Shown here: piece by piece, positions 1 through 57,990 of the stretch
How the letters are laid out: each line of letters starts with the position of its first letter
Position numbering within the stretch: the first letter of the stretch is position 1
Assembly: GCA_937884085.1 (NCBI GenBank)
Contig: CAKZYD010000405.1
Span: 1 to 57,990, forward strand
Length of the DNA: 57,990 bases
Direction: 5' to 3'
Source: an uncultured Sphingomonadales bacterium
GTDB taxonomy: Bacteria; Pseudomonadota; Alphaproteobacteria; Sphingomonadales; CAKZYD01
Made by a program: the position numbers and the translations under genes
The notes under the pieces: model-generated
What the model was told of the DNA's origin: nothing
Databases searched by the model: none
Seen by the model: only the letters and a program-made list of their open reading frames with translations

Positions 1-285
1 GAACTGCAAGTTACGCGGGCCTTGATCAATTTGTGATGCACCAGGAATGGACCGGAGCAGCTCAGCATTGTCGATGGTGATCGCTGCTTCAATGGAGGCC
101 CCATCAATCACTGAGATATTGTACGGCACATCCAAGACATTTTCGACACGGCGCTGCGTGGTGACAAAAATCTCTTCCACCGGATCATCAATGGAGGTCT
201 GTGCCAAGGCATGGGCGGGGGTGAGAGCGGTAGTGCTTAAAGCAAGACAGGCAAGGCCTGTGCGGGTTTGAAAAGAGCGTGTCAT
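1..285 (-). CDS. TonB-dependent receptor, N-terminal fragment (gene continues past the window start)
   Basis: Missing from the ORF track because it is open at the window edge. My reverse-strand translation from the ATG at 283-285 reads MTRSFQTRTGLACLALSTTALTPAHALAQTSIDDPVEEIFVTTQRRVENVLDVPYNISVIDGASIEAAITIDNAELLRSIPGASQ. That is a signal peptide followed by a typical TBDR plug-domain start. The + strand ORF 47..271 is its antisense shadow. Confidence 0.6.
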   Translation of the reverse strand, partial: MTRSFQTRTGLACLALSTTALTPAHALAQTSIDDPVEEIFVTTQRRVENVLDVPYNISVIDGASIEAAITIDNAELLRSIPGASQIDQGPRNLQF

Positions 286-304
286 GGTGTTTCCCTGATA
301 GTGC

Positions 305-1180
305 TTATGTGTCTCCAGGCATTTTGAGTGTGCCCAGTGTGTTTAAAAACGGCGCCGCTTTGCGGTCTGAGTAGAGGGGGTAGTCGACATCGGTGTCGCG
401 GAAGCTTTTGAGCTGCTGGCCAAGGCGGTTCCAGCCGTCTTCGCGGATGCGGCGCACCAGATCCAAGTCCACATCAATGGCCATGATTTCTTTCGCCTCG
501 CCCGCTTGGTGCAAGACTTCTCCACCCGGTCCAGCGACGATAGAGCGGCCATTGCCGACGGGCGCCGCGCAATTCATGTCGAAAAAATAACACTGGTTCG
601 TTGCCGCGCTGGCCCGCGCGATGGCCAGCTCTGCATCCCGATCAATGGTGTTGGTCAGGCTTGGGTGGAGAATGACCTCCGCGCCTGCGCACGCCATGGC
701 ACGGGTCGTCTCCGGGAACCACATGTCATAACAGATGGAGAGGCCGAATGTGCCCACATCCGGCACATCGAACACCGTCACGCTGTTTCCGCAGGCAACA
801 TCTTTCTCATAGGGCAGAAAGGGATAAATTTTCCGGTGCCGAGCGATAATCTCGCCCTCAGGTGTGATAACAGGCGCGCTGTTGAAGACAGTGGCGCCGT
901 CAGCTTCATAGATGCTGCCGGGGACGAACCACAGACCTGCCTCTTTCGCGGCCGCCTGATAGGCCTGCTCTGCCCGCCCGCCGCGCGGCTCAGCATGCTT
1001 TACGCCTGCGCCATAGCTGGCAAGCTCGGGAACAAGCGCCATATCGAGCCAAGGAAAGCGGCGCTTTAGGGATAGCAGCTCGCTGCAGATCTCATCCACA
1101 TTGTCTCTAGCGTGGACTTCAAGCTGTAGTCCAGCGATGGAAAATCGTGCCATGTCCGGCATCCCGTTTGCGCAGTGCAT
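305..1180 (-). CDS. Carbon-nitrogen hydrolase (nitrilase superfamily amidohydrolase)
   Basis: 291-aa ORF with CN-hydrolase hallmarks: an early Glu region (ALVPELASYG), HRKIYPF (catalytic Lys) and LSICYDMWFPE (catalytic Cys). The true start may be the internal Met at 1153 (MARFSIAGLQLEV). Confidence 0.8.
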   Translation of the reverse strand: MHCANGMPDMARFSIAGLQLEVHARDNVDEICSELLSLKRRFPWLDMALVPELASYGAGVKHAEPRGGRAEQAYQAAAKEAGLWFVPGSIYEADGATVFNSAPVITPEGEIIARHRKIYPFLPYEKDVACGNSVTVFDVPDVGTFGLSICYDMWFPETTRAMACAGAEVILHPSLTNTIDRDAELAIARASAATNQCYFFDMNCAAPVGNGRSIVAGPGGEVLHQAGEAKEIMAIDVDLDLVRRIREDGWNRLGQQLKSFRDTDVDYPLYSDRKAAPFLNTLGTLKMPGDT

Positions 1181-1295
1181 TCAAAATTGATGCAGATGCG
1201 AAATGGGTATAGGGCCAGTTTATAGAGAATGATGGTGCCAGTTTCTGCGACCAAATCAGCTGTTGCTTATTTGTCGCGCAGTGTAAGCACTCCAC

Positions 1296-2891
1296 TCAGC
1301 GGGCTATAATGCCCCAATCAATCAAACGGCCTTCGGCATTGAGCCAGTGCATCCGGTCCCCGGTGATGGCGACGCGAAATCGGCCCACTTCGCCATAGGC
1401 CCAGCTCGTCCATTGCCGGCACCAAAAATCCTCTTCAACCCACCATTGTCCGGTATCGCGATCCTCGCTAGCAAAGCCAGCGCTTCCGGTCATGGTGCCG
1501 TCAACGTTGAGATGGATGGTACATGGTTCCTCATAGACGGTTTTACACAGCAACGTTGCCCCGGTGCAGGCTGCAACAAGCGCGCTATGGCCCAAGGGCG
1601 TGAGATGGGGTTGAGCACTGACCGCGCCGCCGCCCATGCTGTCCCGCAGCGCTTGCGCGACGCGGGCGACGCCGTCGCGGATGCTGGCTTCCTCAATACC
1701 ACTCACACCAAGCCGAAACACATTGGCAGGCGCGTTTTCGGGATAATAACGGCTAACTGGTTCAAGCAGCGCGCCATAGGCTTCAGCTTGTTTGACAAAT
1801 CGCGCCACATCCAGGTCGTCAGGCCCCGTAATCCAAGCTGCCGCGCCTAAGCGCGGTGCAATAAAAGATACCGTGCGCGGTAGATAGTGGTTGAGGGCGT
1901 CTTGCAGCGCTGTCATCCGGCGCGCAAAGGCTGTTTCCACGCGCCGTAGTGCTTTTGTATAAAGCCCGAGAGACAGCATCTGCGCAAAGGTACTTTGCAG
2001 CGTCAAAGCCGGGCTGCGCGCTGTAATGCGGCGCGCTGTCCGCGCGGCACGGATAACAGGCGCTGGCGCAATCAAAACACCCAATCGCACGGCGGCGGCA
2101 AGGGGCTGGGCCAACGAGGCCACATAAATGACCTCACCGCCGCCAGGTTCACCGCGCAACGCGAGAGTGTCAGAGAAAGCAAAACCAGCCTCCCACTGAT
2201 AATCATCCTCTACAATAACGAGACCGTGTTTTTCGGCAATATCAAGCAGTCGCGCTCTGCGCCCAGTCGGCATTGCCACCCCCGTCGGCCGCTGGCGGCT
2301 TGGCGAAACAAAGAGAATATCGCATTTGGCCAGCCTCGTCTCATCAATACTGAGCCCGTGTTCATCAACATCAAAGAATTCCAGCTTAGCGCCTTTCGCC
2401 CGCAGCAAGCGCCGCAAATCTGGACTGCATGGACTTTCAAGCCCAACCACGCTGCGCCGACCAACCAACGCTTCACATATCAGATGAAGCCCTTGCTGCG
2501 CGCCGGTGGTAATGAGGATATCTTCTGCGCGCGCAGAAATCCCACGCCGCGGCAAAACCTTCTTGCGTAATTCCTCAATCAACTCAGGATCATCTGAATC
2601 CCCGGCATCGCGGCTCCACGCCGCCACCTCCGACAACGCCATGGCCCCGCGGCTCGCTTCGCGCCATTCTGCGATGGGAAAGAGCGACTGATCAAACGGC
2701 CCATCGATAAAGGGAAAGGGATAACGTTCCCAATCGGGCATTAGCGCCTCTTCTGGGTGTCCGCGCAGCGCCAACCGAGCTTCCCATTTCTTAGCATCGC
2801 TGCGCGGCGCCGGTCCGGAGATACGCGGCGCCGTTGGCTCGGCATCGCCCGCCCGGCCGACATAAAGCCCGCTGCGTAGCCGCGATACCAT
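1296..2891 (-). CDS. PLP-dependent aminotransferase-like (fold type I) domain of a MocR/GabR-family regulator, with an extra ~100-aa C-terminal extension
   Basis: 531-aa ORF. Its N-terminus (VSRLRSGLYVGR..MPDWERYPFPFIDGPFDQSLFP) matches the linker and the start of the AAT-like domain of MocR regulators. It is in the same reading frame as the GntR HTH fragment 2916..3089, from which it is separated only by two TAG codons (see findings). Confidence 0.75.
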   Translation of the reverse strand: MVSRLRSGLYVGRAGDAEPTAPRISGPAPRSDAKKWEARLALRGHPEEALMPDWERYPFPFIDGPFDQSLFPIAEWREASRGAMALSEVAAWSRDAGDSDDPELIEELRKKVLPRRGISARAEDILITTGAQQGLHLICEALVGRRSVVGLESPCSPDLRRLLRAKGAKLEFFDVDEHGLSIDETRLAKCDILFVSPSRQRPTGVAMPTGRRARLLDIAEKHGLVIVEDDYQWEAGFAFSDTLALRGEPGGGEVIYVASLAQPLAAAVRLGVLIAPAPVIRAARTARRITARSPALTLQSTFAQMLSLGLYTKALRRVETAFARRMTALQDALNHYLPRTVSFIAPRLGAAAWITGPDDLDVARFVKQAEAYGALLEPVSRYYPENAPANVFRLGVSGIEEASIRDGVARVAQALRDSMGGGAVSAQPHLTPLGHSALVAACTGATLLCKTVYEEPCTIHLNVDGTMTGSAGFASEDRDTGQWWVEEDFWCRQWTSWAYGEVGRFRVAITGDRMHWLNAEGRLIDWGIIAR

Positions 2892-2915
2892 CTACCCGTC
2901 CGCAACTATGCGAGC

Positions 2916-3089
2916 CTAGGCACCTGCGGCCGTAGTACGTGAGTCCCCAAGAGCGGCGCCCAACTTCCGGCTAGAGGGCAGTTTCATACCCTCAGGCAAA
3001 AGCCCCAGCTCAATCCCATCTACCACCTGCCGCCGGATTTGTTCCTGCATGGGTATGTCAGCGCCGCGATCGATGTCGAATTTAAGCAT
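2916..3089 (-). pseudogene. GntR-type winged-HTH domain fragment of the same MocR-family gene, ended by an in-frame TAG
   Basis: The last 57 codons of track ORF 2916..3413, from the ATG at 3087-3089, read MLKFDIDRGADIPMQEQIRRQVVDGIELGLLPEGMKLPSSRKLGAALGDSRTTAAGA*. This is a classic GntR/MocR HTH (LPSSRxLAxxLGVSRxT). It is in frame with 1296..2891, with TAG codons at 2916-2918 and 2892-2894. The upstream part of the track ORF (3090..3413) does not look protein-like. Confidence 0.7.
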
Positions 3090-3393
3090 TCGCACACAGT
3101 AAAGTGAGGCTTTAAAAAGACAAAAGGTTTGTTGCAAAAGAGGATTTGGCAACCTCTTTGAGCGGATTGGGCGAAGGATCCAGCTTTGATAAGATCGTGC
3201 ACGTGCCTCATCTCGCCTGCATGGCCTTGTCCTTATAGCGCCCGAGGGGCGAGGAGAGGATGTCTTCGATGATCCCTCGTTCGCCAGTTTTGATGTCTGC
3301 GATGGCCGCTGCGGTCTTGGCCAGCTGTCGCAGCGGCGCGGCGGCCTGGATCGCAAGCGGGCCCTTGGATGCGCTGCACCTCTCGGCGCGCCT

Positions 3394-4107
3394 GTGTGCA
3401 TGAGCACTGTCAAAGCGCGGCGAATGGCGCTAGGGTCCAGGCTCTACTTGGTGGCTTCAATTGGTGGGAGCAGTGTTTTGATCCTTGTGCATCATTTGCG
3501 GGTAGGCCGCTCGGTTTTCACGGTGTGGCTGCTAGAAGAGCTCGGCCTCGACTATGAGCTGAAACTCTATGACCGGCTGGACACTGGCCGGGCGCCGCCG
3601 TCGCTGAAAGACGCGCATCCGTTGGGCAAGTCGCCCGTGATTGAGATTGATATCGCCGGCGAGCGCCTCACGCTGGCTGAGTCAGGCGCCATTGCCAGCG
3701 TTCTGGTTGAGCATTTTGACCCGGCGCATGTGTTTGCGCCGCCGCGCAGCGATGAAGCTGCCTTTGCCAAATGGACGAATTGGCTGCACTATCCCGAAGG
3801 CTCCGGTGTGCTGCCGCTTATCTTCAAGCTGCTGACCAGCCGGGCGGGCGAGCCGGTCAACCCTATCGTCGATGCTTTCACACAAGGCGAGCTGGACCTG
3901 CATCTGGGCTATCTGAACGACATCCTGTCCGCGCAAAACTATGTCTGCGGCGATATCTTCCAAGCGCCGGATGTGGGCGTCACCTTCCTGGCGCAAATGG
4001 CTATGGGGCTGGAACTGCTGGCCGACTATCCTGGCATTGCCAGCTATCTGCAGAAAAATATGAGCCGGCCCGCCTTTAGCCGCGCGGTTGAAAAAACGGG
4101 GGGCTAG
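3394..4107 (+). CDS. Glutathione S-transferase family protein
   Basis: HHLRVGRSVFTVWLLEELGLDYELKLYDR is a typical GST N-terminal thioredoxin-like start (HHLxxSRSxRxxWLLEEL), followed by an alpha-helical C-terminal domain. The real start is probably an internal GTG/TTG near 3470; the first ~25 codons of the ORF are likely not translated. Confidence 0.8.
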   Translation: MCMSTVKARRMALGSRLYLVASIGGSSVLILVHHLRVGRSVFTVWLLEELGLDYELKLYDRLDTGRAPPSLKDAHPLGKSPVIEIDIAGERLTLAESGAIASVLVEHFDPAHVFAPPRSDEAAFAKWTNWLHYPEGSGVLPLIFKLLTSRAGEPVNPIVDAFTQGELDLHLGYLNDILSAQNYVCGDIFQAPDVGVTFLAQMAMGLELLADYPGIASYLQKNMSRPAFSRAVEKTGG

Positions 4108-4119
4108 AGCGCTGGGTTG

Positions 4120-5076
4120 TCAGGGCTTGTCAGCATCGACAGTGGCGATGAACGTTCGGACAATCTGCATGTAGGGGCCGGGCACGCGTGAAAAGGAAGC
4201 GTGGGCCACGTCTGGGATGACTTCGAGACGGCTATCCGGCACCAAAGCGGCAAAGCGCGCCAGTGTTTCAGGCCGGGCTTCGTCATATTCCCCGGTGATG
4301 AACAGCGTTGGCGCCTTGATGTCTTTCAAACGCGGCGTCAAATCGAAATCGACCAGGGAGCCGGTCGCATAAAACTCGCTGGGGCCCCACATTTGCTCAT
4401 AGATGGCGTTGTTTCCGGAAACGCCTGAACAGTCAAAATCTCTCTCGGCAGCCTCGCCGCGCGAGACAAACTGTTTGTAGAAGGCCCGCGTTGCTTGCGC
4501 ATAGGCTTTGCTGTCAGTCGTGCCTGCTTTTTCTTCCGCGCTCAGCACGGCTTGAACGTCGCCCGGCAGCTGCCCGCGCAGCAGATTGGCATCTGCAATC
4601 CATCGCGGCGTTGAGAGGAGCGGCGAGGATAAGATGAGAGACTTCACGCCATCGCCGCCGGTTTGTAGATAATAGTATGCGGCCAGTGCGCCGCCCCAAC
4701 TGTGGCCGAGGATGTGTACCTCATCGAGCCCCAGCGCGGCGCGCACAGCGGCCACTTCTTCCACAAATCTATCGCGGTTCCAAAGCGTCTTATCAGTCGG
4801 CCGTCCAGAGCGCCCGCCGCCCAACTGGTCATAGCGTATCACTGGCCGGGTATCGCCCAGCGGCGCCAGGTACTGATAATAGCAGGTGTATGAACCCGGG
4901 CCGCCATGCAGCAAGAGCAGCGGCGTGCCCTCTCCGCCGCCCATGATTTCATACCAAACCGGCCCGCCCGGCACATCGACGAAGCCGCTTTTGCGCGCAA
5001 TGTCCTGCGCAAGCGCGCGCGTTGACACGCAAAGCAGCAGGGCGGCAACAAGGAAAACACATCTCTTCATAGTCAC
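4120..5076 (-). CDS. Secreted alpha/beta hydrolase, proline iminopeptidase (S33) family
   Basis: Signal peptide MTMKRCVFLVAALLLCVSTRALA, an LLLLHGGPGS oxyanion motif and a GHSWGG nucleophile elbow. 318 aa. Confidence 0.8.
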   Translation of the reverse strand: MTMKRCVFLVAALLLCVSTRALAQDIARKSGFVDVPGGPVWYEIMGGGEGTPLLLLHGGPGSYTCYYQYLAPLGDTRPVIRYDQLGGGRSGRPTDKTLWNRDRFVEEVAAVRAALGLDEVHILGHSWGGALAAYYYLQTGGDGVKSLILSSPLLSTPRWIADANLLRGQLPGDVQAVLSAEEKAGTTDSKAYAQATRAFYKQFVSRGEAAERDFDCSGVSGNNAIYEQMWGPSEFYATGSLVDFDLTPRLKDIKAPTLFITGEYDEARPETLARFAALVPDSRLEVIPDVAHASFSRVPGPYMQIVRTFIATVDADKP

Positions 5077-5161
5077 TTTTTGGGGTTTCAGCGGCGCTCG
5101 GTCCAGTCATAATTCGCAAAGCATAAGGCAACGCTTTTAAAGCAAGAGCGCCCGCTATAGG

Positions 5162-5845
5162 GTGCGCCGCATGTGGCGCCTTTATCATTATGCTCTCTGC
5201 CCCTTCTCGCGCAAAATCCGGCTCACGCTGGCGGAGCTGCGGCTGGATTTTGATGTGGTGAATGAAAAGCCCTGGGAGCGGCGCACCGACTTTCTCGTGC
5301 TCAATCCCGCCGCGCAAACGCCGGTGCTGACCTGTGATGATGATGAGCGGGTCCTGGCCGATTCCGCTGCCATCTTTGAATATGTGCAGAGCGAGTATGG
5401 CGCGGATATCAACCTGCTGGGCGAGACGGCGCTGGCAGCGGCGGAGGCAAGGCGGCTGGCGGCCTGGTTCGACTTAAAGTTCTATGCCGACATCACCACG
5501 CACGCCTTTTCTGAAATGGTGTTCAAGCGCTTCATTGAAAAAGCCCCGCCCGATGGCCGGGCCATCCGCGCGGCCAAACACAATCTGGATGTCCACTTGG
5601 GCTATATTGACCACCTGTTCTTTGAGCGCCGCTGGCTGGCGGGCGATAGCTTTTCCATCGCCGATATCGCCGCCGCAGCCCAGCTCTCGGTGATTGACTA
5701 TTTCGGCATGGTTCCCTGGTCTGCGCATGCCCCCGCGCAAGATTGGTACGCGCGGGTAAAAAGCCGGCCCAGCATGCGCCCCCTCTTGGCTGACCGCGTC
5801 GCCGGCCTACCCCCTGCAGCCCATTATGACCAGCTCGACTTTTGA
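5162..5845 (+). CDS. Glutathione S-transferase-like protein
   Basis: The N-terminus LYHYALCPFSRKIRLTLAEL is thioredoxin-fold/GST-like and is followed by a helical C-terminal domain. The 3' end overlaps queG by 20 nt. Confidence 0.75.
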   Translation: MRRMWRLYHYALCPFSRKIRLTLAELRLDFDVVNEKPWERRTDFLVLNPAAQTPVLTCDDDERVLADSAAIFEYVQSEYGADINLLGETALAAAEARRLAAWFDLKFYADITTHAFSEMVFKRFIEKAPPDGRAIRAAKHNLDVHLGYIDHLFFERRWLAGDSFSIADIAAAAQLSVIDYFGMVPWSAHAPAQDWYARVKSRPSMRPLLADRVAGLPPAAHYDQLDF

Positions 5846-6935
5846 GCCCGCGCGGCTGATAGACAAGGCCAGGGCGCTTGGCTTTGATGCCTGCGCCATC
5901 GCCCCCGCGCGCACCAGCGAGGCCGCACAGGAGGCCCTCAAAGCCTTCGTTGACGCTGGCCACCATGGGGAGATGGCCTGGATGGAAGACACGCTGGAGC
6001 GCCGCCTCTCGCCCGAAGCCATGTGGCCCGAGGCCCGCGCGGCCATCATGCTCACCGCCAATTATGGCCCGCTGTCCAACCCGCTAGAAGACCTGGCCTT
6101 TCAAGACCGCGGCCTCATCTCCGTTTATGCCCGCAATAAGGATTATCACGACGTCCTCAAAAAGCGGCTGAAGGCGCTGGCGCGGTGGTTTGCTGAGGAG
6201 GCGGGCGCGCAGGTCAAAGTCTTCGTTGACACCGCCCCGATCATGGAAAAGCCGCTGGCCGCCGCGGCCGGGCTCGGCTGGCAAGGCAAGCACACCAACC
6301 TCGTCTCGCGCCAATCGGGCAGCTGGCTGTTCCTAGGCTCCATCTTAACGGACGCCGCGCTGCCCGCTGATGCACCCGAAGTGGACCATTGCGGGCGCTG
6401 CCAATCTTGCCTAGACGTCTGCCCCACCGATGCCTTCCCCGCCCCCTATCAGCTTGATGCGCGGCGCTGCATCTCCTATCTCACCATTGAGCATAAGGGC
6501 CACATCCCCGAAGAATTCCGAAAGCCCATAGGCAACCGCATCTATGGCTGCGATGATTGCCTGGCCGTCTGCCCCTGGAACAAATTCGCCCAGGTCGCCC
6601 ACGACGCAGCCTTCCACCCCCGCCCAGAGCTAACCCTCCCAGCCCTCGCCGACCTCCTTAGCCTAGACGAGGAAAGCTTCCGCCAAGTCTTCACCGCCAG
6701 CCCCATAAGACGCATTGGCCGAGACCGGTTTATAAGGAACGTGCTGATTGCGGCTGGCAATAGCGGGGCGGCAGCGCTGGTGGAGTCCGTTAAAGCGCAT
6801 CTGGAAGACCCGAACCCGATAGTGCGCGCTATGGCTGTCTGGGCGCTGCGGCAGTTGTTAGGGGATCGGGCTGATGTGGTGTTGGCCGGGATACGGGCGC
6901 GGGAGACGGATTTAGGTGTGTTAGCGGAGATTTAA
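5826..6935 (+). CDS. queG: tRNA epoxyqueuosine(34) reductase
   Basis: Two 4Fe-4S ferredoxin motifs (CGRCQSCLDVCPTDAF, GCDDCLAVCPWNKF), a CISYLTIEHKG motif and a C-terminal HEAT-like repeat (DPNPIVRAMAVWALRQL). 369 aa. Confidence 0.9.
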   Translation: MTSSTFEPARLIDKARALGFDACAIAPARTSEAAQEALKAFVDAGHHGEMAWMEDTLERRLSPEAMWPEARAAIMLTANYGPLSNPLEDLAFQDRGLISVYARNKDYHDVLKKRLKALARWFAEEAGAQVKVFVDTAPIMEKPLAAAAGLGWQGKHTNLVSRQSGSWLFLGSILTDAALPADAPEVDHCGRCQSCLDVCPTDAFPAPYQLDARRCISYLTIEHKGHIPEEFRKPIGNRIYGCDDCLAVCPWNKFAQVAHDAAFHPRPELTLPALADLLSLDEESFRQVFTASPIRRIGRDRFIRNVLIAAGNSGAAALVESVKAHLEDPNPIVRAMAVWALRQLLGDRADVVLAGIRARETDLGVLAEI

Positions 6936-7080
6936 TAAACTATATTAACGTATCAAATGTCTACAACTAAGGTTCATAAATTTAAAGATATATCCATTTC
7001 CCATAGTCTATCGCTATAATATGTAGTGCGGCTCTTTAAAACCCATTTATAAGACCGATTTCCAGATAGGATAAATAATA

Positions 7081-7719
7081 CTAATCTTTTCGAAGACTTC
7101 TTGTTAGCATATAAACACTGGTCGAAGGGTTCCCATCTTCATTATCTTCATATTTTCTATTGGCCCGCTGCCGCTCAGCTCGTTTTTCTGCTTCAGAAAT
7201 TTTATCAACAAATAGAGAAAAGTCTGCAATCTTTCCAGCTTTGGGATTATACTCCCCGATTAAGGTCTTTGTTATAGCTTGAGCTTCATGTCGAGAACAT
7301 GGCGCGTCGTAATCGTCAAAATGAAGGTTTATCCAAAGTTCGAAACATGGATCGGAATAAGCATAGGATATTCCAGCTCGATCACAGATTTGTTTTGCTT
7401 CACCATAACAGGTGAAGTCGTCTCGATCGAAAACCGCCCATACTTCATCTTTTTCTTCGAAGGAGTTAAGTCTTTTCTTACGTCTTGTTTTACTTAGCCC
7501 CTTTTGATCAGCGAATTTTACAGCGGCGTTGGCAACAGTTTTTGGCGCACCCAAGGGCCCTTTATATATTATCTTAGTTCGACGGGAATCTAGCGTTGAG
7601 CCAATGGTATTAAAGTAGCTTTTCTCGGTTTTCTCGCCTTCTGAAAACAGATAAAAATATCGTTTAGCTGAGCGCGTTGCAGGTGATCTCTTTAGAGCGC
7701 GCTTGCGTTTGAATCTCAT
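7081..7719 (-). CDS. RloB-like / Toprim-like protein (AbiLii/RloB-type partner of the upstream ATPase)
   Basis: I prefer the Met at 7717-7719 (MRFKRKRALKR...), which leaves a 10-nt gap after the ATPase stop. The track ORF extends to 7785 and would overlap that gene. Motifs: YFYLFSEGEKTEKSYF (conserved acidic Toprim Glu), VWAVFDRDDF (DxD) and YSDPCFELWINLHF (RloB-family signature as I recall it). The gene lies in AT-rich DNA. Confidence 0.75.
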   Translation of the reverse strand: MRFKRKRALKRSPATRSAKRYFYLFSEGEKTEKSYFNTIGSTLDSRRTKIIYKGPLGAPKTVANAAVKFADQKGLSKTRRKKRLNSFEEKDEVWAVFDRDDFTCYGEAKQICDRAGISYAYSDPCFELWINLHFDDYDAPCSRHEAQAITKTLIGEYNPKAGKIADFSLFVDKISEAEKRAERQRANRKYEDNEDGNPSTSVYMLTRSLRKD

Positions 7720-7729
7720 GGCGGCGGTA

Positions 7730-8992
7730 TCAAAATGGAGTAGCGCCGAAACGACCCTGTAGATAGCCCTTTTCGATATTATCACTAGGTCTAGTTCGAA
7801 TGTCTGTTAGTGGGTAGATTTCCGTTGCACCTATCTTCGATTTAGCAACGAACCACACTTGATCCCTTCTAAAGCAATCACTGTCCAATAAATTAGTATC
7901 GTGGGTGGTTGCTAACATTTGCGCGCCGTGAGGATTATGTTCCTTGGAACAAAACATGTTGAGTAGCTTTTCCGATGCCTGAGTATGCAAGCTTAGATCG
8001 AGTTCATCTACAATGACGATGCCGCCAACCTTTAATACGCCGAGGACTTTGGGTAAAGCCGACAACAGGCGCAGCGTGCCAGCACTTTCCATCTGGATTG
8101 GAAAGTGTTTGCTTCCGCCGTCTTCGCTTTGATGCTCTAGCTCAATAACCTTGTCATCATCGTCGGGTGACTCGAATTTTAAGTCAGCCTCTACCTCATG
8201 AAGGATAGACTGTACCGCGAGATTGAGCTTTTTGGTCAGTTCCCTTTCTTCATCAGACAATTCGCGGTCTTTCGTGCGATACCCTATAATTCCAGTGTTT
8301 ATCTCTCCGAGAAAATCGATCACGCCATGATCTATTTTCCATTGGTGCTCTTTTTTAAGTCGCTGCTCGGCTGCAGGCCCCGACATGCTCAATGAGGTCT
8401 CTAGTTGGATTGAATCGAAGAAATTGAAAACCCTGGTCAACTGTTCATGGCTGTTTTGCGCAGCTGCAGAGAGAAAAAGGCTATTAGCCCGCGTTAAATC
8501 TGCAATGGTGGAATTTCGGCCTTTCAAGTTTCTGCCGAAGCTAAAGTTCTGACCGTCGCGTTCAAATAGTTTTCTAGGAGTGCCTAGCGGATAAGAGTAC
8601 AACCATTCTTCGGAAACGGAGTCTTCTAGGATTGCAAAGCCATAATTGAACCTTACTGCATCCAGAATAAAGTTGATCTCAAAAACTGTTGGTTCAGAAG
8701 TCGAAGTGTTGTCGAGTAGGAATGGTTTTCTCGTTGGGATCGAGCCACCGGGTTGTCCCTTCGTTTGCGAGAACAAGACTGTAGAAATCATGGCATTGAA
8801 TGCCCGGATCAAGTTAGTTTTTCCTGAAGCGTTGGCTCCGTAAAGCAATATTGCTGGAAGAAGCCTTCCTTCGCTAATCGCGTCCGTTAAAATAATGCCA
8901 TTTTCACAGTCTTTGAGGCTGGAAGCCACAAATGAAAGCACTTCCCTTTTTTTGATCGAGCGATAATTCTCAACCTCAAACGAGATAATCAT
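7730..8992 (-). CDS. AAA15/AAA21-type (ABC-fold) ATPase, AbiLi/RloA/AriA-like
   Basis: 420 aa. Walker A is GANASGKT (aa 52-59, nt 8816-8839). There is an ABC-signature-like ESAGTLRLL, a Walker B IVIVDELDLSLH (aa 325-336) and an H-loop ATTHD. A ~100-aa charged, helical insertion sits between the two nucleotide-binding halves. The C-terminal tail is YLQGRFGATPF. A strong RBS (GAGGAG) lies 9 nt upstream of the ATG. Confidence 0.85.
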   Translation of the reverse strand: MIISFEVENYRSIKKREVLSFVASSLKDCENGIILTDAISEGRLLPAILLYGANASGKTNLIRAFNAMISTVLFSQTKGQPGGSIPTRKPFLLDNTSTSEPTVFEINFILDAVRFNYGFAILEDSVSEEWLYSYPLGTPRKLFERDGQNFSFGRNLKGRNSTIADLTRANSLFLSAAAQNSHEQLTRVFNFFDSIQLETSLSMSGPAAEQRLKKEHQWKIDHGVIDFLGEINTGIIGYRTKDRELSDEERELTKKLNLAVQSILHEVEADLKFESPDDDDKVIELEHQSEDGGSKHFPIQMESAGTLRLLSALPKVLGVLKVGGIVIVDELDLSLHTQASEKLLNMFCSKEHNPHGAQMLATTHDTNLLDSDCFRRDQVWFVAKSKIGATEIYPLTDIRTRPSDNIEKGYLQGRFGATPF

Positions 8993-9441
8993 GCCTTGAG
9001 TCTCCTCGGCGTTTCATGTGCCGATAGGCTGTCAAATATGTAAAAATTCGACAAATTACCAGATTAAAACTCGATTCAGGTGCCGTTTTCTGATATGACA
9101 TGTTGCTATGTAAGGCTATGTTTTTACCTTGTCCTGCTAGTTGCCTTCGAAGTTTCGCGTGCTCCCTCTGGCCCGACTTCATTTAGTTTATTCGCGGGGA
9201 GCGGGCTTTAGCCGACGAGGTTCAGGTTGTCTCCGTAATAGAAAACTTGGCTTTTTCAGGCTAGGCGACGCGAAGGATAAGGGTGCTTCCTCAACAAATC
9301 CGTTGAAAAGACTCATTACAGTAGCTGTGTAAAGCCCCTTCCTTTGGCATCACGTTCACCCCGTCCACACTACTAACCGCAATCATGATGCGGTCGAATG
9401 GGTCCCAGTCTTCAAACAGTGTGCCCCACGCTTGATTCCAC

Positions 9442-9972
9442 CTACTCCAACACAGCTTCATGCGAAAATTTACGCCCGTCCGTCACGATGATGCGTTCAA
9501 AGCCTAGGACGATGCCCATGGCGTAGACGTCGAAGGTGTCGCTGAGGCCCATGTCGGTGATGTCGGGCTGGAAGCGGGCGATGGATGTCATGCGCGCTAA
9601 CAGGGCCTTGGCGACATAGGGCGTGAAGTATTCAATGGGCTCGATGTTCATGATGACCAACGTGGTCTTTTGCGCGCCCACGGCTTGCATGATGATGGGA
9701 ATGGCCCGCTCGGGACCGGCTGTCATGATATTGAGTTGGTCGACAAACAGCTGCCGCTGCGTTGGCCCGGCCCCTTCCATGGCTTTGAACCCCGTCTTCG
9801 GTTTGTGGCCGCTTGTGACTGGCGGGTAATAGATCCCAACGCCCGTCGCCTCATCCGCTTTGGCCGATTTCTTAGCCAAGACAGGCGCAGCGGGGCTCAT
9901 CGCCAGAGCAATGAGGATGCTGAGCGCTAAAAGGGGGCGCGTCAGACGGCGGGTTGTTTGGGGCAATAGCAT
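9442..9972 (-). CDS. Secreted hypothetical protein
   Basis: I prefer the Met at 9970-9972, which is preceded by GGAGGAAA. MLLPQTTRRLTRPLLALSILIALAMSPAAPVLA looks like a signal peptide. I recognise no family. Confidence 0.6.
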   Translation of the reverse strand: MLLPQTTRRLTRPLLALSILIALAMSPAAPVLAKKSAKADEATGVGIYYPPVTSGHKPKTGFKAMEGAGPTQRQLFVDQLNIMTAGPERAIPIIMQAVGAQKTTLVIMNIEPIEYFTPYVAKALLARMTSIARFQPDITDMGLSDTFDVYAMGIVLGFERIIVTDGRKFSHEAVLE

Positions 9973-10210
9973 ATTCGTTTCCTCCGAGGTTGTACCGTGA
10001 AGCCTATAGCGACGTTGCCGTGATTTTCGACAAAAAAATGCCCGCGCCTGGCGCAAAGTCACAGCGCTTCCAGCATATAGCGTGCCGCCTCAGCCACAGG
10101 CCCGCCGCGCGCCTTGCTGTCGCCCGATATTCTCACCCAAAGGGGGTTGCACCGGGGTGCTGTCACTCTAAAACATCTAAAAATGCTTCTCATAAGCAGG
10201 TATTGGATGG

Positions 10211-10783
10211 ATGGCCCAGAGCAGTGGGGATGTAAAAACGCAGGCGGCAGCTGTCTCCGAAGACCGCTCTCTGAAGCGCTTATATAGCAACAACGTCGCG
10301 CGTATTGCTGGGGCGCTGCGCAAGAGCTTTGGCGATGGTCCGCCCGATCCTGACGATATTTCTCATCTGGCTTTTCAAAAATTCTTAGAGCGCAAAGAAC
10401 ATGCCACAGTGCGCAACCCAGAAGCGTTTTTGTGGCGCACGGCCCGCAATCTGGTGCTCAATGAGAAGAAGCGCGATAGCGTGCGGGCGCGCTATGATTA
10501 TGAGGTCGAGCATCTTTTTTTTGCTCATAGGGGTGACATTTTTGTCCCTGAAAGACTCGTAAGCGCTCAAGAGCAGATAGAGTTGATGCTCCAGGTGATT
10601 GCGGACATGCCCGACAAACGCCAAAGGTCTTTTATATTGCACCGGGTTGAGGGCCTGTCGGTCTCAGATGTGGCGCGGAAGATGGCGCTCAGCCGGACGG
10701 CGGTGACCAAACATCTGGCGCGGGCCTTTGCCGATATCGATGCTGCTCTGCAGGTTTTGTCCAGAGACGAGGCAGATGCGTAG
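10211..10783 (+). CDS. ECF (sigma-70 family) RNA polymerase sigma factor, FecI-like
   Basis: Region 2 (FLWRTARNLVLNEKKR) and region 4 HTH (LSVSDVARKMALSRTAVTKHLARA). The 3' end overlaps the downstream FecR gene (ATGCGTAG). Confidence 0.85.
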   Translation: MAQSSGDVKTQAAAVSEDRSLKRLYSNNVARIAGALRKSFGDGPPDPDDISHLAFQKFLERKEHATVRNPEAFLWRTARNLVLNEKKRDSVRARYDYEVEHLFFAHRGDIFVPERLVSAQEQIELMLQVIADMPDKRQRSFILHRVEGLSVSDVARKMALSRTAVTKHLARAFADIDAALQVLSRDEADA

Positions 10784-11834
10784 CGAAGAGGCGAACATGG
10801 GCAATCAGGCCCCCGATCCGCAGCTGCTCCATGAAGCGCATGAATGGCGTCTGCGCAACGATATGGGCGATTTGAGCGCGGATGAGCGCCGCGATTTTTC
10901 CGCTTGGCTTGCCGCTAGCGAAGCGCATGAAGCCGCCTATGATCGCGCCATTACCCTGAATGCAGCGCTTGATACTTTAGATCCGCAAACACTGCGGCCT
11001 GTACCGATGCAGGCGGTTTATACTTTCGCGCCGCAAGGCGATGAGACATTCGGTTTCAGATGGTCTCTAAAGTGGATTTTTGGGGCTTTGCTGGCTGGGG
11101 CTTTAGGCGTGTCAGCATTGGTGTTTATGCCGCGTTTTGAGGACGGTGCCGCATTGGGCACAACACAGCAGACCTATCAAACGGCGGCCATTGAAACCCG
11201 CTCCATCACCCTCAGCGATGGCTCAGACGTTCTGCTCGGGGCAGGTAGCGAATTGCGGGTAGACTATGGACCAAAGCGACGTGATATCGTCCTACTGGCT
11301 GGCGCGGCTTTGTTTGATGTCATGTCCGACCCGGAAAGGCCATTTACGGTTTCCGCAGGCCCGCTCAACGCGCGTGCCGTCGGCACGGTGTTTGATGTGC
11401 GCTATAATGCCGGGGTGAGCCGCGTGGCCGTTGCTGAAGGCCGGGTGCGTGTCAGCTACCCTCTCGTCATAAACGATCAGCCGACACAGTCTGATCTTGC
11501 CCGCACGCTCACGGCAGGCCAGCAAATTGCAGCGCTCAACCAGGGTCTTGGCGAGGTCAAACCGATTGCTATGGACAAGGTCGGCGCCTGGCGCGATGGG
11601 CGCATAGACTATGTGGCCGCCCCGCCGGCCGAGCTGATCGCCGATGCGAACCGCTATGGCAACGTCGACATTTCACTCGATGACCCGTCGGATCAGCTGC
11701 GTGGAAAGACGATCTCCGGCTCCTTCGATATGACGAATGTGGACCGGCTGCTGGAAGTGCTGGAGAGCCTGTTGCCGGTTAAGGTTGCCCATACCGCCGA
11801 CAGCAACATCGTCTTAAAAGCGCAAGAGAAATAG
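10776..11834 (+). CDS. FecR-family anti-sigma factor / transmembrane sensor
   Basis: N-terminal anti-sigma domain (AHEWRLRNDMGDLSADERRDFSAWLAASEAHEAAYD), a single TM segment (IFGALLAGALGVSALVF) and a periplasmic FecR domain (GSELRVDY...ALFDV...RPFTVSAGPLNARAVGTVFDV). I chose the start at 10776; 10797 is the alternative. Confidence 0.85.
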   Translation: MRSEEANMGNQAPDPQLLHEAHEWRLRNDMGDLSADERRDFSAWLAASEAHEAAYDRAITLNAALDTLDPQTLRPVPMQAVYTFAPQGDETFGFRWSLKWIFGALLAGALGVSALVFMPRFEDGAALGTTQQTYQTAAIETRSITLSDGSDVLLGAGSELRVDYGPKRRDIVLLAGAALFDVMSDPERPFTVSAGPLNARAVGTVFDVRYNAGVSRVAVAEGRVRVSYPLVINDQPTQSDLARTLTAGQQIAALNQGLGEVKPIAMDKVGAWRDGRIDYVAAPPAELIADANRYGNVDISLDDPSDQLRGKTISGSFDMTNVDRLLEVLESLLPVKVAHTADSNIVLKAQEK

Positions 11835-11862
11835 AGCCTTTGTGCGCCTGATCGTTACGCTC

Positions 11863-11890
11863 GGATAATTTTTTTTAAAAAAGATCGCGC
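11863..11890 (+). promoter_or_regulatory. Candidate ECF-dependent promoter or operator motif (GGATAA-T8-A6-G) upstream of the receptor gene
   Basis: cGGATAATTTTTTTTAAAAAAGATCGCG lies just after the FecR stop. A similar element (cGGAAAAATTTTGAAAAAGTGGG) occupies the equivalent position in the paralogous module at 22649-22670 on the - strand. Confidence 0.25.
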
Positions 11891-11977
11891 CTCAGGGTGT
11901 CAAATCTCCAACCCCAATTGTCGTAAAGGCATATTTGCGACTGAGTGGCAGTCACAGTCATTCCTAAAGGGGTTCTC

Positions 11978-14539
11978 ATGAGACAGTCTTTGCGATTCCA
12001 CGCTAGCCGATGGGTTCTGGCATCCGCCTTCATGATATCGGTAGCGCCGGCGTTTGCTGTGCCGTCTTTGGCGCAGTCTGTCCAGGAGGAGCGGCAAGTG
12101 GTCGCTTTGCCAGCTGCGCCCTTGGAGGATGCGATCTCCGCCGTCGCCCGTGTTTTCAAAATTGATATCTTGGTCTCTAGTGACTTGGTTGCGGGACAAA
12201 CGGCGCCTGAAATTTCAGGTCAGCTCAGCGCTGAAGAGGCGATCACCGAAGTTCTTCGTGGCTCCGGCCTGAGCGTCCGTCGTTCGCCAAGCGGTGGATA
12301 CATCATCGAGAAAAAGACGGCGCAGCGACGCACTAAACCTACTCGCGCAGTCAGGCCTGTTGTCGCTGATACGATTATTGTCACCGGCACAAAGCAAAAC
12401 CTCTCCATCCAGGATACGCAGGCATCTGTCGCCATCGTTACGGATGAGCTCATTGATGCCCAGGCCATCTTTGAATTGTCGGATATCTTTCTGCGCACGG
12501 CCAACGTGACGCAAACAAATGGCCCCTTTAGTTTTTCAATCCGCGGCGTCAGCAGCGGCGGCGTTGGCGGCGCAGGCGTTGGGCGGACAGCAAACATCTA
12601 TCTCGACAATGCGCCGATCTCGCTGAATGGCCTGTCCAGCGCCTTCAATCTTTGGGACATTTCACAAGTTGAGATTCTGCGCGGCCCGCAATCAACGACC
12701 CAAGGGCGCAACGCGCTTGCTGGCGCGGTGGTTATGCAATCAGCTGACCCGGAATATGATTTTGGTGTCAAATTACGCGCACTCATTGGCAATAACAAAA
12801 CGCGTCAATATTCAGGTGCCGTCACTGGCCCAATTATCGAAGACCAAATTGCCTTTCGTATTGCGGCCGACTACCGAGAACAAGATTTCCAAACGCTTAA
12901 TGGCGTAACAGGCGCACCGGAAGGGGCAAGCGACGCAACAACACTGCGTGCGAAGCTGCTGTTTGAGCCGAGTGTCATCCCGAATTTGCGACTGGAAGTC
13001 AGCTACCAATATGTCGATTTCTTCACCTCCGGAGATGGATCTGGTGTGATTCGGCCAGATCCAGAGTCCGAGGATGCTATTGGATTTGATCCCTTTGACC
13101 GCGTCAATTTCGATTTTCGCGGCGGTGTTGTCGAAAATGAAAATCACCGTTTCTTAGCCGACCTTTTTTATGAGTTCAGCCAAAATTGGTCAGCACAAAT
13201 CATCGCGACCTATGATGACACGGAGCGCTTTATTGATAACGTGACTGGTCCAGATTTACGACTGGAAGAAACGTTTACCGTCGATGGGCGCGGTATTTTT
13301 AGTTATGACCGCTTCAGTGGTTGGTTTGGTGGTTACTACTTTAGAGATGATTTGGCCTCCAGCACAGATCAAGCCTTTAATGTTGCCGGTTTTGGTGGAA
13401 CGATTACGCCAGCTGGCACGGATGTCCTTTTTATCCAAAGCCGATCCGCAGAAACGGAAAACTATGCCTTTTACGGCGATGTGACCTTCGCATTAACTGA
13501 CCGAATCTCGCTTAATTTTGGTGCGCGTTATGATAATGAAAAGGTGACCGATACGGGCTTCGCCTCCCAACTTTTTGTTGATTTGCCGCCCGGTACACCG
13601 TGTACGATTTCTGCTTTCTTTGGCACTGGGCCATGTGATGTAGTGCTTGGCCTTACCGGCGTAGCAGATGGAGATCCATTAGCTGGTACAGCGCCTTATG
13701 ATGCATTTTTGCCGCGCGGTGGCATCATCTTTGACATCGATGAAGACAAGTCCATTTCCTTCGTGGTCCAACGCGGATACCGCGCTGGCGGCTTTTTCAT
13801 AAGGTCTGAGAGTACATCGACCGGGCTCAGCCGAGAGGTCGTAAGCTTCGACGAGGAATACCTTACCAATTACGAGATCGCATGGCGCTCTGTTTGGCTT
13901 GATGATCGTCTCACTTTTAACGCCAATGCCTTTTATAGTACCTGGAGCGATCAGCAGGTCCGTATCCAAGAACCTGGCTCCCTTGAACCGGAAATCCGAA
14001 ATGCTGGCTCATCAGAACTTTATGGTCTGGAAATAGAAACAGCATTCAACGTGACATCCTCGCTGGACGTTTATGGAAGCCTCGGCCTTGTCCATACTGA
14101 GTTCACAGATTTCCCTTTTGCGGTTGATGACAACGGTGATCCAGTCAATCCCGCCAATCTCACATTTGCAAATTTGGCTGGAAATGAGTTTGGTAGCGCG
14201 CCGAACGTAACCGCATCGGTCGGTGTTGTTTATGACAATGACACTGGCGTCTATGGATCAGCGAATATCAGCTACCGGGGTGACCAGTTTTCCGACGTGA
14301 CAAATCTGGATGTGAATAGAACGGGCTCTTATGCCATCGTGAATGCCCGGGTCGGCTATAAAACCGACATCTGGCGTGTTTCAGTCTTCGTCGACATTCT
14401 CTTCATCGAGGAATTCCTGAGAACGAACGTGTTGCTAGAAGTCGACCCAGACACCGGCTTGGTTGATGACGCTAACATTGGTCGGAATAACATCAGCCAG
14501 CCACGTCACTTCGGTGTTGAGGTCGAAGCGACGTTTTAA
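11978..14539 (+). CDS. TonB-dependent receptor/transducer with an N-terminal STN signalling domain (FecA-like)
   Basis: The start at 11978 is preceded by AAAGGGG. Signal peptide MRQSLRFHASRWVLASAFMISVAPAFA, an STN domain (LPAAPLEDAISAVARVFKIDILVSS...LSAEEAITEVLRGSGLSV), a plug (DTIIVTGTKQNLSIQDTQASVAIV) and a long beta-barrel ending in a terminal Phe (GVEVEATF). Confidence 0.9.
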   Translation: MRQSLRFHASRWVLASAFMISVAPAFAVPSLAQSVQEERQVVALPAAPLEDAISAVARVFKIDILVSSDLVAGQTAPEISGQLSAEEAITEVLRGSGLSVRRSPSGGYIIEKKTAQRRTKPTRAVRPVVADTIIVTGTKQNLSIQDTQASVAIVTDELIDAQAIFELSDIFLRTANVTQTNGPFSFSIRGVSSGGVGGAGVGRTANIYLDNAPISLNGLSSAFNLWDISQVEILRGPQSTTQGRNALAGAVVMQSADPEYDFGVKLRALIGNNKTRQYSGAVTGPIIEDQIAFRIAADYREQDFQTLNGVTGAPEGASDATTLRAKLLFEPSVIPNLRLEVSYQYVDFFTSGDGSGVIRPDPESEDAIGFDPFDRVNFDFRGGVVENENHRFLADLFYEFSQNWSAQIIATYDDTERFIDNVTGPDLRLEETFTVDGRGIFSYDRFSGWFGGYYFRDDLASSTDQAFNVAGFGGTITPAGTDVLFIQSRSAETENYAFYGDVTFALTDRISLNFGARYDNEKVTDTGFASQLFVDLPPGTPCTISAFFGTGPCDVVLGLTGVADGDPLAGTAPYDAFLPRGGIIFDIDEDKSISFVVQRGYRAGGFFIRSESTSTGLSREVVSFDEEYLTNYEIAWRSVWLDDRLTFNANAFYSTWSDQQVRIQEPGSLEPEIRNAGSSELYGLEIETAFNVTSSLDVYGSLGLVHTEFTDFPFAVDDNGDPVNPANLTFANLAGNEFGSAPNVTASVGVVYDNDTGVYGSANISYRGDQFSDVTNLDVNRTGSYAIVNARVGYKTDIWRVSVFVDILFIEEFLRTNVLLEVDPDTGLVDDANIGRNNISQPRHFGVEVEATF

Positions 14540-14680
14540 CAAGGATATAGCCGCCAGGGGCTCAAAGCGACAGCCGTTCCAATATACAGCGCACCGCCCC
14601 TGCTACCGGCCCGCCGTCATTCAACTCAATGGACCGCATCAAGCTTTGGCGGGCCAAGGCGACATCGTCCTCTGTCATAG

Positions 14681-14738
14681 CGGTAAATGGGCGGTAAATG
14701 GGGACAGCGGTAAATGGGGACACGGTAAATGGGGACAG
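14681..14738. repeat. Four-copy tandem repeat CGGTAAATGGG(GACA[G])
   Basis: Read directly: cggtaaatggg / cggtaaatggggacag / cggtaaatggggaca / cggtaaatggggacag. It is followed by an AT-rich stretch and lies ~120 nt upstream of the start of 14856..16601. Confidence 0.85.
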
Positions 14739-14855
14739 CATATATTTATATCTATTCCATCCATCCAGGAGAGAGGCGACACGATATCGAGTCTTGCCCG
14801 TAACGACATACACCCATAAGCTTCATCCTTTGGTTGGTAGTATAAAAGGGGCGCG

Positions 14856-16601
14856 GTGATGGAGCAGACAGTCACCAATCCGGGGCGTATTGCAAATCCG
14901 CTGAAATGGGATGGCCTTGCCAGCATCTTGCGTGGGCTCGGCACAAAGGCCCTGGGCGGATGGCTTATCTATGCCGATCTAGAGGCTTTGTTAAACGCAC
15001 CGGACGGCGCGGTTTTGGTGACTGCGCTGGGCGGCCTTATCCTGCTGGGCTGGGGCGGTAACGCTTTGGCCCGCGGCATTGCCCATAGCTTGCCAATTAA
15101 GCTGCGCGACCTGACGTTCGCAAATGCGCAGGAGAGCTTTGGCCAAGATGTGTTCGACATGCTGTTTGAGCGCAATCTGAGCCCGTCGCATCGCCAGCCC
15201 GCCAATCTGTTTGAGCGCATCTTGGCCGGCGCCGTGCATGGTTATGACCATTTGCCCGACGTCTATCGCTATTTCACCATCCGCAGCTTGCAGGCGCTGT
15301 TCATCAGTCTTGGCCTCGTCTTGTTTCTGGCGCTGACGTATGTGACGCTGCGGGCGGTGGCGCTGTCGCAATATAATGACTTCGTGTTCAGTTGGGTGGC
15401 GCTGCTGACCCTGTTTGCGCTGGTGCTTACGTGGCGCCGGGCGCGCGCGTCAACGCAGGTGCGTGGTTCTTATAGCTTTCCGGGCATGGGCATTGGGCGC
15501 ATTGTTTTTCTGGCACTTCTGATCGGCGCGGCCTCGGTGGGCCTGTCGCAGGTGATGAGCGGCGTGGAAGACCCGGGCGTTGATCCAGCCATCCTATCAG
15601 CCCCGCCAACCTTCCTCTGGTTCATCGTCACGCTTATCATCGGTGCCATTACCACGGTGGTAACCGTGCTGGTCTTGGCGTTGCCTGCCGCAGCGTTCGA
15701 CACAGACCTATCGCACAGCCGCCTGCGCGACCAGCGCGGACACCGCGCGCACCCAGACCAAATCATCATCGGTCTGCGCAATTATCTGGACCGTTTCCCG
15801 CCCAACTATCCGATGACTGACGAAACGGTGCAGATGCGCAGCGCCGGGGCGGGCGGCCAAGGCGCGTTCAATGCACTGGTGCGGCGGGAATATGGCTTTC
15901 AACAAGCCGATATGCCAGGCCTCAACCGCGGCCGGTTGATTGCAGTGGTGGCAACGCTGGTGGGTCATGCCAGCCTGCTCGCAGCGGCCTATTTCTTCGC
16001 ACAGGCCTTATCTGTTTTCTTTGCCACCGGCCTGCCTGATTTTGATGCGCCAAGTACCGTGGCGCCCGTGCTCACTGCCTGGCTTGCCGCACTGATGCCA
16101 TACCTGTTGGCGCTAATTGCTGGGCGGCAGCTGGTGTCTGTCGGCATTTTACGGCTGGCGCAATTGCCGGTCGTCTCCCAACTGCTGGAGACCTCCATCG
16201 AAGGCACCGTCGCCACCTCCAACATGGCCATGGGCCAAGCTGTACAAGACAGCTTTTCCGACGCTACGGTGACCTATGTGACCAACTACACACTGTTCCT
16301 GCGCTCGGCCCAGCTCCACAGCGTGCTGCTCGCTACACAAAGCGCTGGCGGGGCAAAGGCCTCGCGCCGCTTCTTCGTGGAGGCACAGGCCAACGATGTC
16401 CACACCACCGAGCTGGTCGGCGCCATTGACGCGCATGTAAGCGACCAAAAAGCTTTCACCCAGTTTGGCGGCGCGAATGACGCGGACGCCGTTGCCGACA
16501 TGGCCAATCTCAACCTGCAATATCAAGATGCACGGCGCAACAAGCAGACCAACCTGCCTGGCACGGACGGCGGACCAGACCAGCTCAAGCCGCCAACTTA
16601 A
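14856..16601 (+). CDS. Large polytopic membrane protein of unknown function
   Basis: 581 aa with several long hydrophobic segments (LVTALGGLILLGWGG, LFISLGLVLFLALTYV, WVALLTLFALVLTW, IVFLALLIGAASVGL, FLWFIVTLIIGAITTVVTVLVLALPAAAF, LIAVVATLVGHASLLAAAYFFAQAL, VLTAWLAALMPYLLALIAG) and a soluble C-terminal ~150 aa. I recognise no family. GTG at 14856 or ATG at 14859; RBS AAAAGGGG. Confidence 0.65.
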   Translation: MMEQTVTNPGRIANPLKWDGLASILRGLGTKALGGWLIYADLEALLNAPDGAVLVTALGGLILLGWGGNALARGIAHSLPIKLRDLTFANAQESFGQDVFDMLFERNLSPSHRQPANLFERILAGAVHGYDHLPDVYRYFTIRSLQALFISLGLVLFLALTYVTLRAVALSQYNDFVFSWVALLTLFALVLTWRRARASTQVRGSYSFPGMGIGRIVFLALLIGAASVGLSQVMSGVEDPGVDPAILSAPPTFLWFIVTLIIGAITTVVTVLVLALPAAAFDTDLSHSRLRDQRGHRAHPDQIIIGLRNYLDRFPPNYPMTDETVQMRSAGAGGQGAFNALVRREYGFQQADMPGLNRGRLIAVVATLVGHASLLAAAYFFAQALSVFFATGLPDFDAPSTVAPVLTAWLAALMPYLLALIAGRQLVSVGILRLAQLPVVSQLLETSIEGTVATSNMAMGQAVQDSFSDATVTYVTNYTLFLRSAQLHSVLLATQSAGGAKASRRFFVEAQANDVHTTELVGAIDAHVSDQKAFTQFGGANDADAVADMANLNLQYQDARRNKQTNLPGTDGGPDQLKPPT

Positions 16602-17503
16602 CGTACCGTCAGCTTCGCCGTTACCACATCGCACCAGGCCGGTAAGTCGAGCGCCATCATGAAGGGCATCCCGGCCAGCATCGCGTTTTCTAGGCTTTTT
16701 GACATGGCGTCTGTGCTCTCGCCGCGGTTGGACTTATTTGCAAAGTCTAGAAAGAATTGCTGCAGTTTGGGGCAGTCCGTGCCGTCTTCGCTGCCGCCCA
16801 TGGCAATGATATATTGATTGACCAGCGCCATCTGTGCGGCGGCTGGGGAGTTGGCCAACAGAGCCGAATAGGCCTCGGGCGAGAGTGCGCCTGACGGCCC
16901 GCCGCTATCGTTGGCGTTGCTATTGGGCGCCACGGCAGCAAGCAATGTTGGCGTGGTGACTTCAAAAGCGCGGCCACCGGTAAAGAGGGATAGGAGAGGC
17001 GTTGTCACCTCAAAGGCGCTGCCGCCATGATAGGCGCTGAGTGCAGGTGTGGTAACTTCGAACGCTTTGCCGCCTCTATATGCGCTGAGCTGCGGGGTGG
17101 TGATTTCAAAGGCCTTACCGCCTGAAAATGCAGACAGCGCTGGCGTCGTGACTTCAAAACTTCGCCCGCCGCTCAAAGCACTGAGTTGGGGCGTGGTGAT
17201 TTCAAAAGCCCGGCCACCTGCGTAAGCGGAGAGTTGCGGTGTTGTAATGTCAAACACTTTGCCACCGCCGTGCGCAGAGAGCGTTGGCGTGGTCACCTCA
17301 AAGGCCCTGCCGCCCGCATAGGCCGTAAGCTGCGGAGTGGTGACCTCAAACGCCTTGCCAGCGGAGAACGCCGTGAGGGGCGGCGTAGTAATTTCAAACG
17401 CCTTACGCAGCGCGCTGGGCGCATCCTGGGGCTCCGCCGCAGCATGAGCAGCGCATAAGGCTGCCACGCCTAGGCAGATAAGCGATGGGAAAACGCGTTC
17501 CAT
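16598..17503 (-). CDS. Secreted tandem-repeat protein (10 x 16-aa AFEVTTPxLSAYxGG[KR] repeats plus a C-terminal globular domain)
   Basis: Signal peptide MERVFPSLICLGVAALCAAHAAA. The conserved Phe recurs at aa 36, 52, 68, 84, 100, 116, 132, 148, 164 and 180, an exact 16-aa period (nt ~16934-17404). A ~110-aa non-repetitive C-terminal domain contains two Cys. I recognise no family. Confidence 0.7.
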   Translation of the reverse strand: MERVFPSLICLGVAALCAAHAAAEPQDAPSALRKAFEITTPPLTAFSAGKAFEVTTPQLTAYAGGRAFEVTTPTLSAHGGGKVFDITTPQLSAYAGGRAFEITTPQLSALSGGRSFEVTTPALSAFSGGKAFEITTPQLSAYRGGKAFEVTTPALSAYHGGSAFEVTTPLLSLFTGGRAFEVTTPTLLAAVAPNSNANDSGGPSGALSPEAYSALLANSPAAAQMALVNQYIIAMGGSEDGTDCPKLQQFFLDFANKSNRGESTDAMSKSLENAMLAGMPFMMALDLPAWCDVVTAKLTVR

Positions 17504-17533
17504 TCTTGTCGCTGCAGGCTTGAGTTTACGGCC

Positions 17534-18193
17534 TTAGTTCTGATTGCCCGGCTTTGTGACAAGCGCGTCCGTCACACTTGATTGCTGCACCGGGTTTGTA
17601 AGCACGATACCAACGGTCTCTGGCTGTCGGGTTAGTCCGTAAACGGCTTCATTATCGTTAAAACCATACTGCCTTGCACCGCGCCGATGAGACGTGCTCG
17701 CAAGCTTTAAAGCCTCGCTGTCTGTTTTAGATACGATTTTGATATCCGGTGCGTCGCCGCGAATGGAGTGCCACTCTCCGGCTGCTGTTTTGGCGTTATA
17801 CAGCCCGTAGAAAACCTTCACTGACTTGCGGGATTGGATGTTATCAAAAACGGATTTATAAACCTCTTGGGTTGCTATTTTCGCCCTGCCATCGCCGCGA
17901 ACCGAGCGCGCAAGAGCATCCCCACCTCTTTCTTTCGTGGTGCGTTTGAATTCGCTGACTGCAACGCCGTCAGCTGTCCCATCGTCAGATAATTTAATAA
18001 TATGCGACGCTTGATTTTGACCGGCAACGGGTATGCCCACACTCACCTTCAATTCCACATACTGGTAGTCCGACGTCCCAAGGCTAACGGAATAGGGAGA
18101 TTTGATGCGGACGATATCAAACTGATCTTGCGCTGAACCGATGTGCGGAACCAAAAGCGCAGCCAAAGCTGCACACAGTGAAAAAAGCCTCAC
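17534..18193 (-). CDS. Secreted hypothetical protein, probably co-transcribed with the repeat protein
   Basis: Signal peptide MRLFSLCAALAALLVPHIGSAQ. 219 aa, with only 30 nt before the downstream gene. No recognisable family. Confidence 0.6.
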   Translation of the reverse strand: MRLFSLCAALAALLVPHIGSAQDQFDIVRIKSPYSVSLGTSDYQYVELKVSVGIPVAGQNQASHIIKLSDDGTADGVAVSEFKRTTKERGGDALARSVRGDGRAKIATQEVYKSVFDNIQSRKSVKVFYGLYNAKTAAGEWHSIRGDAPDIKIVSKTDSEALKLASTSHRRGARQYGFNDNEAVYGLTRQPETVGIVLTNPVQQSSVTDALVTKPGNQN

Positions 18194-18394
18194 AATAACC
18201 CCCTCTTAAACGCGCCGCAGCGCAAAAGCTGCCCACGCTTCTGCGTTAGAAAGCCACCTTCGCACTGGAAATACAAGAGCCTTGCGGCCGTGCCAGTCTG
18301 CAGCACGCCTTACCCTCTCTTTTCTCATTATTGCTTTGTTTATTTAGAATCGCTCAAAGTATATCTTCATCATGCTGATATGAGGAGGGGTTCA

Positions 18395-19963
18395 ATGGTT
18401 GAGACGCTAACGGGACACAACCGGTCCGGCGGGCTATCCTATGAGCAAATGATTGGCATGGACGCGGTCCAGCCGCCGCCCGTCTATTTCGAAAGCAATC
18501 CCGTTCCAGCCGGCGTTACGGAGGTCGACGTCACCCGCTATTTTAGCAAGGAAGAGCATGACCGCGAGGTTGAGCGCCTGTGGAAGCGGGTGTGGCAGAT
18601 GGCCTGCCACGAAGATGACATCCCTAATGTGGGGGACACCCATGTCTATGATATTGCAGGACTTTCCTTCATCATCGTCCGCGCAAAAGAAAATGAAATC
18701 AAAGCCTTCCCCAATGCCTGCCTACACCGCGGCCGCAAGCTCTGCGATGCCCACAAAAAGGGCCTCAAAGTCATGCGCTGCGCCTTCCACGGCTGGTCGT
18801 GGAACCTGGACGGCAGCTTAAAAGAAGTGCCCTGCCAATGGGATTTCCCGAGCGTGAACGAAGAGGAATTCAGCCTACCGAAAGTGCGCGTAGGCCAATG
18901 GGGCGGCTTCGTGTTCATCAACCCCGACCCCAATTGCGAACCTCTGGAAGATTTCCTGGGCGATTTGGACCGGCATTTTCGCATCCCCTTCGAGCGGCGC
19001 TTTAAAGCGGCGCATTTGGTCAAACGCCTGCCGTGCAATTGGAAAGTGGCGCAGGAGGCTTTCATGGAATCCTACCATGTGGTCGCCACCCACCCAGAGC
19101 TCATGCCCGCCTTTGCCGATGCAAACTCCAAATATGACGCCTGGAATAATTTCTCCCGCGCCATGTCCGCCAATGGCTTTCCCAGCCCGCATACCAGCTT
19201 GAAAAAGCCAGACTTCTCCGCCTGGCCTGACGCAAAAGCCTTTCAAAGCTTTGTCCACCCCATCAGCGGCCACACCTTTCGCCGCATCGAAGAAGGCCGC
19301 GTCGAAGTCACCATGCCCAACGGCAAAAGCGGCATCTTTGATGCATCGGGCACCCATATCGAAGGCGACGTGACCAACGCTGACCAGCATATGTGTAACT
19401 GGGTGGGCGGCAAAATCCGTGCTGGCGAAGAAGACATGCCAATGCCCACCAGCGCTGGCAGCTCCACCGAACACCGTTCGGCAATGGCACAGGCCCGCCG
19501 CGAGGAGATGCGCGAAGCCTGGGGCGACATGGTCGACACCATCAGCGATGCAGACCTCAATGACGCCATCTTCTACAGCGTCTTCCCAAACATCAGCCCC
19601 TGGGCCGACTTCAACCCCATTTTCTACCGCTTTCGCCCCGATGGCGACAATCCAGAGCAATGCTTGCATGAAGTCATGTTCATGGTCGCTCTGCCGGAAG
19701 GCGTCGAGCGGCCAAAGCCGGTAGAGTGCACCTTCCTAGACCTCGACGATGACTACACCCTCGCCCCCAACTTCGGCAGCTACCTCCTCAAAGTCTTCAA
19801 CCAAGACGGCCTAAACCACGCCGCCGTCCAACAAGGCCTCCACAACCACCCCCGCGGTAAGGTGATCTTCGCCAGCTATCAGGAGAGCAAGATCCGGCAC
19901 TTTCATGAAACGCTGGAGCATTGGCTGGAGAGCGAGGAAGCGCCACGTAGCCGACCAAACTGA
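18395..19963 (+). CDS. Rieske [2Fe-2S] non-heme iron oxygenase, alpha-subunit-like
   Basis: Rieske motifs CLHRGRKLC and CAFHGW, and a mononuclear iron motif ESYHVVATHPE (H-x4-H). I chose the start at 18395 (MVETLTG), preceded by GAGGAGGGG; the track ORF starts at 18290. Confidence 0.85.
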   Translation: MVETLTGHNRSGGLSYEQMIGMDAVQPPPVYFESNPVPAGVTEVDVTRYFSKEEHDREVERLWKRVWQMACHEDDIPNVGDTHVYDIAGLSFIIVRAKENEIKAFPNACLHRGRKLCDAHKKGLKVMRCAFHGWSWNLDGSLKEVPCQWDFPSVNEEEFSLPKVRVGQWGGFVFINPDPNCEPLEDFLGDLDRHFRIPFERRFKAAHLVKRLPCNWKVAQEAFMESYHVVATHPELMPAFADANSKYDAWNNFSRAMSANGFPSPHTSLKKPDFSAWPDAKAFQSFVHPISGHTFRRIEEGRVEVTMPNGKSGIFDASGTHIEGDVTNADQHMCNWVGGKIRAGEEDMPMPTSAGSSTEHRSAMAQARREEMREAWGDMVDTISDADLNDAIFYSVFPNISPWADFNPIFYRFRPDGDNPEQCLHEVMFMVALPEGVERPKPVECTFLDLDDDYTLAPNFGSYLLKVFNQDGLNHAAVQQGLHNHPRGKVIFASYQESKIRHFHETLEHWLESEEAPRSRPN

Positions 19964-19999
19964 CCATTAGCTGTACGCGCGGTTTTAGAAACAAGAAAT

Positions 20000-20030
20000 T
20001 GAGGCTGGCAGCAACGGCAAGCCAGCCTCA
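20000..20030 (-). terminator. Rho-independent terminator-like hairpin downstream of the receptor gene
   Basis: A perfect 10-bp stem, tgaggctggc...gccagcctca, with an 11-nt loop. On the - strand it is followed by a U-rich tract (aatttcttgttt). It lies between the convergent genes 18395..19963 and 20063..22648. Confidence 0.5.
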
Positions 20031-20062
20031 GAGCACCTAACCCCTATTGCTGTTCCATCACA

Positions 20063-22648
20063 CTAGAGCGTAAACTCATAGGCCAAAATGACTTGGCGAC
20101 CGGGGCCGCCAACGATGCGATCAACAAAACCGGTCCCAACATAGGTTTGGTTGGATGTGGGAATATATGTATTATTCAAAAGGTTGGTGATTTGAAAGCT
20201 AAGCGAGCCAGGCCCGACGGTATAGAAAGCACCAATATCGACCACTGAATAGCCTTCAACTGGTGCTTGGTCCGTCCCTTGGTCAAATGCGCGCGAGCGG
20301 TCACCGACCGTGAGAACCCTTCCATTGAGATTGAGATCATCATTGACGTCGTAACTGACGTCGAAAGTGAATTTCCAAGGCGCCACTTCTAGCCCACTCA
20401 GCGGGTTGAAATCTCCGTCGTCATCAGCGTCGAAATCCCCCTCATTCCAACTGAAGGCAGCAGACAAGCGCAAATCGTTTATCGGCTCTACGCCAGCACT
20501 GAGTTCAAAACCATAATTCCTTTGCGGTGAGCGGGCGAATTCACCTTGCATAGAGCCAGGGGCGACGATGAAAGTGGCGCCGAGCTCAGACCTGGCGTAG
20601 TAGGCAGCCAGGCTATAATCAAAAATGCCATAAGCGCCGCGCAACCCGATTTCATAATTATCAACGATTTGTGGCTCGGCCGCTTCGGACGTCGCCAGCG
20701 GCTCACCCGATGGCACCAAAAAGGAGAGATTTATGAGGCTCGGGATCTCAAAACCTTGTGAAAAATTGACGAAACCAGACAGCCACTCCGCAAACTCGTA
20801 AGTCGCTCCAATATTCCAAGCAATACCATCGTTGTCGCCAGCGCCGCCCTGGCGCGAAATCTGGTTACCACTTTCGTCGGTAACGATTTCAAAAACCCGG
20901 GTACCACTGCCGATCTCGAAAGACACATCTTCCCAACGGATGCCGCCTGAGAGGCGAAGTCGTTCCAGAACGCGGATATCGAACTGGGCAAAGATGCCAA
21001 GCGTCTCCAATTCAAACGGAAACAGAAAAGCGTCTTCGCGAATTGCGTTTGTAACCAGGCGTTCGTTGTCAAAATTTGGGCCTAGGTCATAGACGCGGGC
21101 GTCTGAAATGCGTTCTTCGGTATTATAGTCGACACCCACCAGGACATTAACGCGCTCTACCACAGTGCGCGAATATTGGCTGCGAATACCCCATCCTTTG
21201 TCCGTAAAAAAGGACTGATAGTTATCGGGAAAGACGGCTGGTAATGTCGCATTGCGTAGGTCGATCAAAGTGGAAACCCGATCTTCATCGCGGCCATAAT
21301 ACTGTAGTGATAAGGCCCCGCCAAAGAGGGCGTCATTGGTATATTTCAAGTTCCAAGCGCGCTTCTTGTTGATAGGCTCGTTATCGGACCCATAGGTAAA
21401 GGCCAATTGATTGGCTGACACAGCAGCAATCGCTCGACCGTCTTCCGTCAACGATACGTCGAACACGCGGTTGTCCGGCGCTTGATCAACAAAATTATAA
21501 AAACCTTCCAGACGTTGAGTTTTGCTGATGTCAAAACCTAGTTTTGCGAAATAGGTCAGCTCATCTTCAAAACCGGAAAAGACTGGTGCGCGCAGGTCGT
21601 CCTCACCATCAAAAATGCCATTGTTGGAATCAAAGGAGAAATTTACCAGATAGTCGAAACGATCAACGGTGCCGCTGGCGCCGACGTTGGTCTTCATGCT
21701 GCGGGACAGATTGCTGAAAATGTTGTCAGCCCCAGGAAAAAACGACAGCTGTTGGCGCAAGCGTACATCGATAAGCTCTTCAGACGCCTGCCGCGTAAAG
21801 AACTGTATCACCCCGCCCGTCGCGCCCGCGCCATAGACGGCATTGGGCCCATAAAGAACTTCCACTCGGCCTAGAATTTCCGGATCGAATTTCGCCAGTT
21901 GTCCGGCGCCAGAACCAGCACCGCCGTTAAAGGAAAGCGGCACGCCGTCAATGAGGTATTGTGGGTCACGGCCGCGCAGCGTCTGCGCCCGGTCAATATC
22001 ATTCTGAGTTGGCGGCCCAAGCGCCGGAACCAAGGCGCCAACCAGGTTGAAGATATTGGAAGACTTAGCGATCTCAGTTCGGATCGCCGGATAATCGAGT
22101 ACGATTACAGAACGAGCAATTTCATTGATCGGCTGGGGCTGTCGAGTGGCGGTTATCACGATGGTTTCCGCCTTCTTGTCCTGATCTTGCAACGCCAATT
22201 CTGGTTGGACGCCGATCTGCGCCACTTGCTGGCCAATAACAATGCCGCCATTGCCGGCCGTTGTTGCTTTAAGGCCGCTGCCAGCAAGCACTTGGGCAAG
22301 CGCCTCTTGAACGGTCAAAGAGCCAGATATGGACGGCGCACGCTTGCCTGCCACAAAGCGGCTTGGCGCGACCACTGGCACACCGAAAAGATCAGAGATG
22401 GTGACAATAGACTGGCCGAGCGGACCAGCTGGTACATCAATGGTGCGCGGGGCGCTTACTTTTGTTTGCGATTGCGCCTGCGCGCTTGGCATAGCAGCCA
22501 AGACGGCTAAAGATGATGCTGCGGCCAGTGCTGCCCTTTTAATCTGCCGGGGGGTAATTGCGTCCACGAGATTTGCCCTTTTTGCCTTCTTGCGCAACTG
22601 CCACTCAATTGCACTTATATCCCAGAGACACGCGGGCCGCGTTTTCAT
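20063..22648 (-). CDS. TonB-dependent receptor/transducer with an N-terminal STN signalling domain (FecA-like)
   Basis: STN domain (IDVPAGPLGQSIVTISDLFGVPVVAP...LTVQEALAQVLAGSGLKA), plug (ETIVITATRQPQPINEIARSVIVL) and a long barrel. The true start is probably an internal GTG (VDAITPRQIKRAALAAASSLAVLAAMPSAQA signal peptide), because the ATG at 22648 leaves only ~40 nt after the FecR stop. Confidence 0.9.
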   Translation of the reverse strand: MKTRPACLWDISAIEWQLRKKAKRANLVDAITPRQIKRAALAAASSLAVLAAMPSAQAQSQTKVSAPRTIDVPAGPLGQSIVTISDLFGVPVVAPSRFVAGKRAPSISGSLTVQEALAQVLAGSGLKATTAGNGGIVIGQQVAQIGVQPELALQDQDKKAETIVITATRQPQPINEIARSVIVLDYPAIRTEIAKSSNIFNLVGALVPALGPPTQNDIDRAQTLRGRDPQYLIDGVPLSFNGGAGSGAGQLAKFDPEILGRVEVLYGPNAVYGAGATGGVIQFFTRQASEELIDVRLRQQLSFFPGADNIFSNLSRSMKTNVGASGTVDRFDYLVNFSFDSNNGIFDGEDDLRAPVFSGFEDELTYFAKLGFDISKTQRLEGFYNFVDQAPDNRVFDVSLTEDGRAIAAVSANQLAFTYGSDNEPINKKRAWNLKYTNDALFGGALSLQYYGRDEDRVSTLIDLRNATLPAVFPDNYQSFFTDKGWGIRSQYSRTVVERVNVLVGVDYNTEERISDARVYDLGPNFDNERLVTNAIREDAFLFPFELETLGIFAQFDIRVLERLRLSGGIRWEDVSFEIGSGTRVFEIVTDESGNQISRQGGAGDNDGIAWNIGATYEFAEWLSGFVNFSQGFEIPSLINLSFLVPSGEPLATSEAAEPQIVDNYEIGLRGAYGIFDYSLAAYYARSELGATFIVAPGSMQGEFARSPQRNYGFELSAGVEPINDLRLSAAFSWNEGDFDADDDGDFNPLSGLEVAPWKFTFDVSYDVNDDLNLNGRVLTVGDRSRAFDQGTDQAPVEGYSVVDIGAFYTVGPGSLSFQITNLLNNTYIPTSNQTYVGTGFVDRIVGGPGRQVILAYEFTL

Positions 22649-22670
22649 CCCACTTTTTCAAAATTTTTCC
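22649..22670 (-). promoter_or_regulatory. Candidate ECF-dependent promoter or operator motif (GGAAAAATTTTGAAAAAG), counterpart of 11863-11890
   Basis: The reverse strand reads GGAAAAATTTTGAAAAAGTGGG immediately after the FecR stop, resembling the motif in the paralogous module. Confidence 0.25.
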
Positions 22671-22689
22671 GCTGATAAGTTGGCCCTGG

Positions 22690-23763
22690 TTAGAGGCCTG
22701 TTTTGGGCCGGATTACAATGCGGTCGTCATCACCGTTTTCTATCTCGATGGGAAAACTTAACGCCAGCAGTTCCAGCATACGGCCCACATCATTGGCCGC
22801 AAAAGAGGCAGTGATGGTCATTGCGGCCAGCGCTTGCGTATCGCCAGCAAGCACAATGGAAGCGTCTGAGTATCGATTAACGTCAAAAACAATCTCAGCC
22901 AGCGGCGCGCCATCGTAGATCAGACTGCCCATTTGCCAGGCGCCCACCTTATCGAGCGCGATGGGTCGTACCGCTCGCAATCCATCCACTTCGGTGGCAG
23001 CAACTTGCTGACCGGCGGAAAGGACGACTTTCGTGTCCATAGAAAAGGCTTGGCCGTCCACGGCCAAAGGATAGCCAACACGCACGCGCCCTTCCGACAC
23101 CGCGACGCGGGCCACCCCGCTGCTTTTGCGTACGTCAAATATAGTCCCCAGCGCTGTCGCAGTTAGATCCCCAGTGCGCACAATGAAGGGCCGTGCCGGA
23201 TCTGACACGACGTCAAAGAGCGCCGCCCCCGCTGATAACGACACAGTGCGGCTGTCCCCATCATAGACAATCTCTATCTGTGTCTCCGGGCCAAGCGTCG
23301 CCTCGCTACCATCTGCCAAGATGACAGTGCGTGTCTCGCCATGACTGCTAGCAAAGGTGGCACGGCTTAGTATTACGTCTTCTGGCGCGGCGGTCTGAAA
23401 CAAGGGCAAAAGGGCGACCAGGCACACAGCAAATGCGGCCGTGATTGCGCCGCCAGCGGCAAGGCGTCCACGGGTGGTTTTAAACCGCGCTGCAAGCTCG
23501 CTTTTAAAGCGCACCCACTGCTCGCCTAGACTTGGCTCCATTAAATCTGCAGCGATGTCATCGCCGCGCAGCCCGTCATAGGCCGCCCATATGGTCACGG
23601 CTCGGTCATAAGCCTCTTCATGACGGACATCGGCGGCGAGCCACGCCTCAAAGGCCGCCTTATCCGCAGCGCTAGACTGGGGGCCGCGCATACGTTCGCG
23701 CCACATATGCGCTGCCGCAATGAGCCGGCCTGTTTCGGCTTCAGCTGTACGGGTCGCGGCCAT
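22690..23763 (-). CDS. FecR-family anti-sigma factor / transmembrane sensor
   Basis: AAHMWRERMRGPQSSAADKAAFEAWLAADVRHEEAYD (anti-sigma domain), a TM segment (GGAITAAFAVCLVALLPLF) and a FecR domain (ALFDV..RPFIVRTGDLTATALGTIFDV). The start overlaps the sigma gene stop by 1 nt (TAATG). Confidence 0.85.
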   Translation of the reverse strand: MAATRTAEAETGRLIAAAHMWRERMRGPQSSAADKAAFEAWLAADVRHEEAYDRAVTIWAAYDGLRGDDIAADLMEPSLGEQWVRFKSELAARFKTTRGRLAAGGAITAAFAVCLVALLPLFQTAAPEDVILSRATFASSHGETRTVILADGSEATLGPETQIEIVYDGDSRTVSLSAGAALFDVVSDPARPFIVRTGDLTATALGTIFDVRKSSGVARVAVSEGRVRVGYPLAVDGQAFSMDTKVVLSAGQQVAATEVDGLRAVRPIALDKVGAWQMGSLIYDGAPLAEIVFDVNRYSDASIVLAGDTQALAAMTITASFAANDVGRMLELLALSFPIEIENGDDDRIVIRPKTGL

Positions 23764-24344
23764 TAGGCACCATCCTTTGTATGGCGCTGAAGCTGCTGGT
23801 CAATTTCGATGCCAGCTTTGACAACATGCCGATGCACCGATGTTTTCGACAAACCCATGACCTCTGCCACCTTCGTAATTGACAATCCATCGACCTTGTG
23901 CAGCAAAAAGCAGCGCCGCGTCCGGGTCGGCATACCGCGCAAAACTGCATCCACCTGCGCCAACTGCTGCCGCATAGAATAGACACGCTCGGGGGTGGTT
24001 TCATCCCGCCCCGGCCCAAAAAAAAGTTGCTCAAGCTCAAAATCATATTTTGTGCGGGTGCCGGCAGCCCGAAGCTCATTGAGGGTTGAGTTGCGCGCGG
24101 TGCGCCATAAAAAACTCTCCAGATCACAAATTTCTTCATGATCACCGCGCTCCATAAGCTTTTGGAAAGCGAGTTGGGTCATATCCTCAGGGTCAGGTGG
24201 TCCATCACCAAAAGCGCGGCGGAGGTTGAGCGTCAATCGCGCAGCGAATTGCCTGTAAAGCGTTTTAAAAGGCGCGTCAGCCCACTTACGGTTTTCCCGG
24301 TCAGCCTCTTTTGGCTTTGATTGATGCTGCGTCTCAGTCGCCAT
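23763..24344 (-). CDS. ECF (sigma-70 family) RNA polymerase sigma factor, FecI-like
   Basis: A clear paralogue of 10211..10783: FGDGPPDPEDMTQLAFQK, FLWRTARNSTLNE, and the region 4 HTH LSITKVAEVMGLSKTSVHRHV. Confidence 0.85.
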   Translation of the reverse strand: MATETQHQSKPKEADRENRKWADAPFKTLYRQFAARLTLNLRRAFGDGPPDPEDMTQLAFQKLMERGDHEEICDLESFLWRTARNSTLNELRAAGTRTKYDFELEQLFFGPGRDETTPERVYSMRQQLAQVDAVLRGMPTRTRRCFLLHKVDGLSITKVAEVMGLSKTSVHRHVVKAGIEIDQQLQRHTKDGA

Positions 24345-24560
24345 TGCAGGCCCTGCTTAGCGCAAAGCGTGGCCAACCCCAATAGGCCACGAAACTATCG
24401 TGGTCAGAAGCGAGAACATACCACTCCTGATGGCTCAGCCTTAAATGCACTATAGATTCGCTAAATGCGCAAATTGCTTGCCGCCAAGGCTACCGCAAGA
24501 CAATAGCAATGCTAGCATTAGACAAAACCTGGCGTTCTTTTTTCGTCTAGAGGCCAACCC

Positions 24561-25721
24561 ATGCAAACCAACCAAGCCATAAAATCCATCGGCACGGAGT
24601 CTGCCTTCGCCGTCCTCGCCCAAGCCAACGCTTTGCGCGCAAAGGGCCAAAACGTCATCAGCCTGGCCATCGGTGCGCCTGACTTTCCAACGCCCGATAA
24701 CATCGTCCGCGCAGCGCAAAAGGCGCTGGAAGAGGGGCACCATTTTTATACGCCAACCAAGGGCCTGGAGGCGCTCCGGGCGGCCATTGCGCAGGATTTG
24801 AAGGCGCGGCGGGGCTATAATGTGGATTTGGAGCACATCCTAGTGGCGCCGGGGGCGAAGCCGATCATGACCTATGCCATGCAGATGTTTGGCGAGGCGG
24901 GGGCGGATATTCTCTATCCTGACCCGGGCTTTCCCATCTATCGCTCCATGATCGAGTTTTCCGGCGCGCGGGCAGTGCCAGTGCCCATGCGCGCCGCCCA
25001 TGGGCTGAGCTTTGATCCCGCCGAACTGCTCTCGCTGATCACGCCTCGGACGCGGCTAATCATCTTAAACTCGCCTGGCAATCCGACCGGCGGCGTGGTC
25101 ACACGGACTAGCATGGACCAGCTCGCAGAAGGCCTAAAAGCGTGGCCCGATATTCCGATTTTGGCCGATGAGATCTATAGCCGCCTCCTCTATGACGGCG
25201 CGGCGCATGTGAGCTGCCTTGACTATCCGCATCTCCGCGACCGGACGATTTTACTGGATGGCTGGAGCAAGACCTATTCGATGACCGGCTGGCGCCTGGG
25301 CTATGGCATTTGGCCGAAGAGCCTCATCGATTATGCCGAGCGCTTGCAAGTCAACAGCGCCTCCTGCGCCAGTGCGCCCGTCCAGATGGCCGGCATTGAA
25401 GCGCTGCTTGGCCCACAGGACGGGGCGGAGACCATGCATGCCGCCTTTGAAAGTCGGCGCAAGATCCTGGTCGATGCGCTCAATTCCCTGCCTGGCTTTA
25501 CTTGCCCCATGCCAAAGGGCGCTTTCTATGCCTTTCCCAATATTGAAGGCACGGGGCGCAGCGCGGACGATTTGCAGCAGCATCTCCTGTTAAACGCAGG
25601 GGTAGCCACCGTCAGCGGCACCAGCTTTGGCATCTATGGCGAAGGCCATATCCGCTTCAGCTATGCCTGCGCGCCAGAGGTGATGGAAACTGCGGTGGAG
25701 CGCATCCGGGCTGTTTTGTAA
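24561..25721 (+). CDS. Pyridoxal phosphate-dependent aminotransferase (class I, aspartate aminotransferase-like)
   Basis: 386 aa. VISLAIGAPDFPTPDNIV, NSPGNPTGGV and SKTYSMTGWRLGY (PLP Lys) are typical class I aminotransferase motifs. Confidence 0.85.
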   Translation: MQTNQAIKSIGTESAFAVLAQANALRAKGQNVISLAIGAPDFPTPDNIVRAAQKALEEGHHFYTPTKGLEALRAAIAQDLKARRGYNVDLEHILVAPGAKPIMTYAMQMFGEAGADILYPDPGFPIYRSMIEFSGARAVPVPMRAAHGLSFDPAELLSLITPRTRLIILNSPGNPTGGVVTRTSMDQLAEGLKAWPDIPILADEIYSRLLYDGAAHVSCLDYPHLRDRTILLDGWSKTYSMTGWRLGYGIWPKSLIDYAERLQVNSASCASAPVQMAGIEALLGPQDGAETMHAAFESRRKILVDALNSLPGFTCPMPKGAFYAFPNIEGTGRSADDLQQHLLLNAGVATVSGTSFGIYGEGHIRFSYACAPEVMETAVERIRAVL

Positions 25722-26030
25722 GCGCCTTCGTAACCAGGATTGAACACATTGCGCTTAGGTTGCCAAAGCCTAGGCTGCAAAACTGTCCTACAGGCCTTCC
25801 TTGGCGTAGTATGACACAAAGTAAGCGGGCATCAGCATAGGCTCTTCTTAATAAACCAGGTGTGACTTTTGTGACTTTTCAAATCCCCAGACAGACGATG
25901 GAGCAGGCCATGGGACCTGATTTGCCGTTTATTTTGAAAGGGCAAAGGATGGCACAAAGCCATTTGAAACGCAGGCCGTTCTTCACTACATGAAAAGCGC
26001 AACCCCGCAGAAACGAGAAGATGACGACCA

Positions 26031-27992
26031 ATGGCTGACGCCGATTTAAATTTACGCTTGCCTGATGGCTCAACCCGCGCGATGCCGCGCGGCTCGACGG
26101 CGTATGATTTGGCGACGGCGATTGGGCCTGGGCTGGCCAAGGCGGCCATGGCGGCGCGCGTGGATGGCGATGTGTGGGACATTATGCGCCCCATCCCGCA
26201 TGATGCCGAGGTGGCCATCATTACCAAGCGCGATGAAGACGAGGCGCTGGAGCTGGTGCGTCATGACTTTGCGCACCTGCTGGCTGAGGCTGTCCAGCGG
26301 CTCTTCCCCGGCACCCAGATTACCTTCGGCCCCGCGACCGAGGACGGCTTCTACTATGATTTTGCGCCACCGGATCGGCCTTTCACCGATGAAGACCTAC
26401 CGGCCATTGAAGACGAAATGCGCAAGCTAATTGCCGAAGATAAGCCGCTGGTCCGCGAGGTCTGGTCCAAAGCAGACTTGATTGAACGCTGGAAGGCTGA
26501 TGGCGAAGATTTCAAAGCGGAATGGGCCGCTGAGCTGCCCGATGATGAAGAGCTGACCGTCTATTGGTCTGGCGAGCCCAGCAGCGATGGCGCTTGGATG
26601 GACATGTGTAAGGGGCCGCATCTGGCCTCTACCGGCAAGCTGGACCCCAAGGCCTTCAAGCTGACCCGCGTGTCTGGCGCCTATTGGCGCGGCGATCAAA
26701 ACAACGCCATGCTGAGCCGGATTTACGGCACGGCTTGGCTCGACCGCAAGCAGTTGGCGCAGCATCTGGTGCGGCTGGAAGAAGCGGCCAAACGCGACCA
26801 CCGCAAGCTGGGGCGCGAACTGGACCTGTTCCATTTCCAAGAAAATGCGCCGGGCGCCGTGTTCTGGCATCCCAAAGGCTGGCGCGTCTTCCAGGCGCTC
26901 ATTGCTTATATGCGCGAGCGCCAAGAGCGCGCTGGCTATGTGGAAGTGAATACGCCTGATATGATGGATCGCAGCCTGTGGGAGACTTCGGGCCACTGGT
27001 TCAACTATCATGAGCATATGTTCACCACCGACACCGAAGACGGGCGGGTGCTGGCGCTCAAACCCATGAACTGCCCTGGCGGTGTGTCGCTGTTTGCCCA
27101 TGGCCTCAAAAGCTATCGGGACTTGCCGCTGCGCATGGCGGAGTTCGGTAAAGTGCACCGCTATGAACCATCGGGCGCGCTGCATGGCCTGTTGCGCGTG
27201 CGCCACTTTACGCAGGACGACGCGCATATCTTCTGCACGCCTGAGCAGCTCAAAAGCGAATGCCGGGATGTGGTGGAGTTGGTCCTCGATATCTATAAGG
27301 ACTTTGGCTTTGATGACATTGCCATCAAGCTGTCGACCCGGCCTGAGAACAGGATGGGGAGCGATGCCACTTGGGACATTCTCGAAGGCGCGCTGACCAG
27401 TACTTTAGACGCCATGGAGCTGCCGCATAAAGTCAATCCAGGTGAAGGCGCGTTCTATGGGCCGAAGCTAGAGTTCGTTCTGCGCGATGCCATCGGGCGG
27501 GACTGGCAATGCGGCACCTTGCAAGTGGATATGAACCTGCCGGAAGCCTTTGACATTGGCTATGTGGGCGAGGATGGCGAGCGGCATCGCCCCGTCATGC
27601 TGCACCGGGCGCTGTTTGGCTCGCTGGAACGCTTCACCGGCATCTTGATTGAGCATTATGCTGGGAAGCTGCCGCTGTGGCTGGCGCCGGTGCAGGCGGT
27701 TGTTGCCACCATCGTGTCAGATGCGGATGACTTTGCGCTGGAAGCAACCAAGCAGCTCAAAGCCGCAGGCCTGCGCGTTGAGACGGATCTGCGCAATGAG
27801 AAGATCTACTACAAAATACGCGAACACAGTCTGCAAAAAATCGCCAACATCCTGGTGATTGGCAAGCGCGAGGCAGACGAAGGCAAAGTCACGCTGCGGC
27901 GCCTTGGGGTCAAAGAACAGCAGACCGTTTCCCTTGACGACGCGCTTGCCCTGCTCACAGCGGAGGCGGCAGTGCCTGGCTTGGCGGCTTAA
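26031..27992 (+). CDS. thrS: Threonine--tRNA ligase
   Basis: 653 aa. TGS domain start (LRLPDGSTRAMPRGSTAYDLATAIGPGLAKAA), editing domain, class II core motifs (HRKLGRELDLFHF, FGKVHRYEPSGALHGLLRVRHFTQDDAHIF) and a C-terminal anticodon-binding domain. Confidence 0.95.
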   Translation: MADADLNLRLPDGSTRAMPRGSTAYDLATAIGPGLAKAAMAARVDGDVWDIMRPIPHDAEVAIITKRDEDEALELVRHDFAHLLAEAVQRLFPGTQITFGPATEDGFYYDFAPPDRPFTDEDLPAIEDEMRKLIAEDKPLVREVWSKADLIERWKADGEDFKAEWAAELPDDEELTVYWSGEPSSDGAWMDMCKGPHLASTGKLDPKAFKLTRVSGAYWRGDQNNAMLSRIYGTAWLDRKQLAQHLVRLEEAAKRDHRKLGRELDLFHFQENAPGAVFWHPKGWRVFQALIAYMRERQERAGYVEVNTPDMMDRSLWETSGHWFNYHEHMFTTDTEDGRVLALKPMNCPGGVSLFAHGLKSYRDLPLRMAEFGKVHRYEPSGALHGLLRVRHFTQDDAHIFCTPEQLKSECRDVVELVLDIYKDFGFDDIAIKLSTRPENRMGSDATWDILEGALTSTLDAMELPHKVNPGEGAFYGPKLEFVLRDAIGRDWQCGTLQVDMNLPEAFDIGYVGEDGERHRPVMLHRALFGSLERFTGILIEHYAGKLPLWLAPVQAVVATIVSDADDFALEATKQLKAAGLRVETDLRNEKIYYKIREHSLQKIANILVIGKREADEGKVTLRRLGVKEQQTVSLDDALALLTAEAAVPGLAA

Positions 27993-28891
27993 ACGCCGCC
28001 AATGTCCCAAACAACCCGGCGGAACCAATCATGCGCTGGGCTGGCGGCAAATTGCGGGTGCCAGGCCATCACCGATTGGAACATGTCCTTGGGCTGGCGG
28101 AACGGCGGCTCGCGGACGATGAGGTTGAGCTTGGGGGCATAAATTTCGGCAATCCTTTGTGGCACGGTGATGAGAAGGTCAGAGGCTGCAACAATGGCAG
28201 GGCCCATAGCAAAATTGGTGATGGTCATCGCCACCCGGCGCGTAAGCCCGCGGCGCGCGAGGATTTCATCGACAAAACTGCGATCGTCACCGGTGAGGCT
28301 TACCGTGGTGTGGGGGAAGCTGGTAAAGGCCTCCAGCGTCAGCGGGGCTTCCGCCAAGGGATGACCATCGCGCATTAAGATGACGAATTTAATGGGCTCC
28401 AATTCCATTCTCTGCAAATGCGCTGGCAGCCCCGCGAGCGGCAAGAGCGCGAAATCAACCTTTTGCCGGTCCAGCATGCTGGGGCTATCCCCGCGGGCTT
28501 GGTGCATACGGATATTCACATGCGGCGCGTTTTCACTCAAATACGCTGCCAAGCGCGGCAGCAAGCCACTGGCACCCAAATCGACGGCCACGATGCGGAA
28601 GGTGCGTTTCGATGTGGCCGGGTCAAAGTCTGCATTTTCCAGCGCATCTTCCAGCATGGACAGGCTTTGCCGAATGGGACCCGATAATTCTTCCGCCCGG
28701 CGGGTGGGCTTCATGCCGCTGGCGCTGCGCACGAACAAGTCATCGCCCACATGGGCCCGCAAGCGGCTAATGGCATTGGAGACTGCGGGCTGGGTCAGGC
28801 CCAGCCGGTCCGCAGCGCGGGTGACGGTGCCTTCTGACAGGACAGCGTCAAAGACCTTCAAGAGGTTCAGATCAATCGTGTTTAAATTCAT
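27989..28891 (-). CDS. LysR-family transcriptional regulator
   Basis: I prefer the start at 28889-28891: MNLNTIDLNLLKVFDAVLSEGTVTRAADRLGLTQPAVSNAISRLR, a canonical LysR HTH, followed by a substrate-binding domain. The track ORF extension to 29233 is not protein-like. The 3' end overlaps the thrS stop by 4 nt (convergent). Confidence 0.85.
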   Translation of the reverse strand: MNLNTIDLNLLKVFDAVLSEGTVTRAADRLGLTQPAVSNAISRLRAHVGDDLFVRSASGMKPTRRAEELSGPIRQSLSMLEDALENADFDPATSKRTFRIVAVDLGASGLLPRLAAYLSENAPHVNIRMHQARGDSPSMLDRQKVDFALLPLAGLPAHLQRMELEPIKFVILMRDGHPLAEAPLTLEAFTSFPHTTVSLTGDDRSFVDEILARRGLTRRVAMTITNFAMGPAIVAASDLLITVPQRIAEIYAPKLNLIVREPPFRQPKDMFQSVMAWHPQFAASPAHDWFRRVVWDIGGV

Positions 28892-28991
28892 GAAATCAAT
28901 ATCACATATATTGATTATATATTTCAATAATATCTGTATTCCGCTTATCTTTAGAGCATCCACCCTCCCCATGGATGAAAAGGAAACAGAC

Positions 28992-29306
28992 ATGACACCG
29001 CTCTTCAAAACCCTCGGCGCAGCAGCGCTTTTCAGCATGAGCATCAGTGCGCCGGCTTTTGCTGGCAGCTTACAAAGCCAAAATGCAGCTTGCAGCGAAG
29101 CCCTGAGCGCGGAACTTGAGCAAGCCGCCAGCGACGTCGTCATTCGTTTTGATAAACGACGCGGCGCAGGCAAGAAACAACGCCTGATGTACAGCATCAA
29201 AGCCAATGACCTGCGCGGCAAGGCCACGTGCATGGTCTATCGCGATGAAATCAAAGAGATCAGCTTTGATGAAGACTTTGCAGTGAAACTCGCGGCTGCA
29301 GAGTAA
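28992..29306 (+). CDS. Small secreted hypothetical protein, divergent from the LysR gene
   Basis: ATG at 28992 preceded by AGGAAA. MTPLFKTLGAAALFSMSISAPAFA looks like a signal peptide. 104 aa. The rest of track ORF 28380..29306 is antisense to the LysR gene. Confidence 0.5.
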   Translation: MTPLFKTLGAAALFSMSISAPAFAGSLQSQNAACSEALSAELEQAASDVVIRFDKRRGAGKKQRLMYSIKANDLRGKATCMVYRDEIKEISFDEDFAVKLAAAE

Positions 29307-29319
29307 ACAGCCAAACGGC

Positions 29320-29955
29320 CTATGCTGGCGCCAAAGCGGCCCAATCGGGTTCCGTGGCGGCCCAGCAAGGCTGCGCCTCAACCCGGGCAAACCAAGCCTC
29401 AATGTGCCGTTTGCCCGTGATGGGAAGCGGGCATATAGGGTGGTAGCTGATGAGCGAGGCGAGCGCGATATCAGCTAGAGAAAAGCCGCTGGCGGTCACA
29501 TAATCCCGGCCGGCCAAGTGCGCATCCAAGATGCCGGCCCGCATCCGGCCTTCCGCTTCACCGCGTGCAGCCAGGTCCGCGTCACCACCCATCCCTTCCA
29601 GCGGCTTGACCATTCGTTCAATTAGCATGGTATCAAGCGGTGGGTCCCAGTGCCGAGCATTCCAATAGAGCCATTGGTCGACCTCCGCGCGGGCCCGCGA
29701 CACCTCCGGGTAGAGCGCGTTCCCAGGGACTTGGGCACACAAATACTGCATGATGGCGCCTGACTCCCAGAGGAGGAAATCGCCATCTTCAAGAACAGGC
29801 GTGAGACCATTCGGGTTCTTCTTTTTGAAGTCCGGGGTAAAGCTTTCCTTAGCCAGAAGGTTCACAATCTCCAGCTCTACCGAACCCTCCAAAGCGGCAG
29901 CGGTGGCCAGGACCTTGCGCGTATTGTGGGAATAGGGAAAACCATAGAGCTTCAT
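29320..29955 (-). CDS. Glutathione S-transferase
   Basis: MKLYGFPYSHNTRKVLATAAAL...NPNGLTPVLEDGDFLLWESGAIMQYL is a canonical GST N-terminal domain. The start overlaps the stop of the upstream aldoxime dehydratase gene (ATGA). Confidence 0.85.
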   Translation of the reverse strand: MKLYGFPYSHNTRKVLATAAALEGSVELEIVNLLAKESFTPDFKKKNPNGLTPVLEDGDFLLWESGAIMQYLCAQVPGNALYPEVSRARAEVDQWLYWNARHWDPPLDTMLIERMVKPLEGMGGDADLAARGEAEGRMRAGILDAHLAGRDYVTASGFSLADIALASLISYHPICPLPITGKRHIEAWFARVEAQPCWAATEPDWAALAPA

Positions 29956-30977
29956 GATGCGTCTGCTTCACCGCGTACTTGGCCATAGCGCAGCAAGCCC
30001 GTTTCCGGCAGGCAATTGACATAAGTGGCCCGCAGGCCGCCCGCAGCGATCGGGCTGACCTCATGATAGAGGTTCATTTGCGGCGGACGCGGCAGCTTGG
30101 TCATCATCGACATGAAGCGGCCAAAAATGGCTTTGTGCGTGGGATGATTCTTGGTCCAATCCTCTAGCTTAGACAGTTCGACAAAGTAGCCGATTTGGTG
30201 ATTGCGCTGGACGTCGTTGCCGGCTTCGTCGGTCTCCTGAATGAAGTAGCAAGCATAGCAGCCGGATTCTTCTGGGTTGTCCCGCAAATACCGGCCGCCC
30301 GCCACATAGGCTGGATAGACCGAGTTCCGAATTTGTTGCATTTCATCGGGCGGGCATTGGCTCCAATCGGGACCGCCGCGGGTGAAGACCGCATTTTCTG
30401 GCAGGACCACATCGATGATTTCATGGACGCCTGCAGGCATCTTTCTTGGCAAGACGTCGGCTAAACCGACTTCGCTCTCAAGGGCATCTGTCTCGCTTAA
30501 GAGAATACGGTCCCGCGTGCCGCCCCAATAAGCGTGGTAAGGCGAGGCAACAACCTCATCGGCAAGCTTGGCAACGCCCCAATTGACCTCTGTGTCGGCA
30601 ATCAATGTATCAAGCGCACGGGGCCTAATTTCAGACGTTTCAATCCAGCGGCCTATCAAGGGGTCACTGCCAGCGGTGAGCCACGCATTCAGCTCTGCAC
30701 TGGCGCGCCAGTTTGCAAACGCTTCTGCATGGCGCCAATAGGCCATGAGGATATGCATATGCGCGCCAGGAACATCGCTTGACCAGCCTTGCTCAATGAT
30801 ATCCGGACCATTTTCTATGGAAAGAAGAGCACGGGCAGACTGAAGCGATATTTGCGCATCGCCGCCGCGGTCTTGCACACCCACATAGGCGACCGCCAGC
30901 GGCTTGGTATCCTCGTCATATTTTGCTTCATAGGCCTCAAAGGGCGGCACCCAATTGGGCGGTGTGTTGGCTCTCAT
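29952..30977 (-). CDS. oxd: Aldoxime dehydratase (heme-containing Oxd family)
   Basis: 341 aa. The C-terminal region HQIGYFVELSKLEDWTKNHPTHKAIFGRFMSMM...NLYHEVSPIAAGGLRATYVNCLPETGLLR aligns, from memory, with Rhodococcus/Bacillus Oxd (..IGHWASLDQLERWSESHPTHLRIF...RLYHEVSV...YINCHPGTGMLR). It is adjacent to a nitrilase and translationally coupled to it. Confidence 0.8.
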   Translation of the reverse strand: MRANTPPNWVPPFEAYEAKYDEDTKPLAVAYVGVQDRGGDAQISLQSARALLSIENGPDIIEQGWSSDVPGAHMHILMAYWRHAEAFANWRASAELNAWLTAGSDPLIGRWIETSEIRPRALDTLIADTEVNWGVAKLADEVVASPYHAYWGGTRDRILLSETDALESEVGLADVLPRKMPAGVHEIIDVVLPENAVFTRGGPDWSQCPPDEMQQIRNSVYPAYVAGGRYLRDNPEESGCYACYFIQETDEAGNDVQRNHQIGYFVELSKLEDWTKNHPTHKAIFGRFMSMMTKLPRPPQMNLYHEVSPIAAGGLRATYVNCLPETGLLRYGQVRGEADAS

Positions 30978-32101
30978 GCGCCGTCCTTTCCAATCATCAG
31001 CTTGGCCTGGTCGGCGAGCTGCTCGACCTTGTCTTCTTCAATCTCATGCTGGTCTGCGCTGCGCTTCAGCGCGTCGCGGCTAATGGGGCCGCTTTCATAG
31101 AGCTCTCCTGCCACCTGCCAGTTGCCGCCTTGGTTCAGGATGGTGCGCACGACATCGGGGCGCCCATAGTGGCCGCCGGTGTCCACAATGGCCTTGGTCG
31201 CTTTAATCATCCACGCTTCGCAGGTGGCGTAGATCAGCTGGGAGCCTTCTAATGGCCCGGCGATAGGCACACCCAAGGGCGAGACAACTTGGCTACCGCC
31301 GCGGGCATAATCGATATGCATGTGTTCCGCTTGGGGGAAATCATCGGGGATATCTGCAGGGTCAACATAGGCGCTGACCGACAGAGCGAAACAACCCGCC
31401 TCTAACGCATGCGTGCGGGTGACAAAGTGGCCCCAGAAGTTGCCCGACATATCCCATTCTTCCAACCGGGGGCCGGTGTGCAGCGCAAAGGATCCAGGGA
31501 AGACGGCCACATGAAAATCTTCGCCCATAGCGCTGACGGCAGCCCGCAGCGGCGTGATGATGTTCTCCCCACAAATCAGGCCGCCGATACGCCCGATATC
31601 GGTGTCATAAACCGCTATGTCCGAGCCATCGCCTGCGCCCCAATAGAGCCGCTCGGAGAAGGTGGGCATGAGCTTGCGATGCCGGCCCATGAGGTCTCCA
31701 TGCCGGTCAAAGAACAGAAGCGTGTTGTAGATGGTATTTGAGCCGGGGCGCGGGTCAATCTCATTGCAGCCGACGACCACGTACATATTTGCCTTCGCGG
31801 CAGCTTGCCCAATCATCTCCGTTACAGGGCTGGGTACCAAAACGGCTTCGTCAAAAAATCGAATGCGGCCGCCCGCCCATTGCTGAAGGCCCGATTCCCA
31901 GCCCTCCGTCCAATAGGGGTAACCAGCAAGCCAAACTTCTGGAAAAACGATCAGCTCGGCCCCATTGGCTGAGGCCTCTTCTATCGCGTTCACAGCCCGC
32001 TTGGCCGTCTCATCGCGGCTCATATAGGCTGGCGAGATTTGCGCTAGGCAGACCTTAACGGCGTCGCGTCCACCAAGAACTTTTGCCCGTGGGCTGGTCA
32101 T
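30974..32101 (-). CDS. Nitrilase (carbon-nitrogen hydrolase family)
   Basis: 375 aa. FPEVWLAGYPYW (catalytic Glu), HRKLMPTFSERLYWG (Lys) and GGLICGENIITPLR (Cys) form the nitrilase branch-1 pattern. The long C-terminal tail is typical of true nitrilases. Confidence 0.85.
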   Translation of the reverse strand: MTSPRAKVLGGRDAVKVCLAQISPAYMSRDETAKRAVNAIEEASANGAELIVFPEVWLAGYPYWTEGWESGLQQWAGGRIRFFDEAVLVPSPVTEMIGQAAAKANMYVVVGCNEIDPRPGSNTIYNTLLFFDRHGDLMGRHRKLMPTFSERLYWGAGDGSDIAVYDTDIGRIGGLICGENIITPLRAAVSAMGEDFHVAVFPGSFALHTGPRLEEWDMSGNFWGHFVTRTHALEAGCFALSVSAYVDPADIPDDFPQAEHMHIDYARGGSQVVSPLGVPIAGPLEGSQLIYATCEAWMIKATKAIVDTGGHYGRPDVVRTILNQGGNWQVAGELYESGPISRDALKRSADQHEIEEDKVEQLADQAKLMIGKDGA

Positions 32102-32134
32102 ATCCCTGCTCCCTTAGTCCAAAGCAGAAAGGCT

Positions 32135-33187
32135 ATGGCCGGGCGGTCCAAAAACTATCCGGCTCTAGCAACTTCATCCGAATTTGATAAAAAGCATCTT
32201 ATGGATTGGGTGAATCACATTCCCTGGGCAGTGCGCTCGCCCAACGTTTCGCGGGTGCAAACCCAGGTCGGACGGTTTTTGAAGACCTTTCGCATCGAGC
32301 CTAAGCCCGAACAACGCTATGACGCGCGGGTGGCCAATACCCGGGTTGGCAAGCTTGACCTCACGCTGGTTGGATATGGCGGCGATATCACCATCAAGGC
32401 TGGTCAACTGGGCCATTTCTCTATCCTGCAATGGCCGCTGGCGGGCCATTACGACCTCATGGTGGACGGGCGCTCGGTCCGTATTGGCTGCCAGGAAGCA
32501 CATTTGATCGCGCCCGGTGTTCCTGTCCAGCTGCGCTTTTCTGCCGACTGTTTGATGCTGGTCATCCGTTTATCCGCGCAAAGCGCGCGGGCCCTTGGCG
32601 GCGAACTTGATGCTGCCGCAGCGCATTTGACGGAAAAAGAAGCGCTTGGCATTATACTCGATCTCCAAGAGGGCTCTGGCGTTTCGCTAAAGCGCTTGCT
32701 GTCTTATCTTTGCGAAGAAGCCTTCACTGGAAGCCTCTTAAAAGGCCAAACCGACGCACCCCGCCATGCAGAAGACCTGTTCTTTGCCACGCTCAGCAAC
32801 GCCTTGCGTCTTCCTAAGCCTGGCGCGGTCCTCAAACCGCGCAGTGTCTTGCGTGCTGAGAAGTTCATGCTGGCCCATATGGCGGAGCCGATTGGCCTGG
32901 CCGATGTGGCCCGCGCGTCAGGGGTCTCTGCGTCCCGGCTAACGCAGCAATTTCGGAAGATACATGCGCTGCCCCCTATGAAGTGGTGGCGCCTGAGACG
33001 GCTGGACCGTGCGTTTGACGACCTCTCCAGCCCGCTAGATGCAAGTTCGGTCACAGATGTGGGCCTCAGCTGGGGCTTTTCGCATCTTGGGCGGTTTTCA
33101 AGCGCGTATAAATCCCGTTTCGGGGAAACACCGAAACAAACGCTGCAACGAACGCGCAGTGTGGCCGGACGGGTTTATGAAGCTTGA
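32135..33187 (+). CDS. AraC-family transcriptional regulator
   Basis: The C-terminal AraC HTH pair is LADVARASGVSASRLTQQFRKIHALPPMKWWRLRRLDRAFDDL...VTDVGLSWGFSHLGRFSSAYKSRFGETP. It is divergent from the nitrilase operon. Confidence 0.85.
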   Translation: MAGRSKNYPALATSSEFDKKHLMDWVNHIPWAVRSPNVSRVQTQVGRFLKTFRIEPKPEQRYDARVANTRVGKLDLTLVGYGGDITIKAGQLGHFSILQWPLAGHYDLMVDGRSVRIGCQEAHLIAPGVPVQLRFSADCLMLVIRLSAQSARALGGELDAAAAHLTEKEALGIILDLQEGSGVSLKRLLSYLCEEAFTGSLLKGQTDAPRHAEDLFFATLSNALRLPKPGAVLKPRSVLRAEKFMLAHMAEPIGLADVARASGVSASRLTQQFRKIHALPPMKWWRLRRLDRAFDDLSSPLDASSVTDVGLSWGFSHLGRFSSAYKSRFGETPKQTLQRTRSVAGRVYEA

Positions 33188-33394
33188 GTGGCTATGGCCG
33201 TCAGGCTCTCACCAATGAAAGCTTCAATAGTCTCTCTGGCAACACCTGCCCGCACGCAAAGGGAAACGCAGAACAAAAAAGGTGAACACTGCGCCCATTC
33301 CAGACTTGCCATCTGCTGACCGCTAATCTTGTTTATAAGAGGCCAGCCATCGCAATGGAGGCTGGACGGCGGATAGACCTAGGGCAGTAGCGGC

Positions 33395-34339
33395 ATGACA
33401 CCAGAAGACCTTGCACGGGTAAGGCGCGCTTTGCCCCCCTTGCCGCATGGTTTCGCTTATGGGCCAGAGGATTATGCGCTGCACTTGCTCAAGCGGCAGT
33501 TAAGCCAGAGCGCAACTGTACGGCAGCTGAAAGCCTCTGCTTTGTCCGCGCTCTTACAAAAGGCCCAAACGGCCATCAAGGGCGGTGGGCAGGTGGACCA
33601 GACCGACTGTGCCCAAGCGCTGGCCAATCGGCCGAAATACGTTTTTCCCGTCACGGTCCGGGCCTGGGGCAATAACCCTGGTCCAAACTACGATCGCTAT
33701 TATTACCAAACGGCGCGCCAAGGCTTTAACTTGGTCATCCAGATGGGCTTGCCGAGCGAAGTCTGGCGGGATTTTCGCGCGCTGTGCAAACCCTATTTGC
33801 GCGACCCATACAACTCAGACAGCCACCCCGCCCGCAAGAGCGGGCCGCCGACACTGGCCTGGGCCCGAATTGATTTGGACTGGACCACGCGGGAAGCACT
33901 CATTGAAGAAGTTCAAAGCGACTGGGCCGCCAGCATCCAAGAAGACCGCCGCGATAGCTGGGTCTCGTCCTATGATTTTGGCAATCAGCCAGACCGCGTC
34001 CTGACCTTTCTGAAACATGTGTTTCCAGCGGTAGAAACGCTTTGGCCGGAAGCCATCCTGTGGCTCACAATCGACATGCTGACCCAGCATCTGAAGATGC
34101 AGCGCGTTTATATGTATGACCATCAAACTGTGAATTTGACGAAAGGCTATCGTGGCCGCAGCGTTGGCCCCAGATCGCTTTATGAGAAACTGCCCAAGAG
34201 CTTTTGTATGGTCAAAGAAGAGGGGCCGCCTGCTTTCTTATCCAAAGACTTTAAGGCGGGCGATCTGGCAAAGCGTTTCAAAGATATTAGGCCCATGTTT
34301 TGGCGCTTGCCGAAACGCGGGGAATTGCTGCTACGATAG
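33395..34339 (+). CDS. Hypothetical protein (orphan, 314 aa)
   Basis: Long ORF with host-like composition, no signal peptide and no motif I can assign. Confidence 0.55.
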   Translation: MTPEDLARVRRALPPLPHGFAYGPEDYALHLLKRQLSQSATVRQLKASALSALLQKAQTAIKGGGQVDQTDCAQALANRPKYVFPVTVRAWGNNPGPNYDRYYYQTARQGFNLVIQMGLPSEVWRDFRALCKPYLRDPYNSDSHPARKSGPPTLAWARIDLDWTTREALIEEVQSDWAASIQEDRRDSWVSSYDFGNQPDRVLTFLKHVFPAVETLWPEAILWLTIDMLTQHLKMQRVYMYDHQTVNLTKGYRGRSVGPRSLYEKLPKSFCMVKEEGPPAFLSKDFKAGDLAKRFKDIRPMFWRLPKRGELLLR

Positions 34340-34341
34340 AC

Positions 34342-35532
34342 TTAGGCGGGCGCCAGTGCAGCCTTCTTACGGTCTGAGGCGCGCACTTTTTCAGTTTCTG
34401 ACTTCAGCTGCCCGCAGGCGGCCATGATATCGCGGCCACGCGGGGTGCGCACCGGCGCTGAAATACCGCCTTGGAACACAATATCAGAAAAGCGCTGAAC
34501 CCGTTTACGCGACGAGCATTCATAAGGCGCGTCTGGCCACGGGTTAAACGGAATGAGGTTCACCTTCGCTGGAATTTTATGCGCCTTTAAAAGACGCACC
34601 AAAGCGCGCGCATCGTCATCGCTATCATTTACGTCTTTCAGCATTACATATTCAAAGGTGATGCGGCGGGCATTGTGGGCGCCAGGATAGTTGGCGCAGG
34701 CATCCAGGAGGTCTTCCAGACGATATTTTCTATTCAGCGGGACAACCACATCGCGCACAGCGTTGGAGACGGCATGGAGAGACACAGCCAAATTCACGCC
34801 AAGCTCCACACCAGCGCGCTCCATCATGGGGATCACACCAGCGGTTGAAAGCGTAATGCGCCGACGCGAGAGCTGAATGCCCTCCTCATCCATGACGATT
34901 TGCATCGCCTTTTTGACTTGCTCAAAGTTGTAGAGCGGCTCGCCCATGCCCATGAGCACAATGTTGGTAATTTTACGCCCGTGCGTCGGCGCCACCCAAT
35001 CGTCCAAATCATCGCGTGCCAAGAGGAACTGGCCAACGATTTCACCAGCGCTCAAGTTGCGGACCAGACGCTGCGTCCCGGTATGACAGAAATGGCAAGT
35101 CAGCGTGCATCCGACCTGGCTTGAAATACACAATGTGCCGCGGTCTTCGTCAGGGATGAAGACACATTCCGCCTCGGCTCCGTCACTGAACCGCAGAAGC
35201 CACTTGCGCGTTCCGTCGGTCGAGATCTGCGCCGAAGATACGTCAGGCCGTGACATGGTAAAATGCGCTGACAGCTTTGCGCGCAGGTCCTTTGCCACAT
35301 TGTCCATGGCCGCGAAATCGCGAACACCGCGATGATAGAGCCAATGCCAGACCTGTTTAGTACGCATATTGAGCTGCTTTGGCGGGACACCGATCTCCTC
35401 AAGAGCCGCCTTGAGCTGCGCCCGATCCACGCCAAGCAGGTCGCGCAGGCCGGCAGCTATCGCTGGAGCGCGCCGCGGCATGACTTGAGGAGTATGAGCG
35501 CCAGGAATTTCCATAGTGCGCCTTATGACCAA
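34342..35532 (-). CDS. rlmN: 23S rRNA (adenine2503-C2)/tRNA methyltransferase, radical SAM
   Basis: [18 protein letters not shown] (CxxxCxxC radical-SAM cluster), [14 protein letters not shown] and the conserved C-terminal ACGQL Cys. The exact start is uncertain. Confidence 0.9.
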
Positions 35533-35708
35533 ACAGACTGTGTTTGTCTATTCCAGCCCTTTGCAAACCCAAGCATCACGCCGACGCAAAATGTGATACC
35601 AATAGCTTTGCCCTATAAAATTTCATCATACAAAATATTTTATTTATCAACAACTGCGCACTAAATACAACCATATCAAGAGAATTTGGAGCGAAGGATA
35701 GCGAGACA

Positions 35709-35936
35709 ATGACCTCTAGGTCTGCAGCCCTAAAACACCGGCAATCGGTGATACAATCGCGCTTAGCGCAGATTGAAGAGCGGCGCTTGGCCCATGAGGA
35801 AAATCGCTTTGCAGAATTATACGAGCTTCTGAAGGCAGATGTTTGGACCTTCAGAGAAGAATGGCAGCGCCGGCCCCGCCGACAAGCCCTGACCCGCACC
35901 CCCGAACGGCGCCCGGTGTCTGCCGACTTAGCCTAA
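35709..35936 (+). CDS. Small charged hypothetical protein (75 aa)
   Basis: Helical, charged sequence (RLAQIEERRLAHEENRFAELYELLKADVWTFREEW). It follows an AT-rich intergenic region and is followed by a weak hairpin plus T-run. Coding status is uncertain. Confidence 0.35.
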   Translation: MTSRSAALKHRQSVIQSRLAQIEERRLAHEENRFAELYELLKADVWTFREEWQRRPRRQALTRTPERRPVSADLA

Positions 35937-35937
35937 C

Positions 35938-35972
35938 AAACAGGGGACGGCTCCCCCGGCCAAACCTGTTTT
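35938..35972 (+). terminator. Weak terminator-like hairpin
   Basis: aacagg...(gggg acggct cccc)...cctgtttt: nested short stems followed by a T-run, after the small ORF. Confidence 0.3.
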
Positions 35973-35986
35973 AGAGGGCATCTAAC

Positions 35987-36562
35987 TTAGCCTGCGGTCC
36001 CGGAAAGGCCGCAGGCTTCGCTTATTTTGGAATAGGCTGCGGTGAATCCCTGAAGAGAAAAGACGTCAGTGGCATCAAAGCCGCGCGCGGCTTTCGCACT
36101 GATTTCGGCCTTCAAGCCTTTTTTCATCGCGCCGACAATCTTCGCATCGTCATCCAGCCCAAAGGTCCAGCCATCTTGGCCATCGCCGTAGAGTTCGAAT
36201 GTGCGGCCATCGACGGATAGGAGAACCGCGGCGCCGCGGCGATAATCAAAGCCAGAATTGAGCCTGACAACGCCGAACTCTTGTCGGCCTGGCCAATGGG
36301 AAATCATGATAAAGGCTGGCCGGCGCTGTAAACCATCCGGCAGTTTCGCTGGCTGGCTTGGCTGCGAAATCATGTAGCACACAGCAGCGCCATCCTGAGG
36401 CTGGTCCCTGAATGTGGACCAGTCACGATAGTCACCCAAATGCTGCCGCTTTAGACCGTCCTGTGCTTGCACGCCTACCGCCACAACGGAGGCGGCAAAG
36501 GCGGCACAACAGGTCAAACGTACCCATTTGCCAAAAAGGGACCCAAAAAAGGACACTGTCAC
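35987..36562 (-). CDS. Invasion-associated locus B (IalB)-like periplasmic protein
   Basis: Signal peptide (LTCCAAFAASVVAVGVQA). GDYRDWSTFRDQP..AAVCYMISQP and the C-terminal C in AYSKISEACG fit the IalB-family pattern. Position next to rlmN is common in alphaproteobacteria, as I recall. Confidence 0.55.
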   Translation of the reverse strand: MTVSFFGSLFGKWVRLTCCAAFAASVVAVGVQAQDGLKRQHLGDYRDWSTFRDQPQDGAAVCYMISQPSQPAKLPDGLQRRPAFIMISHWPGRQEFGVVRLNSGFDYRRGAAVLLSVDGRTFELYGDGQDGWTFGLDDDAKIVGAMKKGLKAEISAKAARGFDATDVFSLQGFTAAYSKISEACGLSGTAG

Positions 36563-37128
36563 TCCGTCATTTCGTCCGGGCGTCCTTTTCGGAAAATCGG
36601 CCCGCCGTGCTTGTGTTGTTGCGGGTCAGGCGCTGGTGCTCCCGGCCATAACGGCCTGTCACCCTTAACCTGACGCGCCCGAAAGCGATCATACATCACT
36701 ATTGCGCCAGCAGTGGCAACATTTAATGAAAATTTTGTTGGGATTTTGACAATATGTTGGCACGTAGCCATCACATCGTCCGGTAAAGAAATGCGTTCAC
36801 CGCCAAAGACATAAACGGCCCGGCGCGGATGAGCAAAACGTGGTAGCTCGGCGGCCTCATCCGTGAGCTCCACACCGACCACCTCAGCACCTTGCGGCAA
36901 CGGCAGCTCTGAAAAGGCGCCAGCCTCAAAGACAGGTATCGCGCTGGATGATTTTGCAGTGTCAAACTTGTCCACATTGCGGCGAAATTCCGGGCGCACA
37001 AGAAACACGAATTGCGCCCCAAAGGCGTTCGCTGTCCGGATGAGATTGCCGGCATTGCCCGCTTTGCTCACCCCGATGATACCAATCCCAAAATAGCCGG
37101 ACATACTGCGCCTAGAAGCCTCGTCCAT
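36559..37128 (-). CDS. TrmH/SpoU-family RNA 2'-O-methyltransferase
   Basis: GIGIIGVSKAGNAGNLIRTANAFGAQFVFLV, and the C-terminal knot motifs YVFGGERISLPDDV and VKIPTKFSLNVATAGAIVMYD. The start is at 37128 or 37104; the track ORF extension to 37269 overlaps the upstream gene. Confidence 0.8.
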   Translation of the reverse strand: MDEASRRSMSGYFGIGIIGVSKAGNAGNLIRTANAFGAQFVFLVRPEFRRNVDKFDTAKSSSAIPVFEAGAFSELPLPQGAEVVGVELTDEAAELPRFAHPRRAVYVFGGERISLPDDVMATCQHIVKIPTKFSLNVATAGAIVMYDRFRARQVKGDRPLWPGAPAPDPQQHKHGGPIFRKGRPDEMTE

Positions 37129-37759
37129 GGGAGGCCGGTCCGCTGGTGGCAAAGCACGTCTCCACTTGGCCTGAAAGCGCACAAAAATGACCTTGGGGGA
37201 TATCGTCGGCAACTGTAGCGGCGATATCAGCATGCCAGCGCTGACCTGTGATGACGCCGCGAAGAACACGGCTGGCTAGGCCATGGCTAACGGCCAAGTG
37301 CATGGGCGCCGCCTCTTTATCAACATCTTGGGCCCACGCCGACAATCGGCCGACCATATCGTCATACCACTCGCCGCCCGGTGGACGCTGGATAAATAAT
37401 CGGCGCGATGCATCAACAATCGGTCCGCATTCAGCGGTGACATCCGCATAGGTACGACCAGTCCAATCCCCCACATCAATCTCTTTAAGCCGGTCATCGA
37501 AGCGGATGGAGAAATAGTCAATATCAAGCGCATCGGCGATGACCGCTGCCGTTTGTCTGGTGCGCCCCGTCGGCGATGCCCAGAACACAACATCCTGTTT
37601 TGAACCCAAATGATCTTTTAGCGCGTCAGCCATGGCGATAGCCTGGCGCACGCCGCCGGATGTGAGCGGCGTGTGTGCCTCATTACCTTGGAGGCGCGCA
37701 GACCGGTTAAAAACGGTTTCGGCATGACGCGCCAGAAAGAGGGTTTTGCCAGTCAACAT
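37112..37759 (-). CDS. Histidine phosphatase family protein (phosphoglycerate mutase-like)
   Basis: LFLARHAETVFNRSARLQG (RHG/E motif region) and a downstream AVSHG catalytic His motif. Confidence 0.8.
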   Translation of the reverse strand: MLTGKTLFLARHAETVFNRSARLQGNEAHTPLTSGGVRQAIAMADALKDHLGSKQDVVFWASPTGRTRQTAAVIADALDIDYFSIRFDDRLKEIDVGDWTGRTYADVTAECGPIVDASRRLFIQRPPGGEWYDDMVGRLSAWAQDVDKEAAPMHLAVSHGLASRVLRGVITGQRWHADIAATVADDIPQGHFCALSGQVETCFATSGPASHGRGF

Positions 37760-38046
37760 CGTGACTGGTTTAAATCACGAGATAGTGGTGTCAGCAACAG
37801 GCTTTGCCATGACGTGACCCCTGCACTCGTCAAACACGGTTGAGGCATTGGCTCAGATGCAGCAGACCTAAGCTACACGGCGTCGAAATGATTATCATTC
37901 GGCGCTGCGGATGGTTAACAATTCCGTAATAGAGGAGCCATGAACGAGTCACAGAAAGGCTCTATTCATCGGCGTGGGATGTGCTCCTGGGGTAATTGCG
38001 GCGGCACAGAACACTATTTGTGGCGTTGAATAGAGGTATTCTTCTG

Positions 38047-39837
38047 ATGCACAAGTTTCTTTCTTCTACGATATTAACCTCTTTTGCCTTTGGAGCATTG
38101 ACAACGACAGCGACAGCTGGATCGTTGACTATCCTTCATAATAATGATGGCGAATCCCAGCTTGTCGACGCGGGTAGTGGTTTGGAGCAGTTCGGCGGCG
38201 CGGCTCGTTTTGTAACGCTCGTGAATCAAATTCGCACACAGCGTGAGGGGGCCGGCAATGCGGTTCTGACACTGTCATCCGGCGACAACATTTTGCCAGG
38301 ACCGGAATTCAATGCATCTTTGAACGACGGCATCTTTTATGATGCGCAGGTGCTCAACGCGATTGGCTATGACGCAATTGCGCTGGGCAACCACGACTTT
38401 GACTTTGGCCCAGACCTGCTGGCTGACTTCATTGGTGATGTGAATGCGCCTTATGTGAGCGCTAACTTGGATTTCTCCGGCAGCAGCGCCTTGCAAGCGC
38501 GCTTTGATGCCAATGAAATTGTGAAATCGACCATCGTGACCTCAAACGGGGAGCAATTCGGGATCGTTGGGGCAACGACCGAGAATCTGCCATTCATTTC
38601 AAGCCCTGGTGACGTCAGTGTGCTTGACGTCGTATCCAATGTTCAGGCCGAAATTGACGCCTTAGAGATGAGCGGCGTCAAAAACATCATTTTGATCAGT
38701 CACCTTCAAGGCATCGGCGAAGACACCGCCGTGATCAGCCAGCTTTCTGGCGTTGATATTGCCATTGCCGGCGGCGGCGATGAGTTTCTCGCCGACGGCC
38801 CAGATGCGCTCAACACCGATCCTGCCGATGTCTTTGGTCCTTATCCACTCACGGGCATTACCAATGCGGACGGCGTTGAAGTTCCGGTTGTGACCACACA
38901 GGGCAACTACCGGTATTTGGGCGTGTTGGATGTGGAGTTCGACGATAGCGGCAACCTGATAAGCGTGAACAATGTGACATCCGGCGCCCAGTTGGTGACG
39001 GATGCTTTGACATCGGACCCCACAATTCAATCCCAAGTCATCGACCCAGTGAGCGCAGCGCTTGCTGATTTGGCCAATACGCCAATTGCGACATCGCAAG
39101 TTGAACTCGACGGACAGCGCAGCTCAATCCGCTTCCAGGAAACCAACTTGGGGAACATCATTGCGGACAGCTATATCTACAATGCTGAGATTGTTGATGC
39201 TGAACGCGGCGGTACCTTGTTAACGGGGGACGCAACGGTGGCTCTCACCAATGGCGGCGGCATTCGCAATGATTCCATTCTAGGGCCTGGCGTTCTGACC
39301 GAGCTGGATACGTTTGACATTCTGCCTTTCTCCAACACCCTCACCGTTATCAATGGGCTGACCGCAGCAGACCTCCTTGCAGTTTTAGAAAATGCCGTAT
39401 CTCGCGTTGAAGGCACGCTTGGCGGAACGGGCCGCTTTGCCCAAGTTGCTGGCCTTGAATTCACCTATGACCCGAACCGTCCTGGCGGTGACCGTGTCCT
39501 GGAACTCATGTTAGCCGACGGAACGCTGCTCTATGATCGCGGTGAATTTCTCGATACGTCGACGCTTATTGACTTGGTGACGGTGAACTTCCTAGCGGGC
39601 GGCGGCGATGAGTATCCGCTTGACCAATTCGACGCAGAGCTCATCGGCATCAGCTACCAACGCAGCTTGTTCAACTACATCGTCGACGGCCTTGGCGGTC
39701 TCATCACTGCGGAGCAATATGCCGCTGGCGGAGAAGGACGTATTTCAATTGGTGTCAGCGAGCCCGCTTCCATCGCCTTGATGGGCCTAGGCGTTTTGGG
39801 CCTTGCCGGTTTCTATCGCCGCAAACACGCTCTCTAA
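38047..39837 (+). CDS. Bifunctional metallophosphatase/5'-nucleotidase with a C-terminal PEP-CTERM sorting signal
   Basis: I prefer the start at 38047 (MHKFLSSTILTSFAFGALTTTATA signal peptide). Metallophosphatase motifs ILHNNDGES, LSSGDNILPG and ALGNHDFDFG, then a 5'-nucleotidase C-terminal domain. The tail VSEPASIALMGLGVLGLAGFYRRKHAL is a PEP motif plus TM helix plus basic cluster. Confidence 0.85.
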   Translation: MHKFLSSTILTSFAFGALTTTATAGSLTILHNNDGESQLVDAGSGLEQFGGAARFVTLVNQIRTQREGAGNAVLTLSSGDNILPGPEFNASLNDGIFYDAQVLNAIGYDAIALGNHDFDFGPDLLADFIGDVNAPYVSANLDFSGSSALQARFDANEIVKSTIVTSNGEQFGIVGATTENLPFISSPGDVSVLDVVSNVQAEIDALEMSGVKNIILISHLQGIGEDTAVISQLSGVDIAIAGGGDEFLADGPDALNTDPADVFGPYPLTGITNADGVEVPVVTTQGNYRYLGVLDVEFDDSGNLISVNNVTSGAQLVTDALTSDPTIQSQVIDPVSAALADLANTPIATSQVELDGQRSSIRFQETNLGNIIADSYIYNAEIVDAERGGTLLTGDATVALTNGGGIRNDSILGPGVLTELDTFDILPFSNTLTVINGLTAADLLAVLENAVSRVEGTLGGTGRFAQVAGLEFTYDPNRPGGDRVLELMLADGTLLYDRGEFLDTSTLIDLVTVNFLAGGGDEYPLDQFDAELIGISYQRSLFNYIVDGLGGLITAEQYAAGGEGRISIGVSEPASIALMGLGVLGLAGFYRRKHAL

Positions 39838-39878
39838 GACGCTTTAAGCCTTTAAGACGCATCTAAAAACCACAGCGG

Positions 39879-39918
39879 TGGTGTGTTCGGGTTACGCCAA
39901 TCCGAACACACCGTTTTT
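39879..39918 (+). terminator. Rho-independent terminator
   Basis: 11-bp stem ggtgtgttcgg / ccgaacacacc with an 11-nt loop, followed by gttttta. It lies directly after the 5'-nucleotidase gene. Confidence 0.75.
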
Positions 39919-39937
39919 ATATGGGAAAGTATCAGCC

Positions 39938-40603
39938 GTGTTTCCATTCAATGTGTTTCCATTCAAGCACTTTGCCCTAACGGCTGTTATTATTGGCTGC
40001 ACATGGGCCATGCCGGCGGCAGCGGTCGACATAACGGGCGCCCATCGCACACGCGGCGTTGGCCAATTTTCCTGCGCGCAGTTTGTTACAGCCAAATCGG
40101 AGGATGAGGCTCTTTATCGCAGTTTTGGAGGCTGGATTGATGGGTTTTTGAGTGCAGTGAACTTTTATGAAGAAACCACATTCGATATCGCGCCATGGCA
40201 ATCGACTGATGTTCTAGCCGAGGGCCTAAGCGCCTATTGCAGCAAGAACCCCGCCCTGCCGTTTGAAGAAGCGCTCAAACGCCTGGTCGAAGATTTGGGC
40301 GAGCAGCGTTTGTATGGCGCGTCAAAATTGGTGCTTTTGGAAGAGCGCCTGGAAGATGGGACAGACGTGCGCCTGCCAATCTATGAAGTGATTTTGGAGC
40401 GGACGCAGCAAACCCTCAAACGGCTTGGCTATCTAGATGCGCCAATTACGAAAGCGTTTGACGCCCCTACGCGCGATGCGTTGCGCGCGTTTCAAGAGCG
40501 CATTGGACGACCAGAAACAGGGCTGCCCGATCAAGTGACACTGCTATTTTTGTTCGACAAAGGCGCCATTGCATATCAACGCGACATCCCGCCGCCAGAG
40601 TGA
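39938..40603 (+). CDS. Secreted protein with a C-terminal peptidoglycan-binding (PG_binding_1-like) domain
   Basis: LKRLGYLDAPITKAFDAPTRDALRAFQERIGRPETGLPDQVTL is a PG-binding repeat. The N-terminal hydrophobic segment is ALTAVIIGCTWAMPAAA. I moved the start to the GTG at 39938 (or 39953), because the track start at 39878 lies inside the terminator hairpin. Confidence 0.65.
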   Translation: MFPFNVFPFKHFALTAVIIGCTWAMPAAAVDITGAHRTRGVGQFSCAQFVTAKSEDEALYRSFGGWIDGFLSAVNFYEETTFDIAPWQSTDVLAEGLSAYCSKNPALPFEEALKRLVEDLGEQRLYGASKLVLLEERLEDGTDVRLPIYEVILERTQQTLKRLGYLDAPITKAFDAPTRDALRAFQERIGRPETGLPDQVTLLFLFDKGAIAYQRDIPPPE

Positions 40604-40632
40604 AGAGGCAGGGCAGAGACTTACAGGCTGCT

Positions 40633-43600
40633 TTATTCTGCAGGCTCAGCCAAAGCCATCTCGGCAGACTTTAGTGGCTTAGGCTTGCTGGCCATAAGGG
40701 TATAGACGATCGGCAGAATGAAGAGCGTGAAGAGCGTTCCGATTGTCATGCCGCCAACGATTGTGGCGCCGATATGGAAACGGCTTGCTGCACCTGCGCC
40801 ATCCGCCAGCAAGAGCGGCATCACGCCAAACACGATGGCCGCCGTCGTCATCAGGATTGGGCGCAGGCGTATCCCGGCTGACTTCACCATGGCATCATGC
40901 GGGCTCAGGCCTTCTTCGCGCTGCAGCTGATTGGCGAAATCCACCATGAGAATGCCGTGCTTGCTGATCAAACCAATCAGCGTGATGAGACCAATCTGCG
41001 TATAAATATTTACCGACAAGAAGACATTGATCGGAATGAGCGCACCGACCGCTGCCATAGGCACCGTCACCAAGATAATGAAGGGGTCGCGGAAGCTTTC
41101 AAATTGCGCGGCCAACACCAGGTAAATCACCACCAGCGCGAAAACGAAGATGATGGCAAGCTGGTTGCCTTCTTGGACATATTGACGGGTCTGCCCTGAA
41201 GTATCGGTGGTGATGGCCGGTGGCAGGATTTCGGCAGCCGTCGCCTGAACGAAGGACAAGGCGTCTCCCATTGATACGCCAGGATAAGGCACACCGGAAA
41301 TCGTTGCCGAGTTGAGCTGCTGGAATGTTGTCTGCGCATTTGGCTTCACGACGCGCTCAACTTGCACAAAGGTGCTGAGAGGCACCAAATCGCCGCTTGT
41401 GGCCCGCACATAATATCCGCCAATAAGGGATTCATCAAAGCGGAAGGCCCGCGGCACCTGAGGGATAACCCTGTAACTGCGGCCATCTAAATCAAACAGG
41501 TTTACATAGTTGCCGCCGAGAAGCGTCGATAGCGTATTGCCGATATCGCGCATGGAAACGCCAAGCTGATTGGCCTTCTCCCGATCAACGGTCACCTCAA
41601 TTTCTGGCTTGTCAAAGTTCAGCGATAGGTCGGTAAAAATGAACTTGCCGCTCATATCGATTTTGGATTGGAGCTCTTCAGCCGCTTCATAGAGCTCTTC
41701 ATATCCCCCCAGCGACTTAAGGACGAACTGGAAGGGAAAGCCATCACCCGGCGTTGGCAGCGGCGGCGCACTAAACCCGGCTACTTCAACACCGGCAAAG
41801 TTGCTGAAGTCCGCCGCTAAATCTTCAAGGATTGCTTTAGGGCCGCGGTCGCGTTCTTCCCAGGGCTTGAGCAAAATACCACCGAACCCGCTGCTCGGCC
41901 CGTCCCGACCATTGATTAAGAAAGCGGTTTCATACTCCGGCAGCCTTTGGAATACGTCGTGGTATGTGGAAACATAGCTGTTGATATAATCGATATTTGT
42001 CCAATCAGGCGCTGTGGTCGCGAGATACATCAAGCCCTGGTCTTCCTCAGGCGCCAGTTCCTTTTGCGCTGTTTGATAAAGGAAGGCGCACATACCGAGG
42101 ACCAAAAAGCCAGTAAAGAGACCAAGCTTTTGGGCTTTCAGGGCTGACACCAAGCGCGCGCGATACCAGAATTTCAGCTGCGTGAACTTGTGCTCAAGCC
42201 ACAGCGCAAACTTGTCTTCCTTATCTTCCTGCGATTTGAGAATGCGGGCGCACATCATGGGCGACAGAGTAAGCGCCACCACGCCTGAAATAATGACCGC
42301 ACTCGCTAGCGTGAAAGCAAACTCCTGGAAGAGTTGCCCGGTCAGCCCTGTGGTAAAGCCAATCGGGGCATAAGCAGCGGCCAGCGTCACTGTCATAGCG
42401 ATCACAGGCAAAGCGATTTCACGGGCGCCTTTAAAGGCTGCCTCCAGCGGACTGAGACCCTTCTCGATATGACGCGAAATATTCTCAAGCACCACAATCG
42501 CGTCATCCACCACCAGTCCGATAGCCAGCACAAGGGCCAAAAGCGTCAACAAGTTGATGGAATAGCCCAATAGTTGGACCAAGAATAAAACGCCGATGAG
42601 GGACAACGGTATGGTGATGACCGGCACAAGCGTGGCGCGCACATTGCCGAGAAACAGATAGACCACGATGACCACAATGATGGCGGCTTCGATAACCGTT
42701 TTAGAGACCTCAATGATGGCCGCCTTAATGTAGGTGGACGCATCATAATTCATGTCCTGGATTAGCCCGGGCGGCAAAAGTGGCTCGAGTTCCTGAAGCC
42801 GTTGGCGCACGGCGGGGACGACTTCAAGCGGGTTTCCGCTTGGCTGCGCCGTTATCTCCACAAAAATTGCGCGATTGCCGCCGGCAAAGGACGAATTATC
42901 CGCCGACTGGGGACCAAGCTTGATATCTGCAACCTGGTTCAGCCGTATGAGCGTGCCATCGCGCACGGCGACAACGAGGTTTTGGAAGTCTTGCACGGTC
43001 GCAGCATTGGTCTTTGCGTCCACCGTTGCGGTAACAAACCCACCTTTTATTTCGCCAGCTGCAGAGGTGAAGTTGTTCCGTTCCAGCGCATCAATCACGT
43101 CAGACGCGGTCACCTCCAAGGACGCCATCTTGCCTGGATTCAGCCAAATCCGCATGGCGAAGGTTTGCGCGCCGAGGATACGGGCTTGGGCAACCCCCTC
43201 AACCGCTTGCAGGGCAGGCTGGGCCACGCGGACCAAAAAGTCGGTGATCTGCGATGGCGTCAGGGTCGCAGACGCATAGTCGATATAGGCAAGCCCGGTG
43301 CCTTCAGCGGACAGTCTTTCCACCACGGGGTCAAAAGCTTCGCGCGGCAAATCTGCACGCACAGCATTCACCCGGGACAGCACGTCATTATAGGCCCTGT
43401 CGGCATCCGCCCCGGTGCGCAGTGTCAGCGAAATGGTACTGACGGATTGGCGCGAATAAGAGGAGATGGTGTCTATACCCTCCGCGCTTGCCACGGACTG
43501 CTGCAACGGTGTTGTGATGAAGCTGCGAATAACGTCCGGACTGGCGCCAGGATAGTCCGTTGAAACGACAATCTGCGTTGTCTCAAATTCAGGAAATTCG

Positions 43601-43704
43601 CGAATTGGCAATTCAGAAGCGGCCTGCAGTCCAAGCAGCAAGATGAGCAAGCTCACAACGCTTGCAAGCACAGGGCGTTGAATAAATATATCGGTAAAGC
43701 GCAT
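40633..43704 (-). CDS. RND efflux transporter, inner-membrane permease (AcrB/MdtB-like, HAE1)
   Basis: 1023 aa. MRFTDIFIQRPVLASVVSLLILLLG start, 12-TM architecture with two large periplasmic loops, and conserved VVDDAIVVLENI. Confidence 0.95.
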   Translation of the reverse strand: MRFTDIFIQRPVLASVVSLLILLLGLQAASELPIREFPEFETTQIVVSTDYPGASPDVIRSFITTPLQQSVASAEGIDTISSYSRQSVSTISLTLRTGADADRAYNDVLSRVNAVRADLPREAFDPVVERLSAEGTGLAYIDYASATLTPSQITDFLVRVAQPALQAVEGVAQARILGAQTFAMRIWLNPGKMASLEVTASDVIDALERNNFTSAAGEIKGGFVTATVDAKTNAATVQDFQNLVVAVRDGTLIRLNQVADIKLGPQSADNSSFAGGNRAIFVEITAQPSGNPLEVVPAVRQRLQELEPLLPPGLIQDMNYDASTYIKAAIIEVSKTVIEAAIIVVIVVYLFLGNVRATLVPVITIPLSLIGVLFLVQLLGYSINLLTLLALVLAIGLVVDDAIVVLENISRHIEKGLSPLEAAFKGAREIALPVIAMTVTLAAAYAPIGFTTGLTGQLFQEFAFTLASAVIISGVVALTLSPMMCARILKSQEDKEDKFALWLEHKFTQLKFWYRARLVSALKAQKLGLFTGFLVLGMCAFLYQTAQKELAPEEDQGLMYLATTAPDWTNIDYINSYVSTYHDVFQRLPEYETAFLINGRDGPSSGFGGILLKPWEERDRGPKAILEDLAADFSNFAGVEVAGFSAPPLPTPGDGFPFQFVLKSLGGYEELYEAAEELQSKIDMSGKFIFTDLSLNFDKPEIEVTVDREKANQLGVSMRDIGNTLSTLLGGNYVNLFDLDGRSYRVIPQVPRAFRFDESLIGGYYVRATSGDLVPLSTFVQVERVVKPNAQTTFQQLNSATISGVPYPGVSMGDALSFVQATAAEILPPAITTDTSGQTRQYVQEGNQLAIIFVFALVVIYLVLAAQFESFRDPFIILVTVPMAAVGALIPINVFLSVNIYTQIGLITLIGLISKHGILMVDFANQLQREEGLSPHDAMVKSAGIRLRPILMTTAAIVFGVMPLLLADGAGAASRFHIGATIVGGMTIGTLFTLFILPIVYTLMASKPKPLKSAEMALAEPAE

Positions 43705-43739
43705 GCGATTAATGCCGTCCAGGTATTCTCAGGCGGCCC

Positions 43740-44849
43740 CTATTCCTGGGGTAAGCCATCCTTGTTTGCGAGCAGCACATCGTTGTTCACGCGAATTTTC
43801 CAGCCCGGCCGGATCTTGTTTTGACCAGCGGTGACAACCAAGTCGCCAGCGCTCACTTTACCAACGACGACGATTTCACCTTCATCGCCTTCCTGTGGGC
43901 GCACGATTTCCCGCCGCGCTGTATAGAAGTCGGTGCCCTCTTCTTCGGAGAGGATCCAAACCGTATCCCCATATAGGCTGTAGGCAATGGCTGTCTGCGG
44001 AACCGTGACGACTTCATATTGCGTCGGCTGGCTTACCCGCACACTGGCAAACATACCTGGCGTCAGAAATCCATCAGGATTGCGCAAGGTTGCCTGGACG
44101 GAAATTGACCGCGTATTCACGTCAACCGACGAATCAATCGATGTGACGGCACCATTGAAGCGTTGGCCGGGATAGGCATCAACCGAGGCATCCATTGTCT
44201 GGCCAACGGCCAGCTTGCCGATCAGGTTCTCCGGCATCTCAAACGTCACATAGATTGGGTCCAGGGTTTGCAGGGAGACGATCGGATCGCCCGTATCCAC
44301 AAATTGGCCCACATTCACGCGCCGGATGCCAAGGCGGCCGGAGAAAGGCGCGCGAATGGCCTGGTCTTCCACCTGCGCTTTCGCCCTTTCCAAATTGGCA
44401 TAGGCTTCATCCCGAGCGGCAATCACCCGGTCGAGTGCCGCTTCAGACACCGCCTGCTTCTTCACAAGCTCTTTGGTTCGCGACAGCTCCAATTCAGCAT
44501 TTCTAAGGGTTGCCTCAAACAACCGTACATCCGCACGCTGCGCTTCATCATCGATTTGGACAAGCAGATCACCTTCGGTCACCATCTGCCCGGATTGAAA
44601 AGCAATTTTGGTAACGATCCCGCTTTCACGCGGCGATAAGACTGCGCCTTGAACGGCCTCAACCGTCCCCACGGCGGCCAAAGTCGGCTCCCAATCGCGC
44701 AAGGCGGCTGGCTGCGCCGACACCGTCGCAACGGGTGGCCCATCGCCATAAATGGCTTCTTGAATGAACTTAGGCTTTAACACCAAGTTGAACGCAATCA
44801 GCGCACCAAAAACCGCCAGAACGGCGGAAAATAAAATCCAACGTCTCAT
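43740..44849 (-). CDS. RND efflux periplasmic adaptor (membrane fusion protein)
   Basis: N-terminal TM anchor, a lipoyl/alpha-hairpin region (VTEGDLLVQIDDEAQRADVRLFEATLRNAELELSRTKELVKKQAVSEAALD) and beta-barrel/MP domains. It is directly upstream of the RND permease. Confidence 0.9.
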   Translation of the reverse strand: MRRWILFSAVLAVFGALIAFNLVLKPKFIQEAIYGDGPPVATVSAQPAALRDWEPTLAAVGTVEAVQGAVLSPRESGIVTKIAFQSGQMVTEGDLLVQIDDEAQRADVRLFEATLRNAELELSRTKELVKKQAVSEAALDRVIAARDEAYANLERAKAQVEDQAIRAPFSGRLGIRRVNVGQFVDTGDPIVSLQTLDPIYVTFEMPENLIGKLAVGQTMDASVDAYPGQRFNGAVTSIDSSVDVNTRSISVQATLRNPDGFLTPGMFASVRVSQPTQYEVVTVPQTAIAYSLYGDTVWILSEEEGTDFYTARREIVRPQEGDEGEIVVVGKVSAGDLVVTAGQNKIRPGWKIRVNNDVLLANKDGLPQE

Positions 44850-45041
44850 TATATTCTTCAGCCAATGATCGAGGCAGTCACCCCGCGTGATCGGGTTATC
44901 CTCTTTTTAGACTACGCGATTTGGACTGCGTAATCCACCTACGGAATTTACGCACTGACTAATGTCACCGGATGACTTTTTTTTCGCAAATGCGGAAAGA
45001 AGATTTGTTCCCTAACCTATTGGATATACCGTGTAATTTCT

Positions 45042-45911
45042 ATGAGCTTTTCTTTTTGGCCAAAACGCCTGTCGGGAAATGCCCGCGGCATCGTGCTGAT
45101 CTTATTGGCCAGCGTTTTTGCGGTGGCTTCGTCATCGCTGACGAAAACACTCTCCGATACGTTTCCATCCATTCAAATTGCTTGGGTGCGGGCGCTGGTG
45201 ACGTTGGTATGCCTCGTTCCGTTCGTCATCCGAGATCAATTTCGCGGCTTATGGCCCAATCGGCCCATCTTGATGGGCTTTCGGTCCCTCAATGCAGGGG
45301 CCATCATTCTTCTCAACATTTATGCGGTCGGCAATATGCCACTGGTCGATTTTACAGCGATCGGTTTTACGACGCCTATTTTTGTCATCCTGCTCTCCTT
45401 AGTCATTCTTCGAACACAGCCACGTTTAGACCGCTCACTTGCAACTTTGGTCGGCTTTGTTGGCGTGATGGTCATTGTCCGGCCAACGGCAACACTGTCC
45501 CCTGCTTTCGCCGCGGCCATCGGAGGGGCATTTTGTTTGGGCCTCGGCCTTGTGCTGGTGCGCCTCTTATCAAAAAGCGAAAGTCAATTGCGGCTGCTAT
45601 TGTGGTCTAATGCGTTGCTAGCGCTGTTAATTGCCTGGCCAGCTGTGAATGCCTGGAAAAGCGCACAGCTTTTGGATGGCCTTATGCTTATCGTGGCCGG
45701 CGTTGCCGGTATGCTGACACAGGCGACCATCCTGCTAGCTTATCAAGCGGGCGAGCCGACCATCGTTGCTCCCTTTGATTATAGCCGCATTTTAATCGCC
45801 ATTGCGGCTGGTTTTTTTATCTTTGGCGAACTCCCAGATGCTCTTACTTTTCTTGGCGCGGCCTTGGTGATTGGCGCTGGTCTATTTATCGCACGCAAAC
45901 CAGCAGCCTAG
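45042..45911 (+). CDS. DMT-superfamily (EamA-like) transporter
   Basis: 289 aa, ~10 hydrophobic helices in two EamA-like halves. The overlapping track ORF 44972..45610 is an off-frame shadow. Confidence 0.8.
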   Translation: MSFSFWPKRLSGNARGIVLILLASVFAVASSSLTKTLSDTFPSIQIAWVRALVTLVCLVPFVIRDQFRGLWPNRPILMGFRSLNAGAIILLNIYAVGNMPLVDFTAIGFTTPIFVILLSLVILRTQPRLDRSLATLVGFVGVMVIVRPTATLSPAFAAAIGGAFCLGLGLVLVRLLSKSESQLRLLLWSNALLALLIAWPAVNAWKSAQLLDGLMLIVAGVAGMLTQATILLAYQAGEPTIVAPFDYSRILIAIAAGFFIFGELPDALTFLGAALVIGAGLFIARKPAA

Positions 45912-45982
45912 ACGTTTGCTAAGCGGAGGGTTACATGGCGCGTCTAAAGAATTGCTATTGGTATTGAAAGGCCGCCGCGCCC

Positions 45983-46636
45983 ATGTCCGCACCGCTTGTT
46001 CTTGCTGTCCCCAAAGGCCGCATATTAGGCGAGCTGCGCCCAATTTTGGCGAGCGTCGGGATAGAGCCTGAAGCTGCTTTTGACGACAAGAATGCACGCC
46101 AGCTCCACTTTGACACCAACGTGGAGGGGCTGAGCATCATCCGCGTCCGCGCCTTTGATGTTGCCACATTCGTCGCTTTCGGAGCCGCCCATCTCGGTAT
46201 TGCCGGGAACGATGTCCTGCTGGAGTTTGACTATCCAGAACTCTATGCACCGGTCGATCTGGGTATTGGCGTGTGCCGCATCAGCATCGCAGAACCCAAA
46301 GACCGTGAGAAGGCGACGAGCCTGACCAGTCACGTGCGTATCGCCACCAAATATCCCAATATCACCAGCCGGTTTTTCGCTCAGCGCGGCCTTCAAGCTG
46401 AGTGTATCAAGCTGAACGGCGCTATGGAACTCGCCCCGTCGCTTGGGCTTGCGCCGCGCATTGTTGACCTAGTTTCGACTGGCGGCACACTGAAGGCCAA
46501 TGGACTGGAAGAAGTTGAGGTTTTACACCACGTGACATCCCGGCTCATCGTCAATCGGGCAGCCTATAAAACGCAGGCTGCGCAAGTGGCGCCCTGGGTG
46601 GAACGTTTTAGAGCGGCCGTGAAACATGCCGCTTAA
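45983..46636 (+). CDS. hisG: ATP phosphoribosyltransferase, short form
   Basis: 217 aa. [13 protein letters not shown]...[32 protein letters not shown]...[14 protein letters not shown]. The short form normally needs HisZ, which is not in this window. Confidence 0.9.
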
Positions 46637-47960
46637 ACTCAATCTCGATAGCCCCGATTTCGTCGCGCAATTCCAAGCATTGGTGGCGGATACCCGCGAC
46701 GTCGAGAGCGACGTTAGCGGCGTGGTGGAGCGCATTATCGCCGACGTAAGACGCCGCGGCGATGCCGCGTTGTTTGACCTCACCGACCAGTTTGACAAGG
46801 TCACATATACGTCTGAGACCGTCCGCATTGATCCCGGCGCGATGGAAAAATTCTATGCGCAATGCCGGGAAGAAGAGCTGGAGGCGCTCAAGGTCGCGAA
46901 AAGCAGAATTGAAGCCTTCCACCGGCATTCCATGCCAAGCGATTTCAGCTTTACGGATGATGTGGGCGCCCATTTGGGCGCCCGTTGGACGCCGATTGCA
47001 GCAGCTGGCATCTATGTGCCAGGCGGTCTTGCAAGCTATCCCTCGTCGGTGTTGATGAATGCTGTCCCGGCCAAGGTGGCAGGCGTAGGCCGCATCGTCA
47101 TGACCGTGCCCAGTCCCGGCGGCGCGCTCAGCCCGCTCGTCGTGGCCGCAGCGTATATTGCCGGCGTTGATGAGATTTATAAAGTGGGCGGTGCCCAAGC
47201 GGTGGCAGCACTGGCCTATGGCACGGAAACAATCCAGCCCGTGGACAAAATCTTCGGCCCCGGCAACAGCTATGTGGCGGAAGCCAAACGCCAGGTCTTT
47301 GGCCAAGTTGGCATCGACATGATCGCTGGACCATCAGAAATCTTGGTCGTGGCAGATAGCAGCGCCCGGCCTGATTGGACAGCCATTGATCTACTCAGCC
47401 AGGCAGAGCACGACCCAACTGCCCAATCCATCCTGATTACAGATGATGAAACCTTCGCTGACGCCGTCATCGCCGCCGTTGAAGAGCATTTAAAACACCT
47501 CGCAACGCAAGAGACGGCGCGGCAGAGTTGGGAGACCTATGGGGCGGTAATATTGTGCGGCGACCTGCACGGTGATGCACCCGCCCTCATTGATGCGCTC
47601 GCCCCGGAACACTTGATGCTTGCCTGCCGTGACCCGCATAGGCTGTTCGACGCAGTTCAGCATGCCGGGTCAGCCTTTATTGGGCATTTCACGCCAGAAG
47701 CGGCGGGGGACTATTTGGCGGGGCCAAACCATGTTCTGCCCACATCACGGCGCGCGCGCTTCTCATCTGGTCTGTCGGTTCTAGATTTCATGAAGCGCAC
47801 CACCTTCTTGGAACTGAGTAAAGGTGCCTTGGATGCCATTGGCCCCGCAGCCGTCACCCTTGCCGATGCAGAGGGGCTAAGCGCGCATGCCAGGTCCCTT
47901 GCCGTTCGCATCGGTCAAGAACCGGCGGGTCAGAAGACGGCGCCAGACGATACGACCTAG
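46626..47960 (+). CDS. hisD: Histidinol dehydrogenase
   Basis: 444 aa. [47 protein letters not shown] and [13 protein letters not shown] are canonical HisD motifs. Overlaps hisG by 11 nt. Confidence 0.95.
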
Positions 47961-48038
47961 CGCTTGCCGATAGCGTCTTTTTAATGCTCCCGCATTAGGT
48001 TAAGGCCAGAGGAACACAGCTGCTAGTCGCAAAAACAC

Positions 48039-48524
48039 ATGACCAAGACCGACCCGCGCCTCATCGCCATTGACCTGGATGATCGAACGATCATTTGGCG
48101 CAGTGCCGACATCGAGCAGGAACGGCGCATCGCCATCTATGATTTGCTCGAAGAAAACACCTTCGAGCCTCAAACAGCCTATGAAAACGGCTATGGCGGT
48201 CCATTTAAGGTCTACTTGCGCGTCACCGACGGGCGCTTGGCGTTTGATATAGCCGATACCCAAGACGAAGCCTTGGAAACGGTCGTGCTGGCATTGACGC
48301 CATTCCGGCGGTTGATCCGCGAGTACTTCGCGGTGTGCGATAGCTATTTCAAAGCCATCAAGACAGCAACGCCGAGCCAAATTGAGGCCATCGATATGGG
48401 CCGGCGCGGCATTCACAACGAGGCCTCGGAAATTCTGCAAGAACGCCTGGCGGAGAAAATTCGGATTGATTTTCAAACCGCCCGGCGACTTTTCACCCTC
48501 GTCTGCGTCCTTCACATCCGGTGA
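48039..48524 (+). CDS. UPF0262-family protein
   Basis: LIAIDLDDRTIIWRSADIEQERRIAIYDLLEENTF matches my recollection of the alphaproteobacterial UPF0262 family, which commonly follows hisD. Confidence 0.7.
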   Translation: MTKTDPRLIAIDLDDRTIIWRSADIEQERRIAIYDLLEENTFEPQTAYENGYGGPFKVYLRVTDGRLAFDIADTQDEALETVVLALTPFRRLIREYFAVCDSYFKAIKTATPSQIEAIDMGRRGIHNEASEILQERLAEKIRIDFQTARRLFTLVCVLHIR

Positions 48525-49015
48525 CGCGGCGTCCAGGGATAGAGCCAAGCCAAGCGCTTGAATTCAATCCTCGGCCAGAACAACCGGGCGACGCGCTGCC
48601 GCGCAGCGTCCTGTTCGTTTGCAATGAAAACTCAATCCGATCGCCAATGGCTGAAGCTCTTTTGAAAAAGATAGCGCGCGGCCGGATATTTGTTGGATCG
48701 GCTGGGCTGCGTGTCGGGACCCTGGATGGATTTGCCGTGGCGGTGATGAAGGAGTGGAATATTGCGCTCGATGACCACCGACCGCACATCATTTCCGACA
48801 ATGATGTGGCCAAATTCGCCCTGGTCATTTCCCTCACGCCGGAAGCACAGCATTGGGCGGTGGAGTTAACGCGCTTTGGCGATATGGCGATTGAATATTG
48901 GCCCATGCCTGACCCATCCAAAACCGAAGGCAGCCGAGAGCAGCGTTTGGACGCCTATAGGAGCTTGCGCGGACTTTTAAAACTTCGCATGGAAAAACGC
49001 TTCGATTTCGGCTAA
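48521..49015 (+). CDS. Low-molecular-weight phosphatase / ArsC-like family protein
   Basis: VLFVCNENSIRSPMAEALLK carries the CX5R(S) P-loop. GTG start overlaps the upstream stop (GTGA). Confidence 0.8.
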   Translation: MTRRPGIEPSQALEFNPRPEQPGDALPRSVLFVCNENSIRSPMAEALLKKIARGRIFVGSAGLRVGTLDGFAVAVMKEWNIALDDHRPHIISDNDVAKFALVISLTPEAQHWAVELTRFGDMAIEYWPMPDPSKTEGSREQRLDAYRSLRGLLKLRMEKRFDFG

Positions 49016-49066
49016 AGGGCGCCAGCACGTTTATAAAGTTAACAAATGGGAGCCGCCACAAACGGT

Positions 49067-49285
49067 ATGGCGAAAGAAGAGTTATTAGAAATGCGGGGCG
49101 TGGTGACCGAGCTGTTGCCCAATGCCATGTTCCGCGTCAAACTAGAAAATGATCACGAAATTCTTGGCCACACGGCCGGGAAAATGCGCAAAAACCGCAT
49201 CCGTGTTTTGGTGGGCGATGAGGTTCTGGTGGAGCTAACGCCCTATGACCTGACGAAGGGCCGCATCACCTTCCGCTACAAATAA
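49067..49285 (+). CDS. infA: Translation initiation factor IF-1
   Basis: [72 protein letters not shown], 72 aa, is near-canonical IF-1. The track ORF begins 7 codons earlier. Confidence 0.95.
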
Positions 49286-49318
49286 GGTGGTTTGGCCCTT
49301 GCGCCATGCCTTCCTGTC

Positions 49319-49894
49319 ATGACTGACTTCATCCTCGCGTCTCAATCCCCGCGCCGCCGGGATCTCCTGGCGCAAATCGGCTATGTGCCAAGCCAAGTTG
49401 TACCGGCGGATATCGATGAGACGCCGCAGGCCAAAGAGCTTCCTCGGCCATATGCCATCCGCATGGCTGTTGAGAAGGCAGAGGCGGTTGCGGCGCTCTA
49501 CCCCAATGCAACGCTTTTGGCGGGCGATACGGTTGTCGCCGCTGGTCGGCGTATCTTAGGCAAAGCGGAAGATGCCGCGGCGGCTGAAAAGATGCTGCGG
49601 CTGCTGGCAGGGCGGCGCCACCGGGTCATCTCCGCAATCGCCGTGAAGCAGGGTGAAAAGCTCTGGCAACGCTGCGTGGTGTCCATCGTCAAAATCCGGC
49701 CACTGTCCGACGCCGAAGTCGCTGACTACCTCAAAACCGCTGAATGGCAGGGCAAAGCCGGTGGCTATGCTCTTCAGGGCCGCGCTGCTGCGTTCATTCC
49801 CTGGGTCCAAGGCTCCTATTCCTCCATCGTGGGCCTGCCACTGGCGGAAACCCACAATGTGCTCCGCGCAGCAGGCGTCAGCCAGGCCACCTGA
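49319..49894 (+). CDS. maf: Maf-like nucleoside triphosphate pyrophosphatase
   Basis: MTDFILASQSPRRRDLLAQIGY, KAGGYALQG and VVGLP-like (IVGLPL) motifs. Confidence 0.9.
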   Translation: MTDFILASQSPRRRDLLAQIGYVPSQVVPADIDETPQAKELPRPYAIRMAVEKAEAVAALYPNATLLAGDTVVAAGRRILGKAEDAAAAEKMLRLLAGRRHRVISAIAVKQGEKLWQRCVVSIVKIRPLSDAEVADYLKTAEWQGKAGGYALQGRAAAFIPWVQGSYSSIVGLPLAETHNVLRAAGVSQAT

Positions 49895-49896
49895 GG

Positions 49897-50973
49897 ATGA
49901 CGCTGAGGGTCTTGATTGATGACGTCATAGTCCAAACCCGGGCTGTGCTGCTGGAGCATGGACAGCCCATTCACTATGCAATCACAGGGCTAACGAACGG
50001 ACCAGCTGTCGGCGCTCGGTTGCTCGGACAGCTTACGGAAAAAATCGGTGACCAGGGGGATTGGCTTGTTGCTTTGGAAAACAGCGGCACCGGCTATCTC
50101 TCAGCCAGGCGCGCAGGCGGACTTACAGCAGGATCTCGCGCGGTCATGGGCGTCGTTCGCGCCGCCGAGCCAGGCAAAAACCCGCAGGTCAAACCTGCGA
50201 AACCAGGCGTTGAGCCTCAGCCAGACTGGGATGAAATCGATACATTCCTATCCGCCTTGCCGGAGGATTTTAACGGAGAGATTGCCATCGGAACCCGGGC
50301 TCTCTGGGCAAAACGAGTCGCTGGCTGGCAATCGTGCTTTCCGGCATTGTCCACGCTCTTTACACAGCAATTTGGCGCGCCCGGCGCCTTGATAGACGAT
50401 GCTCCGCTAGAAGCGCTGCAATCCCAAAGCTGGCCGCTAAAAAGTGGCGGCCGCATAGATTTTGGCAGCGTTCACGGAATTACGGTCTTTGATGTAAATG
50501 CCGCCAGCGCGCGAAACACACGCAACATCAATCTCGAGGCTGCAGCGGCCTTGCCCGCCCTGTTGCGGCTAGCTGAAATTGGCGGCCTCATCGTCATAGA
50601 CTTCATTGACATGCAGCGCCGCGCAGATCAGCAGGCCATCTTGGCGGCCTTTGACGCTGGGTTCCCCGGAAAGCCGCCAAGACGCACCGGTTGGTCGAAA
50701 TTCGGCCTCGTGGAAGTACAAACCCAGCGCAGTGGAGAGGGATTGCCAGCGCTGCTCAACACTGACGGTGGAGCCGCCCTGCAAGGACCGCGTCTGCTCT
50801 GCGACACCTTCGCGCAGGCAAGCGAAGGCCAGCCAGCACCTGTTGCCTTATCGGTGGAAAATCCGCTGTATCGGTGGCTCACAAGACACCAAGCGGCCCA
50901 AGCCCTGAGCGAACGACTAGGCTTGCCAGTGAGGATTGACGTTGCGCAAACAGGACCCACATCCACGCCATGA
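49897..50973 (+). CDS. Short RNase E/G-family-like protein
   Basis: ITVFDVNAASARNTRNINLEAAAALPALLRLAEIGGLIVIDFIDM resembles the RNase E/G catalytic core (IDVNSG...N.EAA.EI.RQLRLRD.GGIIVIDFIDM). The ATG at 49897 sits 2 nt after the maf stop. The track ORF start at 49744 overlaps maf and is rejected. Confidence 0.7.
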   Translation: MTLRVLIDDVIVQTRAVLLEHGQPIHYAITGLTNGPAVGARLLGQLTEKIGDQGDWLVALENSGTGYLSARRAGGLTAGSRAVMGVVRAAEPGKNPQVKPAKPGVEPQPDWDEIDTFLSALPEDFNGEIAIGTRALWAKRVAGWQSCFPALSTLFTQQFGAPGALIDDAPLEALQSQSWPLKSGGRIDFGSVHGITVFDVNAASARNTRNINLEAAAALPALLRLAEIGGLIVIDFIDMQRRADQQAILAAFDAGFPGKPPRRTGWSKFGLVEVQTQRSGEGLPALLNTDGGAALQGPRLLCDTFAQASEGQPAPVALSVENPLYRWLTRHQAAQALSERLGLPVRIDVAQTGPTSTP

Positions 50974-51155
50974 CCTTTAGCGCAAAACCTTGCCCAATGT
51001 GCGGAAAGCCATCGGTCTATGAAGTCCGGCCCTTTTGTTCCAGCCTCTGCCAATCCAAAGACCTGCTACCCTGGGCTGGAGAGGGCTATAAATTGCCTGG
51101 AGATGCCCCAATCGACGGCCTCATCCAGCCAGATGACGACGCAGATCAAGGATAA
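50970..51155 (+). CDS. yacG: DNA gyrase inhibitor YacG (zinc finger)
   Basis: CPMCGKPSVYEVRPFCSSLCQSKDLLPW is a CxxC...CxxxC zinc ribbon. 61 aa. ATGA overlap with the upstream gene. Confidence 0.85.
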   Translation: MTFSAKPCPMCGKPSVYEVRPFCSSLCQSKDLLPWAGEGYKLPGDAPIDGLIQPDDDADQG

Positions 51156-51209
51156 CGTCGCAAAACCGCTCGACAGGCCAAGCGACCTCGCCTATATCGA
51201 CCCCCAATG

Positions 51210-51284
<75 letters not shown>

Positions 51285-51411
51285 CTTTTTCATAAATAAA
51301 ATGATGCCCGATCATCAAAAAGACCGGTTCGAACTTTGTTCGAAGCAGGGCACCATTCATCTTCTTGCAGGTCAAGGAGCTTGAATTTATAGTAATGCGT
51401 CGGGGGAAAGT

Positions 51412-52005
51412 ATGAAAGCAAAATTCTGGATAAGGCTTTTCATGGCAATCGGCCTATGCTGGGCGTCAATGGCTCAAGCGGCTGTGATCGTTGATTTCAA
51501 CGTGGATAGTGCAACCATTGATGGCCCTTATTTTGAAGATGGCTTTGTTGTTGAACACGATACAGACCCTATTGTCATATTGAATGCACAATTAAACTCG
51601 GAAGTTTTTGCTCTCGCTGAGATCATTCGCTTTACCCGCGAGGATGACCGCCTCTTTTCGCTGACGTCTTTTGATTATAATTCAGGGTCACAGGACTATG
51701 GCCGATCTGACAGCTTTGAAGTTTTTGGCTTTATTGACGGCATCGAAGTTGCCGATTACGGGTTTTACGAAACCATCAATCAGATTACCGACATTACGGT
51801 CGTGACGGCTAATGCGACGTTGATTGAGGAGCTATGGTTGTTCGGCGGTGGATCGAACGCATGGCCAGTCGTTTGGGACAATTTCGTATTTGAGGTTAAT
51901 GAGCCAGTCTCTGTATCGTCACCTTCAGGCAACTTACTTTTTATGCTGGGGGTCGGGTGCTTGGGCTTGGTGATGCGCCGCCGGTTAAAGGCTACACAGC
52001 ACTAG
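51412..52005 (+). CDS. PEP-CTERM-anchored secreted hypothetical protein
   Basis: Signal peptide MKAKFWIRLFMAIGLCWASMAQA. The C-terminal VNEPVSVSSPSGNLLFMLGVGCLGLVMRRRLK is a PEP-like motif plus TM helix plus Arg cluster. The gene is visibly lower in GC than its neighbours and lies next to tRNA-Phe. Confidence 0.7.
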   Translation: MKAKFWIRLFMAIGLCWASMAQAAVIVDFNVDSATIDGPYFEDGFVVEHDTDPIVILNAQLNSEVFALAEIIRFTREDDRLFSLTSFDYNSGSQDYGRSDSFEVFGFIDGIEVADYGFYETINQITDITVVTANATLIEELWLFGGGSNAWPVVWDNFVFEVNEPVSVSSPSGNLLFMLGVGCLGLVMRRRLKATQH

Positions 52006-52031
52006 CGCGTTAACTGTCCACGTCTTTAAAC

Positions 52032-52073
52032 AAAAAATGCGCCTCCTGGTTTCATCCAAGCGGCGCATTTTTA
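52032..52073. terminator. Bidirectional rho-independent terminator between convergent genes
   Basis: aaaaaatgcgcc...ggcgcattttt: a GC stem flanked by an A-run and a T-run, between 51412..52005 (+) and 52093..53127 (-). Confidence 0.6.
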
Positions 52074-52092
52074 CGTTAGGCTAAAGTCAGGT

Positions 52093-53127
52093 CTAGCTGG
52101 ATTTTACAACAACACCGGATGCTGGAATATCAACCGGCTGGTAGGGCGTCTGCCCTTTTGCAAACGGAACCGGCTTAGCATCGCGTTTGTAGACTTCGAA
52201 GCTGGAGACATTCGGCTCTGTCCAGACCTTTGGCGGCTCAAGATAGTCTGGGAAGTCTTTCTCTGCTGCCTTGATGATTTCTTTTGGCAGCTGCTCCACG
52301 CCGCGGGGCAATTTGATTGTGTTGGCCCTGTAGACAAGGTGGCCTGGGCGCTCTTCCATCAGCATCCATGGCAAGTAGTTGCCCACGCGCTGCCAACCAC
52401 CAGTTGGGGACACGTCTGGAACATCCGGGTCCATCACTTTGGCGCGCTCGGCATGCAGCTGGAAATACTCCGCAACCCGGATCCATTTACCGGTGTGTTC
52501 GCGCGGCCAGCCTTCTTTATCGAGAATATTAGGCCAGCGCAGGTTTACATCGAGCGATGTGGAGATCCATTTATCATCGTGGGTATACCAAGGCAGCACA
52601 AAGTCGCGCTTAAAGGTCTTGTCATAGCCGCCTTCGATCTTCGGCTTGAAGACGATGTTGACGGGGTCATTGGCCACTGGCCAGACTTTGACTTTCTCGC
52701 CGCCCAAATATGGGTTTTCCCAGGTGTCGATGATTTCACCTGTGGCGAGATCGGAATAAAAGCCGACTTCCTTGTGCAGCTTTGTGAAGGTGCCATCGCC
52801 GTTGTTGAACCAGCGGCTATAGCCAAAGCCTTTAAAGCCAAACAGGGGCTTGATGGTCTCTTGCTGCCCCCAGACGGAGAGGACGACGCCATCCCACATG
52901 CCAAGAGTGGCTTTGCCGTCTTCCAAACTGCCGTCGAGCTTGATCCAGGCATACACATTGTCCTGCGGATCGCTGAGATCATAGGCATTGGCAGGCATTG
53001 TGCTGGCCTTGGCCGCCGGTGCAGCCGCCATGCCGCCCAGACCAAGACCTAAGCCGGCCCCAGCGCCTAACTTAAAGAGGCTGCGGCGATCAAAAGCGTT
53101 TACGCCCAATCCATGAAGCTGCATCAA
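52093..53127 (-). CDS. Tat-signal secreted protein of unknown function (possibly DUF1838-like)
   Basis: The twin-arginine leader FDRRSLFKLGAGAGLGLGLGGMAAAPAAKA is followed by a ~300-aa domain. The family assignment is a recollection only. Track ORF 52339..53052 (+) is its antisense shadow. Confidence 0.6.
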   Translation of the reverse strand: MMQLHGLGVNAFDRRSLFKLGAGAGLGLGLGGMAAAPAAKASTMPANAYDLSDPQDNVYAWIKLDGSLEDGKATLGMWDGVVLSVWGQQETIKPLFGFKGFGYSRWFNNGDGTFTKLHKEVGFYSDLATGEIIDTWENPYLGGEKVKVWPVANDPVNIVFKPKIEGGYDKTFKRDFVLPWYTHDDKWISTSLDVNLRWPNILDKEGWPREHTGKWIRVAEYFQLHAERAKVMDPDVPDVSPTGGWQRVGNYLPWMLMEERPGHLVYRANTIKLPRGVEQLPKEIIKAAEKDFPDYLEPPKVWTEPNVSSFEVYKRDAKPVPFAKGQTPYQPVDIPASGVVVKSS

Positions 53128-53359
53128 ATGTCTCCCGAGTGAATGCTAAAGTGCTACTTAAATCCTTAAAAGCATTCGCCCTATGGGTCGCGCCACGTGC
53201 TCTATTCACCCGCAGGGCGGTCTTTCCGAACAGAGCACCCGTAATAGCCCCGCAATAGCGAGGTGAAGGCGCACGGATGTCAAAGAAAGTCCGAGACACT
53301 GTTTTGCGGCAGGGAAAGAGCCCGTACGCCAAGGGCAGCGCTAGCGCATTGCCTCCTAG

Positions 53360-54517
<1,158 letters not shown>

Positions 54518-54541
54518 ATCCGCACAGGAGGCCTCTTTTCC

Positions 54542-54919
54542 ATGTTTACGCACGTCATGGTCGGTTCTAATGATCTGGAACGCTCAAAAACTTTTTATAT
54601 GGCAACACTTGGCGCCCTGGGCCTGGAAGGCATGCAGACGCCCAATGGCGGCGTGTTCTTCTCACAAGGCGGCATGGCCTTTGGTGTGGGGACCCCCGCC
54701 AATGGGGAACCGGCATGTTTTGCCAATGGCGGCACCATCGGCTTTCAGGCAACGACCAAAGAACAGATTGATGCCTTTCATGCTGCCGGTCTTGCCAATG
54801 GCGGAACCGATGAAGGCTTGCCAGGTGTACGCGAAGGGGCACCGGGCCAACCTTATGGCGCCTACCTGCGCGACCCTGATGGCAATAAAATCTGCGCATT
54901 TGCTGGGGTTCAGCTCTAA
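54542..54919 (+). CDS. VOC (glyoxalase/bleomycin-resistance/dioxygenase) family protein
   Basis: 125 aa. MFTHVMVGSNDLERSKTFY start and C-terminal YLRDPDGNKI, typical of small VOC-fold proteins. Confidence 0.75.
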   Translation: MFTHVMVGSNDLERSKTFYMATLGALGLEGMQTPNGGVFFSQGGMAFGVGTPANGEPACFANGGTIGFQATTKEQIDAFHAAGLANGGTDEGLPGVREGAPGQPYGAYLRDPDGNKICAFAGVQL

Positions 54920-54922
54920 GCG

Positions 54923-55762
54923 ATGACCCTCACCCTGGTCTCTGAAAACACGTGCTTTGGCGGCACACAGCGGGTCTATAGTCACCCCAGCGCCGCCACA
55001 GGCACGCAGATGACTTTCGGGCTTTTTTTGCCGCCGCAAGCCGAGCTGGGGCCAGTCCCGTTGCTGATCTACCTCTCGGGCCTGACCTGCACCCATGAGA
55101 ATGTGATGACCAAGGCCGGCGCGCAGCATTGGTGCGCTGAGCATGGCCTGGCCTTCCTCATGCCGGACACCTCCCCACGCGGCGAGGATGTGCCAGATGG
55201 CGAGAGCTATGATTTCGGCCAAGGCGCAGGCTTTTATGTGGACGCGACCGAGCCGCCCTGGTCGCAGCATTTCAAGATGGAAAGCTATATCCTCAAGGAC
55301 TTGATGGACGCCGTGTCGGGCGAGATCCCGCAGATTGACATGACGCGGAAATCCATCACAGGGCATTCCATGGGCGGCCATGGCGCGCTGACCCTGGCGC
55401 TAAAAAACCCGGACATGTTCAAATCAGTGTCCGCCTTTTCGCCTATCGTTAGCCCCATCAGCTGTCCTTGGGGGCAAAAGGCACTTACAGGCTATTTGGG
55501 AAGCGACGAGGCGGTTTGGCGCCGCTATGACAGCTGCGCGCTGATAAAGGACGGCGCGCGGATGCCTGATATTCTGGTAGACCAAGGCACGGCTGATCAG
55601 TTTCTAGAGGATGAACTAAAGAGCCATTTGCTCGCCGATGCTTGCGCCAAGGCCGCCATTCCGCTTACCCTGAATATGCGGAACGGTTACGACCATAGCT
55701 ATTTTTTCATTCAGAGCTTCATGGCGGACCATGTGGTTTGGGCGGCGGAGCGCTTGACGTAA
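54923..55762 (+). CDS. fghA: S-formylglutathione hydrolase (esterase D family)
   Basis: 279 aa. FGGTQRVYSHPS, LIYLSGLTCTHEN and GHSMGGHGAL (nucleophile elbow), with DHSYFFI near the C-terminus. Confidence 0.95.
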   Translation: MTLTLVSENTCFGGTQRVYSHPSAATGTQMTFGLFLPPQAELGPVPLLIYLSGLTCTHENVMTKAGAQHWCAEHGLAFLMPDTSPRGEDVPDGESYDFGQGAGFYVDATEPPWSQHFKMESYILKDLMDAVSGEIPQIDMTRKSITGHSMGGHGALTLALKNPDMFKSVSAFSPIVSPISCPWGQKALTGYLGSDEAVWRRYDSCALIKDGARMPDILVDQGTADQFLEDELKSHLLADACAKAAIPLTLNMRNGYDHSYFFIQSFMADHVVWAAERLT

Positions 55763-55789
55763 GCCAAGCCGCACAGCTGGAGACCCCTG

Positions 55790-57976
55790 ATGGCAAGCTT
55801 GGCCCCAGAAAAGATGCGCAAGACTGTTGGCGGTGGGCCAAAGAAAATCCTCTACGCGCTTGAGACGGCGCAAAGGATGGGCCTGAAGAACACGGCCAAA
55901 GCCCTGTCAGCGAAGAACGCCTGCAAAGCCTGCGCCTATGGTATGGGCGGGCAACTGGGCGGCATGACCAATGAGCAGGGCGAATTTCCCGCTGTTTGTA
56001 ACAAATCCATCCAAGCCCAATCCACCGACATCCAGCAGCCCATTCCAGACAGCGTGTTGACGCATTCCATGGCCGCTTTCCGGGAGCTGGATGGCTATGA
56101 AATGGAGCATCTTGGTCGCCTTGACACGCCGATTTTGAAAGCGGCGGACAGCAATGCCTTCCGAATACTAGGGTGGGACGAAGCGCTTGAGTATGCGGCA
56201 GGCAAGCTCAAAGCTGTCGCGCCGAACCGCAGTTTCTTCTATGCGTCCGGCCGCTCTTCCAATGAAGCGGGCTTTGTGCTCCAGCTGCTCGCGCGGGCCT
56301 GGGGCACCAACAATGTCAACAACTGCTCCTACTATTGCCACCAAGCCACCGGCGTTGGCCTTGCGACGACCATCGGTACGGGCACGGCGACGGTTGAGCT
56401 AGCGGACCTCGATAAGTGCGACACGATTTTTGTGATCGGGGCCAACCCAGCCTCCAACCACCCGCGCTTTGTCCATAAGCTACAAGGCGTGCGCGCCCGT
56501 GGCGGCGATGTTATCGTCATCATCCCCGCACGTGAGGCTGGCCTCGTTAAATTCTCCCTGCCCAAGAGCCCACGCTCCCTCATCAAGGGCGGTGATGACA
56601 TCGCCTCGGTGTATCTGCAGCCCAAAATTGGCAGTGACTTGGTGGTCTTGAAAGCGCTTGCCAAAGCGGTCATCGAAGCAGGTACGCTAGAGGCCAGTTT
56701 CGTTGAAGCCCATGCCAACGGCTTTGCAGATTTTCGGGCAGACCTAGACGCTCTGAGTTGGGATGAGATTGCCGCCCGCACTGGCCTAAGCCGGGACGAA
56801 ATCATGAGGGCTGCAAAGGTATATGGCGCCTCACAAAACACGGTGTTCGCCTGGGGCATGGGCGTGACACATCATGTCCATGGCTCTGATACGGTTGAGC
56901 AAATCGCAAACCTATCACTCCTGCGCGGCATGGTAGGGCGGCCCGGCGCTGGCCTCCTGCCTCTGCGGGGGCATTCCAATGTGCAGGGCATAGGGACGGT
57001 CGGCGTGAAACCTGTGCTCGCCGAAGATGTCTTTGCCGCTATGGAAAAAGCGACGGGCCTAACCCTGCCGCGCTCGGCTGGGCTTGACACACTGGCAGCG
57101 CTGGAAGCGGCCGACGCAGGCGATATTGATGCCGCTGTCATCGTCGGCGGCAATCTCTTAGCTGCCTCACCGGAACGCAGTTGGACCGAAGCGGCCATGG
57201 ATAAGATTGGCTTTAAGCTATTTCTGACCACGACGCTCAATCACGGCCATGTTTATGGCAATGATGCGAGTGAAAGTCTGATCCTACCCGTCACAGCCCG
57301 CGATGAAGAATGGCAGCCGACCAGCCAAGAAAGCATGTTTAACTTCGTGCGCCTGTCTGATGGCGGGATTACCCGCCTTGATGGCGTGCGGCCGGAGGTT
57401 TGGATTCTCACCGAGCTGGCCAAACGCCTTCTGCCAGACAGCCCGTTTGACTTTGCCGCCTTTCAAGACCATTCCAGCATCCGCCAGACCATCGCCGCCA
57501 CGGTCCCTGGCCTGGAAGACTTGGCCTCTCTAGATGTGGCAAAGCGCGAGTTCCACATCAAAGGCCGCCTCAAACATACCCCGCACTTCAACACTGCCGA
57601 TGGCCGCGCCAGCTTCCAAGTCCGCGATGCCACGCTGGAAGCACCTCAGGGCACTTTGATGCTAACCACCGTGCGCTCGGAAGGCCAGTTCAACACCATC
57701 ATCTATGAACGCGAAGACAGCTATCGCGGCAAAGCCGGGCGCCGGGCTGTCATGATGCACGCTGATGATATTGCCGCGCATGGCAAACAGGCGGGCGATA
57801 TGGTGACGCTGCGCTCAGACCATGGGGTTATGGAAGAGGCCATCCTAACACCGTTCGACATCGCCCGCGGCAGCATCATGGCCTATTACCCTGAAGCCAA
57901 CGGCCTCATTGGCCGGGCGCGCGACCCGCGCTCTCAAACGCCAGCGTTTAAATCAACGCCAGTTTGGATTGACTAG
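55790..57976 (+). CDS. FdhF/YdeP-family molybdopterin oxidoreductase
   Basis: 728 aa. The N-terminal GGGPKKILYALETAQRMG...NACKACAYG cluster region is typical of YdeP-like enzymes. It is followed by molybdopterin oxidoreductase domains and a C-terminal MopB_CT-like barrel. Confidence 0.85.
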   Translation: MASLAPEKMRKTVGGGPKKILYALETAQRMGLKNTAKALSAKNACKACAYGMGGQLGGMTNEQGEFPAVCNKSIQAQSTDIQQPIPDSVLTHSMAAFRELDGYEMEHLGRLDTPILKAADSNAFRILGWDEALEYAAGKLKAVAPNRSFFYASGRSSNEAGFVLQLLARAWGTNNVNNCSYYCHQATGVGLATTIGTGTATVELADLDKCDTIFVIGANPASNHPRFVHKLQGVRARGGDVIVIIPAREAGLVKFSLPKSPRSLIKGGDDIASVYLQPKIGSDLVVLKALAKAVIEAGTLEASFVEAHANGFADFRADLDALSWDEIAARTGLSRDEIMRAAKVYGASQNTVFAWGMGVTHHVHGSDTVEQIANLSLLRGMVGRPGAGLLPLRGHSNVQGIGTVGVKPVLAEDVFAAMEKATGLTLPRSAGLDTLAALEAADAGDIDAAVIVGGNLLAASPERSWTEAAMDKIGFKLFLTTTLNHGHVYGNDASESLILPVTARDEEWQPTSQESMFNFVRLSDGGITRLDGVRPEVWILTELAKRLLPDSPFDFAAFQDHSSIRQTIAATVPGLEDLASLDVAKREFHIKGRLKHTPHFNTADGRASFQVRDATLEAPQGTLMLTTVRSEGQFNTIIYEREDSYRGKAGRRAVMMHADDIAAHGKQAGDMVTLRSDHGVMEEAILTPFDIARGSIMAYYPEANGLIGRARDPRSQTPAFKSTPVWID

Positions 57977-57990
57977 CGCAAGTCCTCCCC

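Follow-up and report, generated by a model that had tools for sequence, protein, structure and literature searches.

An intact AbiL-type ATPase-RloB gene pair in a small AT-rich chromosomal islet of an uncultured marine alphaproteobacterium

The window analyzed here, a 57,990-nt stretch of DNA from an uncultured Sphingomonadales bacterium (contig CAKZYD010000405.1), contains a small AT-rich chromosomal islet adjoining queG, which carries genes for an ABC ATPase and an RloB-family protein. As judged from sequence comparison, this pair almost certainly belongs to the AbiL family, and it is an intact, ordinary member of a family that is already known and very widespread. The founding system of this PADLOC/DefenseFinder class, AbiL (AbiLi/AbiLii), is encoded on plasmid pND861 of Lactococcus lactis. 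It was isolated through its phage-resistance phenotype (PMC13064643), gives abortive infection and is classed together with PARIS and OLD (PMC13064643, PMC11464382). The islet is quite probably a horizontally acquired two-gene module of the AbiL type, and an anti-phage or anti-MGE role of the pair appears probable by analogy with related systems.

The larger gene (7730 to 8992, minus strand) was assigned by PADLOC, Pfam and its motifs to the AbiLi-type ABC ATPases (AAA_21/AAA_15) and encodes a protein of 420 aa which is presumed to act as sensor and antitoxin. It matches the PADLOC model AbiLi (PDLC02335) at 3.4e-86 and 287 bits, compared to 5.6e-34 and 116 bits for the second-best PADLOC model, while Pfam returns AAA_21 (3e-34) and AAA_15 (2.5e-9). 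The motifs GANASGKT (position 52, including K58), ESAGT (302), IVIVDELD (325) and TTHD (362) are all located where an earlier note on this DNA had placed them, as are the motifs of the partner protein given below. Across 72 homologues, the Walker A residues G52-K58, Q179, the signature E302-S303-x-G305-T306, D329-E330 of Walker B and H364 are invariant. The predicted model (pLDDT 84) matches the heads of Rad50, SMC and PtuA at about 1e-10; by sequence, the nearest solved structure is AriA, with an E-value of only 1.2e-3, and for the C-terminal lobe hhalign gives an alignment with P2 Old (E = 1.3e-4). The match to the PADLOC 'AriA' model (5.6e-34), far below that to AbiLi, looks generic, since it spans nearly the same residues and profile range as that to Pfam AAA_21. 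An exact-protein look-up found no record of this very ATPase sequence.

The second gene (7081 to 7719, minus strand) follows after an intergenic gap of 10 nt (7720 to 7729, minus strand), read from the sequence as the operon junction, so that two co-directional genes for a 420-aa ATPase and a partner of about 212 aa are present as the earlier note had described. Based on Pfam and PADLOC, the 212-aa product is an RloB-family, AbiLii-type protein, a predicted Toprim-fold nuclease and presumed toxic effector. It covers the Pfam RloB profile in full (positions 1-195 of 195; 5.3e-31) and matches the PADLOC model AbiLii (PDLC02337) at 8.5e-24, a model which is also matched by 73 of 73 aligned RloB homologues. 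Hence, the family assignments to AAA_21, RloB, AbiLi and AbiLii all hold. A 234-aa reading frame with GTG start (to 7785) was dropped in favour of the 212-aa form, because the homologues begin at the ATG (MRFKRKR). Motifs of the partner are SEGEKTE at position 26 (E27, E29), VFDRDD at 96 (D98, D100) and DPCFELW at 123. Residues E27, E32, E88, D91, D100, E127 and H133 are invariant in 73 RloB homologues, and D98 is nearly so (at least 90% conserved). Among the acidic residues proposed earlier for mutation, E29 is not conserved, which makes E27A or E27A/E32A apt instead of E27A/E29A. The suggestion that the pair might be a divergent, uncharacterised member had been founded on the helical insertion of the ATPase and the basic N-terminus of the partner, and it lacks support: the ATPase length of about 420 aa including the insertion is kept among the 120 homologues listed, down to 48-50% identity, and the basic tail is common to the 73 RloB homologues (consensus MxxRxxxxLKRRxxxREPKRRF).

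Regarding the fold of the partner, its AlphaFold model (pLDDT 87) predicts a strand at residues 20-26 followed by E27 and a strand at 92-98 ending in D98-R-D100; E27 thus comes after the first and D98-x-D100 after the third strand of a beta-alpha-beta-alpha-beta-alpha-beta core. Such a Glu/DxD arrangement has been described for Toprim and for RloB (PMC12065111). The modelled chain displays the Toprim layout, i.e. a Glu after strand 1, a DxD after strand 3 and a four-stranded alpha/beta core. Foldseek comparison of the model with the PDB gave no match below E = 1e-3, gyrase Toprim domains appearing at about 0.08-0.11, and BFVD returned merely another RloB-like protein together with a DnaG Toprim at 0.044. 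Likewise, when the RloB alignment was compared by hhalign with a single sequence, that of P2 Old, nothing aligned to the Toprim region of Old. Scanning the 73 RloB homologues with Pfam and PADLOC models at E <= 10 revealed no other Toprim family, and a search for Old-Toprim homologues from which to build a profile yielded 5 fragments only, with 0 plasmid matches. The RloB profile search itself recovered 10,646 cluster representatives; solved structures of RloB or AbiLi proteins were not found.

With both proteins assigned, the pair can be set against the known systems of similar architecture. The earlier note was right that AbiL has this architecture (PMC11464382, PMC13064643): the two genes come in the same order, that of the RloB-family protein after that of the ABC (AAA_15/21) ATPase, AbiLi and AbiLii are the best models, the partner has the conserved Glu and DxD, and the family is plasmid- and island-borne. 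The relationship to lactococcal AbiL is seen at profile level, via the AbiLi/AbiLii models; the host here is a marine alphaproteobacterial MAG and not a Firmicute, and the pair is located on the chromosome in a 2.2-kb islet without mobility genes. PARIS shares the AAA_15/21 ABC ATPase combined with a separate Toprim-superfamily effector and may well share a logic of sequestration and subsequent release. However, the partner described here is an RloB protein (PF13707) of 212 aa, whereas AriB is a DUF4435 protein (PF14491) of about 300 aa, and DUF4435/AriB models gave no match at E <= 0.1 for the partner or at E <= 10 for 72 homologues. As no sequence-level link between RloB and AriB/DUF4435 is available, the analogy to PARIS is architectural only, and identity with PARIS was rejected, given the lack of a DUF4435 effector. 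In OLD-family nucleases (P2 Old of class 1, Gabija GajA of class 2), an ATPase of the same superfamily is fused to a Toprim nuclease in one polypeptide; here, two ORFs are separated by a stop codon and the 10-nt gap. A fused OLD nuclease or Gabija was likewise rejected in view of the separate genes, the absence of a GajB-like helicase neighbour and the absence of a Toprim_OLD Pfam match. For Septu (PtuA/PtuB), the resemblance is limited to the ATPase, which is similar to PtuA at fold level only, while PtuB is an HNH nuclease and the RloB partner has no HNH match. Finally, the NetFlax pair AAA(D29):TOPRIM_OLD(D44) from Clostridium algidicarnis, likened by description, consists of an RloB-homologous protein and an AAA ATPase. 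In E. coli, the RloB-homologous toxin D44 is neutralised by its own AAA ATPase (PMC10440598, Fig. 6B). For no other relative has such a toxicity-neutralisation test been published; a phage-defence phenotype is not reported for the NetFlax pair.

The RloA/RloB pair of Campylobacter jejuni resembles the present one by the full-length RloB Pfam match and the ATPase partner. Pfam RloB was in fact named for this Campylobacter gene, which resides in type I R-M loci (PMC10440598), and PARIS, with its related architecture, senses anti-restriction proteins (PMC11464382). Together with a plasmid homologue that has a DNA methyltransferase gene 2 kb upstream, this could suggest that the pair is an RloA/RloB-type accessory which acts with restriction enzymes or monitors them, instead of standing alone. 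In contrast to the Campylobacter loci, the flanks of the pair are free of hsdR/M/S and other R-M genes, and hsd genes are likewise absent from the five further chromosomal or MAG contexts, which renders such a role extremely improbable.

The foreign character of the islet, which had been estimated by eye, was borne out by computation. GC content is 0.435 for positions 6936-9300 and 0.564 for the remaining window, and 400-nt windows between about 6900 and 9300 all lie at 0.385-0.48, compared to 0.55-0.65 in the flanks. GC3 amounts to 0.47 in the ATPase ORF and to 0.35 in the RloB ORF, for which the 234-aa form with GTG start was used; among the remaining ORFs in the window that encode 150 aa or more, it ranges from 0.52 to 0.75, making the pair the strongest outlier. 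The left border is sharp and coincides with the stop codon of queG (6935). Here, a non-coding AT-rich spacer (6936 to 7080) separates the convergent queG and RloB genes, with a GC content of 0.23-0.28 in 40-nt windows from the queG stop codon onward; it has no Rfam match, no fold beating shuffled sequences and no similarity to other AbiL loci. The right border is more gradual, at about 9140-9190, with host-level GC from about 9140, which gives an islet of about 2.2 kb (2.26 kb from repeat to repeat, see below). Its neighbours on the queG side are, besides queG, genes for a GST and an alpha/beta hydrolase; the opposite flank carries genes for a secreted protein, ECF sigma/FecR and a TonB-dependent receptor. 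The islet stands isolated, outside any defence island. Two sister MAG contigs are 99.7% identical over window positions 1-7665 (L081) and 99.6% identical over 1-6961, i.e. 26 nt into the islet (L088). Since these independent contigs reproduce the left junction, it is not an assembly chimera; the right junction is known from this contig alone.

How the islet arrived at this site was addressed by comparison with other genomes. In 80 other alphaproteobacterial genomes, an AbiL pair was never found beside queG, although the GST-queG arrangement is kept in 59 of them, which speaks against a conserved core gene pair. In a screen of 185,579 species genomes with QueG, identity to the relatives did not exceed 65%, which is too remote for the pre-insertion site to be visible, and an empty site in a close relative was not found. 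Metagenome scans with the 206-aa neighbour protein and with an exact 24-nt pattern of the queG end had no matches, and exact-protein look-ups led only to the two sister MAG contigs, both of which already contain the islet edge. In agreement with the earlier note, searches detected neither an integrase nor a convincing direct repeat on the flanks of the islet, and no tRNA gene lies within 42 kb of it; a target-site duplication was not seen either. Short flanking direct matches, considered as att sites, were at chance level only and were discarded.

Homologous loci bear on mobility as well. In each of the six further loci for which it was measured, GC content of the pair is below that of the adjoining DNA. 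Close homologues reside in 7.2-kb tRNA-Phe elements that have an integrase and att repeats of 50 nt (in the window, the tRNA-Phe att sequence known from L083/L084 is confined to the tRNA gene itself), another one in a tRNA-Arg/integrase island with SMODS. Small ORFs upstream of the pair in L083/L084 look, judged from sequence, like AlpA-type excisionase genes of mobile elements. On plasmids, 182 carry homologues of the ATPase and 75 homologues of RloB, more than half of these plasmids being mobilizable or conjugative; Lactococcus was absent from the ten commonest genera and from the plasmid BLAST matches listed.

The islet borders coincide with an imperfect inverted repeat, whose left arm AATAAACTATATTAA (6934 to 6948) pairs at 13 of 15 positions with the right arm TTCATTTAGTTTATT (9178 to 9192). 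The 9-mer AATAAACTA occurs at just two sites in the whole window, namely in these two arms. A shuffle test was suggestive, but it was post hoc, and the significance of the repeat is uncertain; it is not kept in other AbiL loci, whose flanks yield inverted repeats matching at 11-12 of 15 positions at best. It would be a rather long shot that the islet represents a non-autonomous defence mini-element bounded by 15-nt repeats and inserted at the queG stop codon without integrase or tRNA, and that, in addition, this large RloB clade, whose basic, disordered N-terminal tail is conserved, works unlike PARIS, e.g. by tail-mediated docking or nucleic-acid binding with a new target. If the mini-element or the non-PARIS mechanism were true, the locus would offer a compact entry point to the unsolved AbiL mechanism.

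Within the islet, the two genes appear to form the complete conserved unit. The order ATPase-then-RloB is kept in six other loci (L083, L084, L085, L086, L089, L090). The genes are 10-15 nt apart in L083, L084, L085 and L090, and in L089 they overlap by 8 nt; for L086, the gap is 154 nt as annotated and 10 nt by the tblastn match. A third conserved gene was ruled out, as DNA and tblastx similarity to other loci ends at the two genes, and other AbiL loci contain nothing equivalent to the small ORFs at 8976-9182 and 9141-9332. The right part of the islet (8993 to 9192, minus strand) represents the operon leader and presumed promoter region. It features GAGGAG at 9007-9002, 9 nt upstream of the ATPase ATG, and a TTGACA hexamer at 9035-9030. 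The non-coding parts of the islet have no Rfam match, and none of them folds clearly beyond shuffled sequences (best z-score -1.74, for 8993-9140). A consensus scan of the operon ends detected neither promoter nor terminator, with site counts equal to or below those of shuffles. This result, together with the missing mobility genes, an IS-disrupted homologue and a raised SNP density in RloB between the sister MAGs (of 23 SNPs over 7665 nt, 6 fall within 585 nt of RloB and cause 4 amino-acid changes), would fit an inactive relic of an old integration that is intact by chance and unexpressed. Such a relic is nevertheless very unlikely: neither ORF is truncated or lacks any residue that is invariant in the family, the GAGGAG is a good ribosome-binding site, the four RloB changes fall at family-variable positions with 4 of the 6 SNPs in one cluster, and the scan used the sigma-70 consensus, which is a weak test for an alphaproteobacterium. 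Against homologues, dN is 0.2-0.4 with saturated dS, which indicates, from sequence and in qualitative terms only because of this saturation, that the pair is under purifying selection.

For the intact pair, a mode of action can be proposed by analogy with PARIS and from the published toxicity-neutralisation test of the related pair. The ATPase would oligomerise and keep the RloB nuclease inactive, thereby combining antitoxin and infection sensor in one protein. A phage-derived cue would then shift the state of the ATPase, upon which the nuclease might be freed or activated and cut nucleic acid, most likely tRNA or other translation RNA and less likely DNA; cleavage would stop the infected cell, i.e. 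lead to abortive infection. The chances that such a PARIS-like logic of sequestration and release applies are roughly even. Gabija Toprim cuts DNA, so that DNA is conceivable as RloB substrate as well. AriB and P2 OLD are tRNases (PMC12409363; bioRxiv 10.64898/2026.07.10.737580), by analogy with which tRNA may be named, tentatively, as the nuclease target.

Neutralisation of an RloB-like toxin by its AAA ATPase in E. coli (PMC10440598) would also fit a mainly selfish addiction module, with RloB as toxin and the ATPase as antitoxin, kept because cells that lose it die, and with no meaningful phage protection in this host. Several observations lean this way: a different AAA-neutralised pair yielded 0 positives when screened with phages (PMC10440598), the pair is the sole non-mobilization cargo of a 5.2-kb plasmid of the small ColE1 type, one close homologue lies in a neighbourhood of ParE, Phd, AbiEii and transposase genes, and the islet here is found apart from any defence island. 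In L082, the RloB gene is split by IS1595 with the ATPase intact, a direction of decay which fits a toxin-antitoxin pair and is permitted by the toxin-effector model. Against this stand the discovery of the founding AbiL through phage resistance (PMC13064643), the phage cues to which the ABC ATPase sensors of PARIS, OLD and Septu respond (PMC11464382), and the little profit that a chromosomal islet without mobility genes would draw from addiction alone. Addiction as the main function is thus considered unlikely; it is also compatible with abortive infection, and both may hold.

The pair is presumed to provide phage defence by abortive infection; a solved structure, trigger or substrate was not found for any module composed of an ABC ATPase and RloB. 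At the level of the organism, the finding adds one further intact AbiL-type pair, from an uncultured marine alphaproteobacterium, and a clean case of a defence pair forming a minimal chromosomal islet, while its close homologues travel as cargo of tRNA-Phe integrative elements. The AbiL/RloB family, with more than 10,000 RloB cluster representatives, outweighs this single instance, and any tractable AbiL member, among which this copy is not singled out, could decide whether RloB effectors cut tRNA.

The AT-rich islet that opens directly behind the queG stop codon (6935) is of foreign origin and carries a two-gene module of the AbiL type. In windowed calculations, GC content between about 6900 and 9300 amounts to 0.385-0.48, compared with 0.55-0.65 in the flanks, and the mean is 0.435 for positions 6936-9300 against 0.564 for the remainder. 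At a resolution of 40 nt, the left edge is abrupt (GC of 0.23-0.28 right after the queG stop), and host-like values are regained at about 9140-9190. Within the islet, the only long ORFs are those of an ATPase gene (7730-8992, minus strand, 420 aa) and, 10 nt downstream on the same strand, an RloB gene (7081-7719, 212 aa when read from the ATG). Their third-position GC is 0.47 and 0.35, respectively, the latter value referring to the 234-aa form starting at a GTG, while all other ORFs in the window with a length of 150 aa or more lie at 0.52-0.75. Windowed GC, third-position GC and ORF content thus bear out the earlier note, which had described the islet from the bare sequence, and all motifs it quoted for the ATPase and its partner are present at the residue numbers assigned to them. 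A GAGGAG site is located 9 nt before the ATPase start, and a consensus scan found no promoter upstream of it.

The left junction recurs in contigs of two sister MAGs from the same population, L081 (99.7% identity to window positions 1-7665) and L088 (99.6% identity to 1-6961). Since two independent assemblies reproduce it, the islet is, at its left junction, not an assembly chimera. Both sister contigs end inside the islet, at 7665 and 6961, and these breaks could reflect strain heterogeneity or a drop in coverage at the locus. As a side observation, the 585 nt of the RloB gene covered by L081 (7081-7665) hold 6 of the 23 SNPs separating the two near-identical MAGs; four of them are grouped at 7369-7375, and the amino acid changes F25L, G116R, I117F and N193K result.

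Neither an integrase nor a convincing direct repeat in the flanks was found at the islet, and no tRNA lies within 42 kb of it. At the islet borders are the arms of an imperfect 15-nt inverted repeat (6934-6948 and 9178-9192, 13 of 15 positions matching), the 9-nt core of which, AATAAACTA, occurs only at these two sites in the 58-kb window. Its score was rarely attained by shuffled sequences, in a test that was centred on the arms post hoc. On the other side, no target duplication is visible at the borders and other AbiL loci do not share the repeat, so that it may be due to chance. An empty, pre-insertion site was found neither in the scan of genomes with queG relatives nor in the metagenome scans. 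Beyond the right border lies a gene for a 206-aa protein (9442-10062) of host-like composition (GC3 0.71) with a signal-peptide-like segment, for which neither a Pfam nor an NCBIfam match was obtained and no relatives were found in 80 alphaproteobacterial loci or the metagenome scan. It is followed by two FecI/FecR/TonB-receptor-like gene clusters, the first (10211-14539) confirmed by Pfam and the second (20063-24344) judged only from ORF sizes and order; their receptor genes have a GC content of 0.51-0.53, below that of their neighbours.

The larger protein matches the Pfam families AAA_21 (3e-34) and AAA_15 (2.5e-9), and the top PADLOC model is AbiLi (3.4e-86, 287 bits; runner-up model, 116 bits). 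In 72 aligned homologues, Walker A (G52-K58), Q179, the signature E302-S303-x-G305-T306, Walker B (D329-E330) and H364 are invariant. Its AlphaFold model (pLDDT 84) displays a Rad50/SMC-type head with a helical insertion of about 100 residues and has structural matches at about 1e-10 to Septu PtuA, Rad50 and SMC. A sequence search yielded no solved structure of an AbiLi relative, the nearest one being AriA (E = 1.2e-3).

The 212-aa partner covers the whole Pfam RloB profile (5.3e-31), and its best PADLOC model is AbiLii (8.5e-24), which is matched by 73 of 73 aligned homologues. Invariant among these are E27, G28, T31, E32, E88, D91, D100, E127 and H133, while D98 is nearly so. Within the acidic motif SEGEKTE, taken to be conserved in the earlier reading, E29 is variable. 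In the structural model (pLDDT 87), a strand (20-26) leads into E27 and is followed by a helix, a strand and a helix; a further strand (92-98) ends in D98-R-D100, and then come another helix and a fourth strand. As modelled, this layout of strands, E27 and DxD is the Toprim arrangement, which has also been described for RloB (PMC12065111). Structural searches did not confirm this fold at a significant level: in the PDB, the best Foldseek E value was 0.02 and gyrase Toprim domains reached a sub-significant value of about 0.1, and BFVD returned only another RloB-like phage protein (4.5e-9) and a DnaG Toprim domain (0.044). No alignment with P2 Old was found by hhalign, nor a solved structure of an RloB relative by sequence search.

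All three testable features of AbiL are thus present, namely the AbiLi profile, the AbiLii profile and adjacent genes in the expected order, and the proposal of an ATPase paired with an RloB/Toprim-type protein holds. Related systems were considered as well. PARIS was rejected as the partner matches neither DUF4435 nor AriB, fused OLD and Gabija because the genes are separate and no helicase is present, an RloAB pair embedded in a restriction-modification locus for want of hsd genes nearby, and Septu for want of an HNH partner. The pair had further been suspected to be a divergent member on account of the helical insertion and the basic N-terminus of the partner. Both, however, are typical of the family: of more than 4,400 homologues found for the ATPase, the best 120 are all 414-456 aa long (48-100% identity), so that the insertion is a family feature, and the basic tail is conserved across the RloB alignment (consensus MxxRxxxxLKRRxxxREPKRRF), whose profile, searched against 1.84 billion proteins, retrieved 10,646 cluster representatives (E <= 1e-3). 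Hence, the module ranks as a new but ordinary representative of the known AbiL kind.

The link to queG does not recur elsewhere: the pair is absent from 80 of 80 alphaproteobacterial queG loci, 59 of which conserve the GST-queG order. Other AbiL loci resemble the islet at the DNA level only within the two genes. Close homologues recur on mobile elements and in toxin or defence islands. In two Rhodobacterales-type contigs, a Tateyamaria MAG (L083, 2245-9501; ATPase 73-74% identical) and L084 (2839-10071; 70%), the pair sits as cargo at one end of 7.2-kb elements, which are delimited by 50-nt directly repeated copies of the tRNA-Phe 3' half. Both encode an integrase and an AAA_25 protein, L083 additionally a relaxase, and small ORFs of AlpA-type appearance are seen as well. 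The tRNA-Phe gene, the integration site of these AbiL-carrying elements, also occurs in the window (51210-51284), with another patch of low GC (0.43-0.48) behind it that holds an orphan 197-aa ORF (51412-52005) lacking a Pfam match; no att-like repeat was found at 51210-52005. The Ruegeria pair shares an island with tRNA-Arg, an integrase and a SMODS gene, and that of another locus (L086) lies amid ParE, AbiEii, Phd and a transposase. At L082 (9274-12434), an IS1595 insertion splits the RloB gene but leaves the ATPase, the closest homologue (77% identical), intact; the locus as a whole is flanked by two paralogous DAO/FAO_M/GCV_T genes in inverted orientation. Of the plasmids found to carry a homologue, 182 for the ATPase and 75 for RloB, the majority are mobilizable or conjugative. 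The pair is the sole non-mobilization cargo of pUUH239.1 (NC_016979.1), a ColE1-type plasmid of 5.2 kb, where its GC content is 0.36 versus 0.57 for the backbone. Such pairs are found on many mobilizable ColE1-type plasmids of 4-6 kb from Klebsiella and E. coli, and one record annotates the ATPase as abiLI. GC content of the pair is below that of its surroundings in 6 of 6 other loci measured. Comparison of the pair with its homologues from these contexts gave dN values of 0.2-0.4 at saturated dS, a pattern indicative of purifying selection.

AbiL was discovered as a two-gene abortive-infection system on a lactococcal plasmid and is now placed with PARIS, OLD, Gabija and MADS among the systems combining an ABC ATPase with a Toprim protein (PMC13064643, PMC11464382, PMC12409363). 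In PARIS, an AriA hexamer sequesters the Toprim nuclease AriB, which is released by a phage protein and cleaves tRNA (PMC11464382, PMC12409363). P2 OLD is likewise an abortive tRNase according to a 2026 preprint (10.64898/2026.07.10.737580), and an RloB-homologous toxin of Clostridium algidicarnis is neutralised in E. coli by its cognate AAA ATPase (PMC10440598, Fig. 6B). From these precedents we infer, by analogy, how the pair most likely senses infection, holds its effector in check and acts on its substrate: the ATPase would serve as sensor and antitoxin and RloB as metal-dependent nuclease effector, which, once released or activated by infection, would destroy translation or, less likely, DNA integrity.
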